A stretch of DNA of 64,000 nucleotides from Christensenellaceae bacterium (GTDB lineage: Bacteria; Bacillota; Clostridia; Christensenellales; SZUA-584), in the NCBI GenBank assembly GCA_963674545.2, contig CAXXFB010000001.1, positions 6,881 through 70,880 of the forward strand, read 5' to 3'. Numbering within the stretch: position 1 is the stretch's first letter; the number at the start of each line of letters is the position of its first letter. Shown here piece by piece: positions 1 to 64,000 of this stretch. The notes under the pieces were generated by a model that was not told where the DNA came from, made no database searches, and saw only the letters and a program-made list of their open reading frames with translations. The position numbers and the translations under genes were made by a program.

Positions 1-165
1 GTCGGGGCGGGGATATATGAATCGTTTGAAAAGGCGTGTGAAAATATAGTGAAGCTCAATCAGAAGATAACGCTGCCGGATAAAGAGAACGTCAAGGTAT
101 ACGATGATGCTTTTGAAAAATATAAGCTGTTATATCGGAATAATAAAGATCTTTTCAGAATGTAG
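1..165 (+). CDS. FGGY-family carbohydrate kinase, C-terminal fragment (gene begins upstream of window)
   Basis: Frame 1 is open from base 1 to TAG 163-165: VGAGIYESFEKACENIVKLNQKITLPDKENVKVYDDAFEKYKLLYRNNKDLFRM*. The GAGIY...Y..Y..LY tail resembles xylulokinase/glycerol-kinase C-termini (recollection only). Confidence 0.45.
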   Translation, partial: VGAGIYESFEKACENIVKLNQKITLPDKENVKVYDDAFEKYKLLYRNNKDLFRM

Positions 166-438
166 ATATAAAAAAGCAGCTTTACCGTACGGCTGTATAC
201 ATGTAAAAGACAATGCTTTTAATGGATTTGCAATTTTGATCTCGACAGAGGTTTGGCTGGCTGCTATTTCGCGATGCGCTCAAGATGGACTTTAAAGGCT
301 TCCTGCTATGCTGGATTCAGTGCCTGAAGCGCAGCGCTGTTTAGCCGGTTCGGGAACAACACTAGCTATGCAGAGTGATTTTGTTATAAAAGCGGATTAT
401 CCGCAGGAATAAATTTATAAAAAAGGAAAAGGACAACA

Positions 439-1284
439 ATGAATAAGATAACAGACATTTTTAAACTGAGGAATAGTTATGAAATACCATGCATTGGATT
501 CGGAACATGGCAAATGCCAGACGGTGAAGCCACAGCAGCAGTAAAGTCGGCGATCGATGCTGGTTACCGCCATATCGATACAGCGGCAGTATATAAAAAT
601 GAGGTTAGCGTCGGGCGGGGCATCGCCGAGTGCGGTGTAATGCGTGAAGATTTGTTTGTTACAAGCAAGGTTTGGAATACTGAACGTGGCTACGACAAAA
701 CACGGCGTGCGTTCGACAAAACAATAGCAGACCTAAAGCTCGATTATCTTGATTTATATTTGATCCACTGGCCTGCATCATCAAGCCAGTTCGAAGACTG
801 GGAAGATAAAAACGCATCGACGTGGAGCGCATTGATCGAGCTATATAAAGAGGGCAGGGTAAAGGCTATAGGAGTATCGAATTTTATGCCTCATCATTTA
901 AAAGTGCTGATGAGCAGCGAGATACAACCGATGGTAGACCAGATCGAGTTTCATCCGGGCCAGATGCAGGACGAAACAGTTGATTTTTGCAGGAAGAATA
1001 ATATATTGATAGAAGCATGGAGCCCTCTCGGCACAGGAAAGATGCTTGAAAATGAAGTGCTCATCGGTATCGCCCGGAAATACAATGTATCGGTTGCTCA
1101 GCTATGCATCAGGTGGTGCTTGCAGAATGATGCGCTGCCTCTGCCAAAGTCAGTTACGCCATCCCGTATTGCAGAGAATGCACAAGTTTTCGGCTTTGCT
1201 ATTGAAGATGACGATATGAGTACAATAAACGCTATACCGTTTTTTGCCGGTTCAGGTTTATATCCTGACGAAGTTGTCTATTAA
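439..1284 (+). CDS. Aldo/keto reductase (2,5-diketo-D-gluconate reductase-like)
   Basis: 281-aa ORF with AKR motifs GFGTW, DTAAVYKNE, LFVTSKVW, LDYLDLYLIHWP, IGVSNF, QIEFHP, AWSPLG, LPKSVTPSRIAEN. Purine-rich RBS upstream. Confidence 0.9.
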   Translation: MNKITDIFKLRNSYEIPCIGFGTWQMPDGEATAAVKSAIDAGYRHIDTAAVYKNEVSVGRGIAECGVMREDLFVTSKVWNTERGYDKTRRAFDKTIADLKLDYLDLYLIHWPASSSQFEDWEDKNASTWSALIELYKEGRVKAIGVSNFMPHHLKVLMSSEIQPMVDQIEFHPGQMQDETVDFCRKNNILIEAWSPLGTGKMLENEVLIGIARKYNVSVAQLCIRWCLQNDALPLPKSVTPSRIAENAQVFGFAIEDDDMSTINAIPFFAGSGLYPDEVVY

Positions 1285-1400
1285 AGATAAAACTCTTTAA
1301 ACAGAAACGGTCTGCTTTAAAGAAAGCGCTGGCATAGCCAGCAGCAGGAAGGCAAACGGCTGCGAGCATTCACTAAAATCTTTATCAATCAGGAGGTAAT

Positions 1401-2597
1401 ATGTCAAATAAAATTCGGGAAACATTTGAAAAGAACAACGGAATGTTTCGCTTGATACCGGTATTTGTACCGAGACGCTTTTCGCGCCCAGGCAAGCGGC
1501 TAAGACTGCATCCGGATGATTACTTTGCTCTGGGGACAAAGAGAGGCGCAATAAAGGAACGGTGGTTCAGCAGCGTTATCCCTGCTATGAACGGAGAGCT
1601 TGCACCGGAAGATGAAGGCATGAGCTATGTATCGTATAGTGATGACCCAAACGAAAAATTTCTGCTCAAAGAAGCAGTGGATGAGTTGGGAGCCGAACTC
1701 ATAGGAGACCGCCTGATGGAAGAGTACGGAACTTGGCCGATGTACTCGAAGTTCTTTGATTATGAAGAGCCGCTGTTTCATCATCTTCACCTTAGCTTTG
1801 AGGATGCGGAAAGAGTAGGAAGGCGGGGCAAGCCGGAAGCGTATTATTTCCCGCCGCAGTACAACAATTATGCCGGTACTTTCCCGCACACGTATTTTGG
1901 CTTTGACCCGGATGTTACAAAAGAACAGGTCAAAGAACGTCTGGCGCTGTATGAGCAGGGCGATAACCGTATCACCGAGATATCCCGAGCATATAGGATA
2001 CAGCTTGGCACAGGCTGGTATACTCCACCGGGGGTCGTACATGCGCCGGGATCGTATCTTACATATGAGCCTCAGTGGAACAGTGATGTCAATTCGGTAT
2101 ATGAAAATATAACGTCGGGAGAGGTGTATCCCTATGAGTTCCTTGTCGAGAACTGTCCCGAAGATAAAAAAAGAGATCTGGATTATGTTATCAGCTTAAT
2201 GGACTGGGAGAAGAATGTTGATCCAAACTATCGGAAGAACTACTTTAGACCACCTGTCGTATGCAGTGAAGACGAAGCGCATATCGAAAAATGGGTGGTA
2301 TATGATACACCTTACATATGTGCAAAAGAGCTGACGGTTTATCCCGGGCAGACGGTGACGATTTGTGACAAAGCTGCGTATGGCTGCATAATTGTACAGG
2401 GCTATGGTGAATTCGGCACATATGAAGCTGAAGCAGCGGGAATGTTGCGTTACGGACAGCTAAGCGCCGACGAGTATTTTGTCAGCGAACAGGCGGCGCA
2501 AAAAGGAGTGCAGCTGACTAACAAGTCAAAATGTGAACCGATGGTTATTCTGAAGCACTTTGGACCAAACAATGAAGAAATGCCAAAATCGGAATAA
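1401..2597 (+). CDS. Putative sugar isomerase, class I phosphomannose-isomerase-like cupin
   Basis: 398-aa ORF with AGGAGG RBS. IKERWFSS and HHLHLS...GKPEAYYF segments resemble the PMI type I metal-site region. Assignment is from memory of the family only. Confidence 0.45.
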   Translation: MSNKIRETFEKNNGMFRLIPVFVPRRFSRPGKRLRLHPDDYFALGTKRGAIKERWFSSVIPAMNGELAPEDEGMSYVSYSDDPNEKFLLKEAVDELGAELIGDRLMEEYGTWPMYSKFFDYEEPLFHHLHLSFEDAERVGRRGKPEAYYFPPQYNNYAGTFPHTYFGFDPDVTKEQVKERLALYEQGDNRITEISRAYRIQLGTGWYTPPGVVHAPGSYLTYEPQWNSDVNSVYENITSGEVYPYEFLVENCPEDKKRDLDYVISLMDWEKNVDPNYRKNYFRPPVVCSEDEAHIEKWVVYDTPYICAKELTVYPGQTVTICDKAAYGCIIVQGYGEFGTYEAEAAGMLRYGQLSADEYFVSEQAAQKGVQLTNKSKCEPMVILKHFGPNNEEMPKSE

Positions 2598-2804
2598 CTA
2601 AATTAGCTGGCATACAAACAGCGGCGCTGAAAAATATGATTGAATTATGGTATTGTAGACATTAAAGTTGCGGTATTACTTGCGGCACATAGTTATAGTT
2701 TTCATGTTAAACTATTTATTAGATAGAGTGCAGTCAGTATATTAGCCCAAACCATCGTGTTATTGGGACTAGGTTGATCAAGAGTGAATAGGGAGAGCTA
2801 GTAA

Positions 2805-3191
2805 ATGAAGAAAAGTGATCCGAGAAACGGAAGAAATACAATCAAATCAGTAAGGCCATGGGGCGATATCCATATGGTGGTAAGAAACCAGGAGTGTTCA
2901 GTAGACCTTACCCATGTAAAGCCGGGGAGCAGGTCGAGCCTGCATTCCCACGGAACAAGGTATGAGCTGTTCCATTTCATGGATGATGGAGCTTACCTTG
3001 AGGTGGATGGAGTAGTATCAAGGCCGAGGGCTGATCAGGAATATCTGATAGAACCCGGTATGAAGCATAGGTTCTGGGCAGACGATAAGGATTTCAGGAT
3101 GCTTGTAGTCTGTTTTGGCGAATGGAGCGCAGATGATCAGATCAGACACGAGGATGATTATGGACGTCAAGGTCAGAAGCTAACTATGTAA
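2805..3191 (+). CDS. Cupin-domain protein (type II PMI C-terminal cupin-like)
   Basis: 128-aa ORF. RPWG...VDLTHVKPGSRSSLHSHGTRYELFHF...IEPGMKHRFW matches the cupin two-motif pattern (G-x5-H-x-H ... P-x-G-x2-H). Confidence 0.7.
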   Translation: MKKSDPRNGRNTIKSVRPWGDIHMVVRNQECSVDLTHVKPGSRSSLHSHGTRYELFHFMDDGAYLEVDGVVSRPRADQEYLIEPGMKHRFWADDKDFRMLVVCFGEWSADDQIRHEDDYGRQGQKLTM

Positions 3192-3397
3192 TGGAAGAGC
3201 ACAGAATAGAATAAAGCATTAAAAAGTTATCGGTGAATTTACTATTTTTAGCTATTTGTTGGAATTGAAGAATCAAAAAAAGACACAATTCGCTGCTGTA
3301 AGCAACTGCAATGGAATAGTAATGATTAAATTTGTTCAGAAGTAATTAAATAACATTTGCCGCTTAGTTTGTGTTAGAATATATCAGGGGTAAACGA

Positions 3398-4894
3398 ATG
3401 AGAAAAGCGGCAATTATACTACTGGTGTTAACTTTAATTATAACTGCAGGCTGTGTTAACCAAACATCGGCAATACTTAATGGAACAAAGAGTCTTACAT
3501 GGTGGTGTGAGAATAAATATTCACATGTAAACAACACAGGTGATTCTGAGGTTTACGCAGAGCTTATGAGTGAAACCGGTGTAGATGTTGTTTTTATTCA
3601 TCCACCAAAAGGTGAGCACAGGGAGCGTTTTTTGGCTTTGTTAAATGAGCAGACACTTCCGGATATTATTACGCATGATTTTGTTAATGACTACGCAGGT
3701 GGTGTCGAAAAAGCATTGAATGACGGGGTGATAATCCCGCTTAATGATATAATAGAGCAGCACTGCCCAAATCTTAATCAATATCTAATCGACAATCCGC
3801 AGGTCAAAGAACTAATAAGCACTAAAGATGGACGAATTTTCTGTTTTCCTTCCATACAGCAGGAAAGAGAAATCAGAACATATATAGGCCCGTTTATTAG
3901 AAAAGACTATTTGGACGAACTGGAACTAAGCCTGCCAACAACTGTGAATGACTGGTATAACGTAATGACAGCTTTTAAAACTGAATTAGGAATCACACCT
4001 CTTTCTTTCTACGGTGGTAAAATTATCGATACGAATTTTCTTATCGGTGCATATGGAATATGCTGGGATTTCTATCAGGAAAATGGCCAAGTTAAGTTTG
4101 GCCCGATGGAAGATGAATTTGCTGATTTTATGCTTGAGTTCAAGAAGTGGTATAACGAGGGACTGATATCGCCCGGAGTTTTTACTGATTCACAAAAAAC
4201 ATATGAGGCAAAAGCTAAAAGAGGCGAAATCGGTATTTATATTGATTATATATCATCCATCGCAACTTATCAGAGCAGTATCACAGAGGCAGAATTTGAA
4301 CCGCTTTATTACCCGGTATTGCAAGATGGTGATACTGTGTTCTCAGGGTATATTGCTCCGGTTTTTGTGCCTTACTCAAGCTGTTATATATCGAGTGACA
4401 ACAAGGATATAGAAGCAACAGCAAAGCTGCTTGACTATGCATATTCAGAAGACGGCGCTCTGCTTTTCAACTTTGGAATTCTAGGCGAGAGTTATGAACT
4501 GATTGACGGTGAGCCTTTTTATACGGATAATATATTATATGATGAAGATGGCTTTTCAATTGCAATCAAAAGATACTTGGCATCCGGTGCTTATATCAGA
4601 GACGAAAGACAATTCAAACAAATGCTGGTACTTGATTGCCAAATGAAAGCAGTAAACGTTTGGTCGGATACAAATGCAGACATAAATCAAATTCCGTCTA
4701 TAGTTTTAACACAGGAGCAAGCTGAAATCGTATCGTCTTTTAACAGCGTGTATATGGATACGCTTCTTAATTGGCTAAAAGATTATTGTCTATCTGATAA
4801 CGCTACTACTGTGCAAGCGCTTAGAGAGAAGCTTAAGGACCTGGGAATTGACGAGGTTATAGAGATTTATCAAGAGGTTTTGGATGAAACCTAA
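3398..4894 (+). CDS. Extracellular solute-binding lipoprotein (ABC family-1 SBP type), no cognate permeases nearby
   Basis: Signal peptide plus lipobox (LVLTLIITAGC). Size (~500 aa) and composition fit Firmicute carbohydrate SBPs. Start placed at ATG 3398 (GGGG RBS) rather than GTG 3371. Confidence 0.75.
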   Translation: MRKAAIILLVLTLIITAGCVNQTSAILNGTKSLTWWCENKYSHVNNTGDSEVYAELMSETGVDVVFIHPPKGEHRERFLALLNEQTLPDIITHDFVNDYAGGVEKALNDGVIIPLNDIIEQHCPNLNQYLIDNPQVKELISTKDGRIFCFPSIQQEREIRTYIGPFIRKDYLDELELSLPTTVNDWYNVMTAFKTELGITPLSFYGGKIIDTNFLIGAYGICWDFYQENGQVKFGPMEDEFADFMLEFKKWYNEGLISPGVFTDSQKTYEAKAKRGEIGIYIDYISSIATYQSSITEAEFEPLYYPVLQDGDTVFSGYIAPVFVPYSSCYISSDNKDIEATAKLLDYAYSEDGALLFNFGILGESYELIDGEPFYTDNILYDEDGFSIAIKRYLASGAYIRDERQFKQMLVLDCQMKAVNVWSDTNADINQIPSIVLTQEQAEIVSSFNSVYMDTLLNWLKDYCLSDNATTVQALREKLKDLGIDEVIEIYQEVLDET

Positions 4895-7058
4895 ATCAAG
4901 AAGCAACAAATTGTTTCGAAAGTGGCTGCTTATACAGTTTTGCTTTCTAGCATTCATGACTGCTGTAACAGCGGGTGTTTATTTCTATACAAATCACCAT
5001 ATAAAAAGGCAGATCGATGAGTTGTATATCAGCAACTTGGAAAGAACTGAAGCAGAAGTGGATTCCGTTTTTCAGTATGCAGCTGCTACAGTTAATGAAT
5101 ATAATATCCAGCCAAGAGTCAGAATGCTTTCAGGATTAGATTTAAGTGATAGTGAAAGGGATGTTGCACGACTGATTGATGACATCAAACAGACAAACTC
5201 AACGGCCAAGGGTATATCAGAAATAATAATCTACTTTAAGAACCAAGATGTATTTATCAGCTCGGCAGGAGTAATGGACAGGAAAATATTCTGTGACGTG
5301 TATTCTTCATCTACTGGAGATGAGAGAATTTCGATAATCGATGCTATATCGGATGAAACACTCGCAGACACAATAGTTCCGGTTAACAATGGGAGGAATG
5401 GCACGAATACAGCAATTTATTCTGAAGAAGCAGTTGATAATATTTTTATTAGTGCAGTCATAGACGCTGTACAAATTGAAGATATTCTAAATGCAAACCT
5501 GCAAAGTGAACGGAATGCTTTTTGTGTATTTGCTGGTAATGAGCTTATATTTGCTCATGGGAGTGATATTCAAAATGAACTTTATAAAAGTGTCGGTTTA
5601 GGCGATTTTGATCAGTTTCAGAAAGTTAAAAGCAGCAACACGGAATATGTTTACCTGGCTTCTGATGATAATGATATAAAATACGTTTCCTTGATAAATG
5701 AAGATAATTACTTCGCCGGAAAGTATCGTATTCAAAGCATAGCAATTATAATTCTTTCGGTTTCGATTTTGCTTGGTGCAGGGATTTCATACTACATAAC
5801 AAGATATAAATACAAGCCCGTAGAAACGGTTATCAACGTTTCAAAAGCTATTACGCCGAGCCATGTGTTTGCCAGCGATGATAATGAGCTAGAGCAAATC
5901 AAGGGAGCTATTGAGTTTATATATGAACAGAAGATGCAGACAAAGGCTGTTCTTGAGGAACATAATATTTACATAAAAGAAAATGCTATAAAGATGCTTT
6001 TAGATGGAGATATTCGTTATCAAGATATAACCGAGCATGTAAAATCTCTAATTGATATTGACCAATACAAAGCCTATTGTGTTGCTGTAATAGATGATGA
6101 AAAATATCTTAACACATATCGGGAAGATCAACAAACAAATATATTTTTATCAAAAGCAAAGCATGTAATTTCCAAGGGCGGACGAGTGATTGCGGTATTT
6201 GAGTCGAAAGCTGATGAGGTTGTTGCTATACTAAATAAGCAAATAACTGAGATTAGTATAGACGGTACTATTGCCGTTGGAATGGAATGTATAGGGCATG
6301 AAGGAATAAAAACAAGCTATGATCATGCGCTTCTGGGTTTAAGCAGAAAAATACTTCCTGATACACCCCGGGTCATACCACCGCTGAGCAGCAGAGAAGC
6401 GGGGGCTATAACGATATCGACAGAAAACGAAATCCGGTTAGGCGGATTTATACAATCAGGAGATACGGATAAGGCGTTGGCGATGCTCAAAGAACTGGCC
6501 GGGGAGCACGGGATCAACAACCTGAATTATTTTTCATTTAAAACTTATCTATATAATATATCAAATATAATAATTAGGAGCGCTGAAAATGTATTGAGTG
6601 AAGATACATTGAGAAAACTGCTTGAAGATTTTAATTCTGCGTTTAAGCAGGAAGATTATCAAAGCATTTCTAAAGCTTTAATAGATTCAACGCAATATGT
6701 TACAGTTCGATATAGAGAAAAAATGAACAGCTCTAACAAGAATCTTAACGCAAGCCTTGTTAAATATATCGAAAACAAAATATCAGAACCCCAGCTTTCT
6801 TCAGATATGATCGCTGAGGCGATGAGACTCAATTCTGCTTATCTGAGACGATTCTTTAAAGAACAGAATGGAATTACATTGTGGGATTTTATTAACATGA
6901 AAAGAATTGAGACAGCAAAAAACAAGCTTATTACAACCGATTTAAGTATAAAAAATATTTCTTTAACCTGTGGTTACGTTAGTATCTCGACTTTTGTCAG
7001 AACATTCAAGAAATTCTCGGGCATGACACCCGGGCACTACAGAAACTTATACAGATAG
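4884..7058 (+). CDS. Membrane-anchored AraC/XylS-family transcriptional regulator with an extracytoplasmic sensor region
   Basis: 724 aa. Layout: TM helix (LLIQFCFLAFMTAVTAGVYFY), ~250-aa external segment, second TM (IAIIILSVSILLGAGISYYI), then a cytoplasmic region. C-terminal AraC double HTH (SAYLRRFFKEQNGITLWDFINMKRIETAKNKL...CGYVSISTFVRTFKKFSGMTPGHYR). ATG overlaps the SBP stop by 11 nt. Confidence 0.8.
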   Translation: MKPKSRSNKLFRKWLLIQFCFLAFMTAVTAGVYFYTNHHIKRQIDELYISNLERTEAEVDSVFQYAAATVNEYNIQPRVRMLSGLDLSDSERDVARLIDDIKQTNSTAKGISEIIIYFKNQDVFISSAGVMDRKIFCDVYSSSTGDERISIIDAISDETLADTIVPVNNGRNGTNTAIYSEEAVDNIFISAVIDAVQIEDILNANLQSERNAFCVFAGNELIFAHGSDIQNELYKSVGLGDFDQFQKVKSSNTEYVYLASDDNDIKYVSLINEDNYFAGKYRIQSIAIIILSVSILLGAGISYYITRYKYKPVETVINVSKAITPSHVFASDDNELEQIKGAIEFIYEQKMQTKAVLEEHNIYIKENAIKMLLDGDIRYQDITEHVKSLIDIDQYKAYCVAVIDDEKYLNTYREDQQTNIFLSKAKHVISKGGRVIAVFESKADEVVAILNKQITEISIDGTIAVGMECIGHEGIKTSYDHALLGLSRKILPDTPRVIPPLSSREAGAITISTENEIRLGGFIQSGDTDKALAMLKELAGEHGINNLNYFSFKTYLYNISNIIIRSAENVLSEDTLRKLLEDFNSAFKQEDYQSISKALIDSTQYVTVRYREKMNSSNKNLNASLVKYIENKISEPQLSSDMIAEAMRLNSAYLRRFFKEQNGITLWDFINMKRIETAKNKLITTDLSIKNISLTCGYVSISTFVRTFKKFSGMTPGHYRNLYR

Positions 7059-7196
7059 CTTTTTTCTTGGGATTGTATCAAATTGAATACATAAACACAA
7101 AGTGAATATTTCATGTTCTCTTTGTTTTGTATACCATGGATACAGGAGATAAATTTATAAAATCCATATCTAATCAATAAGAAAGGAGTCTGAATT

Positions 7197-7430
7197 ATGT
7201 TGGAATTCTTTAAAAACGGCGGAGTGTTTTTGTTCGATGAAGAAGATGCAGCAAGTGAGAGATCTTTTTATAAGTTAGAGGATCTGATGGGTGAAGAAGA
7301 GGGCGCAGACATTACAGAAGCTTATATAGAAGATGACGGCGAGATATGTGTTTTCTATGACAGCACTATACTAAACGAGGAACAGGCTGTTGAGAAATAT
7401 AAAAAAGGAGATTATTCAAAACAAATTTAA
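7197..7430 (+). CDS. Hypothetical small acidic protein
   Basis: 77-aa ORF with AAAGGAG RBS. Very D/E-rich. No recognisable motif. Confidence 0.45.
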   Translation: MLEFFKNGGVFLFDEEDAASERSFYKLEDLMGEEEGADITEAYIEDDGEICVFYDSTILNEEQAVEKYKKGDYSKQI

Positions 7431-7444
7431 GGGAGGCTGTCCAA

Positions 7445-8035
7445 ATGAAAAAAATATTAATAGTATTAATTGCTGTTTCATTAACATTAAGCTTTGCAAG
7501 CTGTAAATCACAGCAACAAAAAATGATGGAGCAAGCCATGCAGGAATTTGAGGATATGACTGGTCAGGAGCAGTACGGCGATTCTGATTCAATGCAAGAT
7601 TGGGAAGACGACATGGAACCAAATGACGATGGGTTTACTGATGATTATCAGAACGAACAAGCCGGCGTTGATGATTGCGATGGAAACTATGATAGAGAAG
7701 GCGAGACATACGTTGAAGATGGAGAGAACAGCGTACAGCTTGGCGGAGGCGAATGGCCGGAAGGTGCACCTGATGTTATCGAAGAACCTAAATTCGGTGA
7801 AGCTGAAATCAGTGGAATCATTTCATCAGACAGTGGTACAGTTGTCACATACTTAAGCGTTGCTAGAGAAGAAGCAGCGACATTGATTGGATCATATCTG
7901 GACAATAATGATTGGAAGATGCTTGCTCATACAAATGACAGCGATTGGGAAGTGTATTCCGGTCAGAACGGAAACATTGTTCTTACGATTGAATGGGATA
8001 GTGGAGATTTTTCTATTCTATGGGAAACATTTTAG
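7445..8035 (+). CDS. Acidic lipoprotein, unknown function (paralogue of 25394-25903)
   Basis: Signal peptide plus lipobox (LTLSFASC), D/E-rich linker, C-terminal beta-rich domain. GGGAGG RBS. Confidence 0.7.
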   Translation: MKKILIVLIAVSLTLSFASCKSQQQKMMEQAMQEFEDMTGQEQYGDSDSMQDWEDDMEPNDDGFTDDYQNEQAGVDDCDGNYDREGETYVEDGENSVQLGGGEWPEGAPDVIEEPKFGEAEISGIISSDSGTVVTYLSVAREEAATLIGSYLDNNDWKMLAHTNDSDWEVYSGQNGNIVLTIEWDSGDFSILWETF

Positions 8036-8177
8036 TTCATCTCTGATACAAAATAATTCAATGCACAAAGTGGAGTTATATCAAAATATATACATATTTC
8101 ACTTTGGGCGTTATTACTAATATGGATTGACATAGTGGATAATATTGGTACCTATCATAGTCATCAGGTATACTTAT

Positions 8178-8685
8178 TTAGTTTTGGAGGCAATATTTGA
8201 TGAAACCTATTGCCAATATATCATTTTCTGCAAAAACAGCTGTTGGGCCGTTCGTAAGCTTTATGAATTTGGACGCTGCGCCAAATCCTGTTTGCAGACG
8301 GAAACCACAATGATATTCCATTTCATTATAAATCTTAAGATGCGAGTTTTTGAGCGCCGTGTGAAACCCTTTTTGTTTTTCCTTTGAAACTCTGTCTAGG
8401 CCGCCGATATATCCGATTCTTTTATGCCCCCAAGGAAATAAAATGATTCGTTGCTGTTATCGTGCCTTCAACAACGTTTATACTGATGCAATTGAATTTT
8501 GGATCTGTGAGATTCCAGCTTATCATTATAATTGGAATATGCTGACTGTTATCGATCAGTTCCGCTAAAGATTCATCGTTGTCAACAAGGCATAAAACTA
8601 TTCCGTCAAAATGCTGAATCGATTGATTTATAAAGTGTTTTTTAAGTATATCCAGCTCATTGTTAGCGGTATATAATACAGGCAC
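8178..8685 (-). pseudogene. LacI-family regulator remnant (ligand-binding core only; frameshifted, truncated at both ends)
   Basis: ORF 8422-8685 ends ...NCISINVVEGTITATNHFISLGA*. After the C5 run at 8427-8431 the reading continues in another frame to the stop at 8178-8180: GHKRIGYIGGLDRVSKEKQKGFHTALKNSHLKIYNEMEYHCGFRLQTGFGAASKFIKLTNGPTAVFAENDILAIGFIKYCLQN*. These are typical LacI/PurR sugar-binding-fold motifs. No N-terminal HTH and no C-terminal third. Confidence 0.7.
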
Positions 8686-8879
8686 AAGGTTATTTTAATG
8701 GAAGATTCTTTAATGGATAATGAGTAATACAACTTTGATGGTTGAAACTAATTAAATTTTATACTAAGAGTTTTATCATGTTTGGAGTGAAGGTTGACAA
8801 GAATTTAAAGGTTTAATTAATTTAATACTTAGTATTTTAATAAAGGCGAATAAAAAAGAGTTAAATCTTATAAGGGGTA

Positions 8880-9227
8880 AAAACTTCATAAAGGGTTCAA
8901 AAAAGCTTTTAGCGGGGAATAGCAGCCTGATGATATGAGAAATGGGGCAATATGAAGTATAAGTATAGGAACAGGCAATTTTGGTGTAGAGGGTACTATG
9001 TAGATACAGCAGGTAAGAATGCTAAGAGAATAAAGGAGTACATCCAAAACCAGTTAAAGCAGGATGAACTGGGAGAACAACTAACGATGGAAGAAATAGA
9101 CTCGTTTACAGGTAGCACGTAACAGCTTTTCGCGTGCGCCAGACCGTACCAACGCCCTTTAGGCGTGGCTAGTATTAAAGGTCTATGCACGAAAGTCATG
9201 ACCACCCGTTTTACGGGTGGTCATGAC
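8880..9227 (+). mobile_element. Decayed IS200/IS605-family copy (3' third of tnpA plus right-end hairpin)
   Basis: 8952-9122 encodes MKYKYRNRQFWCRGYYVDTAGKNAKRIKEYIQNQLKQDELGEQLTMEEIDSFTGST*. This matches the C-terminus of the intact TnpA at 24755-25225 (LKYKYGNRHFWCRGYYVDTVGRNARVIEEYIKNQLQED...DPFTG). An out-of-frame GNSSLMI stretch (~8915-8935) matches GKSSLMI of that protein. The terminal hairpin GTCATGACCACCCG-TTTTA-CGGGTGGTCATGAC (9195-9227) is shared with the intact copies. The left boundary is approximate. Confidence 0.75.
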
Positions 9228-9996
9228 TGTATTATTATATTTTCCTCAGTGCAAACTTTTAGTAGAAGTCAGTATCTCTCGGAACTAATCTCTCTGGATA
9301 ACTATAGAGCCAAATTCATTGTAATCAGTTCTAAATGTCTCTGGTTTACTTCTTATATCTTAAATTGACAAGAGTTAATTGATTTTTAATGGGAAATTAA
9401 TGTATTCCTATCGCTTATATTATTCAAGCTAAAAAAATCAATAAAAAGTTAAAGATTATATGGCTTATATATTTAATATACGGATTTAAGTCTAAAAGAT
9501 GTCATATATATCTAAAATAAATTTTTCGAGATTGAAAGCGGCTTAAAATGTCGTTAGTTTTTTGCTTGCTATATCCAATAGGATTAAATTCATAAAAAAT
9601 ATTAAATCAATTAAGCATATTGTCGAAGCTTGCCCTGTTTGTCTCTATTAATGGTTACGTAACCATATATGAAAAAGCCCATTTAAATGTAATATTTTAT
9701 ATTAAACCCCGTAGTTTACTAAATTTAAAATTATTTAGCTATTAAAAGTATGAAAAATCCGATAAAAAATATTTAGTGCTGCTAAATCAACTATTTCTAT
9801 TTTGTGTACTCCTAAATATCTTAAAGTGTAAAATATGAAAATAGTATAAAATCGAATGAAATCAATAAGAATGTTAATTCAAATAAAAGATAAAGATAGT
9901 ATAATCAAGTAAACAATTTGTAAGTAAATTATTAAACTTAAAATAAAATAATACTTAAAAACAACTTCGCAATTATATTTTAGGGGAAGAAAGCAG

Positions 9997-10134
9997 ATGA
10001 AAGCGTTAAAGAAAATTCATTTAGGTGAGGATGGTGTACAACTTCTCACAAATGTTCCAGCTCCTGTTCCGGAAAGCGCCAGTTCTGTAGTTATACCGGC
10101 GCCGCATGAAGACATTTACAAGGCGATATATTAG
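9997..10134 (+). CDS. 45-codon micro-ORF whose C-terminus resembles a BMC-H tail (possible relic or small shell-associated peptide)
   Basis: GGGGAAGAAAG RBS then ATG. Product: MKALKKIHLGEDGVQLLTNVPAPVPESASSVVIPAPHEDIYKAIY*. SSVVIPAPHEDI parallels [12 protein letters not shown] and [12 protein letters not shown] of the two BMC-H genes downstream. Below the ORF-track size cutoff. Confidence 0.3.
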   Translation: MKALKKIHLGEDGVQLLTNVPAPVPESASSVVIPAPHEDIYKAIY

Positions 10135-10165
10135 ATTTCCAGTATAGGAAGGGAGAACAATTTCA

Positions 10166-10501
10166 ATGGATGCATTAGGAATGGTGGAGACGAGAGGGCT
10201 TGTCGGGGCGATCGAAGCGGCCGATGCTATGGTAAAGGCAGCGAACGTTGTACTTGTCGGCAAGGAGCAGATAGGTGCAGGGCTCGTTACCGTTATGGTG
10301 AGGGGAGACGTTGGAGCTGTCAAAGCTGCAGTCGAGGCCGGAAGCGCAGCGGCGGGAAGAGTCGGCGAGCTAAAGAGCACTCACGTTATACCGAGGCCGC
10401 ACAGCGATGTTGAGGGGATTTTGCCAAAGCAAAAGGCGGACAAAAAAGAAGCTCCAAAACCGGCAGCAAAACCTGCTGAGAAACCAACAGAGAAGAAGTA
10501 A
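10166..10501 (+). CDS. BMC-H hexameric shell protein (PduA/EutM family) with a Lys/Pro/Ala-rich C-terminal tail
   Basis: [26 protein letters not shown]...[21 protein letters not shown]...[15 protein letters not shown] is the canonical PF00936 signature. It carries an extra tail, [36 protein letters not shown]. Confidence 0.93.
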
Positions 10502-10774
10502 ATGTATACCGGCAAAGTCGTAGGGAGCGTGGTCTGTACAGTCAAGGACCCTTCGCTCAAAGGGATAAAACTAAAGCTGGTGGAAGTGATCGAGAATGGG
10601 AAGCCGGCGGGAGTGATCGTTGCGTCTGACGCTACACGCCAAGCGGGCAACGGAGATTTTGTATATCTTATCGGTTCCAAAGAGGCAGGTATGCCGTTTC
10701 TTGATCAAAATAAGCTAAACCCGGTAGACGCTTCAATTATGGGGTTTATCGATGAATATAATGAGAATATTTAG
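10502..10774 (+). CDS. BMC-P pentameric vertex protein (EutN/CcmL/PduN family)
   Basis: MYTGKVVGSVVCTVKDPSLKGIKLKLVEVI...DFVYLIGSKEA...NPVDASIMGFIDE follows the EutN pattern (M..G.VVG.VV.T.K...L.G.KLL.V). The start abuts the upstream stop (TAAATG). Confidence 0.88.
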   Translation: MYTGKVVGSVVCTVKDPSLKGIKLKLVEVIENGKPAGVIVASDATRQAGNGDFVYLIGSKEAGMPFLDQNKLNPVDASIMGFIDEYNENI

Positions 10775-10792
10775 TTTTGAAAGGAGCTAAAC

Positions 10793-11068
10793 ATGGAAAA
10801 GCAGGCATTAGGAATGGTTGAAACAAAAGGGCTCGTCGGAGCGGTCGAGGCAGCTGACGCTATGGTTAAGGCAGCGAATGTTACGCTGGTGGGGAAAGAA
10901 AAGATAGGCTCTGGGCTCGTAACCGTTATGGTTAGAGGCGACGTCGGCGCTGTCAAGGCAAGCGTGGATGCAGGCGCTGCTGCTGCCAAGAGAGTCGGAG
11001 AGCTGTTCAGCGTACATGTGATTCCAAGACCACATGAGGATGTTGAGTCGATACTTCCGGGCAAATAG
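10793..11068 (+). CDS. BMC-H hexameric shell protein (PduA/EutM family)
   Basis: 91 aa. 72 of 85 hand-aligned residues are identical to the 10166 product. Same PF00936 signature and [11 protein letters not shown] end. AAAGGAG RBS. Confidence 0.93.
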
Positions 11069-11079
11069 GAGAAGAAGAC

Positions 11080-11367
11080 TTGAAGATTGGCAGAGTAGTG
11101 GGCAACGTTGTGTCCACTGTTAAAAACGATACACACTACGGGTATAAGTTGTTGCTGATTGAATTTATAGATGCGCAGGGCAGAGCGACTTCGCCCAGGC
11201 AGATAGCGTTTGACGGCGCCGACGCAGGCGTTGAAGACATAGTGCTCATCAACGTTGACGGAGGCGCCGCAAAGATGATGCTTGAAGACGACGAGGTCAT
11301 TGCCGATCTTACTATATGCGGAGTGCTTGATCACTTCGCTATTGATGGGAAAACTATGCATCTATAA
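11080..11367 (+). CDS. BMC-P pentameric vertex protein (EutN/CcmL family), TTG start
   Basis: MKIGRVVGNVVSTVKNDTHYGYKLLLIEFIDAQG...DIVLINVDGGAAK...ADLTICGVLD closely parallels E. coli EutN (MKLAVVTGQIVCTVRHHGLAHDKLLMVEMIDPQG...). AGGAG RBS 8 nt before TTG. Confidence 0.88.
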   Translation: MKIGRVVGNVVSTVKNDTHYGYKLLLIEFIDAQGRATSPRQIAFDGADAGVEDIVLINVDGGAAKMMLEDDEVIADLTICGVLDHFAIDGKTMHL

Positions 11368-11434
11368 TTAGTATAACGAAAATACTATAGCCTGTTTTTG
11401 GCTGCAGTAAATTTAACAAGATGCGAGGATTGGC

Positions 11435-12199
11435 ATGGATTTAAATAACATTGATGTTAGAGAAATAGTTGAAAAGGTAACTAAGGAAGTCAACAAACGG
11501 ATAGGCAGCCAGGGGTTGAATATATCAGTTGCTGCTCATAACCTTTCATACGCTGAAGTGGCAGCTTCGATAGAACATTCCCTGCTTAACCCAGATATGA
11601 CGAGAGAGAAGATGATATCGGGATGTGCTGATGTCAAAAAGTACAGGTTTGCTAACGTTTGTGCTACGCCGTATTTCTGCTTTGACGCCGCAGAGGCTCT
11701 GCGTAGGAGCGGCATCCCGGTATGTGTGCCGGTGGGTTTCCCTCACGGAGCTGCAAGCACCGCTGCAAAGCTCACTGAAATTCGTGAAGCTATAATGAAT
11801 GGCGCAGGCGAGCTTGATTTGTCGCTGAATATCGTCGGAATAAAGTCTGGTGACTGGGACAAGGTCGAAAAAGACCTGCTAGAGATGATATTTGTGACAG
11901 GAGGCAGGGCGAAAGTCAAGGCTATATATGAGCAGGGGCTACTCTCCGAAGACGAAAAGATCAAGACGCTGACGCTTATAAAGCGATGCGGCACTGATTT
12001 TATAAAGATAAGCAATGCGCTGACTGGTAAAAAGGCGGCAGTGGAGGACGTCAAGTTCGTGCGCTCTATTGTTGGCAAAGGTATTGGCATCAAGATAGAC
12101 GGCGGTGTGAAGACTGCGGAGACGGTAAAGGAGCTTTTAGCTGCAGGAGCTGATCGCATAGGGGCCAGCGCTTCGGTCAAAATAGTTTCCGAAGGATAG
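11435..12199 (+). CDS. Deoxyribose-phosphate aldolase (DERA/DeoC) family protein, divergent, with ~34-aa N-terminal extension (putative BMC encapsulation peptide)
   Basis: Aligns end to end with the canonical DeoC at 55104-55805 (IEHSLLNP / IDHTLLKP; ELDLSLN / EVDMVVN; VKAIYEQG / VKTIIETC; FIKISNAL / FVKTSTGF; KIDGGVK / KASGGVR). Both catalytic Lys and the Asp are kept. The N-terminus NIDVREIVEKVTKEVNKRI is an amphipathic-helix-like segment absent from the canonical copy. Confidence 0.85.
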   Translation: MDLNNIDVREIVEKVTKEVNKRIGSQGLNISVAAHNLSYAEVAASIEHSLLNPDMTREKMISGCADVKKYRFANVCATPYFCFDAAEALRRSGIPVCVPVGFPHGAASTAAKLTEIREAIMNGAGELDLSLNIVGIKSGDWDKVEKDLLEMIFVTGGRAKVKAIYEQGLLSEDEKIKTLTLIKRCGTDFIKISNALTGKKAAVEDVKFVRSIVGKGIGIKIDGGVKTAETVKELLAAGADRIGASASVKIVSEG

Positions 12200-12690
12200 A
12201 CGGAACGGAGCACGCTATGTGGGGTTATTGGCATAATTGAGATGTGGGGGATTTTTTCATAAAACGAATAGGATTATACGTTCTTGTACAAACAAAAAAA
12301 GCATTAGAATTTTCTTAATCTTTTTTTTGAATGGTTACAACAGAATATAAGAGAATGAGCTATTAACATAATAAGTAATAATTAAAAGCAGTCAATAGAA
12401 TTCTTATGTGAGTTTCAATTACCGAATAATTCGGAATGATAATGTAGTGAGTACACAAAACCGTGCCAAATAGATAAAAATTATGATACAATTGATGCTC
12501 GCAGTAATCCGTGTGGGTACTTCTACGTTGGTTGCATATCGTTATATAACTTTTTATCAGAAGTACAATTTAATACGCAGTTTATTTTTAATAGTAGTTC
12601 AGATATAAATAGAAAATAACTTATTTATAAATATAGCTGGAGTAACGATGACTTACTCCGGCTATATTAGTTTTAAAATCAAACTATTCT

Positions 12691-12787
12691 GATGATAAAA
12701 TAAAAGCACTTCGTTTCCGACGTGCTTTAAAACTTTATCGAACAGGAAGTAATTGTTCTGTCCTATCCGAAATTATGGCGGAGAGAA
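12691..12787. repeat. Island-distal direct repeat (att-like): copy of the tRNA-Ser 3' end plus downstream spacer and terminator hairpin
   Basis: GATGATAAAATAAAAGCACTTCGTTTCCGACGTGCTTTAAAACTTTATCGAACAGGAAGTAATTGTTCTGTCCTATCCGAAATTATGGCGGAGAGA matches 23624-23721 apart from a few substitutions and indels. The longest identical blocks are 21 and 29 nt. Identity stops exactly after the 11 nt that correspond to CCA + discriminator + 3' acceptor strand. Confidence 0.85.
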
Positions 12788-12886
12788 GATATTAATTCCC
12801 AAACACATAAACCCTTATAAAACCCTTTAAATATAGGGAAAATTGCATAAATAGTTTCTTTCGAAAAATTGAAAGGAGCTACACAA

Positions 12887-13798
12887 ATGAAAGCCACAGA
12901 ACAAAATGAGCAAAACATCAATACATTACATTCTTTGCCCTTATCAAACCTAAAATCATTTTCAAAACATCCATTTAAGCTATATCCTGAAGAAAAAATG
13001 CTAGAGCTTATAGAAAGCATCAAAGAGCAAGGGATTATCGTTCCTATACTCGTTCGACCGATTGAGGATAATAAGTATAGTCACGAAATTGTTGCCGGGC
13101 ATAACAGAGTTAAAGCGGCACAACTTGCTGGACTGAAAAAGATATCTTGTGATGTTCGAAATATTGATGACAATACTGCGACTATTATGATGATTGACAG
13201 CAACCTTCAACAACGTGAAAATATTTTGCCCAGTGAAAAAGCTTTTGCATATAAATATAAACTTGATGCTATAAAATCTCAAGGGAAACGAAATGATATA
13301 ACTTTGTGCCAACTTGGCACAAAGTTGAATAGTGGCAGTCAAGTTGCAAACGAACATGAAGACAGCAGAAGAGATGTTTACAGATATATACGTTTAACAA
13401 ATCTTATCACCCTCTTGCTTGACAAGGTAGACGAAAGAAAACTTGCATTTATTCCTGCTGTAGAATTGTCGTATTTGAGCAAAGATGAACAAGAGTGGTT
13501 GTATGATATTTTAGATCGAGAAGAACATTTTGGAGTATCGCTTTCAATGGCAACAAAACTTAAGGGCATTAGCAAAAGCGGAACACTCACTTATGAAAAA
13601 ATTGATAAAATTATTGTAGCAAAAAATCAAGAGCCGCCAAAAGCAGTTAAAATTTCGTATAGAACAGTAAAAGATTATTTTCCTAAAGGTACAACACCAC
13701 AAGAATACGAAAAAGTTATAAAACAAGCGCTTGAAGAATGGTTTGAGAATCATCCTATTCCCAAAGAAAGAAATAAAAGCAAATCGATTGCACGATAA
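12887..13798 (+). CDS. ParB/Srx-domain protein (plasmid/ICE-type ParB-like nuclease or partition protein)
   Basis: LSNLKSFSKHPFKLYPEEKMLELIESIKEQGIIVPILVRP...YEIVAGHNRVKAAQLAGLKKI is the ParB N-terminal domain signature (G-H-x-R). AAAGGAG RBS before ATG 12887. Confidence 0.8.
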   Translation: MKATEQNEQNINTLHSLPLSNLKSFSKHPFKLYPEEKMLELIESIKEQGIIVPILVRPIEDNKYSHEIVAGHNRVKAAQLAGLKKISCDVRNIDDNTATIMMIDSNLQQRENILPSEKAFAYKYKLDAIKSQGKRNDITLCQLGTKLNSGSQVANEHEDSRRDVYRYIRLTNLITLLLDKVDERKLAFIPAVELSYLSKDEQEWLYDILDREEHFGVSLSMATKLKGISKSGTLTYEKIDKIIVAKNQEPPKAVKISYRTVKDYFPKGTTPQEYEKVIKQALEEWFENHPIPKERNKSKSIAR

Positions 13799-13879
13799 TA
13801 TTTTAACTAATAATTTATTTTGAGTATCAGAAATGATGCTCTTTTTCTATACAAAAAATTAAGAAATGAGGTTAAAAAA

Positions 13880-14569
13880 ATGATAAATCCGAACGAAGAA
13901 ACTTATGAAGAAATAGTCATAGGTGATATTCCAGCAATATTCACATCACTAAGAATTGACCGTGATAAATTACCACAAGGCGTTTTTGCTTACGACATTC
14001 GACATGCAGATGAAGACAGAATGGAAGCAGCGGAAATAGCAAAAAATGTGTTGGTAAACCACATGGGCACTGTGTTAACAAAAGAACCACTTGATCTTGA
14101 TGAAAACGGATCAATGATTTTAGAAGAGTATGATTTTTGCTTTGTCGCAGAATCCACATCTATTACATTAGAACAGTTTTTAATCGGCGAAAAAAGATTA
14201 TCAAATTCTATTGATGTTGTTGTAGTGCAGCCGTTCTGTCAACCATCAAGCCAGAATATAAAAAATGACCTAACTACACTGCAACAGCAGGTCGGCGGTT
14301 ATATAGAAATGATAAGTCCATTTAAAGATAAAAATATTTGCCTCATATGTAATGAAGAAGGGAAAATCAAAGGTTTGCCGCTTAATAGACAAGTGGGTAA
14401 TGATATTATCGCAGGTACATTCATTATAGCTGGAGTTGGCAATGATGGAGAATTGGTTTCTTTGAATGATAAGCAGATACAACAGTACAAAGATAAATTT
14501 AATGATTTGGATTTATCCGACTTCACTGATGATAATAAGAACCATCGAAAAGGATATATTGAAAGATAA
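13880..14569 (+). CDS. Mobile-element protein, YodL/LPD28-like N-terminus and DUF3846-like C-terminus (recollection)
   Basis: FAYDIRHADED...VLVNHMGTVLT, then LQQQVGGYIEMISPF...LICNEEGKIKGLPLNRQV...IAGTFIIAGV. These resemble domains common on Firmicute conjugative elements and plasmids. GAGG RBS before ATG 13880. Confidence 0.45.
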   Translation: MINPNEETYEEIVIGDIPAIFTSLRIDRDKLPQGVFAYDIRHADEDRMEAAEIAKNVLVNHMGTVLTKEPLDLDENGSMILEEYDFCFVAESTSITLEQFLIGEKRLSNSIDVVVVQPFCQPSSQNIKNDLTTLQQQVGGYIEMISPFKDKNICLICNEEGKIKGLPLNRQVGNDIIAGTFIIAGVGNDGELVSLNDKQIQQYKDKFNDLDLSDFTDDNKNHRKGYIER

Positions 14570-14591
14570 TATAAGAAAAGAGGTATTGATA

Positions 14592-15506
14592 ATGATAATT
14601 GGAGTAGATCACGGCTATGGTTGTATAAAAACGCCAAACCATATTTTCACAACTGGAATAACCGAATATGAAAAAGAACCTTACACTATACAGAATGTTG
14701 TGAAATTTAACGGGAAATATTATGTGTGTGGCAGCGGCAGACAATCTCTTGTCAGGGATAAGACAGAAGACGACAGTTATTATATCTTGACACTTGCGGC
14801 GATTGCAAAAGAAATGAAATACAGAAAGGCAGGAACAAAAGATAATATCATATTAGCAGCAGGTCTGCCATTAACCAGTTTTGGTAGAGATAAAGAAAAG
14901 TTCACAAAGTATCTTAAACGTTCTTTGTTCCAGCCAGTGAAATTTGAATTTGAAGATCAGGAATACAAAATAAACATAACGGACGTGATGATGTATCCAC
15001 AAGGATATCTAGCTGTAATAGATTATTTAGACAAGTTGAAAAGCGAACCATCGGTCATTGTCTGTGATGTGGGAAGTTGGACGGTTGATGTTATGCGTCT
15101 TGATAATGGCAGACCAAATGCGTCAACTTGCAGGAGCTTAGAACTTGGTATTATAAGAATGATAGATGAAATACTAGAGCAGATCAGGCGGAGCACAGGA
15201 CTGTCGGTAACATCTGCGCAAGTTGAGCAAGTACTAAAAAACCAACCTTGCAGCCTGAATGAAAAGGCAAACGAGATAATTCGAGAGCAAGGGAAAACTT
15301 ATGTGGACACCCTGTTTCATACTCTTCTTGAAAGTGGTTTTGACGTTGCAGCCGTACCAATTATCTTCTTAGGCGGCGGAGCTTCATTTTTAAAACAAAA
15401 TGTTGGGAAAAACAGAATAGCAAAGGTTAGCTATATAGAGGATATTCGTGCTAATGCAATCGGCTATGAGAAAATAACAAGTCGGAAAATAGGTGAAGTT
15501 AAATGA
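14592..15506 (+). CDS. parM: ParM/StbA-family actin-like segregation ATPase
   Basis: MIIGVDHGYGCIKT (phosphate-1), VIVCDVGSWTVDVM (phosphate-2) and IFLGGGASFL (adenosine motif) are the actin-fold signatures. AAGAGG RBS before ATG 14592. Confidence 0.75.
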   Translation: MIIGVDHGYGCIKTPNHIFTTGITEYEKEPYTIQNVVKFNGKYYVCGSGRQSLVRDKTEDDSYYILTLAAIAKEMKYRKAGTKDNIILAAGLPLTSFGRDKEKFTKYLKRSLFQPVKFEFEDQEYKINITDVMMYPQGYLAVIDYLDKLKSEPSVIVCDVGSWTVDVMRLDNGRPNASTCRSLELGIIRMIDEILEQIRRSTGLSVTSAQVEQVLKNQPCSLNEKANEIIREQGKTYVDTLFHTLLESGFDVAAVPIIFLGGGASFLKQNVGKNRIAKVSYIEDIRANAIGYEKITSRKIGEVK

Positions 15507-15760
15507 ATGATTATAGAATCAGCGTGAGGCTTAATCTTGAAAAATTATTACACAGAAAAGCATATGAAATATTAGCAACGATACCGAACCGAAAGAAATC
15601 GGATTTTGTAGTATATGCTCTTATAACTGCGAAAGAAAGAGAAACAACCATAGCAGAAATGGAGCAAGTGGTAAAAAAGGCTATGGATGGCGCAGCAATA
15701 TCAAAGCCCAAAGAAGAAAACGGTATGGATATGGCTATGGACTATCTTGAAAGTTTGTAA
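15503..15760 (+). CDS. Small ribbon-helix-helix-like protein, likely ParR-type adaptor
   Basis: 85 aa, overlaps the parM stop by 4 nt. N-terminal YRISVRLNLEKLLHRKAYEIL fits a beta-strand/helix RHH start. The position downstream of parM is typical of type II partition loci. Confidence 0.45.
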   Translation: MNDYRISVRLNLEKLLHRKAYEILATIPNRKKSDFVVYALITAKERETTIAEMEQVVKKAMDGAAISKPKEENGMDMAMDYLESL

Positions 15761-15825
15761 TCAAAAATGACATTCAAAAAAACAAGTGATACTCTGTTTA
15801 TATAAAAGGAAGGGAGCCGAAAAGA

Positions 15826-16110
15826 ATGAATGCAAACGAAATAATGAAACTTCATGCCGAGAAAACCATTGATATATCAAGTATTGATGATGATAGCTAT
15901 TTTGGAGATGGATGGGCTGTTTTACATCTTAGTCAATATAATTACATTAAAGGGTTGCATTATATAGCTGATGATGAAGATGATTTTAATCATCTGAACT
16001 ATATCGCTGAGTTTGATATCGAAGAAAATGATAGTATATATCATGGATTTATTGAAGAATATACTTTCTTCGTAACAGAGATCATAAAAGAAAAACAAGC
16101 TCAAAAATGA
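15826..16110 (+). CDS. Hypothetical small, strongly acidic protein
   Basis: 94-aa ORF with GGAAGGGAG RBS. D/E-rich (DDDSYFGDGW...ADDEDDF...DIEEND). Confidence 0.5.
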   Translation: MNANEIMKLHAEKTIDISSIDDDSYFGDGWAVLHLSQYNYIKGLHYIADDEDDFNHLNYIAEFDIEENDSIYHGFIEEYTFFVTEIIKEKQAQK

Positions 16111-16233
16111 CTTCGCTACATACTAGATGGAATCCTTTTTATAATGAAAGAGGTGGTATGGTTATAGAATCAGGTTGCATATTTCTTGAGAAATGCTAAT
16201 TGGGAAACATACTCTATTTTTAATATTTTCATT

Positions 16234-17052
16234 CTATTCTTCTGACTTAGTGGAAACATCTGGGAAAAAGATTTGCAACGATCTCAAATAGTGATGGGGA
16301 TAAAAAATATATCCTATTGATTCAATATCAATGATTGTTGCATTGTTAATATTTTTTGCTAATAAAAAATCATAGAGTTTTTTTAGTGCGTATTGTTTAT
16401 CAGGAGTCTTATAATTGAGACAAAGATAATTGCCTTTTGGGAAAAACTTTATCAGTTTGCTTTTCTTATTTCCAAAATTTTTTACACAGGTGTATACCTG
16501 TGATTCTTTTATTGTTTGATTTTCTATACTATGAATCAAACCACTTTCAAAAGTGCCCTTTAGGTTATCGTGTTTTTGTACTATACCTAAATTAATAAAA
16601 GCCATTTCAATTTCTTCGGGGGTTGGTTCTATGGAGCATGAAGCAGATAAGAAATAACGAGAAGGAAAATATTTTATATAAGGCTCACCAGAGGAGTTTT
16701 CAGCTTTTAAAAGATTCAGCTGATTTTCTATTGCCTCAATGTCATCAACAGCTATTTTCAGAGCCTCTATCTCCTGTAGTGCTTTTACCTTTTGTTCTAT
16801 TAAAATACTAATAGTATATTGGATATTATTTTCTAAGAAAGCACCTTTAAGCTGACTATATGGGATGCCGACTTGTTTACAATACTTGATGATATCAATG
16901 ATTAGAAATTGGCTGACATGATAATAGCGATAGCCGTTATCTTGATTAACATAAGCAGGTTTTAAAAGACCTTCTCTATCGTAAAGTCGTAATGCCTGTA
17001 TTGAAATGTCTTTTAATTTTGACACTTGTCCTATAGATAAATAGCCTTGCAA
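16234..17052 (-). CDS. MerR-family transcriptional regulator with C-terminal effector-binding (GyrI-like) domain
   Basis: N-terminus YLSIGQVSKLKDISIQALRLYDREGLLKPAYVNQDNGYRYY is the MerR HTH signature. Then a coiled-coil and a ~150-aa C-terminal domain. TTG start with GAGAGGA RBS. Confidence 0.85.
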   Translation of the reverse strand: MQGYLSIGQVSKLKDISIQALRLYDREGLLKPAYVNQDNGYRYYHVSQFLIIDIIKYCKQVGIPYSQLKGAFLENNIQYTISILIEQKVKALQEIEALKIAVDDIEAIENQLNLLKAENSSGEPYIKYFPSRYFLSASCSIEPTPEEIEMAFINLGIVQKHDNLKGTFESGLIHSIENQTIKESQVYTCVKNFGNKKSKLIKFFPKGNYLCLNYKTPDKQYALKKLYDFLLAKNINNATIIDIESIGYIFYPHHYLRSLQIFFPDVSTKSEE

Positions 17053-17071
17053 TTAAATACATTCCTCTCTA

Positions 17072-17102
17072 TTGACTCTATACCTAGTATATACTTTATA
17101 CT
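17072..17102 (+). promoter_or_regulatory. MerR-type promoter for the CDF gene: -35 TTGACT, 19-bp spacer containing inverted repeat TATAC-CTA-GTATA, -10 TATACT
   Basis: TTGACT (17072-17077), 19-nt spacer CTATACCTAGTATATACTT, TATACT (17097-17102). The overlong 19-bp spacer with a dyad is the hallmark of MerR-activated promoters. Confidence 0.65.
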
Positions 17103-17135
17103 TGAATTATCGTCAAGTCAAGAAAGAGAGCTGAA

Positions 17136-18026
17136 ATGGAAATTATAAAACAGGAGCAAAGGGCGTTAAAAAAAGGGAATTTGGTTAATTTGTTTATGGC
17201 AATTGCAGGGGTTTTGATAGCTTTGTTATCAAATTCGTCAGCGCTGTTGATGGATGGACTATTTTCATTTATCCAATTTATTTCAACAGTAACAGCTACA
17301 AAAATATCTAAGGATATGGGCGAAAAGAATATAGAAAAGTACCCGATGGGACAACAGACTAAAGAGGTACTATATGTTCTTTTCAGATCATTTTTAATTT
17401 TGGTATTAACCATTAGCTTTTTAGTAAATAGCATCAAAAAAATAATAGACTTTGTAGTCTTTTCCAAGGAGATACCAATAATAAATACAAAATATCTTCT
17501 TATTTACGGTATTATTATGGTAGTCCTTTGCTTGTTTCTAGTGGTGATATATAATTGGCATAACAAAAAAATAAACAATATTTCTTCCATTTTAAAGACA
17601 GAAGCGATAGGGGCATTAATGGATAGCATTGTTAGCATAGCCGCAGTAGGTGCTTTAATTCTTGTTGAGGCAGTTCAGGCATTATCACCCATAAGACCCA
17701 TAGCAGATGCTATATTGGTTGTCGTTATTTCTGTATTCTTTTTAAAAGAGCCAATTAAAATATTCTTCAAACAGATAGTGATATTGTCAAGGAAGCGGAC
17801 TAATTATAAAGAAGAAATCGAAATCAAAGAGTTGCTGAAAAAAGAGGTGTGTCATGCTACAGTAGAAGCATTATTCATATGGTCTTTAGGGAAAACAAAG
17901 GAGGTATATATAAAGCTGAAAATAGAAGACAGTCTCACTGTAAAAGATGTAGTGGATGTAAAAAGAAATATTGAAGAGATTATTAATAATAGAGACAAAC
18001 AGAGCATTGTTATTATAAACATATAA
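17136..18026 (+). CDS. Cation diffusion facilitator (CDF) family transporter, divergent
   Basis: 296 aa with ~6 predicted TM segments followed by a cytoplasmic alpha/beta C-terminal domain. The N-terminus (ALKKGNLVNLFMAIAGVLIALLSNSSALLMDGLFS) resembles CDF TM1-TM2, but the usual His/Asp metal-site residues are not obvious. Confidence 0.55.
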   Translation: MEIIKQEQRALKKGNLVNLFMAIAGVLIALLSNSSALLMDGLFSFIQFISTVTATKISKDMGEKNIEKYPMGQQTKEVLYVLFRSFLILVLTISFLVNSIKKIIDFVVFSKEIPIINTKYLLIYGIIMVVLCLFLVVIYNWHNKKINNISSILKTEAIGALMDSIVSIAAVGALILVEAVQALSPIRPIADAILVVVISVFFLKEPIKIFFKQIVILSRKRTNYKEEIEIKELLKKEVCHATVEALFIWSLGKTKEVYIKLKIEDSLTVKDVVDVKRNIEEIINNRDKQSIVIINI

Positions 18027-18163
18027 AGGCTTTAATAATGGGTAAGGTACATATTCATGTAGTGCAACTTAAAACAGAAGAAGTAACATAAATCGGAATC
18101 GGAGCAGTTTTGTTACTGTCAAATAAAATTCCCTGCTTTTTGGCAAATAAGATTCCCTACTTT

Positions 18164-18910
18164 TTATTTAGTATTTTCCACAAAGATCTGTTTTCTGTGA
18201 GCTAAGCGGTAACTGTCGTCGGAAAATGAAAGCACCTGACATTTATGAGTCAACCTATCCAACAAAGCGGTTGCTAGAATCGAATCACCAAGAACATCAG
18301 CCCATCCGTCAAAACCCTTATTAGAAGTAATTACGACAGAAGTATTCTCGTATAAATGAGATATCAGTTGGAAGAACATATTGGCTTCTGTTTTCCCAAC
18401 CGGTAGATAACCTAGCTCGTCAATAATAAGTAAGTCTGCTTCCTTGATCCACTTAAGACGTGCTGCTGAACTTCTGGATATCTCTTGTGTTTTCAGGATA
18501 TGAACAAGCGTATCCATAGAGGAAAAGAAAACCTTGTATCCAATCTCCACAGCCTTGTTTCCGATAGCCAGAGCAAGATGTGTCTTTCCTGTTCCCGGAG
18601 GACCGATTAAGATCAGGTTGTATATTCCTTCAATCCAAGTAAGGGCGGCCAACTGATTTAACTGCCAGGTGGTAATCCCTTTCTGAAACTCTGTATCAAA
18701 CGTCTCAAAGCCCTTGTAAGTCGGCAGACAGGCTTGCTTGATCCTTCGTTTCTTTTTATTCTCCTCTCGATATAAAACCTCATCATGCAGACAGTTCGCT
18801 AGGAAAGCCTCGTTGGATATTTGCTCATTTAAAAAAGGAAATGTTCTCCTGGACATATTCGCAAGTCCAAGCTGTTTTGCATATGTACGGATGCGTTCAA
18901 CGTCTGTCAT
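18164..18910 (-). CDS. istB: IS21 helper ATPase IstB
   Basis: Walker A LILIGPPGTGKTHLALAIG and Walker B LLIIDELGY. 248 aa. Start overlaps the istA stop. Confidence 0.9.
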   Translation of the reverse strand: MTDVERIRTYAKQLGLANMSRRTFPFLNEQISNEAFLANCLHDEVLYREENKKKRRIKQACLPTYKGFETFDTEFQKGITTWQLNQLAALTWIEGIYNLILIGPPGTGKTHLALAIGNKAVEIGYKVFFSSMDTLVHILKTQEISRSSAARLKWIKEADLLIIDELGYLPVGKTEANMFFQLISHLYENTSVVITSNKGFDGWADVLGDSILATALLDRLTHKCQVLSFSDDSYRLAHRKQIFVENTK

Positions 18911-20442
18911 TACCGCTCACCGCCTTTACAGAGACTGGCGTAAACCTCTATAGGTCTCGTTTGGGCTATGACTACACTATACTTAACAGGGATAGTACCG
19001 CTACATTCAGCAGGCAAAGGTTTCAGTTGTTTAAAGTACTCCAATGTATCCCTAAAATCATTAGCCGATACGATCTGCCTATCCAGACAATACACGGCTG
19101 CACGATGGAGTTCATCTGCTGAATATATCTCTGCAAGTTTCAGCAGTATACCCAGCTGGTCTCGAACATATCTCGGTTTAGCTTCAATAATCTTCTCTAC
19201 AAAACGAGTTCCTTCCGGTGATATGTATCCAGCAAACACTTTGTCTTTAATGCTTTGCAGTTTGGAGAACCTGTCCCGTTCCGGATGTTCATTGCGTACG
19301 CATTTTCCTACACCGTCAGCTATAGTATATTCATCAATAAATACATCGTCTTTTAAATCGTAAAACCGTACCCTATTTGATGTTTCATCAGCTTCTATCC
19401 GAACTTTTTTACCCGGCTCATAGGTTCCCTTGGGCATACAGTAACGGTTCTGCCGGTACATTACAACATTGTTTTTACGAACGATAGCAGTTGACGGTAC
19501 ATAAGTTGATTCTCCCAATTCCGGCGCAGATTTCAAATGCTGCTGCTCCTGCGCAAATACAACGGCAGGGACCATCTTTGTTGTCTCGTGCACTAATCCG
19601 TTTCCGGTCCGGTCCAACCACGCCAGCCCGTCGCTGTTGAGCCTTGCTATCCCGTGATAGATTCTGCAGGTCAGAAAGTTGTTTTTTACATACTTTACAA
19701 CAGCTTCAATCTTTCCTTTACTTTCCGGGTCATTGCCACGACACAAATGGACAGAGAAACCAGCATAATTCTTGTAGTTTTCAAATGTTTCTGTATATAT
19801 AATATCTCCGCTGTTTTCGCTGACAACCATTACTCTATCTTGATCATATACGATTTCTGTTGGCCTGCCTCCATAAAAGCGGAATGCTCTGTCATGTGCC
19901 TGTATAAATGTTTGTGCTGTAAAGGGTTCTAATTGAAAGCATACATATTTATATCGTGAGCAGCTTAATACCATTGCGAATATATATATCCTAACGGATT
20001 TCCCGTAGCTGTCTTTCATTACCTTTTGTCCCAAATCCACCTGAGCCTGATAGCCAAAAGGTAATTCAGGATTCTCAGCATACTGTCGTATTTTTACGGG
20101 TGCCGGTATACCTTCTTTCTCTCTAACGTTACTCACAAACAACCGAACTGTACGGTATGACGGCTTAAAGTCCGCAAAGTCTTCCCTAAGATTATCGTAA
20201 AGTATAGCTCCTGAGATTTCGGGATATGTTTTTAGTTTATCCAACACATACCCGTAATACGGATCCATGATTTTTGTTCGTTCTTTGGCTTCAAGCATGT
20301 ATGACAGATATTCGCCCTCTGTCATGTCCCAATACTTCCTTACTGTTTTTGCATCAAGCCTAAGTTCCCGTGCTGCTCTTTGTTTTTTGTACCCCATTGT
20401 TTTTAGTTTCTGTATTTCTGCATACATCGTTATCCCTACCAT
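18910..20442 (-). CDS. istA: IS21 transposase IstA (HTH + DDE/rve)
   Basis: 510 aa. N-terminal HTH (KKQRAARELRLDAKTVRKYW). Central integrase-core-like region (QVDLG...IFAMVLSCSRY...YDQDRV...). Paired with istB. Confidence 0.88.
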   Translation of the reverse strand: MVGITMYAEIQKLKTMGYKKQRAARELRLDAKTVRKYWDMTEGEYLSYMLEAKERTKIMDPYYGYVLDKLKTYPEISGAILYDNLREDFADFKPSYRTVRLFVSNVREKEGIPAPVKIRQYAENPELPFGYQAQVDLGQKVMKDSYGKSVRIYIFAMVLSCSRYKYVCFQLEPFTAQTFIQAHDRAFRFYGGRPTEIVYDQDRVMVVSENSGDIIYTETFENYKNYAGFSVHLCRGNDPESKGKIEAVVKYVKNNFLTCRIYHGIARLNSDGLAWLDRTGNGLVHETTKMVPAVVFAQEQQHLKSAPELGESTYVPSTAIVRKNNVVMYRQNRYCMPKGTYEPGKKVRIEADETSNRVRFYDLKDDVFIDEYTIADGVGKCVRNEHPERDRFSKLQSIKDKVFAGYISPEGTRFVEKIIEAKPRYVRDQLGILLKLAEIYSADELHRAAVYCLDRQIVSANDFRDTLEYFKQLKPLPAECSGTIPVKYSVVIAQTRPIEVYASLCKGGER

Positions 20443-20549
20443 TTCTGCCTGCCTCCATTTATACTCTCATTCGAGTATAAATGGACAAGCTCTTTTATTC
20501 ATTAAGTAGGGAAAATTGTTTGCCAAAAACCGTCCAATATAGTTTACCA

Positions 20550-20726
20550 GTTACACTAGGCGAATACTTTTACAATGATACAGATACTTTGATAGCAATA
20601 GTAGGAAAGAGCTTTTATGATCAGTATGGAAATATTAAAAACTTATCATTATCCAATAATAACGGAACCCTATCAGAATTTGAAGAAAAGATTATTGATA
20701 TTTATAGGGTAAGGGATAATGGCTGA
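20550..20726 (+). pseudogene. 3' remnant (~58 codons) of a gene formerly coupled to mcrC, possibly mcrB-like; now fused in frame to an ATG inside the IS21 end
   Basis: The ORF-track entry 20481-20726 starts inside IS21 (which ends at 20549). The native part VTLGEYFYNDTDTLIAIVGKSFYDQYGNIKNL...RVRDNG* has no start codon of its own. In the reconstructed pre-insertion sequence the frame is closed by TAA 18070-18072. Its stop overlaps the mcrC start (ATGGCTGA). Confidence 0.35.
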
Positions 20727-21978
20727 TACGAAGATTATAAAAATATTTGAAGATAGGCAACAGAAGGTTCTATTAACCGAACAGCAAAAAAGTGACATAG
20801 CCGCTATGAAGCCATTGATAGGGGAAAACAACTTAATACTTCAAACTGATGGAAAGTTGTTAATCAAGCATTATGTCGGATTCATTCAATTAAATAAAAC
20901 GAGACTATTAATTTACCCAAAAATATCAAGCAAAACACCCGACGAAAGCCTAACCATAAAATCTTTTGAAATTCTTATGAAGTTACTTGCTTTTTCGGGT
21001 TTTAATAGTGTGAAAAGAACACCAGACCCACAAATGTTCGACCAATACAATGGAGACCTCCTTGAAATTTATATCAGTTTTTTTATTGACGAATTATTAT
21101 TACAGTTTAAGAGAGATATTAATCGAGGCTACAATAATATATTAGAAAACCAGTCGTTTATCAAGGGAAAAGTTGATTTTTTGGAGACAGTTAAAAAGAA
21201 TAGTTTTCGAAAACATCTCCATTATGTACGATACGATCAGTTTAGTGAAGATATATTACTAAACAGAGTTTTCAAATCTGTGATTAAAAACTTGATTAAG
21301 AGAACAAATTGTAAGAACAACAAACTAAAGCTTAAGCAGTCATTACTTTGGCTTGAAGATGTAGATTATATACAATTAAATAAAGAAATATTGAGTAGCA
21401 TGAAATTTTCTCGTCATAACATTAAATATAAGCCTGCATTTAATATGGCTAAACTTTTTTATCAAAGCTCAAGTCCAAATTTAAATGTTGGTGATGAATT
21501 AACTTTTAGCTTCTTAATCCCGGTAAATAATCTATTTGAAATGTATTTATATAAAGTTTTTTGTATGAATCATTCCAATAGTTATCAAGTAAGATATCAA
21601 AGTCCAGTTAGCTATTTGTCATACTCAGACGAGAAGAAGTATTTGCAATTAAAACCAGACATCACAATTCTCAATCAGAATAGTGTAGTTTTTATTATTG
21701 ATGCAAAGTATAAGGAATTGTTTTTTGATGATTTGAACCTTAAGATAGCACAATCTGATATTTATCAAATGCTAGCTTACAGTGTTCGGTATAAGTGTAA
21801 TGAGATAGTGCTTGCATATCCAAGATTTCTAGATGATATGCAGCATGATTTGTTGATTCATGAGCTAAAAATAGACAATTACGATCATACAGTAACAATA
21901 AAGCTTGTTAAAATTGATTTAAATTTAGAACCTGAGTTATTGGCAAGTGATTTGGAAAGCTTGTATAAACTAAACTGA
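20719..21978 (+). CDS. mcrC: McrC-family endonuclease subunit (McrBC-type restriction), no McrB partner
   Basis: N-terminal HYVGFIQLNKTRLLIYPKI and C-terminal PD-(D/E)xK region LKPDITILNQNSVVFIIDAKYKEL...SDIYQMLAYS match the McrC pattern (D...DAKYK...D.YQM.AY). Confidence 0.75.
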   Translation: MADTKIIKIFEDRQQKVLLTEQQKSDIAAMKPLIGENNLILQTDGKLLIKHYVGFIQLNKTRLLIYPKISSKTPDESLTIKSFEILMKLLAFSGFNSVKRTPDPQMFDQYNGDLLEIYISFFIDELLLQFKRDINRGYNNILENQSFIKGKVDFLETVKKNSFRKHLHYVRYDQFSEDILLNRVFKSVIKNLIKRTNCKNNKLKLKQSLLWLEDVDYIQLNKEILSSMKFSRHNIKYKPAFNMAKLFYQSSSPNLNVGDELTFSFLIPVNNLFEMYLYKVFCMNHSNSYQVRYQSPVSYLSYSDEKKYLQLKPDITILNQNSVVFIIDAKYKELFFDDLNLKIAQSDIYQMLAYSVRYKCNEIVLAYPRFLDDMQHDLLIHELKIDNYDHTVTIKLVKIDLNLEPELLASDLESLYKLN

Positions 21979-22104
21979 GTACTAATTAATCGGGAAATTA
22001 TTGCTAACTATATCGGAAAACTAAAAATTACATGATATCGCCCATTTAAAAATGCGAGTAAAAGAATTGATTTTCTATCGCTGTTATAACAAAAGGGGGT
22101 TAAG

Positions 22105-22296
22105 ATGCGTAAAAATGCAAAAGAGCCCAGCAGAATTTATACAAGATTCTATAACGAGACAAAAGTAATAAATGATTGGACGGATGAAGATGAGTTGACG
22201 GAAGCAATGATAAAGCTGTTTAGTAAAGAAGCGGTTAAATCTATTCAAAAAAAAGTAGCTAGTGCTATTGATGAGTTCGATTGGGTGGAGGCTTAA
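22105..22296 (+). CDS. Hypothetical small protein, apparently in an operon with the downstream ARH gene
   Basis: 63-aa ORF with AAGGGGG RBS. Its stop lies 4 nt before the ARH start. Confidence 0.5.
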   Translation: MRKNAKEPSRIYTRFYNETKVINDWTDEDELTEAMIKLFSKEAVKSIQKKVASAIDEFDWVEA

Positions 22297-22300
22297 GCAA

Positions 22301-23605
22301 ATGCAAAGCGTTAAAAATAAGGTTTCAATAGGTTTGCTTGGTTTAGCAATTGCAGACGCTTTGGGAGTGCCGGTTGAGTTTGTTGATAGGAAGACACTAT
22401 GTAAAAATCCTGTCAATGATATGCGTGCATATGGAACCTATAATCAACCCGCTGGAACATGGTCCGATGATACAAGTATGACGCTATGTCTTGCCGAGAG
22501 CTTAATATATGATCTGGATTATTCGGATATTATGCAGAGATTCCAATCATGGATTAGTCAAGGTAAGTACACACCATTTGGCGTTGTGTTTGATGTCGGC
22601 AAAGGCACAAGAAACGCTATAAATAAATTTATTAATGGCAATCACCCTTTAGAGTGCGGGGGTAAAGATGAGCGTGACAATGGGAATGGTTCATTGATGC
22701 GTATATTGCCTTTGGCTTTTTACTTGCATTCTAAGTATGGAGAAGATATCACTGAAAGCGATGAGGCCATGGGCATTATTCATAAGGTTTCATCATTAAC
22801 TCATGCTCATAAGAGAAGCCTTATTGCTTGCGGCATATACTTATCAATTGCAACTATGCTCATGGGTACAATTTCAATTGATTATGCAATCGAAATCGGG
22901 ACATATCGAGCCATGGAATACTATCTTAAGAGAGACGAGTTTAGACAGGATTTGGATTACTATAAACGCTTATTTAATAAGGGATTCAAAGAGACATCTG
23001 TTGATCAGATTAGAAGCAGTGGTTATGTTGTTGATACACTTGAAGCAGCGTTATGGTGTTTATTGAATTCGAATAATTATAAGGATTGCGTTCTAAAAGC
23101 AGTAAATTTAGGCGAAGATACTGACACTGTAGGTGCAGTAGCAGGTGGACTAGCAGGTTTACATTATGGCTACGATAGCATTCCTGACGAGTGGCTTTCG
23201 GTACTTGCTAAGAAAGATGAAATTGAATCAATTACCAACAGACTGTATATTTCTCTTAATAGCGATAGTATTCGCAGTTTATGCGCATATATCCCGTATT
23301 TTGAATCGGCAACCCGAGAAAGCGCATACCAATATCCTTCATATGATGAGCCTGTACTAAAGTTCATAGACGAAGTTTACAAGTCTAATTTATTAAGCTA
23401 TCACTATTTAGATGTTATAAAGAACAACGGTCTTAATACTGAAGGAAAAATAAAAGCTGCAATAAAAACAGCAGATCTTGAGTTGCTTAAAGCTATTTTA
23501 ACTGGTTACGTTCGACAGGAGCGTTTCTGTGAAGGGTTGTTTGCTTCAGCAATTGAGGATAAAACGATTCTTAAAATACTAAGAAGATTTAAAAAGTTCT
23601 TATAA
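22301..23605 (+). CDS. ADP-ribosylglycohydrolase (ARH/DraG family) fused to a ~130-aa C-terminal domain of unknown function
   Basis: GLAIADALGVPVEF, GTWSDDTSMTL, GNGSLMRILP and GEDTDTVGAVAGGLAGLHYG are the ARH di-metal-site motifs. The C-terminal part (YIPYFES...GYVRQERFCEGLFASAIEDKTILKIL) has no function I recognise. Start placed at ATG 22301 (GGTGGAGG RBS). Confidence 0.8.
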   Translation: MQSVKNKVSIGLLGLAIADALGVPVEFVDRKTLCKNPVNDMRAYGTYNQPAGTWSDDTSMTLCLAESLIYDLDYSDIMQRFQSWISQGKYTPFGVVFDVGKGTRNAINKFINGNHPLECGGKDERDNGNGSLMRILPLAFYLHSKYGEDITESDEAMGIIHKVSSLTHAHKRSLIACGIYLSIATMLMGTISIDYAIEIGTYRAMEYYLKRDEFRQDLDYYKRLFNKGFKETSVDQIRSSGYVVDTLEAALWCLLNSNNYKDCVLKAVNLGEDTDTVGAVAGGLAGLHYGYDSIPDEWLSVLAKKDEIESITNRLYISLNSDSIRSLCAYIPYFESATRESAYQYPSYDEPVLKFIDEVYKSNLLSYHYLDVIKNNGLNTEGKIKAAIKTADLELLKAILTGYVRQERFCEGLFASAIEDKTILKILRRFKKFL

Positions 23606-23623
23606 TTGTATTTGGAATAGCCA

Positions 23624-23721
23624 GATGATATGATAAAAGCACGTCCGAATCGACGTGCTTAAAACTTTATCGAACAGGAAGCTAATTATTCTGTCCTATC
23701 CGAAATTATGGCGGAGAGAGA
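23624..23721. repeat. tRNA-proximal direct repeat (att-like), overlapping the 3' end of tRNA-Ser and its terminator
   Basis: Partner of 12691-12787. Contains the terminator hairpin AAGCACGTC-CGAAT-CGACGTGCTT (read on the minus strand it is followed by a T-run) and the last 13 nt of the tRNA gene. Confidence 0.85.
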
Positions 23722-23800
23722 GGGATTCGAACCCTCGTTACGGTAACCCGTAAACACGAGTTCCAGTCGTGCGCCTTCAGCCGGACTCAGCCATCTCTCC
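23709..23800 (-). tRNA. tRNA-Ser (anticodon GGA), CCA encoded
   Basis: The reverse complement is GGAGAGATGGCTGAGTCCGGCTGAAGGCGCACGACTGGAACTCGTGTTTACGGGTTACCGTAACGAGGGTTCGAATCCCTCTCTCTCCGCCA. Acceptor stem GGAGAGA/TCTCTCC. Anticodon stem CACGA/TCGTG with loop CUGGAAC. Long variable arm (TACGG/CCGTA). T-arm GAGGG-TTCGAAT-CCCTC. Confidence 0.95.
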
Positions 23801-23871
23801 ACATAAAACGCAAGCACTATTCTAGCACAAAGAAACCAAAATAACAACAGCTAAATTAAAGTTTGGAATAA

Positions 23872-24621
23872 GTCATGACCACCCGTAAAACGGGTGGTTT
23901 GCACTAGCCCTATAAGGGCATGTTACCGGCCAGCGCCTAAAGACGCTGGCTTTCACTTTGTTCAAGCCTCCACTGCCGTTGCCTCTTTTGCCACTCCTAA
24001 AGGAGTATTTGTACTACCAGCTACCCCTTAAAAGGGTTCTCATACTCTTTTACACTCAGCTTATCTAAAGCTATGTCGTGTTTCTCCTGCTCTTGGATAT
24101 ATTTTGTTATTGTTGCTTCATTTAACCCTACTGTACTAACATAATATCCTTCTGCCCAAAAATGCCTGTTGCCAAATTTATACTTTAAGTTTGCATGCTT
24201 ATCAAACATCATCAGTGCACTCTTTCCCTTCAGATATCCCATAAAACTTGATACGCTTATTTTGGGCGGAATACTCACCAGCATATGTATATGATCCAGC
24301 ATTAGATGTCCTTCCAATATCTCTACACCTTTGTATCTGCATAGTTGCCTCAATATCTCTCGCATACTGCTTTTATATTGATTATATATTGCTTTGCGCC
24401 TATACTTAGGTGTAAATACTATGTGATATTTACACATCCATTTTGTATGTGCTAAACTATGTGTTTTGTTTGCCATTAAGTCACCTTTCCTTTCTTGTTA
24501 TAGAGACTTGAACATCCCTATACTACTGGTTTGGTGACTTTTTGTATAACTTTTATCGCTCACCCGCATAGCGGGTGGTTTATATTTCGCACGCTTTGCG
24601 TGCTCAACTGGCTAAAGCCAT
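23872..24621 (-). mobile_element. IS200/IS605-family element, copy A (tnpA only)
   Basis: Right end carries the hairpin ACCACCCG-TTTTA-CGGGTGGT followed by CATGAC (23872-23900, minus sense). Left end has the hairpins CTCACCCGC-ATA-GCGGGTGG and GCACGC-TTT-GCGTGC (~24560-24605). Boundaries were set by comparison with copy B and the 9195-9227 relic. Confidence 0.8.
24021..24476 (-). CDS. tnpA: IS200/IS605 Y1 (HUH) transposase TnpA
   Basis: 151 aa. KYHIVFTPKYRR, HUH motif DHIHMLVSIPP, catalytic-Tyr region TKYIQEQE. Confidence 0.92.
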   Translation of the reverse strand: MANKTHSLAHTKWMCKYHIVFTPKYRRKAIYNQYKSSMREILRQLCRYKGVEILEGHLMLDHIHMLVSIPPKISVSSFMGYLKGKSALMMFDKHANLKYKFGNRHFWAEGYYVSTVGLNEATITKYIQEQEKHDIALDKLSVKEYENPFKG

Positions 24622-25358
24622 AATCAAAACCACCAGTTAAACTGGTGGTATGCACAAGCCCTATAAGGGCATATTACTGACACAGCGTCTTAAGACGCAT
24701 TAAATTGTTCGCCAATCGCATTACTTTTTCAGGCCGCCGCTCAAGCGGCCTTTTCTATGCCTTTATATTCTTGGCACCCGTAAACGGGTCAATATATTCC
24801 TTGAATGATATCTGCTCTGCTACAATATCTTCTTGCAGTTGATTCTTTATGTACTCCTCTATCACTCTTGCATTGCGCCCTACCGTATCTACGTAATATC
24901 CCCTACACCAAAAATGTCGGTTCCCGTATTTATATTTTAGGTTCGCATGCCTATCAAATATCATCAGTGAACTTTTCCCTTTTAGATATCCAACAAATTG
25001 TGATACACTCAGACTTGGAGGAATACTTACCAGCATGTGTATATGGTCTGGACATGCTTCTGCCTCTATTGTCTCTACTCCTTTTTGTTCACACAGCTTA
25101 CGAAGAACTTTTCCTACATCTGCTTTTATCTTCCCGTATATTGCTTGTCTTCTATATTTCGGAGCAAATACTATATGGTATTTACATCTCCATTTGCTAT
25201 GTGATAAGCTTTTTATGTCATTCATGACACTTGGCCTCCTTTGCTTTTTTGATGCGGTTGGCGAACCTTCATCATCTTAGCATTGGAGGTCTTTATACTG
25301 CTATAAGCTTTTTTATTCCCCCAGTTGAACTGGGGGTATATTGTGCTGAAGCGCAATA
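24622..25358 (-). mobile_element. IS200/IS605-family element, copy B, directly abutting copy A
   Basis: The right end AACCACCAG-TTAAA-CTGGTGGT...GCCCTATAAGGGCAT parallels copy A (ACCACCCG-TAAAA-CGGGTGGT...GCCCTATAAGGGCAT). Left-end hairpin is CCCCCAGTT-GA-ACTGGGGG (~25319-25338). Boundaries are approximate. Confidence 0.75.
24755..25225 (-). CDS. tnpA: IS200/IS605 Y1 (HUH) transposase TnpA
   Basis: 156 aa. KYHIVFAPKYRR, HUH motif DHIHMLVSIPP, EEYIKNQ Tyr region. Clearly homologous to copy A but well diverged. Confidence 0.92.
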   Translation of the reverse strand: MNDIKSLSHSKWRCKYHIVFAPKYRRQAIYGKIKADVGKVLRKLCEQKGVETIEAEACPDHIHMLVSIPPSLSVSQFVGYLKGKSSLMIFDRHANLKYKYGNRHFWCRGYYVDTVGRNARVIEEYIKNQLQEDIVAEQISFKEYIDPFTGAKNIKA

Positions 25359-25384
25359 AAAAAGCCGCCTAATAACAGGCGGCT
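25357..25384 (-). terminator. Rho-independent terminator of the lipoprotein gene
   Basis: AGCCGCC-TAATAACA-GGCGGCT, followed on the minus strand by a T6 run (A6 at 25357-25362). Confidence 0.7.
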
Positions 25385-25393
25385 AGTTTTGGT

Positions 25394-25903
25394 TTATTCG
25401 TTTGTGCCAAAGGTTAATCCACCGGTTCCTTCTTCCTCATCCCAAGAGAATTGCAGCATTTCGTCGCTGCTGTTTGTTGCAGTTAAAGTATGAAACCCCT
25501 CAGACTCATATGTCATAGTGATTTCCCATCCGTTCTCTGTAATTTTCTTTTCGTAGTCACCTGCTATCTTGGAAGTACAGCCTTCGAATGAGATGTTTAC
25601 GCCTGTTCCTGCATCCATAACAAATATTACTTTTACGCCTTTGACTTCAGGTACGTTATTTGGAAGCTTGTCACTAGGCCAGGACATTCCGTCTTCATCG
25701 CCCTGAATATTTATATCACCCTCGTCACTGGAAATAGATACATTGCCTCCATCGTCATCAATATCAATATCAACATCTTCACCGCTCTGGGCTTCCATCA
25801 TGCCTTCGATTATGTTCTCAACTGCATTTTCTTGTGCTTTTCTGCAGCCGACAAGGCCTATTATAAGGAATACAACCAACATTACAATAAGAACTTTTTT
25901 CAT
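25394..25903 (-). CDS. Acidic lipoprotein, unknown function (paralogue of 7445-8035)
   Basis: MKKVLIVMLVVFLIIGLVGC lipobox, D/E-rich linker, then a WP...VPEVKG segment and a beta-rich C-terminal domain, as in the 7445 product. Start placed at the second-frame Met (25903). Confidence 0.7.
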   Translation of the reverse strand: MKKVLIVMLVVFLIIGLVGCRKAQENAVENIIEGMMEAQSGEDVDIDIDDDGGNVSISSDEGDINIQGDEDGMSWPSDKLPNNVPEVKGVKVIFVMDAGTGVNISFEGCTSKIAGDYEKKITENGWEITMTYESEGFHTLTATNSSDEMLQFSWDEEEGTGGLTFGTNE

Positions 25904-25990
25904 ATTGAAAACTCCTTTCATAGATAACCTCATTATACAACATTTTTATAAGAAAGACATATTAAAATATATTATTATTACTTTATTTAG

Positions 25991-26563
25991 CTATTTTTTA
26001 AGAGAAAAGAGCAAGTCTGCCATGTTTTGGCCCAGAGTTTTCATTGTTTCAATGCCTTCTTCGTCATTAAGAACTTCACCTTTCTGTCGGCCTATGCCTT
26101 GGTTCCAATAGCTTGAACCGACAATAATGCCTTCACTTATAGTGAAAAGATTGTTGATTGCATTAAAAGCTGCAAGAGCACCGTTCCTTCTTACGGCGAC
26201 CACACTTGCACATACCATACCTTTTAAAATTTTATGCGGCCTTGTTGAATATCCAACCCGGTCAATAAAAGCTTTTGCCTGTGCAGTAAGGCTTCCAAAG
26301 TAGACGGGTGAACCAATAATCAGTGCATCCGCTGCTGCAATTTTTCGGATGCACTCATTTATGATATCGTCGTCGAATATGCACCTCGGTGAATCGCTTT
26401 TTTTGCATTTGCCGCATGCGGTACAGCCGTGTATATCACGACTGCCTGCCTGTATAAGTTCTGTGTATATACCTCTGTTTTCAAGTTCATTTAATACGGT
26501 GTTTAGTAATATGTAAGTATTGCCTTTTGGCCGGGGACTTGTATTTACTGCTATAGCTCTCAT
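25991..26563 (-). CDS. Flavodoxin-like FMN reductase / iron-sulfur flavoprotein family
   Basis: 190 aa. IAVNTSPRPKGNT...CTACGKCKK...ADALIIGSPVYFGSLTAQAKAFIDR fits the NADPH-dependent FMN reductase fold with a Cys cluster insert. Confidence 0.7.
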   Translation of the reverse strand: MRAIAVNTSPRPKGNTYILLNTVLNELENRGIYTELIQAGSRDIHGCTACGKCKKSDSPRCIFDDDIINECIRKIAAADALIIGSPVYFGSLTAQAKAFIDRVGYSTRPHKILKGMVCASVVAVRRNGALAAFNAINNLFTISEGIIVGSSYWNQGIGRQKGEVLNDEEGIETMKTLGQNMADLLFSLKK

Positions 26564-26576
26564 AAAAATACTCCTT

Positions 26577-27371
26577 TTAAAGTAGCTTCACTAGAAGCTC
26601 GTCTACACCCGAAAAAAGAAAGTCGGGTTTATCCGGACTGTTTTCTATGTCCTCTTTTGTCATCTCACCTGAAAGAACCCCGATGGAACACATATTGTTA
26701 TTTATAGCAAGGAGCATATCAGTATACAATCTGTCTCCTATTACGGCTATCTCTTTAAACTCGACGCCGGCCATTTCTTTTATGTATGCAGCTGTTTCGT
26801 GCGAAGGCTTGCCAAGGAACTTTGGTTTTGCACCTGTTGCGTATATCAGCATTGCACACATGCTCGCACAGTCCGGAAGTATTTTGCCGCCTTCGAGCGG
26901 GCATACGGCATCTATATTGGTAGCTAGGAACGGCAGTCCGGCTCTTAAAAGGTCTGTAGCTCGGCTTGCTTTTTCAAAGTTAAAGGTCGTGTCGAAACCG
27001 ACTACAACGCAATCAGGCAGTCCGTTTTCTAAGCATTGTATACCTGCGCTCTGGAATTGTTCTTTTAATAGCGGAGTACCAACAAGATAGACAGACGGAT
27101 TTTTACCAAAAGTATCTTTCAAATATTTTATGGTCACATCGCCCGAAGTGATAATCTTGTTCCTTTTATAGCTGCCAAAGCCAAGGGCTTCCAGTTTGTC
27201 TGTATATGCGCTTGGAGACTTTGAAGAATTGTTGGTAAAAAAGAAGTAAGATATGCCGCGCTCATCAAACAGTCTTAATAGATCTTTTGCACCGGGCAAA
27301 ACCTTACTGCCAAGATAGATAGTTCCGTCCATATCGAGTACATAGCATTTTATTTGTTTTAATCTTTCCAT
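26577..27371 (-). CDS. HAD-IIA family sugar-phosphate phosphatase (NagD-like)
   Basis: YVLDMDGTIYLG (motif I), FFTNNSSKS (motif II), KP...GDRLYTDM (motifs III/IV). Confidence 0.8.
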   Translation of the reverse strand: MERLKQIKCYVLDMDGTIYLGSKVLPGAKDLLRLFDERGISYFFFTNNSSKSPSAYTDKLEALGFGSYKRNKIITSGDVTIKYLKDTFGKNPSVYLVGTPLLKEQFQSAGIQCLENGLPDCVVVGFDTTFNFEKASRATDLLRAGLPFLATNIDAVCPLEGGKILPDCASMCAMLIYATGAKPKFLGKPSHETAAYIKEMAGVEFKEIAVIGDRLYTDMLLAINNNMCSIGVLSGEMTKEDIENSPDKPDFLFSGVDELLVKLL

Positions 27372-27512
27372 TTCTATACCGCCGGATTCATATTAGTTGT
27401 ATCAGTATGCCCTGTGATTGTATCAAAGAAAGTCATTTGACTCAACATAAATAATTGTTTTTGAGCTGTGTGATATGTTAGAATGATAGTAACTTTTTTA
27501 ACGGGGGACTAC

Positions 27513-28670
27513 ATGTTATATCGTAAAAACATAAAAAACGGACAGGATATTTCAGCACTTGGCTTCGGCGTAATGCGGCTGCCGCTGACTCAGGATGGGC
27601 ACATCGATAAGCCTGAAGCTAAAAAAATGATCGACTACAGCATAGCGCAAGGCATCAATTATTTTGATACAGCAGTGCCATATCATGGCGGAGAGAGTGA
27701 GCCTTTCCTGGGCGAAGCCCTTGAAGGGATAAGAGACAAAGTATATATCGCTACAAAAATGCTTCAAAGGAAAATAAACAGCTATGAAGAGATGGAAGAG
27801 ATGTTTGCAGGGCAGCTAGAGAAACTGAGAACAGATCATATAGACTACTATCTGCTTCATGGTTTTGTAAATGCGCAGCAGTGGCATCGCCTCAAAGAGT
27901 TGGGTGTACTTGATTTTATAAATAAGCACAAGAAATCCGGGGCAATAAGACAGATAGGGTTTTCGGCGCATATGACCCATCCTGAATTTATTGAAGTCCT
28001 TGACGATTTTGACTGGGATTTTACCCAGATACAATACAACTACATTGACGAGGACATACAAGCCGGGAGCAAAGGCCTTGAGCACGCTCGTAAAAAAGGA
28101 GTACCAGTAATAGTAATGGAGCCCATAAGGGGCGGTTTTCTTACTATGGTCAACGATGATATAAAAGCTATTTTCGATAAAGCAGAGGATAAAAAAACGC
28201 CTGCTCAATGGGCTTTGCGGTGGGTCTGGAACCAAGAAGGCATACTTACTGTACTGAGCGGCATGTCAACTCAGGAGCAGCTGGAACAGAACATTATATC
28301 AGCAAGTGTGGCGGAGCCTGGAAGTCTGTCCGACAACGATATAAAAATATTGGAGGAGGCAAAGGCCGAATTCAAGAGCAGGATAAAGGTACTGTGTACA
28401 CAGTGCGGATACTGTATGCCGTGTCCGCAGGGAGTTAATATACCAGTTACATTTGAAAGTTATAATATCTATCATATGCTGAGCGAAAAAAGAGGAAAAC
28501 GCTGGTACTATGTAATGACATCCGGTGGCATGGGCGAAAGATGCGAAGCGTCTCTTTGTATAGAGTGCGGTATCTGTGAACAGAAATGTCCGCAGGGGAT
28601 AAAGATAATCGACGAACTTAAGAACGCATTAGCAGTTCTGGTGCCGGACGAGTTAAAGGAGATTAAATAG
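27513..28670 (+). CDS. Aldo/keto reductase fused to a C-terminal 2x[4Fe-4S]-type Cys motif domain
   Basis: GFGVMRLP, YFDTAVPYHGGESE, DYYLLH, then CTQCGYCMPCPQG and CIECGICEQKCPQG. Confidence 0.85.
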   Translation: MLYRKNIKNGQDISALGFGVMRLPLTQDGHIDKPEAKKMIDYSIAQGINYFDTAVPYHGGESEPFLGEALEGIRDKVYIATKMLQRKINSYEEMEEMFAGQLEKLRTDHIDYYLLHGFVNAQQWHRLKELGVLDFINKHKKSGAIRQIGFSAHMTHPEFIEVLDDFDWDFTQIQYNYIDEDIQAGSKGLEHARKKGVPVIVMEPIRGGFLTMVNDDIKAIFDKAEDKKTPAQWALRWVWNQEGILTVLSGMSTQEQLEQNIISASVAEPGSLSDNDIKILEEAKAEFKSRIKVLCTQCGYCMPCPQGVNIPVTFESYNIYHMLSEKRGKRWYYVMTSGGMGERCEASLCIECGICEQKCPQGIKIIDELKNALAVLVPDELKEIK

Positions 28671-29377
28671 TGAACAGTCTGAAAGGGAAAACAGCGGTAA
28701 TAACAGGAGCTGGAAGAGGCATAGGTTATGCTATTGTCCAGAGGATGCTGGAAGAAGGCATGAATGTCTTTGCAACTTCAAGGGACATAAGCAAGCTTGA
28801 GAAAATAGATAGTGACAGGATTTTTGCGTTCTCAGCAGACCTTACAGATACAGGAGCTCCGACCGATATAATAGAAAAGTGTGTTTGCACTTTCTGCGGT
28901 GTAGATGTTATAATTAACAACGCAGGATACGCAAAAAAATTACTGCTGAGCGACACATCGGCGCAGGAATTCGACAAGCATATGGCTGTGAATGTACGGG
29001 CGCCTATGCTGCTTGTCAACGCAGCGCTGCCCTGGCTGGAGAAATCTGAGCATGCGGCTGTTGTGAACATATGCTCTGTGGTAGCTGTAAAGGGATATGA
29101 AACTCAAGGGGCGTATACTGCTTCAAAGCATGCGCTTCTTGGGTACACAAAGGTGCTGGCAAAGGAGCTTTACAATAAAAATATTCGTGTACATGCGCTG
29201 CTTCCCGGCGGCGTTGGTACAGAGCTTATACTAGAGACACGACCGGATCTTAATATGGACGATCTTTCCACACCGCAGGAGATAGCGGATATAGTTATAT
29301 TCCTCGTCGGAAACAGGAACAATTCAGTAATAGATCAAATAAGCGTCAGAAGATATACAAAACAGCCTTGGGCATAA
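28670..29377 (+). CDS. Short-chain dehydrogenase/reductase (SDR)
   Basis: TGAGRGIGYAI cofactor motif, NNAG, catalytic YTASKHAL. GTG start overlapping the upstream stop. Confidence 0.85.
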   Translation: MNSLKGKTAVITGAGRGIGYAIVQRMLEEGMNVFATSRDISKLEKIDSDRIFAFSADLTDTGAPTDIIEKCVCTFCGVDVIINNAGYAKKLLLSDTSAQEFDKHMAVNVRAPMLLVNAALPWLEKSEHAAVVNICSVVAVKGYETQGAYTASKHALLGYTKVLAKELYNKNIRVHALLPGGVGTELILETRPDLNMDDLSTPQEIADIVIFLVGNRNNSVIDQISVRRYTKQPWA

Positions 29378-29393
29378 CACAGGGAGCGGGACA

Positions 29394-30167
29394 TTGAAGA
29401 AAATTGGCATAGCGCTTGGCGGGGGCGGAGTAAGAGGAGCAGCGCATATAGCATACCTTAAGGCGATAGAAGAGCTGGGGGCAAAGCCGGTCATCGTTTC
29501 CGGTACATCCAGCGGTGCTATTGCAGGTTCGCTCTATTGCGCAGGAATGGCTCCTGCCGATATAATAGATATGCTCGGAAGTATGTTCAGAAACAAAAAA
29601 CAGACAGGCATGTTTGCTAAATTTGCCAAGAAAAGCAGCGCTCTTGTATCTGTGGCAGCAAGAAGAGCTTTAAAAGAAATACTGCCGGTAAACACTTTTG
29701 AAGAAATGGAAATTCCTCTAAAAGTGGTAGCAACCAACGTTAACACACTGGAGGAAAGGGTGTTTGAAACAGGCAGACTGCTTGATGCGCTGATGTGCAG
29801 CGCAGCACTTCCGGGGTCGATACTCCCGCAGGAATATGACGGAGAGTATTATATTGACGGGGGGGCAACAAATATTGTACCATTTGATATTATAAGAGAG
29901 CAATGCGATATACTGATAGCTATAGATGTTTCACAGGTAAGACCTAAAAGTTCAGGTCATGACATGAAAGCTGCGGAAAGAGCAGACTGGGCTGCGGCAC
30001 AGCAGGCTCTTATATCTTTAAAGCGAATGTGCAGCCCTATAGACATATTCGAACGCCCAAGTTTCGATAATACCGGAACAATGGAATTCGGCAAAGTAAT
30101 GGACGTATACAAACGGGCAGAAGAGCTTGTGCCCGAGTTTAAACGCAAGCTCGAAAAGTTATTATAA
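29394..30167 (+). CDS. Patatin-like phospholipase (canonical active site)
   Basis: Oxyanion GGGGVRG, nucleophile elbow GTSSG, catalytic Asp in YIDGGATN. TTG start. Confidence 0.85.
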   Translation: MKKIGIALGGGGVRGAAHIAYLKAIEELGAKPVIVSGTSSGAIAGSLYCAGMAPADIIDMLGSMFRNKKQTGMFAKFAKKSSALVSVAARRALKEILPVNTFEEMEIPLKVVATNVNTLEERVFETGRLLDALMCSAALPGSILPQEYDGEYYIDGGATNIVPFDIIREQCDILIAIDVSQVRPKSSGHDMKAAERADWAAAQQALISLKRMCSPIDIFERPSFDNTGTMEFGKVMDVYKRAEELVPEFKRKLEKLL

Positions 30168-30179
30168 AGGGGATATAAA

Positions 30180-30989
30180 ATGAGCAAGACATTAGGAATA
30201 GCTTTTGGCGGCAGCGGTGCAGAGGGCATCGCGGGAATAGCGTACATCCGTGCGCTTGAAGAGCTCAGCATTGAGCCGGCGATAGTATCAGGTACGGGAA
30301 TAGGCGGTGCGGTGGCCGCAATGTATGCTGCAGGAATGAAGAGCGCCGACATGATCGCTTTTCTTGAGGATGTTAACTTTCCCGGCGCAAAAAGGCCGAT
30401 AAACGAAAGCAAAGTGAAAGATGCCAAATTCGGCATACTCGACGACATGGGGCTGGAGGATTATTTTAAGATAGTCGTTCCTGTAAAGGTTTTTGACAGA
30501 CTCTATTTCCCACTTAAAATAGTTGCGGCTGATTATGTTGATGGCAGTGAGGTGGTTTTCTCTGACGGAGACATGGGAACTGCAGTAAGGGCAAGCGTTT
30601 CGGTGCCCGGCATATTCTCGCCACATGAAAAAGAAGGGGTATACTATCTTGACGGTACATGCGTCAACCCTGTTCCGTTCGATATCATCAGAGACAAATG
30701 TGACATTCTTGCTGCTATTGACCCTGTTATAACGCATGCTCCTGTGCAGGAAGGCGAAGATGAGGCAGAGCTTTCACTCAACGTTTTCCCGGCTTTTAAA
30801 GGCGCATATGACGCTGCAAAGAAAACTGTTCTTTCAGAGAAGATGAAAAGCTGCAAAGTGGATATATACGAGAAAATCGGCGTTAATATATTGAACACAT
30901 ACGACTTTGTACAGCACAGCCTGATACTCGAATCTGTAAGAGAGCAGGCGGATGTATTCAAAGAAAAGGTGGCAAAGGAAATAGGCTGA
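30180..30989 (+). CDS. Patatin-like protein with degenerate active site (probable pseudoenzyme)
   Basis: Same fold-level pattern as the upstream gene. Changes: GGSGAEG replaces GGGxRG, GTGIG replaces GxSxG (GGA Gly codon at 30297-30299 where Ser is expected), and DGT replaces DGG. Confidence 0.75.
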   Translation: MSKTLGIAFGGSGAEGIAGIAYIRALEELSIEPAIVSGTGIGGAVAAMYAAGMKSADMIAFLEDVNFPGAKRPINESKVKDAKFGILDDMGLEDYFKIVVPVKVFDRLYFPLKIVAADYVDGSEVVFSDGDMGTAVRASVSVPGIFSPHEKEGVYYLDGTCVNPVPFDIIRDKCDILAAIDPVITHAPVQEGEDEAELSLNVFPAFKGAYDAAKKTVLSEKMKSCKVDIYEKIGVNILNTYDFVQHSLILESVREQADVFKEKVAKEIG

Positions 30990-31144
30990 CACATTAAAGA
31001 ATGCTTACCTATTCGATGATATTTAGATAAATAAAAGTTTCGAATAAGGGCAAAAAGTTACAAATGAAATGCTGGCGGACAGTGTGAAAGAATTGATGCT
31101 GAATGAAACACCTGCCGATAAATCAAAATTGGAGACATAATAGA

Positions 31145-31172
31145 AAGGGCGGTTTATATCCGCCCTGTTTTT
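31145..31172 (+). terminator. Rho-independent terminator
   Basis: AGGGCGG-TTTATAT-CCGCCCT followed by GTTTTT. Confidence 0.7.
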
Positions 31173-31553
31173 ATAAATACATTCAAGATAGATATAAGCT
31201 TCATGAATTGAAGTTTAATAAATAATACGCTCACTCTATCCAGCTTATCAAGAGAAACAGGTATGGTAAATGAAGCGTTTTATTTGATAGATGAAAAAAG
31301 TATTTATGTGACAAAACATTGAACTGTGATTGTTTAGTTAACGCTTTATTGAGTTTATTTATGAGCTTTTTATACGCTTAGCGGATCTTCTTTAAGAATA
31401 CGTATAAAAAACCGGTTTTTTGCTATACCATTGCTGTAATAAGTATAAAAAATCTTGACATAATAGAAAAAAACAATTAACATAGAATCTGTCTGGGATA
31501 TATTTTTTTTCAAACTTCATCTTTAGACCAATCCAAAAAATGGCGGGTGACAA

Positions 31554-32816
31554 ATGGGTATATATGTGGATGACAGTGGTTATACAAAAACCGACCAGTC
31601 GTTCTTGAAGAATTATAATATTAAGAAAATACTAAGTATTTTAAGAAAATATGAGCTTTTGTCACGTATTGAACTATCGGCAATAAGCAGTCTTGATAAA
31701 AAAACGATAACGAATATCACAAAGAAACTTCTTGAAGACAAACAGATAGAAGTCGTCGAGCTGCGGTATGAAGGGATGGGCAGGCCAAAGGCTATGCTTG
31801 GCCTTCGTGGCGACTACTGCAAATGCCTTGGGCTTGATCTTGGCGGTACATATATATCCGGAGTAATCATTAATTTTAAGGGTGAAGTAGTATGTTCGCA
31901 TACTGTGGATATATTCAGCGAAATGGAGCCCGATGCACTGCTTGACATAAGCTATGAACTGATAGACACACTGCTGGAAGAAGCGGATATCAGCGTGGAA
32001 GATGTAAGCGGGATTGGGATATCTATTCCCGGCTTTATAGATAAAGAAACAGGATTGTGCGTTTTATCTGAAAATATACCTGAATGGATAAATGTACCGC
32101 TTCAGGAAATATTCAATAAGAAATATGATAAAGAGATATATATAGATAACAACTCCAGGCTGATGGCTCTGGCGGAGCTTTGGTATGGCAAAGGTCGTGA
32201 GGTAAAAGATTTTATTTCGTTTGACCTTGGGCTGGGCATTGGCTGCGGCATAGTAATCGATCACCATATATATGCAGGAGCCAGCGGAAAATCCGGCGAA
32301 GTCGGGCATACCATAGTAGAAGTAGACGGACCGCTGTGTACGTGCGGCAGGCACGGCTGCATAGAGTCTCTGGCATCTGGCTGGGCTCTTGTTATGCAGG
32401 CGCAAGATGCTTTAAAAAAAGGCGTCGAGACCAACTTGAGTGAAATAAAGGGGCATGGAAGCGCGCCGACTACGGATGACATTAGCCTCGCTGCCCAGAG
32501 CGGAGACGAGTTTTGCATAGGCCTTCTAAGACACGCCGGAGAATACATCGGCATAGGATTAGCAAATATAATCGACCTTTTTAACCCGTCCCTTGTGATT
32601 GTCAACGGCAAGCTGTATGACAACAATCCTATACTTAAAGAGTCGATTCAGGAAACAGTCAAAAAGCAGACCATGCCTCAAATATACAGTGATACACAAA
32701 TAGTAGGCTCTGATATCGGAGTGATGGCTACGGCAATAGGTGCTGCGACGCTTTGTTTAGAAAAATGCATAATGAAAGATGATACGAGGAATTCGGAAGA
32801 CCAAAGTTTAGATTAA
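31554..32816 (+). CDS. ROK-family transcriptional regulator (NagC/XylR-like)
   Basis: N-terminal winged-HTH region (ILSILRKYELLSRIELSAISSLDKKTITNITKKL). LGLDLGGTYISG ATPase-fold motif. ROK zinc motif GHTIVEVDGPLCTCGRHGCIE. Confidence 0.85.
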   Translation: MGIYVDDSGYTKTDQSFLKNYNIKKILSILRKYELLSRIELSAISSLDKKTITNITKKLLEDKQIEVVELRYEGMGRPKAMLGLRGDYCKCLGLDLGGTYISGVIINFKGEVVCSHTVDIFSEMEPDALLDISYELIDTLLEEADISVEDVSGIGISIPGFIDKETGLCVLSENIPEWINVPLQEIFNKKYDKEIYIDNNSRLMALAELWYGKGREVKDFISFDLGLGIGCGIVIDHHIYAGASGKSGEVGHTIVEVDGPLCTCGRHGCIESLASGWALVMQAQDALKKGVETNLSEIKGHGSAPTTDDISLAAQSGDEFCIGLLRHAGEYIGIGLANIIDLFNPSLVIVNGKLYDNNPILKESIQETVKKQTMPQIYSDTQIVGSDIGVMATAIGAATLCLEKCIMKDDTRNSEDQSLD

Positions 32817-32830
32817 ATGGAGGTGCTTAC

Positions 32831-34321
32831 ATGGATTACTTAAGACTGTTTATTAACAACGAATGGCAGGATGCTACGGATAATAAACGGATGGATGTTT
32901 TTTGCCCTGCTACGGGAGAGTTGATATGCGAGATCGCGGCAGCACAGGAGGAGGACGTAGACCGGGCTGTAGCTGCAGCTAAGGCGGCATTCGACAGCGG
33001 TGTATGGAGCGAGCTGAACGGTGACGAGCGTGCCGGGTATATGCTGAGAGCAGCCGACATCATGAAGCGCCGCACAGATGAGTTTGCAAGGCTGGAAGCA
33101 ATGGATTCCGGCAAGCCGATAAAAGAAACTATAGAAGTAGATATACCATACGCCATACGTGCTATGGAATATTTTGCAAATATAGCGAGAGAAGTGCAGG
33201 GAAGCGTCATTCCACTGCCGGGGATAGATGGATTTGACTATCTGACATATGAGCCGTTTGGAGTAGTAGCAGGCATAACCCCCTGGAACTTTCCGCTGCA
33301 CCTTGCCACAAGAGCAATGTGCCCGGCATTGGCTGCAGGAAACACAGTGGTTATAAAAGCATCTTCGCTTGCTCCGATTACTACGTCACTGATGGGTGAA
33401 GTTTTCCTTGAAGCAGGATTCCCGCCGGGCGTTGTAAATATAATCAGCGGTTCGGGCGGGGTTGCAGGTGAAGCAATAGCGTCACACAAAGATGTAAACA
33501 TGATATCTTTCACCGGTTCAGAGAGTGTCGGCAGGCGGATACTAGAGCTTTCATCGAAGTCGCCTATCATGAAGAAAACGATACTGGAGCTTGGCGGTAA
33601 AGGACCGTTTATTGCTGAGGCAGACTGTGACATGAGTTCGGCTGTAAATTCTGTGATAACTGGATTCTGTCTTAATCAGGGAGAAGTATGCTGCGCTTCG
33701 ACAAGGCTGTACCTTAACGAGAAGATATATGATGAGTTTTTAGAATTGCTTAAATACAGGCTTGATAGAATAGTTTACGGGGATATACTTGATCCAAAAA
33801 CTCAGATGGGCGCACTTATTGACGAGCACCAGTACGAAGTAGTTGATTCGTATGTGAAGCAGGCTGTGGCAGAAGGCGCAAGATTGGTATGCGGGGGAGA
33901 ACGATATTTGAGCCCTCCGTGCGATAAAGGATTCTTCTATAAACCGACGGTGCTAGATAACGTTAAAAACGATGCTAAGTGCGTACAGGAAGAGATATTC
34001 GGCCCGGTGCTGGTCGTTTTGAAATATAAGGACATCGACGAAGCTGTGAATATGGCGAACGAAAGTCCGCTTGGCCTCGGAGCTGCTATCTGGAGCGAGA
34101 ACCCGCGAACGCTTTTTAAGACGGCAAAGAAGCTCGATTCCGGTACAGTCTGGATGAACACGAATATAATGTCGAAGATGGAAGCGCCTTACGGAGGCAA
34201 TAAGAACAGCGGCCTTGGCAGAGAATACGGCGCACACGGCCTGCGTGAATATATGAAGATGAAGAACTGTATACTATATCTTGGCGACGAATATGAGAAC
34301 TTCTACGGATTTGAAGACTAG
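32831..34321 (+). CDS. NAD(P)+-dependent aldehyde dehydrogenase (non-acylating ALDH superfamily)
   Basis: FINNEW start, ITPWNFP, ELGGKGP, catalytic Cys in GEVCCAST, EEIFGPV. Confidence 0.9.
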   Translation: MDYLRLFINNEWQDATDNKRMDVFCPATGELICEIAAAQEEDVDRAVAAAKAAFDSGVWSELNGDERAGYMLRAADIMKRRTDEFARLEAMDSGKPIKETIEVDIPYAIRAMEYFANIAREVQGSVIPLPGIDGFDYLTYEPFGVVAGITPWNFPLHLATRAMCPALAAGNTVVIKASSLAPITTSLMGEVFLEAGFPPGVVNIISGSGGVAGEAIASHKDVNMISFTGSESVGRRILELSSKSPIMKKTILELGGKGPFIAEADCDMSSAVNSVITGFCLNQGEVCCASTRLYLNEKIYDEFLELLKYRLDRIVYGDILDPKTQMGALIDEHQYEVVDSYVKQAVAEGARLVCGGERYLSPPCDKGFFYKPTVLDNVKNDAKCVQEEIFGPVLVVLKYKDIDEAVNMANESPLGLGAAIWSENPRTLFKTAKKLDSGTVWMNTNIMSKMEAPYGGNKNSGLGREYGAHGLREYMKMKNCILYLGDEYENFYGFED

Positions 34322-34336
34322 TTTACGGAGACAGAT

Positions 34337-35476
34337 ATGAAAGCTATAGTAAATGCACAAATAGTATTAAAAGACAGCATCTTATACGACGGGGTCATAC
34401 TCATTGAAGACGATAAAGTAGTAAACTTTGGCGAAAAAAGAGATGTTGCAATTCCTTTTGATGCGCAGATAATAAACGCTGAAGGAGACTATGCAGCGCC
34501 TGGGCTAGTAGACCTGCATACTCATGCTGGAGGCAGCTCGTTCTTCTTTGAAGAGCCGCAGCAGGCGAGCGAAAATATATTAAAGCATGGTGTGACAAGT
34601 GTTTTTCCTGCTCTTTACTACAACATGGATCAGGCAGATTTCCTTAAAGGCATTGATACACTTAAAACAGCCTCTCGGACTGGCGCCGGGCGTATAATAC
34701 AAGGCATATATATGGAAGGGCCATACCTCAACCCGAAATACGGGTGTGAGGCTTCGAATTATAAATGGAAAGAAGGCGTAGTAAAGGAGCGGTACCAACC
34801 GCTTATAGACGCTGCGGGAAAGTTCGCTGCTGTCTGGTGCATTGCACCGGAGGTCGAAGGAATAGAAAAGTTTGTTGACGACGTAAGGCAGATGGACGAA
34901 AATGCAGTATTTTCAGTTGCGCACAGTGAAGCAACGCCGTATCAGGTGCTGGATTTAGTGCCAAAAGGTCTGAGGCTGGCTACGCACCACACCAACGCTA
35001 CCGGCGATTTGCCGAAATATCCGGAGTGCAGGGGGGTATGCGTGGATGAGGCCGTCAATTTTTGTGATGATATATATGCCGAATTGATAGTTGACTCTCG
35101 AGGTATACATGTCGATCCGTTTATGCAGCGCCTTGTCCTTAAAATTAAAGGCAAAGACAGGATAATACTGATATCTGACGCGTTTGTTATAGACGGACCA
35201 AAACCGGAAGGTTATGATGATGTTTTCGATATTAACTTCGATTATGAAGGGCAGATAGCAGGCTCGAAGCTAACGCTGGATGTTGCCTGCCGCAACATGA
35301 AAAAACACACCGGATCGGGTATGTGCGATCTATTCAGGTTTGCATCGCTAAACCCGGCGGAACTATTGGGAAGAGATGATATTGGCCGCATTAGAAAAGG
35401 CGGGAAAGCAAACATCATAATTGTTGATGATATGATAAACGTCAAAAAGGTAATGTTTGAAGGGGAATTGGTTTAA
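34337..35476 (+). CDS. N-acetylglucosamine-6-phosphate deacetylase (NagA)-like amidohydrolase
   Basis: PGLVDLHTHAGG, MEGPYLNPKYG, VAHSEAT, ATHHTNA, ELIVDSRGIHVDP and ILISDA follow the NagA motif order. Confidence 0.7.
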   Translation: MKAIVNAQIVLKDSILYDGVILIEDDKVVNFGEKRDVAIPFDAQIINAEGDYAAPGLVDLHTHAGGSSFFFEEPQQASENILKHGVTSVFPALYYNMDQADFLKGIDTLKTASRTGAGRIIQGIYMEGPYLNPKYGCEASNYKWKEGVVKERYQPLIDAAGKFAAVWCIAPEVEGIEKFVDDVRQMDENAVFSVAHSEATPYQVLDLVPKGLRLATHHTNATGDLPKYPECRGVCVDEAVNFCDDIYAELIVDSRGIHVDPFMQRLVLKIKGKDRIILISDAFVIDGPKPEGYDDVFDINFDYEGQIAGSKLTLDVACRNMKKHTGSGMCDLFRFASLNPAELLGRDDIGRIRKGGKANIIIVDDMINVKKVMFEGELV

Positions 35477-35507
35477 TAAAAAATTAATTATATACAGGAG
35501 GCTAGAA

Positions 35508-36443
35508 ATGAAAGAATTTACATTTGATCCTGCACCTTTTGTGCCGTTTCGTGACAAGGAGGTCATGGACAGGGTACGGAAGATATCAGGCAAGGATCTG
35601 GAAAAACATCCTAATAAGAATTTCAAAATCAAGGTGCTCGTAAATCCGCATCCAATATTTGTTGCAGATATGTTCACTAAGATCAAAGAGTCGGATGAGA
35701 AGGACCAAAACGTAGTCATGGTTCTGCCGAATCCGGAGCCGGATACTTATATGCCGGTTGCAGAACTTATAAACCTGCACCGTGTAGACTGCAGAAACGT
35801 GTATCTGTTTGCGCAGGACGAATGGGCAGACCAGGATGGCAACATAGCCCCAATAACATACAGAGCTGGCTTTGCTTATTCCCTGATAAAATATTTCGTA
35901 ATGCAGATAGATGAAGAGCTGCGTATGCCGATGGAAAACATCATAACGCCTACGAATGAGAATATTGCTGATTACTCAAAACTTATAACAGACAGGGGAG
36001 AGGGCGGAGCAGACATAATATACACAAGCCCCGGCTGGGCAGGACATATAGCGTTTATCGACCCGATAGATGACTGGATGACGGAGAACATTGACGATTA
36101 TCTTAAGCAGGACGCCAAGGTGGTAAACCTTCATCCTTTGACGATAGCACAGAACTCTCTGCACGGGTGCTTCGGGCAGTCCGGCGACATCGGCAATGTA
36201 CCGCCGAAAGCCGCTACTATTGGACCTGCAGATATCGTGAGAGCAAAGCAGCGTATAGAGATACACGCACTGCAGACGAACTTCACGTTCTCTTCATGGC
36301 AGAGGATGACTTCAAGGCTGATACTTCACGGCCCGGTAACTCCGCTAGTGCCAAGCTCTATATTCCAGCTTCTTGACACGAACGTATACGTAAGTGAAGA
36401 AATTGCAGCTCCGTTTGACTGCTGGGAGAAGGTAGGTTATTAA
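35508..36443 (+). CDS. Glucosamine-6-phosphate deaminase/isomerase (NagB)-family protein, long form
   Basis: 311 aa. VMVLPNPEP...YLFAQDEW resembles the NagB LATG..P...F.MDEY core. AGGAGG RBS before ATG 35508 (the ORF-track start 35457 overlaps the upstream gene). Confidence 0.5.
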   Translation: MKEFTFDPAPFVPFRDKEVMDRVRKISGKDLEKHPNKNFKIKVLVNPHPIFVADMFTKIKESDEKDQNVVMVLPNPEPDTYMPVAELINLHRVDCRNVYLFAQDEWADQDGNIAPITYRAGFAYSLIKYFVMQIDEELRMPMENIITPTNENIADYSKLITDRGEGGADIIYTSPGWAGHIAFIDPIDDWMTENIDDYLKQDAKVVNLHPLTIAQNSLHGCFGQSGDIGNVPPKAATIGPADIVRAKQRIEIHALQTNFTFSSWQRMTSRLILHGPVTPLVPSSIFQLLDTNVYVSEEIAAPFDCWEKVGY

Positions 36444-36515
36444 AGTTTAGATTTACGGTGATGGTAAATCAACTTGTTCGTTTGAGTGTAGTTTTGAAAT
36501 TAGAGGTGAAAACCA

Positions 36516-36860
36516 ATGATGGATTTTCCGCAGTTTATAAAAAGAACGGCGAACAAAGTAGATGCCTCGCAGCAATACACTGATGATATAGAAGGCTATT
36601 TCTATATTAGTTCTTTGGGAGGTCAGATAGCATTTTGGACGTGCAGGAAAGACCGCATATCGGAGATGCACAAACATAGTTTTGATGAGTATATAGTAGT
36701 TGTTGAAGGACGTTATATTATATTCACAAAAGAAAATGAAACGGTGTTAAATAAGGGCGATGAGTTACTCATTCAAGCAGGAATACTGCATTGGGGGAAA
36801 TGTTGCGCAGGGACACGTACCATCCACGCATTTGGAGGCAAACGTATATTGGCGGAATAA
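36516..36860 (+). CDS. Cupin-domain protein
   Basis: 114 aa. EMHKHSFDEYIVVVEGRY...GDELLIQAGILHWG is the two-motif cupin pattern. Confidence 0.65.
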   Translation: MMDFPQFIKRTANKVDASQQYTDDIEGYFYISSLGGQIAFWTCRKDRISEMHKHSFDEYIVVVEGRYIIFTKENETVLNKGDELLIQAGILHWGKCCAGTRTIHAFGGKRILAE

Positions 36861-36962
36861 CTGAAAAGAAACATACTTTAAAATGTATGCTTTTTAATAA
36901 AAACATTTTAGATTTCCGGATTTCCGGTGACGGCTTTTCCATTTCGGGAAGGTTCCGGAAAT

Positions 36963-37007
36963 AAAAAAGAGCACCCTGTTTGCGTTAGGCTTGCAGGGCG
37001 CTTTTTT
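36963..37007. terminator. Bidirectional terminator between convergent genes
   Basis: A6 - AGCACCCTG ... CAGGGCGCT - T6 (one mismatch in a 9-bp stem). Confidence 0.6.
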
Positions 37008-37039
37008 ATATTTACTCAATAGTAAGAGCGTAAAGCTGC

Positions 37040-38092
37040 CTAATATAAATCCCTGTATCTATGTACCGCTTCCGACATTGCAATTATATTCTCGGCCTTG
37101 CAGAAGTCGGGTATACTGTTTGAATCGCAGATTATATAACCACCGCCAGGGCCAAGCTCGCTTATCCGCTGTTTTACTTCGGCATCGACTTCCTGCGGCG
37201 TGCCTTTGGAAAGCGTATAGTCGATGTCTATATTGCCAACCAGGCAGAGACTTTTACCGTAGTTTTCTTTCAACCATAGGTAGTCCATAGATTCTTTTTC
37301 TATAGGGTGTATTGCACTTGCGCCGATGTCTATTATGTCCTCCAGCACTGCGCTGTAATCGCCGTCACTGTGGAATATCCAAGGCACGCTGATTGCTGAT
37401 GCAGCTTTTTTCATGGGCTGCTTAAAAAAGTTTCTGAAAACGTTCGGCGAAAACATCAGCCCTGTCGTGTATGCAATGTCGTCGAATGCCCATACGAAAT
37501 CAAAATCAAGCTCGCACAGGTTCTTTAGCAGGCGTTCGCTCCAGCCGGTATACATATCAATAACGCTTTGCAGCAGACCGTCTTCGTCCGCCAGTGAATA
37601 TGCTATAGCTTCCATGCCCATGCTCATTATCGTAGAAGAAGCTCCCAGGCGCACCCTGGCGCCCATTGCAAAATCACCCTTATATCTGTCTATCATCCCG
37701 CTTATTTTTTTCATAAGCGCTTCGTCATCCGGGTCGGGAAGCTGTGCTTTCTCCAGCGCTTCATAGCTGGTCAGCTGTCCGCCCGCAACACAGGCTTCAC
37801 CGCAGGAGACGACCTTGTCTACGAAGAGCGGCGGCAAGACTTGTATCTGTATCGCATCCATTCCCAGCATCTTCGCAGTTGCGGGTACTGTTGTCAGCAC
37901 GGGTTCTATCTCCGCCTTCTCTTCCGTTCCACCCAGCCATCCTGTAATGTTCATACCTGTGACGGTAGGTGCAATGATGCTGTGTCCAACTATCCTTTCC
38001 TGTATGCCCCTCATCATAGTGTTGTACATATAAGGGACAACGTCCGGGGTTTTGCCGTTGAGTGCGGCAACTATGCGCTCTGGTTTGTTCAT
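37040..38092 (-). CDS. Uroporphyrinogen decarboxylase (URO-D) family protein, MtaA/CmuA-like methyltransferase type
   Basis: 350 aa. N-terminal ERIVAALNGKTPDVVPYM and overall length fit URO-D-fold proteins. No corrinoid-protein gene nearby. Recollection-based. Confidence 0.5.
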   Translation of the reverse strand: MNKPERIVAALNGKTPDVVPYMYNTMMRGIQERIVGHSIIAPTVTGMNITGWLGGTEEKAEIEPVLTTVPATAKMLGMDAIQIQVLPPLFVDKVVSCGEACVAGGQLTSYEALEKAQLPDPDDEALMKKISGMIDRYKGDFAMGARVRLGASSTIMSMGMEAIAYSLADEDGLLQSVIDMYTGWSERLLKNLCELDFDFVWAFDDIAYTTGLMFSPNVFRNFFKQPMKKAASAISVPWIFHSDGDYSAVLEDIIDIGASAIHPIEKESMDYLWLKENYGKSLCLVGNIDIDYTLSKGTPQEVDAEVKQRISELGPGGGYIICDSNSIPDFCKAENIIAMSEAVHRYRDLY

Positions 38093-38113
38093 GCTGGCTG
38101 CTCCTTGCTGCTT

Positions 38114-38368
38114 TTATTCTAAAAGATATCCATATCCTTCAGTTTCCATTGATGCAAGCGGTATAAACCGCAGTGAAGCGCTGTTGATGCAGTACCTTAA
38201 ACCGCCTCTGTCTGCCGGTCCGTCGTTGAAAACGTGCCCAAGGTGTGAGTTTCCTGACCGGCTCCTTACTTCTGTCCTTATCATGTTGTAAGAAGTGTCT
38301 TCGTATTCAACTACGACTTCCGGGCTTATTGGTTTTACAAAGCTTGGCCAGCCGCAGCCGGAGTCATA
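38114..38368 (-). pseudogene. msrB: MsrB domain C-terminal part, out of frame with the upstream msrA-msrB reading frame
   Basis: My translation: [71 protein letters not shown]...* (stop 38114-38116). These are the canonical MsrB motifs GCGWPSF, RTEVRS, HLGHVF and RYCINS. It joins the 38364-39239 frame only if the A4 run (T4 on plus strand, 38369-38372) is read as A3. Confidence 0.8.
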
Positions 38369-39239
38369 TTTTGTCTGCTGAAGAGAAAAGTGGCTCTCCC
38401 GTTACGATGTCTACATAGATCCCTTCATCGTGATTGTCGTAATATTCGTTCGAGAAAGAAAATTCTGTGTCACCAAGCTGCGTTACACGATACTGCTCTT
38501 CAGTTAGCATTTGTTTTATAATCTCATCGTCCGGCTTTGGGTAATCCTGCGGGTCTATCACAATTCCTTGCGTTTTTACAGATGGTTTCTCCAGCGGTTC
38601 ATCCGCAAGTGTTACGTCAATATGACAGTAACCGTTGGGGTTCTTCTTCAAATAGTCCTGATGATACTCTTCAGCAAGGTAATAGCCGTCGAGCGGCAGC
38701 ACTTCGGTAACGATGGGCGCTGCATATTTGACCTCCTGGTTTTTGATAGCCTGTTCAATTACCGGCAAGTCAGCTTCATCAGTATAGTAAATACCGCTTC
38801 GGTACTGTGTTCCTCTGTCGTTGCCCTGTTTGTTAAGCGAAGTCGGGTCTACTACCTTGAAAAAATATTCAAGGATATCTGCAAGACTTATCTCTTGTGC
38901 ATTATACAACACATGGACAGTTTCTGCATGTCCTGTGTTTCTGTAGCAAACATCTTCGTATGTCGGGTTTTCTGTGTTGCCGTTTGCGTAGCCAACCGTT
39001 GCATCAACGACACCGTCTACCCGGGACATGTATTCTTCCAGCCCCCAGAAACAGCCTCCTGCAAGGTATATTTCATTTGTAGCTTGTGCTGCTACTTCAT
39101 TGCTTGTATCCATTTCATTATCCTCCGTAACATCCTGCGTGTTCTGTGTATCCGAACCGGCAGGTACCCCGGCGCTGCATGCTGCGAGTGCTACAGTCAG
39201 CACAGCCGCCACTACTAATAATATCAGACCCCTTTTCAT
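38364..39239 (-). CDS. msrA: Lipoprotein peptide-methionine sulfoxide reductase MsrA fused to the N-terminal part of MsrB (frame ends prematurely)
   Basis: Lipobox LTVALAACS. MsrA motifs [32 protein letters not shown] and EYHQDYL. Then the MsrB start [46 protein letters not shown], followed by a premature TGA. Confidence 0.85.
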
Positions 39240-39243
39240 TATA

Positions 39244-39744
39244 CTATCCTTCCCGGATACTTTCGAGTGTTTCAATTATCTCGTCATTGTCCTGATGCCC
39301 CGGATGAATTTTAACTATGTTGGCATCGGCATCCAGATAAAAATATGTTGGATAAGCCCTTACTCCAAATTCATTTTTAATCAAATCTATGGTGTCAAGA
39401 AGTACGGTCATATCTTTGTAATCATCAAGCGAAAGGAACCACTTCGAAAAATCCTCTTCATTCATTTCTCCGCTTCTGCCCGGTTCAACGATAGAGATGA
39501 CATTGGCATCAATATCCATGGCAGACAGCTCGTTATACTGTTTTAGCCCTGAAAGGCATATGGAACACCAGGAAGCCCAAACTTTAATGACAGTAGGCTT
39601 GCCTTTAAGAGCTGCAAGTTTGAACTCATTTGTGTTAACGTCTTTGAGACTCTTTTCTGTCCAGCGTTCATTCTGAGCATCCGGGCCAGCGCATCCGGCA
39701 AGAAGCATCACAGACGCAAACAATATCGTAAAAACTTTTTTCAT
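39244..39744 (-). CDS. TlpA/ResA-like thioredoxin-fold lipoprotein (extracytoplasmic thiol-disulfide oxidoreductase)
   Basis: Lipobox VMLLAGC. Active site WASWCSIC. 166 aa. Lies directly upstream of msrAB on the same strand. Confidence 0.85.
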
Positions 39745-39911
39745 AGCATAATCCCCCCTTATATGTAGTTATATTGTATAACGTTGGGGGTGTTTTGAAT
39801 ATGGCTAATCAGTAATAGTTACTGTTTATTAACAGTTTAGACTTTTTTTTGCCTTGCAGCTGCTGTCACTGTTATGATATTGTATCTCTGACCAAATAAA
39901 CGGAGGCATGT

Positions 39912-40853
39912 ATGAGAAAAATAGACATTACAGGTGTTTGCCTGAACCCCAGTATAGACAGAGCCCTGACGATAGAAGGTTTTGAATACGGTGGTACAAA
40001 TCGTGTTCTCAGCATAGTAGATTATGCCGGGGGAAAAGGTTTCAACGTTGCAATAGCAGCCAGAAAGCTCGGTCTTAAATCGGCAGCAACAGGCTTTGTT
40101 TTTGAGGAGAACGGAGGGATAGTTTTACGCTCTCTTGAAGCGGAGGGAGTAGACAATCAAACTCTGACTATTCCCGGAAGCGTAAGAGTCAACCTTAAGG
40201 TATATGATAAGAAAACACAGGTCGTAACAGAACTAAACAGCAAAGGTGAGCATGTCGGTGAAAACGTTCAGGAAAGACTTTTAGAAAAGATAGTAGAGCT
40301 GGCAGCGATTTCGGAATATATGGTTTTTGGAGGCAGCGTTGCGCCCGGGTTGAATGATGTCATCTATTTTAAATTGATAGAAGCTGCTGCAAGGCGCGGC
40401 TGTAGGTGTATACTCGATGCTGAGGGAGAGCTTCTAAAAAAGGGTGTAGAATCAAAGCCGTTTATGATAAAACCGAACTTGTTTGAGCTTCAGATGCTGA
40501 CGGGGCAGGAACTTAGCAGCACTGGCGAAATAAAGGCGGCAGCTCTGAAGATAATAGGCAGCGGAGTACAAATAGTCATGATTTCTCTTGGCGGGGATGG
40601 AGCAATGATAGTAAAAGAAGACGAAGCATGGTTTGCGCAGGGAATCAAAGTGGCTGTTAAGAACACAGTTGGTGCAGGCGACACTATGGTTTCGGGTGCG
40701 GTAAAGGGGCTGCTGGCAGGCGGGAGCGCACAGGAAGTGCTCCGTCAGGCAGTGGCAGCGGCGACGTGCAGCATTACGCAGGAGGGCACAGGCCTTACTG
40801 ATACCTTAGCGCTTTCTGAAATATATAAAAACATCAAAATAGCTAAAATCTGA
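39912..40853 (+). CDS. PfkB-family 1-phosphofructokinase / tagatose-6-phosphate kinase
   Basis: NPSIDR, GGKGFNVA, ISLGGDGA and TVGAGDTMVSG motifs of the FruK/LacC subfamily. Confidence 0.8.
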   Translation: MRKIDITGVCLNPSIDRALTIEGFEYGGTNRVLSIVDYAGGKGFNVAIAARKLGLKSAATGFVFEENGGIVLRSLEAEGVDNQTLTIPGSVRVNLKVYDKKTQVVTELNSKGEHVGENVQERLLEKIVELAAISEYMVFGGSVAPGLNDVIYFKLIEAAARRGCRCILDAEGELLKKGVESKPFMIKPNLFELQMLTGQELSSTGEIKAAALKIIGSGVQIVMISLGGDGAMIVKEDEAWFAQGIKVAVKNTVGAGDTMVSGAVKGLLAGGSAQEVLRQAVAAATCSITQEGTGLTDTLALSEIYKNIKIAKI

Positions 40854-40880
40854 TTTTTTAAGATAACAAAAAAATATTTG

Positions 40881-40909
40881 TTGCGCAGCAGTTTATTCTG
40901 CGCTATAAT
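40881..40909 (+). promoter_or_regulatory. Sigma-A-type promoter with embedded dyad, upstream of the XRE-cupin regulator
   Basis: TTGCGC (40881-40886), 17-nt spacer, TATAAT (40904-40909). The inverted repeat GCGCAG-N10-CTGCGC spans the spacer, so it is a possible auto-operator. Confidence 0.5.
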
Positions 40910-40973
40910 TAAGTTGCATAAAAGGAAACATTAGAATAAATAATATTCATTAAAGAAAACTTTTGGAGTTGAT

Positions 40974-41522
40974 ATGAATACAGAACTAATAAGACAGAAA
41001 AGACAGCAGAAAAATATAACTTTAGAACAGCTTGCTAAAAGAACAGGCTTTTCAAAAGGCTATCTTTCCAAGATTGAGAATGCCGAGAGCCTGCCTCCTT
41101 TTCCGACCATGCAGAAGATAGCCAATGCCTTGGGCGAAGAGCTTACTCAGTTTATAAAGAGCAAGGATAAAAAGCAGATAAGCAGCAATCTCGATGTCAT
41201 AATAGCAGGAGAGGATGATGATATCATGCAATCCATCGGCGGATATTCATATCAGAAGATGGTAACGAGTTATGATAACAAGTATATGTCGCCGCTGCTT
41301 ATGCAGATAGAGCCGGGCAGGACGGGTGATTTAAAACATGACGGTGAAGAATTCGTTTTCGTTGTAAAAGGCACCGCTGTGCTCGAATATGAAGGAGAGA
41401 GATATAATCTGCCTGAAAGAAGCGGGGCATATCTAGACTCTCGTATTAAGCACGTTTTTATAAACAATGCGGAAGAACCGCTGATATTGCTGGCGATCAA
41501 CTATAACTACAGAAGATTTTAG
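40974..41522 (+). CDS. XRE-family HTH regulator with C-terminal cupin sensor domain
   Basis: ITLEQLAKRTGFSKGYLSKIENAES (HTH_3), then the cupin GDLKHDGEEFVFVVKGTAVLE...HVFIN. Confidence 0.85.
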   Translation: MNTELIRQKRQQKNITLEQLAKRTGFSKGYLSKIENAESLPPFPTMQKIANALGEELTQFIKSKDKKQISSNLDVIIAGEDDDIMQSIGGYSYQKMVTSYDNKYMSPLLMQIEPGRTGDLKHDGEEFVFVVKGTAVLEYEGERYNLPERSGAYLDSRIKHVFINNAEEPLILLAINYNYRRF

Positions 41523-41534
41523 AGGAGGAAACTC

Positions 41535-42800
41535 ATGAGGATCTATAAGAACGGCGGACACAGGCTTTTTGAGAGCGACCCGGAAACGAGCAGGATAGTT
41601 TCGGAACTTCTGCTGGAACTCGAACGGGACGGAATGGATGCAGTAAGGAAATACAGCAGCAAATTCGACGAATGGAATCCTGATAGCTTCGAGCTTACGG
41701 AAAAACAGATAAGCGAATCTATTGCTACGCTGGATGCGCAGATAATCGAGGATACGGATTTCTGCCAGAACAACGTAAGGCAGTTTGCAAATGCGCAGCT
41801 CTCAACGATGACACAGCTGGAATATAAACCGGACGGAGGCATAACGCTTGGTCACAAGCACATACCTGTTAAAAATGTGGGCAGTTATATACCGGGAGGC
41901 AGATACCCAATGTTCGGTTCAGCCCAGATGAGTATAATCCCGGCAAAGGTTGCCGGAGTGGATACAGTTGTTGCATGTACACCGCCGGTAAAAGGACAGG
42001 GGTATTATGCAGCTACGGTCAACGCAATGAAGAAGGCAGGAGCGGACAGGATATTCATACTCGGAGGAGTTCAGGCTTTTGCGCTTATGGCTTTCGGGAT
42101 GGATGAAGTAGAGCCGGTTGACATACTATGCGGTGCAGGAAATAAATTCGTAGCCGAGGCAAAACGCCAGCTTTTCGGCAGGTGCGGAATAGACTTGCTT
42201 GCCGGTCCGACAGAGATAATGGTGATAGCGGATGATAGCGCAGATCCGAAAATAGTAGCATGTGACCTTCTGGGACAGGCGGAGCACGACCCGAACAGCG
42301 GTATAGCGCTAGTCTGTTTCTCAGAAAAATTCGCTGTAGAAACGCTGCAGGAGCTTGAGAGACAGCTTGAGGTGCTGCCCACCAAAGATGTAGCACAGGT
42401 TTCATGGGCAAACAACGGGATTATATATATAGCTGATGATAAAGAAGAAGCGGTAAGGATTGCGGACGACTATGCACCGGAGCATCTGGAAGTGCAGACG
42501 ACAGATGACGATTACTATCTTGAGAACCTTCGCAATTACGGTTCGCTTTTTGTGGGGGAGGAGACTACTGTTGCATACGGTGATAAATCTATCGGAACGA
42601 ACCACATACTTCCGACTAGCAGGGCAGCAAGATACACCGGCGGAGTATGGGTAGGCAAATTTCTTAAGACCGTGACGTATCAGAGGATGACGAAACAAGC
42701 AAGCGTTAAGATAGGAGAAGTAACACAGCGCCAGTGCGAAATTGAGCGGATGCTGGCGCACGGCTTGACAGCAAAGATGAGAATCGATAAATATAACTAG
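41535..42800 (+). CDS. Histidinol-dehydrogenase-family (HisD-like) NAD-dependent four-electron dehydrogenase, non-histidine context
   Basis: 421 aa. Zn/catalytic motifs are conserved: LLGQAEHDPNS, DYAPEHLEV, GTNHILPT. No other his genes adjacent. Confidence 0.8.
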   Translation: MRIYKNGGHRLFESDPETSRIVSELLLELERDGMDAVRKYSSKFDEWNPDSFELTEKQISESIATLDAQIIEDTDFCQNNVRQFANAQLSTMTQLEYKPDGGITLGHKHIPVKNVGSYIPGGRYPMFGSAQMSIIPAKVAGVDTVVACTPPVKGQGYYAATVNAMKKAGADRIFILGGVQAFALMAFGMDEVEPVDILCGAGNKFVAEAKRQLFGRCGIDLLAGPTEIMVIADDSADPKIVACDLLGQAEHDPNSGIALVCFSEKFAVETLQELERQLEVLPTKDVAQVSWANNGIIYIADDKEEAVRIADDYAPEHLEVQTTDDDYYLENLRNYGSLFVGEETTVAYGDKSIGTNHILPTSRAARYTGGVWVGKFLKTVTYQRMTKQASVKIGEVTQRQCEIERMLAHGLTAKMRIDKYN

Positions 42801-42883
42801 AAACCAGCGCTTATATTCGTTATGAAACAAAAGCTAATATTATAAGTTCATTATGTTTTCTTCCTGTCAGAAACATTGGCAGG

Positions 42884-43933
42884 TTATTTTTTTACACTTT
42901 TGAGCAGCTTAATACCGTTATCATAAAATATACTATTCAGTTCGGTTTCCGAGAGCCCGGCCAGGTTTGCGGCATGCTCCACAGCGATTGCTATTTCGTG
43001 CGCCATGTAGGTGGCGTTCATGCTGTTTGAAAGCACCCTGAAGTCGCTCTTTTCGTAGCCTTCAAGTACGATGTCTACCCAGTGGTCTTTGACGGTGACT
43101 CGTCTGCCTTTCATTGCCGCAACGGGAAGGTCGGTAGCATAGACAAATCTGCCTGCGCCCATTTCTCTTAGGGCAAGAGTGATGGAAACAGCGTCCATTA
43201 CCATAGAAGTGTCCATACTCACATTATTAAGGTCTGCAACGCTTGATATAGCCTGTCTCATATGATGAGGGTCATAACATCTGCCGCAGTGAGCAAGCAC
43301 TATCTTTGCTTTAGGATACTGCTTTGCAAGTCTCCTGACGCCTGAGCCGATCTCCGGGTCTGCCAGTCTCAAAGAGCGTGGGACATGCAGCAGGACTATC
43401 AGCCCGAGCTCGTTTGCAATGTCCATCTCATCAGGCAAAAGCATATCGTCTACAGTTACTTTGCCGTAATCATTTCCTACCCAGTTAAGGAACACTTTAT
43501 AGCCGTAAAAACCGCCTTTGGTAACGCTGCTGTAGATCGTTTCGGCAGGTACACAGCCGCCTCCGCATACAAGGAGCGGAAAGTATCTGCCGTCTTCGGC
43601 TATGCTTTTCACGTATTCGTTCGTTTTATCTATATGTACCGCAGGAGTAGGCTGACCGAAACACACTGCACTGCACTCCTTGTCCGGAAATATATCTGCA
43701 AGGTCGCTCTTTAGCTGCTGCATGGTATACTGTGTTTTCGTCACCATATATTTTGCTGTTTCGAATTTGCCAAAGGCGTCGCTGGACGTCACAGTGACGG
43801 AGTTTTCGCTGCCCAGCCATTGGTCAGCTTTCCATATATGAGCGTGGAAATCTAGTATTCGGTCCGGGAGAATAGAAGAGACTCTCTGCTCATAGAATGT
43901 TTTGCCGATGCGGTCTTTTTGCTGAGTGCTCAT
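42884..43933 (-). CDS. Amidohydrolase-2 (PF04909-type TIM-barrel metal hydrolase/decarboxylase/lactonase)
   Basis: DFHAHIW (HxH), LLHVPR, LAHCGRC and ATDLP metal-ligand pattern. Confidence 0.7.
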   Translation of the reverse strand: MSTQQKDRIGKTFYEQRVSSILPDRILDFHAHIWKADQWLGSENSVTVTSSDAFGKFETAKYMVTKTQYTMQQLKSDLADIFPDKECSAVCFGQPTPAVHIDKTNEYVKSIAEDGRYFPLLVCGGGCVPAETIYSSVTKGGFYGYKVFLNWVGNDYGKVTVDDMLLPDEMDIANELGLIVLLHVPRSLRLADPEIGSGVRRLAKQYPKAKIVLAHCGRCYDPHHMRQAISSVADLNNVSMDTSMVMDAVSITLALREMGAGRFVYATDLPVAAMKGRRVTVKDHWVDIVLEGYEKSDFRVLSNSMNATYMAHEIAIAVEHAANLAGLSETELNSIFYDNGIKLLKSVKK

Positions 43934-44139
43934 ATAAAACCTCCGTTATTTTTTTATTCACATACAGAATAGGATATATTAGATTCCCGGGCAAGCCTAT
44001 TTTAAAAAACATAGTTTAATAAACAAATTTTGCTAAGATACTTTTAAAAAGAATGCAGTTCTGTTTAAAGGAACTCTTCTCTTTACTAAGATGAGTAATT
44101 GTAATATACTGTTGAATATATTTTTATAGGAGGCATAGC

Positions 44140-45687
44140 GTGGTAAAGAATACGAGCAATTCACTTATTGACCTTCTGGGCAAAGAATACTGCGAAACAA
44201 TAGCGAAAACGGCAACGGCGCTTCACGGCATTTCAGAGCAACGAGCAAAGGAGCTCATTTCGACCAAGGTAGATTTTTTTCCGGATGACTACAAAGATAG
44301 GATAGAGACACTTTCTGAAAAGATAGGCGAGCAGATTTTTGAAGCTTTTGAAAACGATAATAAAGGCGCGTCTACCGAAGGATATAACAAAGTGACTAAT
44401 ACCAATGCATCGCCTATCGGCTGCATCGGACCATATAGAGTGGGGGAGGACGGGCGGCTTTACCTTGCCGCAAAGAGCGAACACTACCACATACCGGTAG
44501 GACATAACTTTCCCGGCTATAAACTTATCAACTTTGCAAGAGAACTTGGCATACCAAACGCAACGCATAACAACACAAGAGGCTATATAGCTCGAAGTCT
44601 TGAAACAAAACTGATATGTGAGATAAATAATATCAAAGAGTGTGGACAGGAACTGAAAGAAATCCTTGCATCGAAACAGCCAAAGGTACTCAACCGTATC
44701 CTCAACATAGAAACAGGCAGCCTTGCATGCGAAGCTGGTATAAAGATGATGATGACCAGATTCTATGCGCAGGACAACCTGACAAAACCTGCTGTCCACA
44801 AAGGCAAAGTTCCGGTGTTTTTCGTTATGGCAGACAGTGGCGGCGGATTTGAAGCGAACTATCACGGCACAACAATAATTGCGCAGACGATGCGCGGGTT
44901 GTGGCCAAAGTTCTATCAGGAAAACGATAAGAATGATATATACAAGATAGTCGGCGTAGCGATAAACGACATTGATGACTTCAAAAAGAAAATACAGAAG
45001 TATAATAAGGGCAAGTATAAAACAGCGGGTTTTCTGCATGAGCTCGTTTTAATGAACTATGGCGCTGTTAAGCTGGATGAAGAATATATAAGGCAGGCCT
45101 ACGATCTGTGCGAACAGTATGATACACCAACTATGTGTGATGAGATACAGTCGTGCATGTGGTATCCTGGTATGTTCTTGTTCAAAATATACGGCTTAAA
45201 ACCCGATTTTGTAATCCTTGGAAAGGGCTTTTCAGGTGGTGAGTATCCATCTTCCAAGATAATAACAACATATGAGATGGACAGCATGAGCCAGTTTGGT
45301 GCACTTGTAACAAACGGTCAGCAAGAGCTTTCCAGCCTTGCTTACCTTATAACCATGAAATTTTTTGCTGACAATACGGAAGAGATCGGCGCACTTGGTG
45401 CAACTATCGAAAAACTGCTGGAAGGCTTAAAGCAAAGACACGGAGGCTTAATAAAGAAGATAGAAGGTAAAGGACATTTGCTTGCACTTCATTTTGACTC
45501 GCTTGAAGATGCGGGTAAGTTCGCCAAGATTGTTAATGCAATGTGCATAGATGTAAGCGCTCAGACTTATAAACCAAACTGCCCACCGGCGGCGCTGCTG
45601 AAACTCCCTGTGATAATGAGCGAAGAGCTTCTCAAGACAATGGTGAAAAAATTCGAATCAGTTTTAGCGCAGATGGAATCAGAGTAA
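44140..45687 (+). CDS. Class III (omega) aminotransferase-like PLP enzyme, long form
   Basis: 515 aa. CDEIQSCMWYPGMFLF and FVILGKGFSGGEYP parallel the DE(V/I)QTG...GK.L.GG signature (PLP Lys present). GTG start with AGGAGG RBS. Confidence 0.6.
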   Translation: MVKNTSNSLIDLLGKEYCETIAKTATALHGISEQRAKELISTKVDFFPDDYKDRIETLSEKIGEQIFEAFENDNKGASTEGYNKVTNTNASPIGCIGPYRVGEDGRLYLAAKSEHYHIPVGHNFPGYKLINFARELGIPNATHNNTRGYIARSLETKLICEINNIKECGQELKEILASKQPKVLNRILNIETGSLACEAGIKMMMTRFYAQDNLTKPAVHKGKVPVFFVMADSGGGFEANYHGTTIIAQTMRGLWPKFYQENDKNDIYKIVGVAINDIDDFKKKIQKYNKGKYKTAGFLHELVLMNYGAVKLDEEYIRQAYDLCEQYDTPTMCDEIQSCMWYPGMFLFKIYGLKPDFVILGKGFSGGEYPSSKIITTYEMDSMSQFGALVTNGQQELSSLAYLITMKFFADNTEEIGALGATIEKLLEGLKQRHGGLIKKIEGKGHLLALHFDSLEDAGKFAKIVNAMCIDVSAQTYKPNCPPAALLKLPVIMSEELLKTMVKKFESVLAQMESE

Positions 45688-45701
45688 TTGTTAAAATGAA
45701 G

Positions 45702-45732
45702 GGCTGTGCCGTAAAAAGTGCAGCCTATTTTT
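45702..45732 (+). terminator. Rho-independent terminator
   Basis: GGCTGTGC-CGTAAAAA-GTGCAGCC (two G-U pairs) followed by TATTTTT. Confidence 0.55.
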
Positions 45733-45918
45733 ATTTGTTTACACATACAAAATAGACTTTTTCTATTTTTTCGCTGCAACATATTGACTGTACAAAAATT
45801 AGCGTGTATGCTGATAGGGAAAACGGACGTTGAGTTAGTAAATATAGTCAAAATATTGTCACGATTTTTAGCGTTTAGCTAATCACTATAAACAATAAAG
45901 AAAGAGGTTTGTCAAAAG

Positions 45919-46707
45919 ATGAATGTACTCGATAGTTTTTCACTGAAAGGCAAAGTTGCGTTGGTAACCGGAGGAGCGGGAAAATACGGCAGGCAGATAC
46001 TTGAAGCTGTAGCGGAAGCCGGAGCAGTAACGTATGTGGCGGCAAGGAACTTAAAGGCGCTGCAGGAAGTTGCGGACGAGCTGAATGAGCGTGGCTTTGA
46101 CGTGCGTGCGTGTCAGTATGACCAGGGCAAGGAAGAGACTATTCTTGCACTAAGGGATCATATCGTTAAAGAAAGCGGCAGAGTGGATATCCTTGTGAAC
46201 AACTCAGTTGCAAGGCTGGTGAATTCATGGGATAACGATCGTGAAGTATTTATGGAAAGTCTCAATATAAATGCAGCCGGAGTTTTTTCTATGTGTCGTG
46301 CTTTCGGTGACGTGATGAAGAAGCAGAACAGCGGCTCTATCATAAACATAGGAAGCATATACGGCATGGTCGGTTATGACCCAAGTTTATATATTGGTAC
46401 AGATATGGTAAGTGCAGACCCTCATCCGGCATATTACGTTGAAAAGGGCGGAATGATAATGCTTACGAAGTTCCTTGGAAGCTATCTCGGTAAAAACAAT
46501 ATTAGAGTCAACTGTATAAGCCCGGGAGGTTATTATACCGAGCAAACAAACAAGAAATTTCTTGAAAGATATAACAACAAGACGTTCCTTGGCAGGATGG
46601 CTAACGATGAAGACTTAAAAGGAATCATAGTATTCCTTGCTTCAGACGCATCGCAGTATGTTACCGGTACGAACATTCCTGTGGACGGCGGATTGACTGC
46701 AAAATAG
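45919..46707 (+). CDS. Short-chain dehydrogenase/reductase (SDR)
   Basis: VTGGAGKYGRQI (variant Gly motif), NNSV, YYVEK catalytic pair, PGG. Confidence 0.8.
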   Translation: MNVLDSFSLKGKVALVTGGAGKYGRQILEAVAEAGAVTYVAARNLKALQEVADELNERGFDVRACQYDQGKEETILALRDHIVKESGRVDILVNNSVARLVNSWDNDREVFMESLNINAAGVFSMCRAFGDVMKKQNSGSIINIGSIYGMVGYDPSLYIGTDMVSADPHPAYYVEKGGMIMLTKFLGSYLGKNNIRVNCISPGGYYTEQTNKKFLERYNNKTFLGRMANDEDLKGIIVFLASDASQYVTGTNIPVDGGLTAK

Positions 46708-46722
46708 AAAGCAGGCAAATGT

Positions 46723-47709
46723 ATGTATATTTTAAACGAGAACGACGGGGTGCTTGCAAAAGAGCTGGGGAACTTTGTGCCGAAAAGCGTATTTGATATG
46801 CACATGCACATATATCGCACGGCGGATTTGGCATTGCCCGAAAACAGCCTTATTAAAAACGGAGGCGATGTTGAGGGCATATCAAGTATTAAACAATATT
46901 ATGCGAAAATGCTTCCGTCAACAACGCTTGAAGGAGGACTTGCTATAGGTTTCCCGACAGTCGGCTGCGATAAAGAAGCTGTAAACGAATTCGTTTCCAG
47001 TGAAGTGAGAGCAAGTGCAACCTTCAAAGGGTCAATATGTATCGACCCATCTGACGAAGCGTCTGCAAGACGGCTGGTTGAAGAGAATCCGGATATAATC
47101 GGACTTAAACCATATCATCTATTTGCGGACAGGAAGGTGACCTGGGATGCGCAGATAGAGGAATACCTTCCGGAATGGGCGTTTAAGCTGGCGGACGAGA
47201 ACGGACTGCTGATAACACTGCATATGGTGAAGGACGATGCAATAGCAGACCCTGGCAACCAGGGAACGATAAGAAACATGTGCGAAAAGTACCCGAATGC
47301 AAGGCTGATACTTGCTCATGCGGCAAGGTGTTTTCATGCGCCTAACGCTTTAAAGGGGCTGCCTGCTCTGGAAGGAATTGATAACGTGTGGTTCGATTCA
47401 TCGGCTATATGCGAGGTTGAACCGCTGTTGGAGATACTCCTTCGCTTTGGATCGGAAAGACTGGTATGGGGCAGTGACTATCCTGTATGCTGCACTCGAG
47501 GCAGAGCGGTCACAATGGGGCTGGATTTTATCTGGCTGGATGAAAGATCGGTTAATTGGGATAAGCTAAATACAAAGTGCAGACCCGCTGTTGTTGGGCT
47601 TGAGTCTTTGCGTGCTCTGCAAAGTGCATGCAGATATGCAGGGCTTAATAGCAGAGATGTTGAAGACATCTTTTCGGGAAACGCAAAAAAATTATTAGGT
47701 ATAAAATGA
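46723..47709 (+). CDS. Amidohydrolase-2 (PF04909-type) protein
   Basis: FDMHMHIY (HxH), ITLHMV, LAHAARCF, GSDYP. Confidence 0.7.
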   Translation: MYILNENDGVLAKELGNFVPKSVFDMHMHIYRTADLALPENSLIKNGGDVEGISSIKQYYAKMLPSTTLEGGLAIGFPTVGCDKEAVNEFVSSEVRASATFKGSICIDPSDEASARRLVEENPDIIGLKPYHLFADRKVTWDAQIEEYLPEWAFKLADENGLLITLHMVKDDAIADPGNQGTIRNMCEKYPNARLILAHAARCFHAPNALKGLPALEGIDNVWFDSSAICEVEPLLEILLRFGSERLVWGSDYPVCCTRGRAVTMGLDFIWLDERSVNWDKLNTKCRPAVVGLESLRALQSACRYAGLNSRDVEDIFSGNAKKLLGIK

Positions 47710-48797
47710 TACTGACAAATGTAAACATAGTGTTGCGAAACAGGATTATTCATGGTTCGCTGAAAATAGAAAACGGCAAAATCGTGAATATTTCGGATTC
47801 TGCCGCTGATGGGATTGAATGCGGCGGCCTCTTTGCAGGCCCCGGGTTTATTGATACACATTGCCACGGCGGAGATGACACCTGGTTTTTTGATGACCCG
47901 GCAAAGGCAACGGATTTTCATATGCTACATGGTACGACAACAATACTTGCATCGCTCTGGAGGAATGCAGGCAAAGGCGGCTATGTGAATGCTGTGAACA
48001 AGGTGAAAGAGGTTATAGAAAGCGGAAAGTCTCCGAATCTTCTTGGTATTCACATGGAAGGTCCATACTTAGATAAAGATTACGGCAGCGAAGGCGGCAG
48101 AAGCTATCCGATAGAACCTGAAGAGTATTGCTCTATAATCAGAAATGCAGACGGCCTTATAAAACAGTGGACATTTGATCCTTTGCAGAGCGGCGCAGAG
48201 GAGTTTGCAGCCGCGTGCTGTGATAATTCTATAGCTTTAGGGATATGCTATTCCAAAGCGACGTCGCAAGATATAGAGCGATATAAAAAATACGGTCTAA
48301 AAATCGGCAACCATATAATGTGCGGCAGCGGGAAGCCGAAAACGAAATTCGGCGGAACTGTTGAAGCGGGCTCAGATGAATATGTGCTTGCAAACGATGA
48401 TATGTATGCTGAGCTGATATGCGATTCTATGGGAGCGCACGTGAGGCACGAAAATATAATAATTACATATAAGTGCAAGGGATCCGGGCGGACAATACTG
48501 GTCACAGACTACTGTGCAGACGGTGATTCGCTGGGCAGCGATGTAAACATAATTAACGGGGAGCTTTATGGAAGCAAGCTGACTATGGATGTGGCCTGTC
48601 GCAACTTCGCAAAGCATACAGGTGCGGGCCTGCCGGAGGTTTTCCGGGCGGCATCAACAACTGCTGCAGAGTTCCTTGGATTAAAGCGCACCGGCAGCAT
48701 AAAAAAAGGCTATATTGCGGATATTGTTATCTGTGATGAAGAGTTTAGAGTTTTCGGTGTTATTAAAAACGGCGAGTTCGTAAGAAAAGATTTTTAA
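47706..48797 (+). CDS. NagA-like amidohydrolase, second paralogue
   Basis: FIDTHCHGG, HMEGPYLDKDYG, AELICDSMGAHV and ILVTDY are in the same motif order as 34337-35476. Overlaps the upstream stop by 4 nt. Confidence 0.65.
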   Translation: MILTNVNIVLRNRIIHGSLKIENGKIVNISDSAADGIECGGLFAGPGFIDTHCHGGDDTWFFDDPAKATDFHMLHGTTTILASLWRNAGKGGYVNAVNKVKEVIESGKSPNLLGIHMEGPYLDKDYGSEGGRSYPIEPEEYCSIIRNADGLIKQWTFDPLQSGAEEFAAACCDNSIALGICYSKATSQDIERYKKYGLKIGNHIMCGSGKPKTKFGGTVEAGSDEYVLANDDMYAELICDSMGAHVRHENIIITYKCKGSGRTILVTDYCADGDSLGSDVNIINGELYGSKLTMDVACRNFAKHTGAGLPEVFRAASTTAAEFLGLKRTGSIKKGYIADIVICDEEFRVFGVIKNGEFVRKDF

Positions 48798-48826
48798 AGC
48801 CGGGGTATTTTTATACCACCGGCTTT
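48796..48826. terminator. Bidirectional terminator between convergent genes
   Basis: AAAGCCGGGGTA-TTTTTA-TACCACCGGCTTT (one bulged base). Confidence 0.6.
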
Positions 48827-48836
48827 ATAGTACATA

Positions 48837-49781
48837 TTATTTGCCGCTCTTTGAAGGGTCAGTGTCCCATAGGCGGGGGAACAACAGAAATTCAGGCACC
48901 TGCTTGAAATACTCAAACAGCTCCTGCTTCAGTTCAGATGAAAGCGACGGACCGTTCAGCAGTTTTATGTTCTGCTCTATATGGTCGCTGTTGTCTGCAC
49001 CTACAACAAGGCTGTCGATCTCGTCCATATCTCGTGCATAACCGAATGTAAGCTCTGCCATGCTCATACCTGTTCGCTCGCATGTCTCATGCAGTTTCTC
49101 TAGGAAAGGTTTCGCTTCATTAAGATTGCCAACAAGCTCATTTGTATCAAGAAAATACAGCCCCTGCATGAAAACGGAGCGTGTATATACATATATTCCG
49201 CGCTGCTTCAACTCTTTTAGTATACCGTTTACGATATTCCGTGTATCAAATATATTGAAAGGCATCTGTATGCATGTAAACAGATCATATTCCAGCATCT
49301 TACGGGTTTCTGCAGGGTAGTTAGTTGATACTCCTATGTTCTCTGCAAGCCCCTGTGATTTGACTTTTGCAAGTGCGTTTACCAGAGCGTCTTCGTGTGT
49401 AAAAAGGTCGTCAGGGCTATGAAGCATTATATTCCTTACTCTATTCATCTGAAGGCGCTCAAGGCAAGTTTCAACATAATTGAAGACAGCACTTTCAACT
49501 TCATGTGCAGCAGTTCCTTTCGGAAGGTCTATACGTATCTTGGTAGTTATCTGAGCTGCCTGTGCTGCTTTTTTGTTATGACTGAAGAATTTGCCGAGAA
49601 CTACCTCGGAGTCGCCGTAGAATGCGGCGGTATCAAATGATGTTATACCATTGCGTGTGGCTGTTTCAAGCATATCGAATGCCTTTTCCAGAGAAGGCTT
49701 GCCGGCCTTGTTTGCAACACCGTAATTAAGGCCCAGCTGAACTGTGCCGAGCGTGAGTTTTGATAAACTTGCATTGCTCAT
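48837..49781 (-). CDS. Aldo/keto reductase
   Basis: LTLGTVQLG, SFDTAAFYGDSE, NIMLHSP, IGVSTN. Confidence 0.8.
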   Translation of the reverse strand: MSNASLSKLTLGTVQLGLNYGVANKAGKPSLEKAFDMLETATRNGITSFDTAAFYGDSEVVLGKFFSHNKKAAQAAQITTKIRIDLPKGTAAHEVESAVFNYVETCLERLQMNRVRNIMLHSPDDLFTHEDALVNALAKVKSQGLAENIGVSTNYPAETRKMLEYDLFTCIQMPFNIFDTRNIVNGILKELKQRGIYVYTRSVFMQGLYFLDTNELVGNLNEAKPFLEKLHETCERTGMSMAELTFGYARDMDEIDSLVVGADNSDHIEQNIKLLNGPSLSSELKQELFEYFKQVPEFLLFPRLWDTDPSKSGK

Positions 49782-49986
49782 GATATGTATAACTCCTTGC
49801 TTTTATTGTGATAATATGACTATAGAATAAACGTAAGAAGGGATGCAGTCAACAGCTTTATAGAAAAAAACTATTAAATTTCTAATAGGTGGTTGACAAA
49901 TCCTGCTCACATGATAATATAACCTAAAGCATATAAAAGAAGAATTCCACAAAACTAATTTAATAAATAGTGTGAGGGATAAGATT

Positions 49987-51345
49987 ATGAGCAAAAACGA
50001 TGATGCCGCAATAAGCAAAACGCAGAAGCTCTACAACTATGCAAAAACAATAATACCCGGAGGCACGCAGCTTTTAAGTAAACGCCCGGAGATGATGGCG
50101 CCAGAATACTGGCCGGCATATTTCAGTGAAGCAAAGGGCTGTGAGGTATGGGATATAGATGGGAAACATTATTATGACATGTCGACGAACAGCGTCGGGG
50201 CATGTCTTTTAGGTTATGCAGACCCGGATGTTACGAAGGCAGTTACAGAAAGGATAAACAAAGGCAGCATTAGCACTCTTAATGCACCGGAAGATGTTTG
50301 GCTGGCTGAGAAGCTGTTTGAGATTCACCCTTGGGCACAAATGGCAAGGTTTGCAAGAACTGGCGGAGAAACTGCTGCGATAGCTGTCAGGATAGCTAGG
50401 GCAGCTACAGGAAAATCTAAAGTTGCAGTTTCAGGGTATAACGGCTGGCACGACTGGTACATAGCTGCTAATCTTGGCAAAGATGACGAAGAAAAGGGAA
50501 CGATTCTTCCCGGCTTTTATACGGATGGAGTGCCGATAGAGCTTCGTGGAACCAATATACCGTTTGCCCAAGGGGGTATGATAGACCAGCATCCGTCAGT
50601 AAAAGATTTCGACGGCATGATGGCGCAGCATGCAGAAAGCCTTGCAGCGATAATAATGGAGCCGTGCAGAGGTAAAGACCCGGATCCGGGCTATTTAGAG
50701 CACGTAAGGGAGCAAACGAAGAAGCACGGTATAGTGCTGATATTTGATGAGATATCGATAGCCTGGCGGCGCAACCTCGGCGGAGCTCACCTTGCGTTTG
50801 GTGTCAATCCTGACATTGCTATATTCTCAAAAGCCCTTGGGAACGGACACCCCATAGGAGCAGTGATAGGAACTAGGGATGTAATGGAAGCTGCCAGCAA
50901 TGCATTTATAAGCAGTACATACTGGACGGAGGCTGTCGGCCCGGTTGCTGCACTTGCAACGATAGATAAAATGATTAAAACAAATGTGTCGCAGCACACA
51001 AGGCAGATCGGCACTGCGATATTAGAAAACATAAGCAGGCTTAAAGAAAAGCACGGGCTGCCCGTCAGGGTATCAGGCGGGATGCCGTGTCTTGCCCACT
51101 TCGAATTTGCTCACGAGCTTTCACAATCGCTCATCACTCTTTACATACGGTTGATGCTGGACAGAGGCTTTTTATCCGGCCCGTCTACTTACGTAACGCT
51201 GGCACATACGCCTCATATAGTTGAAAAATATGCTCAGGCGATGGATGAAGTTTTTTATGAAATAGCAGGCCATTTAAAGAACGGGACGGTGCTAGATGCT
51301 ATAGACGGCAACACAGCATATTTCGGATTCAAAAGACTGCTGTGA
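49987..51345 (+). CDS. Class III aminotransferase (glutamate-1-semialdehyde aminomutase-like)
   Basis: IIPGGTQLLSKRP, FARTGGETAAIAVRIAR, LIFDEISIAWR, FSKALGNGHPIGAV (PLP Lys). Confidence 0.8.
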   Translation: MSKNDDAAISKTQKLYNYAKTIIPGGTQLLSKRPEMMAPEYWPAYFSEAKGCEVWDIDGKHYYDMSTNSVGACLLGYADPDVTKAVTERINKGSISTLNAPEDVWLAEKLFEIHPWAQMARFARTGGETAAIAVRIARAATGKSKVAVSGYNGWHDWYIAANLGKDDEEKGTILPGFYTDGVPIELRGTNIPFAQGGMIDQHPSVKDFDGMMAQHAESLAAIIMEPCRGKDPDPGYLEHVREQTKKHGIVLIFDEISIAWRRNLGGAHLAFGVNPDIAIFSKALGNGHPIGAVIGTRDVMEAASNAFISSTYWTEAVGPVAALATIDKMIKTNVSQHTRQIGTAILENISRLKEKHGLPVRVSGGMPCLAHFEFAHELSQSLITLYIRLMLDRGFLSGPSTYVTLAHTPHIVEKYAQAMDEVFYEIAGHLKNGTVLDAIDGNTAYFGFKRLL

Positions 51346-51452
51346 GGTTGATCTTATATTAAGAAAAAGTGTTTTTTCAGCGTCGCAATTTGTTAAAACG
51401 GACATCTTTGGATTAAAAATGACCGTTTGACAAAGGACGGCACATGGCGTTC

Positions 51453-51481
51453 TTGACAAAGAAAGGCAATGGGCATATAGT
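51453..51481 (+). promoter_or_regulatory. Candidate promoter for the aldolase operon (second of two TTGACAAAG repeats)
   Basis: TTGACA (51453-51458), 17-nt spacer, TATAGT (51476-51481). A near-copy of the -35 region lies 26 bp upstream (51427-51447). Confidence 0.45.
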
Positions 51482-51591
51482 CTTACTTGTTTATGCCAAA
51501 GGCCGTAGCGCAGAATAACTTTTTGGCTTCTGGAAGGAGCCATGATAAACATAAAATAATGCAGTGTAAAGCTGTGTAAAAAGGAGTTAAT

Positions 51592-52374
51592 ATGGGTAAA
51601 TACGGTATGAGGGACAGCAGGATATTAAGAAAGATGAGAGCTGGCGAGACGGCTCTTTCGGTAAAGCTCAATTCCAGCGATGTAAGAGTATGCGAGATTG
51701 CTGCGATGACGGGTTTTGACTGTGTGTGGTCAGATATGGAGCACGTACCGAACGACTATCATGCTGTAGAAATGCAAAGATACGCATGCTCGCTTTACGA
51801 CGTAGACCTGCTCGTAAGGGTTCAGCGTGGAGGCTACAGTGACTATATCAAGCCGCTGGAGCTCGGCGCTACAGGAATAATGGTTCCGCATATAATGAGC
51901 GCAGAGGATGCAAGGAAAGTCGCAAGGATGACAAAGTTCCACCCGATCGGGCTTCGCCCATGGGACGGCGGCAATGCAGACGGTAAATACTGTCTTGTCG
52001 AAAACGAAGAATATTTGAGCAAATCCAACAGTGAACGTTTCGTTATAGTCCAGATAGAGGACCACGAGCCGCTTGCAGAGATAGACGAGATATGTCAGGT
52101 CGAAGGCATCGATATGATACTCTTTGGGCCTGGAGATTTCTCGCAGTCTATAGGCTGCCCCGGAGACTTCAGCGACAAACGTATTGCAGAAACGAGAGAG
52201 CTAGTAGCTAAAAAAGCAAAACAATACGGAAAGTTTGCGGGAACGGTCGGCGGACCGGGCAACTACCGCCAGCTTGTAGATATGGGGTATGACTTTATAA
52301 ACGTTGGTGCAGACGTTGTCGGCCTCTGGCAGTATTTCGAGGACATACTGGAGCAGATCGAAAAATTAAAATAG
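51592..52374 (+). CDS. HpcH/HpaI-family class II (metal-dependent) 2-keto-3-deoxy-acid aldolase
   Basis: LSVKLNSSDVRVCEIAAMTGFDCVWSDMEH, IVQIED, ILFGPGDFS. Confidence 0.8.
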   Translation: MGKYGMRDSRILRKMRAGETALSVKLNSSDVRVCEIAAMTGFDCVWSDMEHVPNDYHAVEMQRYACSLYDVDLLVRVQRGGYSDYIKPLELGATGIMVPHIMSAEDARKVARMTKFHPIGLRPWDGGNADGKYCLVENEEYLSKSNSERFVIVQIEDHEPLAEIDEICQVEGIDMILFGPGDFSQSIGCPGDFSDKRIAETRELVAKKAKQYGKFAGTVGGPGNYRQLVDMGYDFINVGADVVGLWQYFEDILEQIEKLK

Positions 52375-52430
52375 GTTTATGAATACTGTTGAGTGCAGGA
52401 AAAGCATTATAATAACAATTTAAACGAGCA

Positions 52431-52464
52431 AGGGCGTGCAGGCTTTCCTGTATGCCCTTTTTTA
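52431..52464 (+). terminator. Rho-independent terminator
   Basis: AGGGCGTGCAGG-CTTT-CCTGTATGCCCT (two G-U pairs) followed by a T-run. Confidence 0.65.
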
Positions 52465-52482
52465 TGAAAAACGGAGGTTATA

Positions 52483-53418
52483 ATGAATAAAAAGTTTAAA
52501 GAGACCCGGGATAAGATGAAGGGGCCGCTTGTGCCTATAAACCCTGCCTTTAAAGAAGACGGCAGTCTAGATATCGATTCAACCTGCAGGTGGATAAACT
52601 GGCTTGTTGAAAACGGTATAAAAAACTTCTGGACGACGGGCGGCACGACGCATTATTTCTGTCTGACGGACGAAGAGATATTTACGCTGAACAAAGAGAT
52701 TGCCGATTGTATCGGCGGACGTGCCACATTCATAGCTTCGGTTAATTGGCATTGGCCGTTGCCTATGATGAAAAGGTTTATTGATTTTGCAGCAGATTGC
52801 GGTATAGATGTTGTAAAAATTATGCTGGACGCCCGTTTCCACCCTAAGGAACAGTCAAAGCTTGACTGCTATGCACAGATAGCAAAGGATTCACCGCTTC
52901 CGCTGCTTGCTTATTCGCTAGCGCCGGATATGCTTAAGTATGATTCACTAAAAGAACTGATAAATATTCCAGAATATATCGGACTTAAGAATGATGCTGG
53001 AGACTTCTATCAAAATTTCCAATATCTCCGTATAGCAAGACAGCTGCGGGAAGAATTCATGATAATAACGGGAGGAACTATATCATCGTTTATGATGGGA
53101 TATAATTTCGGGCAGCGTATATACGGTGATGTGGTCGCAATGTACAGCCCCAAAACTTCACTAGAGTGTTACGAAGCTATAAAAGCCGGTGACATTAAGA
53201 CAGCAAGTGATATTGTAAAGGAATACGAAGAGCCTATAATGCAGGCAAGTTTCGAGATACCGGATGGTTACTGGACGGTATATCACACAATACTTAAGGT
53301 AAAGGGACTGTTCGATAGCAACCATGTGCGATATCCGCAGGCAACACTTACCGGGAACTTGAAGGGAATTGCGGCGAGATATGTACCGGAGCGTGACCTT
53401 GAACCGGTGATAGTATAA
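52483..53418 (+). CDS. DapA/NAL-family class I (Schiff-base) lyase/aldolase, divergent
   Basis: 311 aa. TTGGTTHYFCLTDEE stands in place of the GSTGE motif. YIGLKNDAGD carries the Schiff-base Lys as in GIKEASGD. Confidence 0.6.
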   Translation: MNKKFKETRDKMKGPLVPINPAFKEDGSLDIDSTCRWINWLVENGIKNFWTTGGTTHYFCLTDEEIFTLNKEIADCIGGRATFIASVNWHWPLPMMKRFIDFAADCGIDVVKIMLDARFHPKEQSKLDCYAQIAKDSPLPLLAYSLAPDMLKYDSLKELINIPEYIGLKNDAGDFYQNFQYLRIARQLREEFMIITGGTISSFMMGYNFGQRIYGDVVAMYSPKTSLECYEAIKAGDIKTASDIVKEYEEPIMQASFEIPDGYWTVYHTILKVKGLFDSNHVRYPQATLTGNLKGIAARYVPERDLEPVIV

Positions 53419-53432
53419 ACAGGAGAAGGATA

Positions 53433-54164
53433 TTGATACCATACGACAATCATGTGCACACGCATTTCGCATATTGCTCGGACGACGATATGCTGCCGGA
53501 AGCTACTACAGCTATAGCTGTAGTAAAAGGCTGTGGCATAAGCATTGTTGAGCATGCGGCACATTTGTACACAACGAATGAATTGTATCAATCAGGTGAT
53601 TTCATTGAAATGCCGCAGGTCGTACTTGATGAAGAAAACAGCCGTATGAACGGGTATATAAAGTACGTAAAGCGGTTTGCGGCAGATAACGTTAAGCTTG
53701 GGCTGGAGGTTGAAGTTTTCTCTGACGGCAGCCTGACTCTAAAAGATGAGCACAGTGGCCTTTGGGACGTGCTGCTTGGAGCTGTCCATTTTGTACCAAG
53801 AAGGTTTGCTGATAGCCTTACAAAGGGATTTATCTGGTCGCTGGAGGCGTTTGCAAACTGCGGTGTGGACATAATCGCACACCCGTTCAGACTGTTCTTA
53901 AGAGCAGGAATGAACCCACCGAAGAATGAATATAAAACCGTAGTAGATATACTCCGTAAGAACTGCATTGCAGCAGAGCTCAACTTTCATTACAACAGCC
54001 CGGATGAAGCGTTTTTTAAGATGTGCGTAGAAAACGGAGTTAAAATATCGCTGGGCAGCGACGCCCACAGCCTGTTAGAAGTATGCGACCTTGATGAACA
54101 TTTCAGCATGCTGAGAAGCGTTTGCGGTGGTGAGGATCTTCAAAAGGTGATATACTATCCTTAA
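53433..54164 (+). CDS. PHP-domain phosphoesterase (histidinol-phosphatase-like fold)
   Basis: YDNHVHTHFAYCSDD (HxH + D), VEHA, GAVHF, IIAHP, SLGSDAH. TTG start. Confidence 0.7.
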   Translation: MIPYDNHVHTHFAYCSDDDMLPEATTAIAVVKGCGISIVEHAAHLYTTNELYQSGDFIEMPQVVLDEENSRMNGYIKYVKRFAADNVKLGLEVEVFSDGSLTLKDEHSGLWDVLLGAVHFVPRRFADSLTKGFIWSLEAFANCGVDIIAHPFRLFLRAGMNPPKNEYKTVVDILRKNCIAAELNFHYNSPDEAFFKMCVENGVKISLGSDAHSLLEVCDLDEHFSMLRSVCGGEDLQKVIYYP

Positions 54165-54185
54165 TTTAGTTAAGGAGAAAAAAAG

Positions 54186-54935
54186 TTGAAGATAGGGATA
54201 TTCGGCGACCTTCACTATGCTAAAGACAAACAGTACGGTGAGCGGTATTGCAGCCTTTCATTAGAGAAGCTTGATGTGCTTATAGATGTTTTTAACAGGC
54301 AAGAGGTAGACTTTTGTGTGTGCCTCGGCGATACAATAGATTCGTCGCACGACGAGGCTGAGGATCTTGCAAATTTGAATGCAGTAAACCAAAAACTAAA
54401 AAGTCTTAGCTGCCCGACACACTTCTGTCTTGGCAACCACGACCTTGATGCTATGGATAAAACTTCTTTCCGAAAAGCTGTTCAATCAGAAAACGAGATG
54501 CCGTACTATTCACTAATACACGATAATATATTGTTTGTGTTTATGGACGGCAACAACAGGATCGACTCGGAATACAGGAATGGCAACTTCGACTGGACTG
54601 TGGCTTATGTTGACCAGGAACAGATCATGTGGCTTAGACAGCAGCTTGGCAATGAAAATATAAGCAAAGTTTTTGTATTTATCCATCAAAACCTTGATGA
54701 GCGTATGATTGAAGGAAGACCGGATCCGCACGTCGTTAAAAACGATGCGGTAGTAAGAGAAACCCTGCAGAGAAGTGGCAAAAGCATAACAGTGTTTCAG
54801 GGGCACGACCACAATGGCGGCGACAGGACGATAAACAAAATAAGATATATCACATTGCGAGCGGTAGTAGACGGCAGTGATACAGAAAAAGTTCCGTATG
54901 CGGTAGTAGAGACAGGCAAGCAGACAGATATATAA
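54186..54935 (+). CDS. Calcineurin-like metallophosphoesterase
   Basis: IFGDLH, CLGDTID, GNHD, FIHQ, GHDH motif series. TTG start. Confidence 0.8.
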   Translation: MKIGIFGDLHYAKDKQYGERYCSLSLEKLDVLIDVFNRQEVDFCVCLGDTIDSSHDEAEDLANLNAVNQKLKSLSCPTHFCLGNHDLDAMDKTSFRKAVQSENEMPYYSLIHDNILFVFMDGNNRIDSEYRNGNFDWTVAYVDQEQIMWLRQQLGNENISKVFVFIHQNLDERMIEGRPDPHVVKNDAVVRETLQRSGKSITVFQGHDHNGGDRTINKIRYITLRAVVDGSDTEKVPYAVVETGKQTDI

Positions 54936-54952
54936 ACCGTGTAATTATTAAT

Positions 54953-54976
54953 ACGCCTTTCGGGGCGTTTTGTTTT
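54953..54976 (+). terminator. Rho-independent terminator
   Basis: ACGCCT-TTCG-GGGCGT followed by TTTTGTTTT. Confidence 0.6.
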
Positions 54977-55103
54977 GTCAGGCTGCGGCACGTAGTTGAC
55001 CGTAAAATATACGGGGTATATAATTGCAGTATAAACCATATAAATTGTAAGATGAATTAAAGAACAAATTAATAGATAGTTTATAATACAAAGGGGAATA
55101 CTT

Positions 55104-55805
55104 ATGAACAGTAATGATTTTAAACCGGGTTCTATGGCAAAGTATATCGATCATACATTGCTGAAACCGCAGGCTACAAAAGAACAGATAAAAAAAGTAT
55201 GCGACGAAGCAAAGCAGTATAATTTCGCAAGCGTGTGCGTTAATCCATGCTATATAGACTTTGTGGCACAAGAGATTAAAAGCAGCGGTGTTGCGCCGTG
55301 CGTGGTAATAGGCTTTCCGCTGGGAGCAACCTTGCCGGAGATCAAAGCAGCTGAAACAAAAGCAGTAATAGAGCTTGGCGCAAAAGAAGTGGATATGGTA
55401 GTAAACATAGGCGCAATAAAATCCTGCGACTGGTCACTTGTACAGCAGGATATTGAAGCAGTAGTTTCTGCGGCAGAGGGTAAAGCTCTGGTTAAAACGA
55501 TAATAGAGACGTGCCTTTTAACGGACAATGAGAAAATAAAGGTATGCTCTTTGGCAAAACAGGCGGGAGCAGACTTTGTAAAAACTTCTACAGGTTTCTC
55601 GACCGGAGGGGCAACTGAGCATGACGTTAAGCTGATGAGGCAGGCCGTCGGACCGGATATGGGGGTGAAAGCTTCCGGAGGTGTAAGGGACTATGAAACT
55701 GCTGTAAAGATGATAAAAGCAGGGGCAACAAGGCTGGGGACAAGTTCCGGCGTCGCAATAGTTTCGGGCAGCCAAGCGCAGCAAAAAAGCGGCGATAATT
55801 ATTAA
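55104..55805 (+). CDS. deoC: Deoxyribose-phosphate aldolase (canonical DeoC)
   Basis: [62 protein letters not shown]. Confidence 0.92.
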
Positions 55806-55838
55806 TACACATAATATAGACATAAACAGAAAGGAAGA

Positions 55839-56846
55839 ATGATGAAACCGGTTAAATGGGGCATAGTATCAACAGGGAACATTGCAGACAAATTTACAAA
55901 CAGTCTAAAACTGGTAGAGGGCGCAGTTATAGAGGCAGTTGCCTCCAGAAGTGAAGATAAGGCAATGGCATTTGCACAAATGCATGGTGCTAATAAGTAT
56001 TATTCAAGCTATGAACAAATGAGTGCTGACCCGCAGATTGATATAGTATATATCGGCACGCCTAACAATTATCATTATGAAAACTCAATAATGTTTATGG
56101 AAAAAGGCAAAAGTGTACTTTGCGAAAAACCGCTGGGCGTGAACGAAGCGCAGGTGAGAGCCATGATTGAAAAGGCAAAGCAGAATGGCGTCTTCTTCAT
56201 GGAAGGAATGTGGACGAGGTTTTTCCCTGCGATAAAAAAAGCACTGGAGTGGGTAAAGGATGGCTCAATAGGGCAGCCAAAAGCGCTCTTTGCCAATTTT
56301 GGAATAGACACTTCAGATAATAAAGAAGCATGGCGATTCAAGAATGATATGGCCGGCGGAGCTATGATGGATGTTGGGATATATCCGCTGGCTATGGCTT
56401 TTGCAGCTTTTGGCACAGACTACTGCGATATATATTCAACAGCAGTTGTTAAGAACGGAGTCGATGTAACGAACTCAGTTACGCTAACATATCCGGACGG
56501 AAAGTTTGCCGTGCTGGGAAGTTCTCTAAGTTTGATAATGGAGAATAAAGTGCTGATATCCGGGTCTGAAGGTGGAGTGAGTATTGGCGAGAACTGCAAC
56601 TGGTGGCGGCCTGACAGTGCAAGACTTTTGAAAAGGCAAGGCAATGTCATGGAGTATGACATAAAGGAAACATTCAAACAGCCATTTGAAACGATAGGTT
56701 TCCAGTTTGAAGCAAAGGCTGTTCAGGACTATTTCCTTGCCGGAGCGCAGCAGGCAGATGAAATGACGTGGGAAGATTCAATAAAGATATCGGCTGCTAT
56801 TGATAAGCTAAGAAAAACATGGGGCGTTGTATACGAAGAAGATTGA
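55839..56846 (+). CDS. Gfo/Idh/MocA-family NAD(P)-dependent oxidoreductase
   Basis: KWGIVSTGNIA Rossmann start, VLCEKP motif. 335 aa. Confidence 0.85.
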   Translation: MMKPVKWGIVSTGNIADKFTNSLKLVEGAVIEAVASRSEDKAMAFAQMHGANKYYSSYEQMSADPQIDIVYIGTPNNYHYENSIMFMEKGKSVLCEKPLGVNEAQVRAMIEKAKQNGVFFMEGMWTRFFPAIKKALEWVKDGSIGQPKALFANFGIDTSDNKEAWRFKNDMAGGAMMDVGIYPLAMAFAAFGTDYCDIYSTAVVKNGVDVTNSVTLTYPDGKFAVLGSSLSLIMENKVLISGSEGGVSIGENCNWWRPDSARLLKRQGNVMEYDIKETFKQPFETIGFQFEAKAVQDYFLAGAQQADEMTWEDSIKISAAIDKLRKTWGVVYEED

Positions 56847-56870
56847 TAAACTGAAAATTCAGCAATCTAA

Positions 56871-56898
56871 AGGAGCATATCATGATATGCTCCTTTTT
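56871..56898 (+). terminator. Rho-independent terminator
   Basis: AGGAGCATATC-AT-GATATGCTCCT followed by TTTT. Confidence 0.8.
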
Positions 56899-56990
56899 AG
56901 TATAGCCTGGCACATCAGAAGCGATATGCCAAGGTGCTGTTTAGCATCAAATGAAGCGCAAAAACTGGTATAAACTGCGCTTTACTTCAA

Positions 56991-57019
56991 TTGACAAGCA
57001 TTATAAATAACGATACAAT
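56991..57019 (+). promoter_or_regulatory. Sigma-A-type promoter upstream of the class II aldolase gene
   Basis: TTGACA (56991-56996), 17-nt spacer, TACAAT (57014-57019). Confidence 0.55.
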
Positions 57020-57099
57020 TAAAACGCTGTTAATACGAAATTTGATGCTTTGCTTTAGAAAAGGAAGTATTAAAATAAAAATTGAATGGAGAAAACGAA

Positions 57100-58005
57100 G
57101 TGATAAAAACAGGAGAAATCGTCAAAAATGCACTCAACGCCGGTATCGTTATACCGGCCTTTAACATACCGCATCTGCCGATGCTTGAGTATGTTATAAA
57201 GGCAGTCAGCGACCTTGATTCGTTTGCACTTATTCAAGTTGCCAGACTGGAGTGGGAAAAGTTTGAATCGAAGAGCTTAAAAGCAGTTCGGGACGAGTTT
57301 GAAAAGTATGATAACCCGAAAAATGTAAGACTGCATCTGGATCATGTTCCGGTAATAGACGAAGACCATCTTGAAGTAGACTACGTTTCTATAATTAAAG
57401 AGGCAATAGCGCTTGGATACAAATCTGTGATGGTGGACGGCTCAAGGTTAAGCCTTGATGAAAACATTGAAGCGACTAAGAAGGTTGCAGACATTTCACA
57501 CGCAGCAGGAATAGTTTGTGAAGCGGAGCTGGGAGCGGTGCTTGGGCACGAAGAGGGTCCGCTGCCGCCCTATGAAGAGCTCTTTGAATCCGGTGCGGGC
57601 TTTACCAGAGTGGATGAGGCTGTCAAGTTTGTAGAACAGTCAAATTGCGACTGGCTTTCAGTTGCTGTTGGAAACATCCACGGTGCGATATCTGCAGCTT
57701 CAAGAGATAAGAAAAAGCCTGAAGCAAGGATAAATATAGAGCATCTTAAAAAGCTGAAGGATGCAACGGGAATACCGCTGGTGCTGCACGGCGGCTCCGG
57801 GATAAGACAGGCAGACATTCTTGAAGCGGTTAAGAACGGTATAGCCAAGATAAACGTCGGCACAGAGATCCGCCAGGCATATGAGCAGGGCGTGAAGAGC
57901 ACAGGCAGCATAGAAGGCGGTCAACAAGCGTGCTATGAGCGTGTAAAGTGGCTGATAAGCGACTTCTTCCACATCGAAGGCACAAGAAAGATCGTTGCAG
58001 AATAA
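57100..58005 (+). CDS. Class II ketose-bisphosphate aldolase (FBA/tagatose-bisphosphate aldolase family)
   Basis: IPAFNIPHLPM, HLDHV, VMVDGS, EAELG, LSVAVGNIHG, LVLHGGSG. GTG 57100 is preferred (GGAGA RBS) over TTG 57082. Confidence 0.85.
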   Translation: MIKTGEIVKNALNAGIVIPAFNIPHLPMLEYVIKAVSDLDSFALIQVARLEWEKFESKSLKAVRDEFEKYDNPKNVRLHLDHVPVIDEDHLEVDYVSIIKEAIALGYKSVMVDGSRLSLDENIEATKKVADISHAAGIVCEAELGAVLGHEEGPLPPYEELFESGAGFTRVDEAVKFVEQSNCDWLSVAVGNIHGAISAASRDKKKPEARINIEHLKKLKDATGIPLVLHGGSGIRQADILEAVKNGIAKINVGTEIRQAYEQGVKSTGSIEGGQQACYERVKWLISDFFHIEGTRKIVAE

Positions 58006-58108
58006 TATAATCGTAACTGTAAGGAAGCTTGCATAATTCGCAGGCTTCTTTTAATATTGATATATAGTAGTATTAGATAAGGGATATACAAATTCAAAGG
58101 ATGCGCCA

Positions 58109-58738
58109 ATGGAGAATAGAGACAGATGGATAGTGTTCGACGCTATGGGTGTTATTTTCAAGGTGGGAGATGATACACGCAGGCTGCTTATTCCCATGCT
58201 GAAAGAACTTGCGCCGTCGTTCAGTTCACAGCAAATATACGATATATATATTGAAGCAAGCCTGGGCAACATATCAGCGTTTGACTTCTGGCAGAAGCTT
58301 GGATTGGGCGAAGACTATCCGGAAATACAGGATGCTTATCTTGATCAGTACCTTACTTTAGATGAGTTTTTCAAACCTGCGGCGGAAGAGTTAGCAGAGA
58401 ACTACAGGCTTGCGTTGCTCTCTAACGACCTTAGTGAGTGGTCAAAGCATCTTCGTGAAAGACACGGGCTGAATGAGTTTTTCGATGAAGTTATCATAAG
58501 TGCTGATGTGCACTGCCGAAAACCATCAGAACAGATATACAATATACTTCTGCAGCGTATAGGCGCACAATCCGGGGACTGCATTTTTATAGACGACAGC
58601 ATAGAAAATCTAAAAGCTGCTGCAAGGCTGGGCATACACACTATTCTTTACAATCGCGACAGGATAACTAATTTTGACGGATACTTGATCAATTCTTTTG
58701 TCGATTTGAAACATGTCGTTCACAAAATTTACAGTTAA
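58109..58738 (+). CDS. HAD-superfamily hydrolase (subfamily IA)
   Basis: IVFDAMGVIF (DxxG variant of motif I), LLSND, KP, FIDDS. Confidence 0.7.
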   Translation: MENRDRWIVFDAMGVIFKVGDDTRRLLIPMLKELAPSFSSQQIYDIYIEASLGNISAFDFWQKLGLGEDYPEIQDAYLDQYLTLDEFFKPAAEELAENYRLALLSNDLSEWSKHLRERHGLNEFFDEVIISADVHCRKPSEQIYNILLQRIGAQSGDCIFIDDSIENLKAAARLGIHTILYNRDRITNFDGYLINSFVDLKHVVHKIYS

Positions 58739-58835
58739 CATGAACATTGTTCATTTTTTTTGATTTTGCATAAACATTCATAATATATATATGCTATAAT
58801 GCAGAGGTTGCAAAACAATCTGTTTGGAGGGTATC

Positions 58836-60161
58836 ATGAAGATCATAGCACTTACTGGCATGCTCGGATATGGTTATACAAACAAAGCGCTTGAAAACGC
58901 ATTTGAGCAGAATCCAGACTACATCGGCGTTGACGCAGGCTCAACAGACCCGGGCCCCTACTATCTCGGCAGCGGCAAGTCTTTTACAAATCGCAGCGCA
59001 GTCAAGCGTGACCTTGCGCTTTCACTTCCAAGAGCAGTGAAAAACAAAATACCATTCATTATCGGCACAGCGGGCGGCAGCGGCGCAAAACCGCACGTAG
59101 ACTGGCTGTGCGAAATAATAGATGAGATTGCATCGGAGTACAATCTGTCTTTTAAAACGGCTGTTATATATGCGGATGTCGAAAAAGATTACGTGCTAAA
59201 GAAATATAGTGAAGGCAAGATTAAGCCTATGGGAAAGCTGGAAGCAACTCCGCAGAGCATAGAGAAGAGCAACCGTATAGTAGCTCAACTGTCTGCAAAA
59301 CCTGTAATAGAGGCGCTGGACAACTGTGCAGATGTAATAATCGCAGGAAGACTTTGCGATACGGCGATATATGCCGCACCTGCAATACGAGAAGGTTTTG
59401 ACCATGGCCTTGCGTTCCACATGGCAAAGATAATGGAGTGCGGCAGCATGTGCAGCGAACCGCTTAGCGCATCAGACGTTATGATGGGCGAGATAAACGG
59501 CGACAGTTTTGTACTTACTCCTATGAACGATATAAGAAAATGCACTATACAGAGGGTGGCGGCGCATACGATGTATGAGCAGTCCAATCCATATAAGATA
59601 TATGAGCCGGATGGTGAGATCGACCTTGAAAACAGCAGCTATGACCAGATAAGCGAGCGAAGCGTGAGGGTTTCGGGCAGTGTTATAAAAGAAGCGCAGA
59701 AGAAGACACTGAAGCTTGAAGGGACGATGATCGCCGGTTACCGCACTATTAGTATTGCCAGCATAAATGATCCGGTAACCATAGACAACATCGACCTTAT
59801 CTTTAACAGTGCAAAAGAGTTTGCGGCAGAAAACTTTTCTGACATTCCCGCTGACGACTACAGAATTTCGCTTAAAAAATATGGAAGCAGAGAAACGAGC
59901 TTCGGTATAATATTGGAAGTGGTCGGGAAAACTTGTGAAATTTCGGAGGCAGTCTGTGCTGTAATGCGTGCACGAATGCTTCACTTCGATTATCCGGGAA
60001 GAAAATCTACGGCAGGCAATCTTGCATTCCCGTATTCGCCTTCGGATGTAAAGATGGGAGAGGTATACACATTCAGCCTCTATCATCTGTGTGAAGTAGA
60101 TGACGAGATGGAATGTGCAAAAATAGTATACGGAGGTTACACAGATGGCGAAGCTTATTGA
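58836..60161 (+). CDS. AtuA-like (DUF1446) family protein
   Basis: ~440 aa. Sits immediately upstream of, and overlaps, a DUF4387-type gene, the usual partner arrangement for this family. Assignment is partly by context. Confidence 0.5.
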   Translation: MKIIALTGMLGYGYTNKALENAFEQNPDYIGVDAGSTDPGPYYLGSGKSFTNRSAVKRDLALSLPRAVKNKIPFIIGTAGGSGAKPHVDWLCEIIDEIASEYNLSFKTAVIYADVEKDYVLKKYSEGKIKPMGKLEATPQSIEKSNRIVAQLSAKPVIEALDNCADVIIAGRLCDTAIYAAPAIREGFDHGLAFHMAKIMECGSMCSEPLSASDVMMGEINGDSFVLTPMNDIRKCTIQRVAAHTMYEQSNPYKIYEPDGEIDLENSSYDQISERSVRVSGSVIKEAQKKTLKLEGTMIAGYRTISIASINDPVTIDNIDLIFNSAKEFAAENFSDIPADDYRISLKKYGSRETSFGIILEVVGKTCEISEAVCAVMRARMLHFDYPGRKSTAGNLAFPYSPSDVKMGEVYTFSLYHLCEVDDEMECAKIVYGGYTDGEAY

Positions 60162-60444
60162 TGTGGCAAGGATAGTAAGGTCTAAGAACGCCGGCCCGCT
60201 GTATGTGACTTTTGATATTATGTTTGATTCAAAGGCTGACCTTCATCGTGCTGCAGCTGCTATAGATGAAAAGCTGATATCGGCTCTATACTGCGTAGAC
60301 GAAAAGGATGTATCGATAATACCTTATGATGTAGTAAATTCAATGAAGATAACCATACCGAGAGACTTTATAAGCGGCGAAATAGGCGACGACGATATAT
60401 ACGGCTGTCAGCAGCATGTGAAGCTATCACAGGTCGAGATATAA
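60145..60444 (+). CDS. DUF4387-family small protein
   Basis: AKLIDVARIVRSKNAGPLYVTFDIMFD matches my recollection of the DUF4387 RSKNAGP motif. 99 aa. Overlaps the upstream gene by 17 nt. Confidence 0.55.
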   Translation: MAKLIDVARIVRSKNAGPLYVTFDIMFDSKADLHRAAAAIDEKLISALYCVDEKDVSIIPYDVVNSMKITIPRDFISGEIGDDDIYGCQQHVKLSQVEI

Positions 60445-60455
60445 CGGGGGATAGT

Positions 60456-61373
60456 ATGCTCACACAGGAAACATTGAAACAGGCGGTTTTCAAAGCTATC
60501 GTAAAAGGTTCAAGCTACATAAGCGATGATGTACTGGAAGCGCTCAAAAACGCATATGAAACAGAATCGAACACCTCAACGAAGCTGGGGCTTAAAAGCT
60601 CTATAGACAGCCTTTTGATATCAAGAGAAATAGGAAGTCCTGCATGCCCGGATACAGGCTGGCCGCTTTTTTTCTTTAAGATTGGAAACGAAGCGCAGAT
60701 AGAGGGCGGAATACTTGCACTGGAAGACAGCGTTCGGCAGATGGTGGAAAAAGCTACTGAAGAGGGATACTTGCGAAAAACTATGAAGCATCCTCTTACA
60801 GGATACGACCCGGGTAACAACATTGGCAACAATATACCATGGTTTACATACAAATTTGTGCCGGGAGATAAGCTGCAGGTTACATACGTAGCAAAGGGCG
60901 GAGGCAGCGAGGTGTTTGGCGGAACACAGTCACGCATGGTTGCTTTTGCTGACGGAACTGCCGGAATAAAGAAATTCGTTATTGATGCGTTTAAAGCTGC
61001 AACATATGCCGGGGCGATATGCCCGCCTTCGATACTTGGCGTAGGCATTGGCGGCACGGCAAATATAGCTGCAGACCTTGCAAAAGAAGCGGCATGTCTG
61101 CGCACGATAGGAACCCACAACCCGGAAAGAGAATTCAGAACGCTGGAAGATGAACTGGAAAAGGCAATAAATTCGCTGGGAATAGGAACTATGGGTTCAG
61201 GCGGCAGTACAAGTGTATTGAAGGTAAACGTGGAGTACGCATACACGCACATAGCGGGTATAGCTGTAGCCATCAGCAGCAACTGTTTTGTTGCAAGGCG
61301 GGGCACATACCTTGTTCATGCAGACGGCAGTATGAAATACTTAAGCGACCCGGACTGGTTTGGAGGACGCTAA
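60456..61373 (+). CDS. Fe-S-type hydro-lyase alpha subunit (class I fumarase / L(+)-tartrate dehydratase TtdA family)
   Basis: CPDTGWP (CQDTG-like), VAKGGGSE, CPPSILGVGIGGT. Confidence 0.8.
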   Translation: MLTQETLKQAVFKAIVKGSSYISDDVLEALKNAYETESNTSTKLGLKSSIDSLLISREIGSPACPDTGWPLFFFKIGNEAQIEGGILALEDSVRQMVEKATEEGYLRKTMKHPLTGYDPGNNIGNNIPWFTYKFVPGDKLQVTYVAKGGGSEVFGGTQSRMVAFADGTAGIKKFVIDAFKAATYAGAICPPSILGVGIGGTANIAADLAKEAACLRTIGTHNPEREFRTLEDELEKAINSLGIGTMGSGGSTSVLKVNVEYAYTHIAGIAVAISSNCFVARRGTYLVHADGSMKYLSDPDWFGGR

Positions 61374-61374
61374 A

Positions 61375-61998
61375 ATGAATGAATATCATCTTGTTTCGCC
61401 GCTTAAAGAAAGCGATATTAAAAAACTTCGGATAGGTGATACAGTCTACCTGTCAGGGAAGGCATTCACATGCCGCTCGAAGCTTCAAAGGTCTGTTTTT
61501 GATGAAGGATTAAAGCTTCCGGAAAATCTGATGGAGAACGATATACTTATACACGTCGGTCCGGTGATAAGAAAGCGTGAAGGAAACTATAAGCTGATTT
61601 CGTTCATGCCTACTTCCAGCGTAAGGTTTGAAAAATGGGGAGCGCTTTCAATTGAAAAATGGGGGCTAAAAGCGATCGTAGGGAAAACTACCATGGGTGA
61701 TGAGACGGCAGAGGCAATGAAGCGCTTAGGATGTGTACATCTGTCTCCAAGAAGCGTCAGCCCGAATCTGTGGGTAAATTCCATAGTGATAGAAGGGGTA
61801 GACCTGTTTGATGAAATGGGTTCTATAGAAGCGCCGTGGCAGCTAAGTATAAACGAGCTTGGGCCTTTTGTTGTAGATATGGACACTCAGGGCGGCAGAC
61901 TGTTTGAAGTTCTGGATAAAGAGGTCGAACGCAACCTCGACAAAGCATATAAAGACCTTGGTATACCCGAAGACTTTAAATATACTAAGCTTTATTAG
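61375..61998 (+). CDS. Fe-S-type hydro-lyase beta subunit (FumA C-terminal / TtdB family)
   Basis: GDTVYLSGKAFTCR, HVGPV, MPTSS.RFEKW, IVGKTTMG, EAPWQLSINELGPFVVDMDTQG. Confidence 0.75.
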   Translation: MNEYHLVSPLKESDIKKLRIGDTVYLSGKAFTCRSKLQRSVFDEGLKLPENLMENDILIHVGPVIRKREGNYKLISFMPTSSVRFEKWGALSIEKWGLKAIVGKTTMGDETAEAMKRLGCVHLSPRSVSPNLWVNSIVIEGVDLFDEMGSIEAPWQLSINELGPFVVDMDTQGGRLFEVLDKEVERNLDKAYKDLGIPEDFKYTKLY

Positions 61999-62218
61999 CT
62001 TTGTGTAGCCGGAAGAGTATGTTGTTTATGTGCGTTGTAACTGATATATAATAGAATAATTCTAATAATGTATCGAATTTTTAGATTCTATTATCAGAAA
62101 GCATAAAAAACAAGATAACATTTACCGTTATTTGCATCAGGGTGTAACATTATTTATTGCTTGCATGCTGAAAATAATGGTAATAGAATATAATCATATA
62201 ATAAGAGGAGATATTTTA

Positions 62219-63001
62219 ATGAAAGATGTGATGGACAGAATCGGCAGATTAGGGCTGGTTCCGGTTGTAGTGATAGAAGATGAAAAAGACGCTTTGCAAA
62301 CAGCTAAAGCGATGATAGATGGCGGGCTGCCGGTAATGGAGATTACTTTACGTACCGATGCAGGTATACCTTCAATAGCAAGAATCAAGAAGGAGTATCC
62401 GCAAATACTGCTTGGTGCCGGAACGGTGCTAAGCGTAAGCAAAGCAAAGGAAGCGGTAGAAGCCGGTGCAGAGTTTATTGTTGCGCCAGGGTTCAATGAT
62501 GAGCTTGTTAAGTGGTGCATAGATAACGACGTTGCAGTAACGCCCGGTTGCGTCACACCGACAGAGATAGAGCATGCGCTGTCGTTTGGACTGAATATAC
62601 TGAAGTTCTTTCCCGCCAGCATATATGGCGGTATTAAGGGGTGCAAAGCGCTCTACGGTCCATACAGGATGGTCAAATTTATACCAACCGGAGGAGTTGC
62701 GTTAAATAACCTTTCAGAATTTGCCGACAAGGAATTTATACATGCAATTGGCGGCGGATGGCTTTGCAAGACGACGGATATCAGCAAAGGTAATTTCGAT
62801 GATATCGTTAGCACGGTAAAAGAGTCTATAGACGTGCTGCTTGGATTTTGTCTTGACGATATTGCTAAGTTTGGCGGCGATGTGGAAACAAACAATCTTT
62901 CGCGTGCTGCTTACTACCTTGAGGCAAAGGGCTGCAAAGCGGTATCTGAAAATCAGTACACCAGCAGCAGCGGAAAAACGATAAATATTAAATTAAAATA
63001 G
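62219..63001 (+). CDS. eda: KDPG/KHG aldolase (Eda) with ~50-aa C-terminal extension
   Basis: [38 protein letters not shown] (Schiff-base Lys), [18 protein letters not shown] before ATG 62219. Confidence 0.88.
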
Positions 63002-63011
63002 GAGACAGAGA

Positions 63012-64000
63012 ATGAAGATAGTAACATTCGGTGAGATAATGCTAAGGCTGAAGAGCCCCGGACACGAGAGATTTTTTCAAAGCCCTATGATGGAAGCAAC
63101 TTTCGGCGGCGGTGAAGCAAATGTTGCGGTTTCACTTGCCAACTTCGGTATGGATGCCGCTTTTGTAACAGTGCTGCCTGAAAATGTAATAGGAGATGAG
63201 TGTGTAAAGGAGCTGCGCCGCTTTGGTGTAGATACATCGAAGATACAACGCGGTAAAGGCAGGATGGGAATATATTTCCTTGAAGCCGGAGCAAACCAGC
63301 GCCCCTCTAATGTTGTGTACGACAGGAGCGATTCATCAATTGCACTTGCACAGGATATCGACTGGGACAGTGCACTTGATGGTGCAGACTGGTTTCACAT
63401 CACCGGCATTACGCCTGCTGTTTCAAAGAGCGCTAAAGAGCTTTCATTCGAGGCTGTAAAGCAGGCAAAAAAACGGGGTATAAAGGTTTCGTGCGACTTT
63501 AACTACCGTGGAAAGCTGTGGAAATATGGGCAGGCGGCAACGGAAGTGATGCCGGAGCTTGTAAAGTATGTCGATGTAGGCATAGCTAACGAGGAAGACT
63601 GTCAGAAGTCTTTGGGTATCAAAGCAGATGCGCAGGTAGAAAAAGGCGAGCTGAGTCTCGAAAAATATCAGGCTCTTTCTGAAAAGGTGCTCGAACAGTT
63701 CCCAGATCTTAAAATGTTAGCTATAACTCTGCGTGAGAGCATATCTGCAGACTCGAACGGCTGGTCTGCATGCCTTAACGACAGAAAAGGTTTCTATCAT
63801 TCAAAACAGTATGCGATAAATGACATAATCGACAGAGTAGGCGGCGGAGACTCTTTTGCCGCAGGGCTTATATACGGACTTAACTCTTACGAAACAAACG
63901 CAGAAGCTTTGGAGTTTGCTGTTGCGGCAAGCTGCCTTAAGCATTCGGTCATCGGAGACTTCAACAGAGTAAGCGTTTCAGAAGTGGAGAAGCTCAAAGG
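63012..64000 (+). CDS. kdgK: 2-dehydro-3-deoxygluconokinase (KdgK, PfkB family), 3' end outside window
   Basis: My translation: [76 protein letters not shown]...[17 protein letters not shown]. The frame is open to the window edge, so it is not in the ORF track. Confidence 0.88.

Follow-up and report, generated by a model that had tools for sequence, protein, structure and literature searches.

Results

The 64-kb window analyzed here (64,000 nucleotides of a 3,303,418-bp source contig) carries at 10166-12199 of the forward strand five open reading frames in the order BMC-H, BMC-P, BMC-H, BMC-P and deoxyribose-phosphate aldolase (DERA), as had been proposed from the letters alone in an earlier, sequence-only reading of this DNA, and the Pfam check suggested at that time returned PF00936 for two of the products and PF03319 for two others. 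The first BMC-H gene (10166-10501, +; PF00936, E = 4e-29) encodes 111 amino acids, including a Lys/Pro/Ala-rich C-terminal tail, and is followed by genes for a 90-aa BMC-P (10502-10774, +; PF03319, E = 4e-17), a 91-aa BMC-H (10793-11068, +; PF00936, E = 7e-30) and a 95-aa BMC-P (11080-11367, +; PF03319, E = 7e-20), the two BMC-P proteins being the second and third members, respectively, of the BMC-P triplet of sugar-phosphate-utilisation (SPU) loci. The described likeness of the two BMC-H (72 of 85 residues in common) and the divergence of the two BMC-P, which align over 31 residues only, 16 of them identical, were both reproduced. Compared with related loci, the 111-aa BMC-H is 85% identical to its positional orthologue in L001, the 90-aa BMC-P 93-94% to those of L001 and L022, the 91-aa BMC-H 100% to that of L022, and the 95-aa BMC-P 86-87% to those of L001 and L022; residue 52 of the last is Glu, and is Gly in 34 relatives (G52E).

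The fifth gene (11435-12199, +) encodes a 254-aa protein that is, by its sequence, a class I deoxyribose-phosphate aldolase, the signature enzyme of SPU loci, since TIGR00126 (deoC) scores 179 bits (cut-off, 117) and covers residues 42-251. About 40 residues precede this match, in agreement with the N-terminal extension noticed before, and the protein is thus of the kind used in SPU curation, a DERA of the DeoC family (PF01791) that is extended at its N-terminus or bears an encapsulation peptide (EP). An AF2 model obtained with a 53-sequence alignment (pLDDT 90.8, compared with only 40.6 for single-sequence AlphaFold) places an amphipathic helix at residues 8-25, a low-confidence linker at 26-37 and then a TIM barrel; the hydrophobic moment is maximal at residues 7-24, and helix 8-25 is predicted to be EP-like. 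Its motif, DVREIVEKVTKEVN, resembles the motif MELEALIEKITQEVY of the aldolase found in loci of the L048 type. Residues D128, K162 and K191 are invariant among the 53 homologues and align with D102, K167 (the Schiff-base lysine) and K201 of E. coli DERA; at the positions of D102 and K201, the L048-type aldolase has E and V. A second deoC gene of the window, at 55104-55805, encodes an untagged, cytosolic product.

No SPU-type aldehyde dehydrogenase (AldDH), PTAC, PduS or full-length BMC-T was found by tblastn in the whole 64-kb window, which holds no microcompartment gene beyond the cassette and a BMC-T stub. The sole PF00171 protein of the window (32831-34321) shares 24% identity with the BMC type and is a generic aldehyde dehydrogenase, and within 20 kb of the cassette there is no acylating AldDH, of which SPU curation requires at least one. 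The cassette has two BMC-P genes rather than the triplet of SPU loci, the missing one being the orthologue of the first BMC-P (approximately 106 aa), which lies 5' of the AldDH gene in relatives, and the BMC-T(s) expected in such loci is represented by its last 17 codons only. The claim that the cassette has no aldehyde-processing core and no BMC-T was therefore right for AldDH and PTAC, but overlooked the BMC-T stub at the end of the reading frame that starts at 9997.

This reading frame (9997-10134, +) has its own RBS and ATG and is a 45-aa chimera, in which sequence comparison distinguishes 28 orphan codons and, joined to them in frame, the final 17 codons of a gene for a BMC-T (PduT-like tandem BMC). 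Its residues 29-45 (SSVVIPAPHEDIYKAIY, followed by the stop codon) match the C-terminus of the L022 BMC-T at 17 of 17 positions (100%), and the C-termini of the L001 and L044 proteins with 83% identity. What is left of the deleted gene, its 3' stub, occupies 10078-10134 (+) and holds the 5' breakpoint of the operon at approximately 10078, give or take 5 nt (about 10078-10081 by nucleotide alignment), and DNA homology to every relative runs from 10080-10087 to the DERA stop at 12198-12201. The 28 orphan codons have no match in any of the related loci compared, the chimeric product forms a singleton cluster among about 15 billion proteins and matched only itself among 1.84 billion representatives, and the junction is known from the source contig only. 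Judged by this homology, the BMC-T stub marks the truncation point of the operon.

The flanks are AT-rich, as first described, with a GC content of 31.7% (8056-10079) and 30.4% (12200-12726) against 48.8% for the cassette, whose five genes have a GC3 of 0.50-0.54, about one standard deviation above that of the host ORFs (0.45 ± 0.05). Beyond position 8055, where synteny with a related genome stops, come an IS200 relic, a fragment of an IS3 element, AT-rich DNA without coding sequence and a tRNA-Ser island. The IS200/IS605 relic (8915-9230, +; Y1_Tnp, blastn) comprises the C-terminal third of tnpA, corresponding to positions 88-121 of 121 of the Y1_Tnp profile only, and a terminal hairpin (9193-9228) that matches hairpins beside intact IS200 copies at 23870-23898 and 24621-24649; blastn matched the relic to IS200 tnpA genes on plasmids, and in the plasmid search the homologues of the AT-rich flank were IS200 tnpA and ParB only. 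On the other side, the att-like direct repeat reported earlier (approximately 96 nt) was found again, with its left copy at 12691-12786 and its right copy at 23624-23719, the latter adjoining tRNA-Ser(GGA), and the island between them measures 10.9 kb. The Rfam scan of the window recovered the tRNA-Ser alone, with no riboswitch or leader 5' of the cassette. A candidate sigma-70-like promoter (TTCAAA, 16 nt, TATAAT; 9878-9905, +), with 10 of 12 matches in a consensus scan and approximately 90 nt 5' of the chimeric reading frame, is a possible source of cassette transcription, in a region with 10 promoter-like sites against 9.9 expected by chance, and both promoter and terminator counts around the cassette were at chance level.

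In related genomes, the proposed search for the same five-gene synteny always placed the block at the 3' end of a longer operon. In all 26 informative loci, i.e., those with at least 1.5 kb of upstream sequence, the block is collinear with the 3' end of a complete operon, at 77-88% DNA identity, and in none of them does it form a separate unit. The order of the 11 genes in relatives is PTAC, a protein of about 214 aa, BMC-P, acylating AldDH, PduS (PduS-like flavoprotein), BMC-T, H, P, H, P and EP-tagged DERA; the last five lie directly 3' of BMC-T in 24 loci and of AldDH in two (L018 and L019), and all 17 loci whose upstream sequence reaches 6.5 kb or more have PTAC, the 214-aa protein, BMC-P and AldDH. 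By this collinearity, the cassette is a descendant of an SPU-type operon. The conserved protein of the relatives' loci (214-228 aa) bears an EP, has no annotation and matched neither Pfam nor PDB sequences, and neither the gene tables for the loci of relatives nor the scanned ORFs of the window contained an RpiB-type RPI (PF02502).

With the AldDH of a related genome as query, another BMC-type AldDH, P0288, was recovered from the source contig, and the possibility that the source genome is devoid of any SPU core was rejected. P0288 is 61% identical to the L001 AldDH query, and among the best 120 hits no source-contig AldDH reached 65% identity to the L001 type, which suggests that the missing half of the operon was lost and not moved. 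Cluster mates of P0288 (at least 90% identical) sit in the complete loci L047 and L048, whose gene order is PTAC, unknown, P, AldDH, PduS, T, H, P, P, H, H and DeoC; by analogy with these near-identical proxies, from which its completeness is inferred, a complete main SPU-like locus very probably surrounds P0288 in the source genome. The scan for a main locus elsewhere thus succeeded as to a BMC-type AldDH on the same contig, the complete loci themselves having been seen in the proxies only. Three complete SPU-type loci are carried by the genome that is syntenic with window positions 3330-8055, and several loci per genome therefore seem normal in this clade. The shell and aldolase genes of the window are 85-100% identical to those of the L001/L022/L044 lineage versus 31-89% to the L047/L048-type proxy.

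All five cassette genes are full length, without decay or frameshifts, and differ from the relatives at two of 265 columns invariant in the latter. Compared pairwise with intact loci, they have a dN/dS of 0.05-0.065, a value also obtained when intact loci are compared with each other; with a dS of at least 0.4 to the nearest relative, this measure is blind to a short period of relaxed selection. Neither the dN/dS nor the invariant-column test detected relaxation, the date of the truncation being beyond their reach, and the absence of decay fits selective retention as well as a very recent truncation.

Discussion

Every curated SPU locus combines an EP-tagged DERA with an AldDH and a BMC-P triplet (Sutter et al. 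2021, PMC8217296; Dwyer et al. 2024, PMC11585597). The sequence-only reading likewise described this locus type by DERA as signature enzyme and a full core. The window resembles these loci in its DERA with an N-terminal helix, its basal BMC-H paralogues and its members of the BMC-P triplet, and the relatives of the block have the core of PTAC, AldDH, PduS and BMC-T(s) within a single operon. Considering the presence of PTAC and PduS and the absence of BMC-T(dp), the nearest subtypes are probably SPU1, SPU4 or SPU7 (Sutter et al. 2021, PMC8217296; Dwyer et al. 2024, PMC11585597). However, the window copy is devoid of AldDH, PTAC, PduS, the first BMC-P and any BMC-T beyond 17 codons, and would for that reason be discarded as a fragment by the published SPU curation. 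Another difference is that both the window and its relatives lack the PF02502 RPI, which SPU5 loci do not have and SPU4 loci often do not (PMC8217296; PMC11585597), and that the relatives have the 214-228-aa protein instead. The 1:1 ratio of H to P genes to which attention had been drawn does exist here, but since the BMC-P triplet is the norm in SPU loci (PMC11585597), it is better seen as the residue of a sub-sampled locus.

Satellite loci (2014, PMC4207490; Sutter et al. 2021, PMC8217296) are similar to the cassette in having few shell genes and one enzyme, far from the probable main locus, and some arise when a main locus undergoes fission, one example being the satellite of type I HO with two BMC-P genes and an aldolase (PMC8217296). 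Unlike satellites, which lack the combination of H and P, the cassette has both and is formally a 'main locus' by the published definition (PMC8217296); it also carries a gene stub that marks a truncation, and its identity to the L001/L022/L044 lineage argues that it was not split from the resident main locus. Shells made of H and P only offer a further comparison. To our knowledge, the GRM2 locus has BMC-H and BMC-P genes only and no BMC-T. With BMC-H, BMC-P and EP-tagged cargo, the cassette contains the minimal list of parts from which small shells are built (for example, GRM2 shell particles, PMC6971018); the window set, from which any shell in vivo would be a prediction, nevertheless arose by loss and not as a conserved design.

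We consider it highly probable that the cassette is what remains of the 3' end of a second SPU-type metabolosome operon. The conserved 11-gene operon, the BMC-T stub, the unique junction and the existence of P0288 all favor the earlier suggestion of a satellite or relic of an SPU-type locus, and the signs named for a relic, evidence of truncation and absence of the arrangement from other genomes, are both present here (the BMC-T stub and 0 of 26 relatives). In the intact organelle, DERA would cleave deoxyribose-5-phosphate, giving glyceraldehyde-3-phosphate plus acetaldehyde, and the latter would be processed inside the shell by AldDH and PTAC. A deletion or rearrangement, in a variable part of the chromosome beside tRNA-Ser where IS elements and islands abound, may have taken PTAC through BMC-T, sparing the last 17 BMC-T codons and joining them in frame to unrelated DNA, although a partial acquisition could also be the origin. 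Having neither an aldehyde sink nor cofactor recycling, the five genes would be unable to run the metabolosome pathway alone, and the most fitting reading is that of a recent relic. If they are transcribed, their products would most plausibly enter the compartment of the P0288-type locus, with whose type of aldolase the DERA targeting helix shares a motif, making the cassette satellite-like; the mechanism and timing of the loss, as well as any present-day expression or function of the cassette, we infer from these features.

A possible, though tentative, extension of this reading is that the truncation product has been kept by selection as a satellite module, supplying shell subunits and EP-tagged DERA to the main SPU-like compartment, whose AldDH, PTAC and PduS would handle the acetaldehyde. 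The intact reading frames, the low dN/dS (0.05-0.065) and the change of only two of 265 invariant columns are consistent with such a role, as are P0288 on the source chromosome, with its proxies in complete loci, and the likeness of EP motifs between the window DERA and the L048-type aldolase; since the latter has E and V in place of D102 and K201, a true DERA could add a function, and both fission-born satellites and 'functional extension' modules are known (PMC8217296). However, no second genome has this arrangement, the native promoter region was lost and the promoter-like site does not stand out from chance, the surroundings are pseudogenes and IS relics, and, at a dS of at least 0.4, a short relaxation would go undetected by dN/dS. 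G52E, moreover, alters an otherwise invariant Gly in the third BMC-P of the triplet. A bolder version, which we regard as rather unlikely, has the remnant selectively retained as a plug-in module (two H, two P and the EP-tagged DERA) that re-programs the other SPU-like compartment, whose aldolase, going by the proxies with an AldDH at least 90% identical, lacks the equivalents of D102 and K201, or that, less likely still, acts as an autonomous DERA nanocompartment.

That H and P would close a small icosahedral shell around the tagged DERA, as a new type of single-enzyme organelle, is very improbable and has been largely refuted already by synteny and the stub. Recombinant GRM2 shell genes are reported to form closed pT=4 particles (PMC6971018), and the cassette has intact H and P classes together with EP-tagged cargo; nevertheless, the BMC-T stub and the longer operon in 26 of 26 relatives indicate a truncation product, known from one genome only, and the enclosure of DERA without an aldehyde sink would bring no obvious benefit to a cell that already has an untagged cytosolic deoC (55104-55805). 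The undescribed minimal compartment with a 1:1 gene ratio, offered as the alternative in the sequence-only reading, is hence not upheld, no other genome showing the five-gene unit. Hardly more credible, if anything slightly less so, is a chimeric join near 10078 in a long-read metagenome assembly, the real genome having a complete operon. The source is indeed a single 3.30-Mb contig in the style of other metagenome-assembled contigs (ENA/NCBI), and sister contigs of such assemblies (L022 and L047) have many frameshift errors, but the window genes have none, the junction gives a clean in-frame ORF, the mobile-element flanks are coherent (the IS200 hairpin has its match and the att repeats form a pair), and the contig yielded no L001-type AldDH among the best 120 hits.

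As far as its sequence can tell, then, the cassette belongs to a known locus type, of which it is an ordinary fragment, relic or satellite-like, and is not a new kind of compartment. This calls for caution in automated BMC surveys, since one that takes any H+P neighborhood as a 'main locus' would list this truncated SPU operon as a minimal or novel type. A natural, intact H-P-H-P set with tagged cargo might, on the other hand, serve shell engineering as a convenient construct to start from. Regarding the biology of the group, the SPU-like loci described here have a conserved, EP-bearing protein with no annotation in the place expected for RPI, and Christensenellales-like genomes can hold several paralogous SPU-type loci, which may lose parts in mobile-element hot spots.

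Results

Five closely spaced ORFs occupy positions 10166-12199 of the window on the forward strand: BMC-H (10166-10501, 111 aa), BMC-P (10502-10774, 90 aa), BMC-H (10793-11068, 91 aa), BMC-P (11080-11367, 95 aa) and a DeoC-family aldolase (11435-12199, 254 aa). All five are full length, and ORF, Pfam and NCBIfam analyses confirmed the coordinates and families assigned by the sequence-only reading, with the shell proteins belonging to PF00936 and PF03319 (E-values 4e-17 to 7e-30) and the aldolase to TIGR00126 (deoxyribose-phosphate aldolase, DERA; 179 bits, cut-off 117). The TIGR00126 match spans residues 42-251, so the N-terminal extension that had been noted measures about 40 residues. The count of 72/85 residues shared by the two BMC-H proteins was reproduced exactly, and the BMC-P pair is as strongly diverged as claimed, being alignable over the first 31 residues only. 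The first BMC-H has a C-terminal tail rich in Lys, Pro and Ala (residues 88-111, window 10427-10501), and its exact sequence is a singleton cluster.

The genomic context of aldolase homologues was taken from genome and metagenome collections, and eleven reference proteins were mapped per locus. In every locus with enough upstream sequence, H-P-H-P-DERA forms the 3' part of a longer operon with collinear genes, in the order PTAC (PF06130), a conserved 214-228-aa protein, BMC-P (~106 aa), AldDH (PF00171), a PduS/RnfC-like protein, a tandem-domain BMC-T (181 aa), H, P, H, P and tagged DERA. Sequence reaching 1.5 kb or more upstream of DERA is available for 26 loci; the block is immediately preceded by BMC-T in 24 of them and by AldDH in two (L018 and L019). 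The PTAC-to-AldDH part is present in each of the 17 loci whose upstream sequence reaches 6.5 kb or more. The five-gene synteny that the sequence-only reading proposed to look for in related genomes is, in these loci, always part of this longer operon, and none of them has the window arrangement. Since the sequence 3' of DERA varies among relatives, the conserved block naturally ends with DERA, and its 3' end is not truncated. The operon's gene content agrees with that published for the sugar-phosphate-utilisation (SPU) metabolosome, namely an N-terminally extended DERA, AldDH, a BMC-P triplet and BMC-T(s), some subtypes also having PTAC and PduS (PMC8217296, PMC11585597).

Some loci depart from this order: L026 is missing one H-P pair, L018 and L019 are without PduS and BMC-T, in L022 (the closest relative, 88% DNA identity) the last BMC-P is not followed by a DERA, and in L040 DERA is matched only in part and is not preceded by shell genes. 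The 214-228-aa protein, encoded between PTAC and the first BMC-P (L001 4357-5001, L002 4429-5097, L044 4413-5060, L046 8956-9630, L048 6942-7628), combines an N-terminal amphipathic helix resembling an encapsulation peptide (EP) with a conserved C-terminal GAIVTPLA.DAAKE.GI motif; neither Pfam nor a sequence comparison with the PDB gives a match for it. PF02502 RPI is absent from the gene tables of the same five loci.

When reference proteins from one complete related locus were used as tblastn queries, no PTAC, SPU-type AldDH, PduS or BMC-T was found within the 64-kb window, in which PF00171 is represented by a single protein (32831-34321), a generic aldehyde dehydrogenase with 24% identity to the BMC type. 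The cassette had been described as devoid of AldDH, PTAC and BMC-T; this holds for the first two and for the BMC-T gene as such, of which a 17-codon stub remains. DNA homology to all relatives begins at 10080-10087 and ends at the DERA stop codon (12198-12201), and nucleotide alignment places the breakpoint at ~10078-10081. The 45-aa ORF at 9997-10134, formerly taken as the cassette's left boundary, is chimeric: its C-terminal end, SSVVIPAPHEDIYKAIY followed by the stop, is identical at 17/17 residues to the BMC-T C-terminus of L022 and shows 83% identity to its counterparts in L001 and L044, and its 28 upstream codons have no match in the fetched related loci. The product is a singleton among ~15 billion proteins, and a comparison with 1.84 billion cluster representatives yielded no relative. 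Judging from sequence, a sigma-70-like candidate site upstream (9878-9905) and the chimeric ORF's RBS and ATG could jointly drive cassette expression; such sites are no more frequent than chance in the cassette's upstream region.

Pairwise dN/dS over 1,575 concatenated sites is no different for the window against intact loci (0.048-0.065) than for intact loci against one another (0.054-0.069), and the window proteins differ at 2/265 columns invariant in 28-36 relatives (0-3 deviations in intact relatives), but with a dS to the nearest relative of at least 0.4 these tests cannot separate recent truncation from continued selection. The two deviations are G52E in the second BMC-P and, close to the C-terminus of DERA, a change from T to S. 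The former (window 11233-11235), Glu against Gly in 34/34 relatives (AGVGD to AGVED), is the sole notable departure from family-invariant residues among the shell genes.

The tagged DERA keeps D128, K162 and K191, all invariant in 53 homologues, which align with E. coli D102, K167 and K201. Full-length homologues, N-terminal extension included, number in the thousands. An AlphaFold model built from the alignment (pLDDT 90.8) predicts an amphipathic helix (residues 8-25), a low-confidence linker (26-37) and then a TIM barrel, and the predicted extension agrees with the published description of SPU DERA extensions (PMC11585597). The window also holds an untagged deoC (55104-55805, 233 aa), which gives the genome a cytosolic DERA in addition to the tagged enzyme.

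The source contig (3,303,418 bp) is absent from the best 120 matches, down to 65% identity, to an L001-type AldDH, which argues that the operon's lost half was not simply relocated. A search with the AldDH of a related 3.09-Mb genome found a homologue on the source contig, P0288 (468 aa), 71% identical to the query, 61% to the L001 enzyme and 65% to P0311, another AldDH homologue. Two proteins that cluster with P0288 at 90% identity or more reside in complete loci. The cleaner version, L048, reads PTAC, 228-aa protein, P, AldDH, PduS, T, H, P, P, H, H, followed by a DeoC-family aldolase and then GntR, ADH and other genes. From these proxies, a complete SPU-like locus very probably exists elsewhere in the source genome. 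The L048 aldolase (12972-13709) keeps an EP-like N-terminus, is only 30% identical to the window DERA and carries E and V where E. coli has D102 and K201; it may be something other than a DERA. Compared with the window, the L001, L022 and L044 lineage shows 81-100% identity in shell proteins and 78-84% in DERA (L022 being without DERA), against 49-89% and 31% for L047, the other proxy; given this sharp split, the window block was not copied recently from a locus of the P0288 type. The related 3.09-Mb genome (3,088,887-bp contig), examined through L045 and these loci, carries three complete SPU-type loci (L002, L003 and L046), whereas SPU loci are reported to share a genome only seldom with other BMC types (PMC11585597). 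Two of these three loci encode identical AldDH and DERA proteins.

This 3.09-Mb genome is syntenic with window 3330-8055 (82-86% DNA identity) up to a break at 8055, beyond which both genomes have transposases. Between the break and the cassette lie ~850 nt of non-coding DNA (12-30% GC), a 78-nt IS3-like fragment and an IS200 relic (8915-9230) reduced to Y1_Tnp profile positions 88-121 and a terminal hairpin. An 87-aa minus-strand ORF at the break (8422-8685), with a weak LacI-family match to PurR residues 96-175 (sugar-binding domain, E 0.03), is probably a pseudogene fragment. Downstream, ~490 nt of AT-rich DNA separate the cassette from the first of two ~96-nt direct repeats (12691-12786 and 23624-23719), the second abutting tRNA-Ser(GGA) (23709-23800, minus). 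These flanks, with an IS200 relic on one side, an att-like repeat on the other and AT-rich DNA, are as first described. The repeats bracket a 10.9-kb island (12787-23621) at the 3' end of tRNA-Ser, with genes for ParB-like, LPD28+DUF3846, actin-like segregation, MerR, CDF transporter, IS21 istA/istB, McrBC and ADP-ribosylglycohydrolase+DUF6508 proteins; no integrase gene was seen in it. Beyond the island, two intact tandem IS200 tnpA genes (24021-24476 and 24755-25225, minus) carry conserved end hairpins (23870-23898 and 24621-24649), and the decayed upstream IS200 retains the same hairpin. The synteny break, IS relics and tRNA-Ser island show that the block occupies a plasticity zone next to a tRNA gene.

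Discussion

The BMC-T stub and the intact operon in relatives make it highly likely that the block is the remnant of a second SPU-type operon, which upholds the relic half of one earlier proposal. The junction lies in an ORF whose product is known from one contig only, and an assembly chimera at this point is unlikely. The 1:1 H:P ratio had been seen as a possible design, yet a locus with three BMC-P genes that lost its front half would be left with that ratio. An autonomous minimal compartment built around a single enzyme, also suggested before, is highly improbable, because the five-gene unit stands alone in no related locus with enough upstream sequence and the stub of a BMC-T persists, although shell proteins of the GRM2 locus form closed pT=4 particles when expressed (PMC6971018). 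The published SPU model assigns the removal of DERA-derived acetaldehyde to an AldDH within the shell (PMC11585597), and since AldDH is missing, the block alone cannot run the metabolosome pathway.

The satellite half of the earlier proposal, a contribution to the genome's other SPU-like compartment, is less likely but has to be taken seriously as an alternative, with a targeting helix motif common to the window DERA and the L048-type aldolase, and the E and V of the latter, speaking for it. A recent relic is the most likely present role of the block. Fragmentary SPU loci have been mentioned explicitly, and then filtered out, in the literature (PMC11585597); the locus type is already known, and the window block is a degenerate member of it.

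Follow-up and report, generated by a model that had tools for sequence, protein, structure and literature searches.

The window analyzed here, a stretch of 64,000 nucleotides from a Christensenellaceae bacterium, carries a small microcompartment (BMC) cassette of five intact ORFs on the + strand, four for shell proteins and one for a DERA-like aldolase. The shell genes (10166 to 11367) lie directly upstream of the aldolase gene and encode, in order, a BMC-H protein of 111 aa with a Lys/Pro/Ala-rich C-terminal tail (10166 to 10501; PF00936, 100.8 bits; 85 to 86% identity to the first BMC-H of loci L002 and L003), a BMC-P (EutN/CcmL) pentamer protein of 90 aa (10502 to 10774; PF03319, 62.8 bits; 93% identity to the L002 and L003 counterparts), a second BMC-H protein of 91 aa (10793 to 11068; PF00936, 103.3 bits; 97% identity to the same counterparts), and a second BMC-P protein of 95 aa (11080 to 11367; PF03319, 71.7 bits), which the locus maps place just before the DERA-like gene. 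The DERA-like ORF (11435 to 12199) has a 254-aa product; a Shine-Dalgarno-like GAGGA, read from the sequence at 11425 to 11429 on the same strand, stands 5 nt upstream of its ATG at 11435, and a promoter-like site is found at 9878 to 9905.

The left edge of the cassette is a breakpoint. In blastn comparisons, homology to the intact operons of L003, L002, L009, L011, and L015 begins at 10086/10087 and ends at 12198, and the first nucleotides of this block (10086 to 10134, + strand) are what is left of a PduT-type BMC-T gene, namely the last ∼16 codons at its 3′ end. By tblastn, BMC-T residues 164 to 181 match 10078 to 10131 with 83% identity; the relic is fused with unrelated sequence in a chimeric micro-ORF (9997 to 10134). 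Because homology starts inside the last PduT-type codons, we conclude from these alignments that the cassette is a 5′-truncated operon remnant, a feature that the original prediction had missed. We also considered a self-contained minimal or satellite compartment and rejected it, given the start of homology within BMC-T and the presence of a same-genus orthologue in a full operon. For this genome the consequence is modest: it would be wrong to annotate the cassette as a minimal compartment that stands on its own.

Whether the remnant still works is a separate question, orthogonal to the biochemistry of its aldolase. The cassette could be a nonfunctional relic of an IS-mediated deletion, either silent or expressed where no compartment is available to its product. 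Upstream are an IS200 relic and a LacI pseudogene; PTAC, AldDh, and PduS are missing in cis, and so is the GntR gene found after the orthologue in relatives; and a 42-aa fragment of a DERA-like gene is present elsewhere (C1:2659413-2659544). Within the genus, the operon is complete in one genome (G001), and another (G002) has neither the operon nor the DERA-like gene. The window copy may thus lack expression, lying as it does among IS relics and pseudogenes. Against decay speak the five intact ORFs, the promoter-like and Shine-Dalgarno-like sites, and an aldolase that agrees with the family consensus at 81 of the 82 columns that are ≥90% conserved, departing at one. Moreover, a PVM-like locus of this genome (C1:1.866 Mb) encodes shell proteins 86 to 97% identical to those of the window and has no DERA-like gene of its own, so that supply in trans is possible. 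The aldolase could still load into this paralogous compartment, or the cassette may be decaying; the relic reading is a serious possibility, though we lean against it.

To place the cassette in its ancestral context, we used 60 related loci with ≥7 kb of upstream sequence, mostly from Christensenellales. The intact order is PTAC, a eut_hyp flavoprotein-like protein, BMC-P, acylating AldDh, a PduS-like protein, PduT-type BMC-T, BMC-H, BMC-P, BMC-H, BMC-P, and the DERA-like protein. A BMC-P gene stands directly upstream of the DERA-like gene in 58 of the 60 loci, and the full PTAC-to-AldDh core lies upstream in 55. By gene order, the DERA-like gene closes a metabolosome operon that occurs mainly in Christensenellales, and this terminal place is conserved. 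Most of the loci (55 of 60) additionally encode a canonical tagged DERA (TIGR00126, 274 bits), as L003 does at 2716 to 3552; in L015, none was seen within the locus itself. Within 10 kb, the closest relatives, L009 (same genus) and L011, showed no further aldolase, and when their flanks were searched for substrate clues, a GntR/UTRA regulator alone was common to both. RpiB-like ORFs occur in just 2 of ∼85 related loci and are missing from the window; the two RpiB genes of this genome are elsewhere.

Residues 39 to 254 of the DERA-like protein (11549 to 12199) are assigned to a DERA-fold (β/α)8 barrel by Foldseek, by TIGR00126, and by a residue map to Escherichia coli DeoC. The AF2 model has a pLDDT of 92, and its top Foldseek matches are DERAs throughout (6d33: TM score, 0.91 to 0.95; rmsd, 1.4 Å). 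We found no solved structure within the clade to which the protein belongs, the best PDB match being a canonical DERA (39% identity, 162 bits). As a comparator, the window offers a housekeeping DeoC of 233 aa (55104 to 55805, + strand) that has canonical motifs and no N-terminal extension; the two proteins are 39% identical across 219 residues. The TIGR00126 deoC equivalog model gives the DERA-like protein 179.4 bits, above the cutoff of 117.3; the housekeeping DeoC (277 bits) and the tagged canonical DERA score ∼100 bits higher. Asp128, Lys162, Lys191, and Lys220 correspond to E. coli Asp102, Lys137, Lys167, and Lys201; the first three lie in ELD, VKAIYE, and FIKIS, as the original prediction had recognized in reporting the catalytic Asp and both Lys residues as retained, and the fourth lies in IKIDGG. 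All four equivalents are invariant in 119 homologues.

An extension of ∼31 residues precedes the aligned core, slightly fewer than the ∼34 first estimated. It includes NIDVREIVEKVTKEVNKRI (nt 11447 to 11503), located as originally described, and residues 8 to 25 (11456 to 11509) form an encapsulation-peptide-like amphipathic helix according to AF2, hydrophobic moment, and conservation. The AlphaFold check suggested in the original prediction therefore returns a helix at the N terminus, which is not predicted to be disordered. Its hydrophobic face (V8, I11, V12, V15, V19, and I23) is confined to a 120° arc, and the hydrophobic moment (μH) of residues 7 to 21 is 0.68, a value reached by 1.8% of shuffles. 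V15, T16, and V19 are ≥90% conserved in the 119 homologues, and I11 and V12 are the majority residues. The helix is followed by a linker, GSQGLNISVAAHNLS (residues 26 to 38; 11510 to 11548), that is short and little conserved, with pLDDT of <50 at residues 26 to 31 and mostly gapped or variable alignment columns; it is not the Gly/Ser linker that had been proposed. Extensions of at least 25 aa occur in 91 of 93 class-A members, and the helix is a conserved feature of the clade, whereas the housekeeping DeoC is without it. The motif ϕ-xx-ϕϕ-xx-ϕϕ also occurs at the N termini of AldDh, the eut_hyp protein, and the canonical DERA of sister loci, and at the C terminus of their class II aldolase. 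Encapsulation of the DERA-like protein, as the original prediction had it, is thus well supported computationally, by helix, linker, and the position after a shell gene; the other part of the claim, a possible substrate other than deoxyribose 5-phosphate (dR5P), is plausible.

The case for a different substrate lies in the distal pocket, where I192, N194, A195, L196, K199, K200, D222, and A246 make up the remodeled residues. In E. coli numbering the substitutions are T168I, T170N, G171A, K172L, and A/S203D. A canonical phosphate cradle comprises Gly171, Lys172 or an aromatic residue, Gly204, Gly205, Ser238, and Ser239; here it is incomplete, with G171A, K172L, and S239A changed and an Asp at 203, and with G204, G205, and S238 kept. 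Two of the motif changes noted earlier, KTSTGF to KISNAL and KASGGVR to KIDGGVK, are real rather than chance: the derived motifs are invariant or nearly so in the 119 homologues (53 to 86% identity), and none of 193 DERA sequences from outside the clade has them. All 193 carry Gly at position 171, which is never Gly in the core clade; position 203 outside the clade is Ser or Ala only, never Asp. The third change, GTSSG to GASAS, does not hold up as evidence of rewiring, because GASAS is the most frequent motif in canonical DERAs (58 of 193, against 22 of 193 for GTSSG) and leaves Ser238 in place. New pocket residues H104, Y165, Q167, N194, and D222 show little or no variation among the 119 sequences, which represent the subclade of the window protein. 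From β-strand alternation alone, Asp222 would face the pocket.

These changes run parallel to mutations studied in the laboratory. In E. coli DERA, G171A, G204A, S238D, and S239D/E abolish or lower dR5P activity, with activity on acetaldehyde or free deoxyribose gained (PMC8403123). Replacement of the universal Gly171 and placement of an Asp next to Gly204 thus favor a substrate other than dR5P, and by this analogy such a substrate is plausible. Retention of Ser238, Gly204, and Gly205, the Lys199-Lys200 pair, and the passing TIGR00126 score point the other way. The pair is conserved in the clade, canonical DERAs having Gly-Gly there; together with the three retained residues it could allow phosphate, or another anion such as carboxylate or sulfonate, to bind differently. 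The protein might accordingly be a plain dR5P aldolase, the signature enzyme of an SPU-like BMC, whose motif changes represent drift without a change in specificity or a phosphate site rebuilt with Lys199/Lys200. N-terminally tagged SPU DERAs are active on dR5P (PMC11585597), and the L009 and L011 operons have no other aldolase nearby. Drift sits poorly with a Gly171 that is universal outside the clade and an Asp203 found nowhere else, and both G171A and negative charge near the pocket lower dR5P activity in the E. coli enzyme. In addition, 55 of 60 loci already hold a canonical tagged DERA, which would make another dR5P enzyme superfluous, and RpiB, the SPU partner enzyme, is nearly always missing. 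We consider a plain dR5P aldolase unlikely.

On phylogenetic trees, a single clade unites all Asp203 sequences with their Lys-less derivatives (FastTree support, 0.84 to 0.96; SH-aLRT, 87.8 in a fast IQ-TREE search of 73 sequences). As the original prediction had asked of a DERA-family phylogeny, the pocket substitutions mark a monophyletic group, with N-terminal extensions, sampled mostly from BMC loci. Lys-less forms, which branch inside or beside the DERA-like clade, have lost the Schiff-base Lys and often also Asp102 and Lys137, and they keep the N-terminal helix and the same operon position. Examples are P0003, from a locus of this genome at C1:1.44 Mb; P0275 (49% identical); and P0276 (40% identical, in a syntenic locus). 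Neither BMC DERAs with an altered pocket nor BMCs in Christensenella were described in the literature that we searched; the pocket-altered subfamily seems to be undescribed, while tagged microcompartment DERAs are already known.

That the Lys-less relatives stay conserved raises the idea that the terminal DERA-fold protein serves chiefly as a structural or organizing cargo, a tagged oligomer that nucleates or cross-links the core, with catalysis secondary or vestigial; dead tagged BMC enzymes cited in PMC11585597 supply precedents. For the window protein and its close relatives, this idea conflicts with the near-invariance of the four catalytic residues and of the new pocket residues in 119 sequences, and with a dN/dS of 0.047 between the DERA-like gene and its L003 counterpart, a pattern expected for an active site under selection. 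A mainly structural role is, in our estimation, very improbable. Taken as a whole, the evidence is best explained by a catalytically competent class I aldolase of DERA fold with an N-terminal encapsulation peptide, a reading that sequence and structure models make, on balance, probable.

In the mechanism that we propose for such an aldolase, the amphipathic helix on its flexible linker would dock the enzyme to the shell or to the cargo core. The Schiff-base machinery is intact, with Lys191 aided by Lys220, Asp128, and Lys162, and the site where ordinary DERAs cradle the 5-phosphate is remodeled. Acetaldehyde would be released, or would be condensed with a partner aldehyde whose binding does not depend on the canonical phosphate cradle, the likeliest partners being a nonphosphorylated 2-deoxy-aldose or a 3-hydroxy-aldehyde, and would be handed on to encapsulated AldDh and PTAC. 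More speculatively, and in our view rather doubtfully, the protein may have a dual role: a natural DERA retuned away from phosphate (e.g., toward free 2-deoxyribose, 3-hydroxybutanal, or acetaldehyde self-aldol) that works beside the canonical tagged DERA and is also a core-organizing component, fixed as the last gene of the shell block in Christensenellales-centered metabolosomes. A core-organizing role would explain why the tagged fold is kept in lineages in which every catalytic residue is lost.

If the pocket truly shifts specificity, selection in nature would have produced a DERA lineage suited to nonphosphorylated aldehydes, a property sought by protein engineers for the synthesis of statin side chains and 1,3-butanediol. 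One compartment could hold two DERA paralogues with differing pockets, and the Lys-less relatives provide a test case for the transition from enzyme to assembly factor.

Among known systems, the closest are the SPU (sugar-phosphate-utilizing) microcompartments (Axen 2014, PMC4207490; Sutter 2021, PMC8217296; PMC11585597), for which tagged DERAs have already been described (Dwyer, Sutter & Kerfeld 2024, PMC11585597; PMC8217296 supplement), a precedent that the original prediction did not mention. SPU loci likewise encode a pfam01791/DERA-fold class I aldolase beside the shell genes, with an N-terminal amphipathic helix and linker missing in housekeeping DERAs, and they share with the intact relatives of the cassette the acylating AldDh, PTAC, PduS/PduT pair, and BMC-P triplet; in the window remnant, AldDh is missing and the BMC-P genes number two. 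In the SPU DERAs, however, active and phosphate sites remain canonical, and the SPU6 enzyme acts on dR5P, whereas the window protein belongs to a separate clade (T168I, T170N, G171A, and A203D) whose members usually accompany a canonical tagged DERA instead of taking its place. SPU loci are also defined by the partner RpiB (pfam02502), and in its absence we rejected assignment of the cassette to a classical SPU locus. DERA-fold cargo would extend beyond SPU loci, contrary to what PMC11585597 states.

The PVM-like/GRM5-like loci of Firmicutes (Axen 2014; Sutter 2021) have the same core of PduL-type PTAC, AldDh, PduS, PduT-type BMC-T, and several BMC-H and BMC-P proteins, and the C1:1.866 Mb locus of this genome has the PVM-defining class II aldolase and a DeoR regulator. 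These loci are defined by the pfam00596 class II aldolase, and the published descriptions consulted mention no DERA-fold gene; most loci with the DERA-like gene carry DERA-family aldolases instead. No pfam00596 aldolase was found in the window cassette, and one was found in the separate locus L002 of this genome.

Two further comparisons concern the enzyme itself. Engineered E. coli and Klebsiella DERAs (PMC8403123) have the same pocket altered along similar lines, position 171 being bulkier and a negative charge adjoining the Gly204-Gly205 loop, and show a laboratory shift in activity from dR5P to nonphosphorylated aldehydes. They carry single to triple laboratory mutations with the charge at 238/239, whereas the clade has at least five natural, conserved substitutions with the Asp at 203. 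Dead tagged cargo proteins, such as the second AldDh of GRM1, the CcmM γ-CA domain, and SPU RPI, resemble Lys-less clade members such as P0003 in that tag and operon position are kept; the window protein differs from them in having every catalytic residue.

The window ORF at 11435 to 12199 on the forward strand encodes a DERA-like protein of 254 aa (P0001), with a Shine-Dalgarno-like GAGGA 5 nt upstream of its ATG. It shares 39% identity, across 219 residues, with the housekeeping DeoC of the same window (P0002; 55104 to 55805), and both exceed the 117-bit cutoff of the deoC model TIGR00126 (179 bits for P0001, 277 bits for P0002). When P0001 was mapped onto E. coli DeoC from NC_000913, whose numbering is used for pocket positions below, the catalytic residues were found to be kept, as originally predicted for the Asp and both Lys residues: D102, K137, K167, and K201 correspond to D128, K162, K191, and K220 of P0001, G204/G205 to G223/G224, and S238 to S245. 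The same map revealed the substitutions T168I, T170N, G171A, K172L, A203D, R207K, and S239A. In an AlphaFold2 model based on a 119-sequence alignment (mean pLDDT, 92), the DERA barrel begins at residue 39; the top Foldseek matches of this model are DERAs, and 6d33 aligns with a target-normalized TM-score of 0.91 to 0.95 and an rmsd of 1.4 Å. The residue map and predicted structure show P0001 as a DERA fold with an intact Schiff-base apparatus.

Among the 119 best homologs of P0001 (53 to 86% identity, 241 to 257 aa), the motifs K-I-S-N-x-L, I-K-I-D-G-G, E-H-S-L-L-N-P-D, F-P-H-G-A-A-S-T, and K-A-I-Y-E-Q-G are invariant or nearly so; the predicted changes of KTSTGF to KISNAL and of KASGGVR to KIDGGVK are real. 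We placed these changes on a tree of 298 DERA-family sequences, comprising 150 representatives (50% identity, from 1.8 billion proteins) and proteins from 80 genomic loci. All sequences with Asp203 fell into a single 105-leaf clade (FastTree support, 0.84 to 0.96), as they did in an IQ-TREE analysis of a 73-sequence subset (SH-aLRT, 87.8), in which the sister group includes Firmicute-type canonical DERAs, among them P0002 and the tagged canonical DERAs of the same loci. The 193 DERAs outside the clade have Gly171 without exception, Thr168 in 191 cases, Thr or Ser at position 170, and only Ser or Ala at position 203; the Asp203 clade has Lys199-Lys200 where other DERAs have Gly-Gly. Judged from these comparisons, the motif changes of P0001 exceed chance. 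The third proposed change, GTSSG to GASAS, was dropped as pocket rewiring because GASAS is the most frequent form among the nonclade DERAs (58 of 193, versus 22 with GTSSG).

The original prediction also held that P0001 carries an encapsulation-peptide-like N terminus, and this was borne out. AlphaFold2 predicts a helix at residues 8 to 25, followed by pLDDT values of <50 at residues 26 to 31. The helix is amphipathic (μH of 0.68 for residues 7 to 21, reached by 1.8% of shuffles), with V8, I11, V12, V15, V19, and I23 in a 120-degree arc, and it fits the published encapsulation-peptide definition (PMC11585597). V15, T16, and V19 (P0001 numbering) are kept in at least 90% of the 119 homologs, and 91 of the 93 class-A members have an N-terminal extension of at least 25 residues. 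The same phi-xx-phi-phi-xx-phi-phi pattern recurs at the N termini of AldDh, eut_hyp, and canonical DERA from sister loci and at the C terminus of a class II aldolase in the PVM-like locus L002 of the source genome. The tag of P0001 shows every feature by which an encapsulation peptide is recognized computationally. Of the ∼34 extra residues with a Gly/Ser linker that had been proposed, the extension stands, at ∼31 residues beyond the P0002-aligned part; the Gly/Ser-rich linker was rejected, since the linker is variable in sequence.

Across contigs with P0001 homologs and 80 loci from GTDB genomes, we observed a single operon type, hosted mostly by Christensenellaceae or Christensenellales and by some Treponema, Synergistales, and Oscillospiraceae. 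Its genes run in the order PTAC, eut_hyp-like (matching TIGR02536 weakly and partially, below the cutoff), BMC-P, AldDh, PduS-like, PduT-type BMC-T, BMC-H, BMC-P, BMC-H, BMC-P, and DERA-like. In 58 of the 60 loci that extend 7 kb or more 5′ of the DERA-like gene, BMC-P is its immediate 5′ neighbor, and in 55 the PTAC-to-AldDh core is present; within the operon, the place of the DERA-like gene behind the shell genes is fixed. A second DERA-family gene, found in 55/60 loci, encodes a canonical DERA (TIGR00126, 274 bits) that is itself tagged at the N terminus. No second aldolase was found near the operon in the closest relatives, L009 (from the same-genus genome G001; ortholog 80% identical) and L011, where only a GntR/UTRA regulator lies downstream, and canonical DERA is absent from L015 as scanned, that is, the locus itself short of its flanks. 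RpiB, the partner enzyme by which SPU loci are defined, occurs in only 2 of ∼85 related loci.

The canonical tagged DERAs (DeoC276 proteins; L003 2716 to 3552 and ∼40 related loci) have a C-terminal extension of ∼25 aa that terminates in NEY and contains CxxCxxCxxxCP, a motif resembling a single 4Fe-4S ferredoxin site; about half additionally carry the substitutions G204T, R207N, and S239K (KASTGIN...GTSKG). For a DERA encoded in operons with PduS and PduT, an Fe-S motif appears unusual. Among representatives P0134 to P0231 (∼400 to 530 aa), many canonical DERA domains lie C-terminal to a part of ∼250 aa, an architecture consistent with published RPI-DERA and flavoprotein-DERA fusions from SPU3 loci and Hodarchaeales.

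In E. coli DERA, the 5-phosphate is contacted directly by Lys172, Ser238, and Gly205 and via water by Gly171, Val206, Gly236, and Ser239 (PMC8403123). Across the clade of P0001, the phosphate-holding residues are remodeled in a conserved, clade-specific manner. The DERA mutants G171A, G171S, G204A, and S239E show reduced dR5P cleavage and increased acetaldehyde aldol activity, S238D moves activity to free deoxyribose with a >100-fold loss on dR5P, and a negative charge close to the pocket impairs phosphate binding (PMC8403123). Given these laboratory mutants with reduced dR5P cleavage, the natural G171A and the Asp beside Gly204 in the clade, and the usual presence of a coencoded canonical tagged DERA, next to which another dR5P enzyme would be redundant, the specificity of P0001 may have shifted away from dR5P; we lean toward a tagged, active, respecified aldolase. 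Ser238 and the Gly-Gly loop persist in the clade, and Lys199-Lys200 could form a new anion site. An ordinary dR5P aldolase is an unlikely reading of P0001.

A second tagged DERA-fold protein of the source genome, P0003, is encoded at the end of a further BMC operon (L001, C1:1.44 Mb; 9427 to 10164 on the minus strand, G000:C1:1439426-1440163) and has Val for Lys167 and Glu for Asp102. All its homologs (93%, 49%, and 40% identity in the best local alignment) lack the Schiff-base Lys and keep the N-terminal helix. The 40% homolog, P0276, also lacks Asp102 and Lys137; it is likewise encoded at the terminal position, in a locus that shares synteny with L001 and in which the next genes encode GntR, Zn-ADH, 2-hydroxyacid dehydrogenase, class II FBA-type aldolase, FGGY kinase, and an ABC transporter. 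P0003 is probably a conserved pseudoenzyme cargo. The survival of the tagged fold in these Lys-less relatives, with its helix and terminal position, points to a value for the compartment beyond catalysis, and a scaffold reading stays alive for the family; for P0001, whose own subclade looks catalytic, a mainly structural role is improbable.

BMC-domain genes occur at three places in the source genome: L001, L002, and the window. The PVM-like locus L002 (G000:C1:1856000-1875999; C1:1.866 Mb) comprises DeoR, histidine phosphatase, the class II aldolase with the C-terminal tag, PTAC, eut_hyp, BMC-P, AldDh, PduS, and shell genes. It has no DERA-like gene and stops at its last BMC-P, followed by ∼1 kb of apparently noncoding DNA where relatives carry that gene. 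The window cassette consists of only BMC-H, BMC-P, BMC-H, BMC-P, and P0001. Its DNA-level homology to intact operons (L003, L002, L009, L011, and L015) sets in abruptly at 10086/10087, within the final 16 codons of BMC-T, and ends at 12198, and the GntR gene found 3′ in relatives is missing; on these grounds, the cassette is the tail of a truncated operon, and a designed minimal locus was rejected. On the upstream side, the cassette is preceded by AT-rich DNA, an IS200-like relic, and LacI fragments. The LacI-family fragments (8178 to 9238, minus strand) adjoin an IS200-like TnpA C-terminal fragment (8952 to 9122), and a perfect 35-nt hairpin at 9194 to 9228 is repeated at several sites in the genome. 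The 45-codon ORF at 9997 to 10134, rejected as a new microgene, is a chimera: its final ∼16 codons derive from the 3′ end of the lost PduT-type BMC-T gene, and the remainder is unrelated. Elsewhere, an isolated 42-codon fragment (G000:C1:2659413-2659544), 73 to 74% identical to residues 184 to 227 of the DERA-like protein, has no BMC gene closer than 10 kb and represents another remnant of BMC-locus decay.

Whatever the biochemistry of P0001, the truncated window copy may be functionless in its host, a prospect that we take seriously and yet consider the lesser one. All five cassette genes are intact, with dN/dS values of 0.025 to 0.074 versus L003, and P0001 deviates from the consensus at 1 of 82 columns with at least 90% conservation. 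The window shell proteins are 86 to 97% identical to their L002 counterparts, so loading of P0001 into the L002 compartment is conceivable.

N-terminal tags on BMC-linked pfam01791 aldolases have been catalogued for SPU2, SPU3, SPU4, SPU6, and HO satellite genes (PMC8217296, main text and Supplementary Data 2), and the SPU6 DERA that has been studied experimentally is active in dR5P cleavage and retains the canonical catalytic residues (PMC11585597). Tagged BMC DERAs are thus known; the pocket-altered Asp203/Ala171 clade is apparently undescribed, as are its Lys-less derivatives, in a literature search that reached a minority of subscription-journal papers, so that their absence is weak evidence. 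Among BMCs, DERA has been stated to occur only in SPU loci (PMC11585597), and the PVM-like locus descriptions that we consulted do not mention a DERA-fold gene. The operon type described here differs from SPU loci, which RpiB defines, in being without RpiB, and has its core in common with PVM-like/GRM5-like loci.
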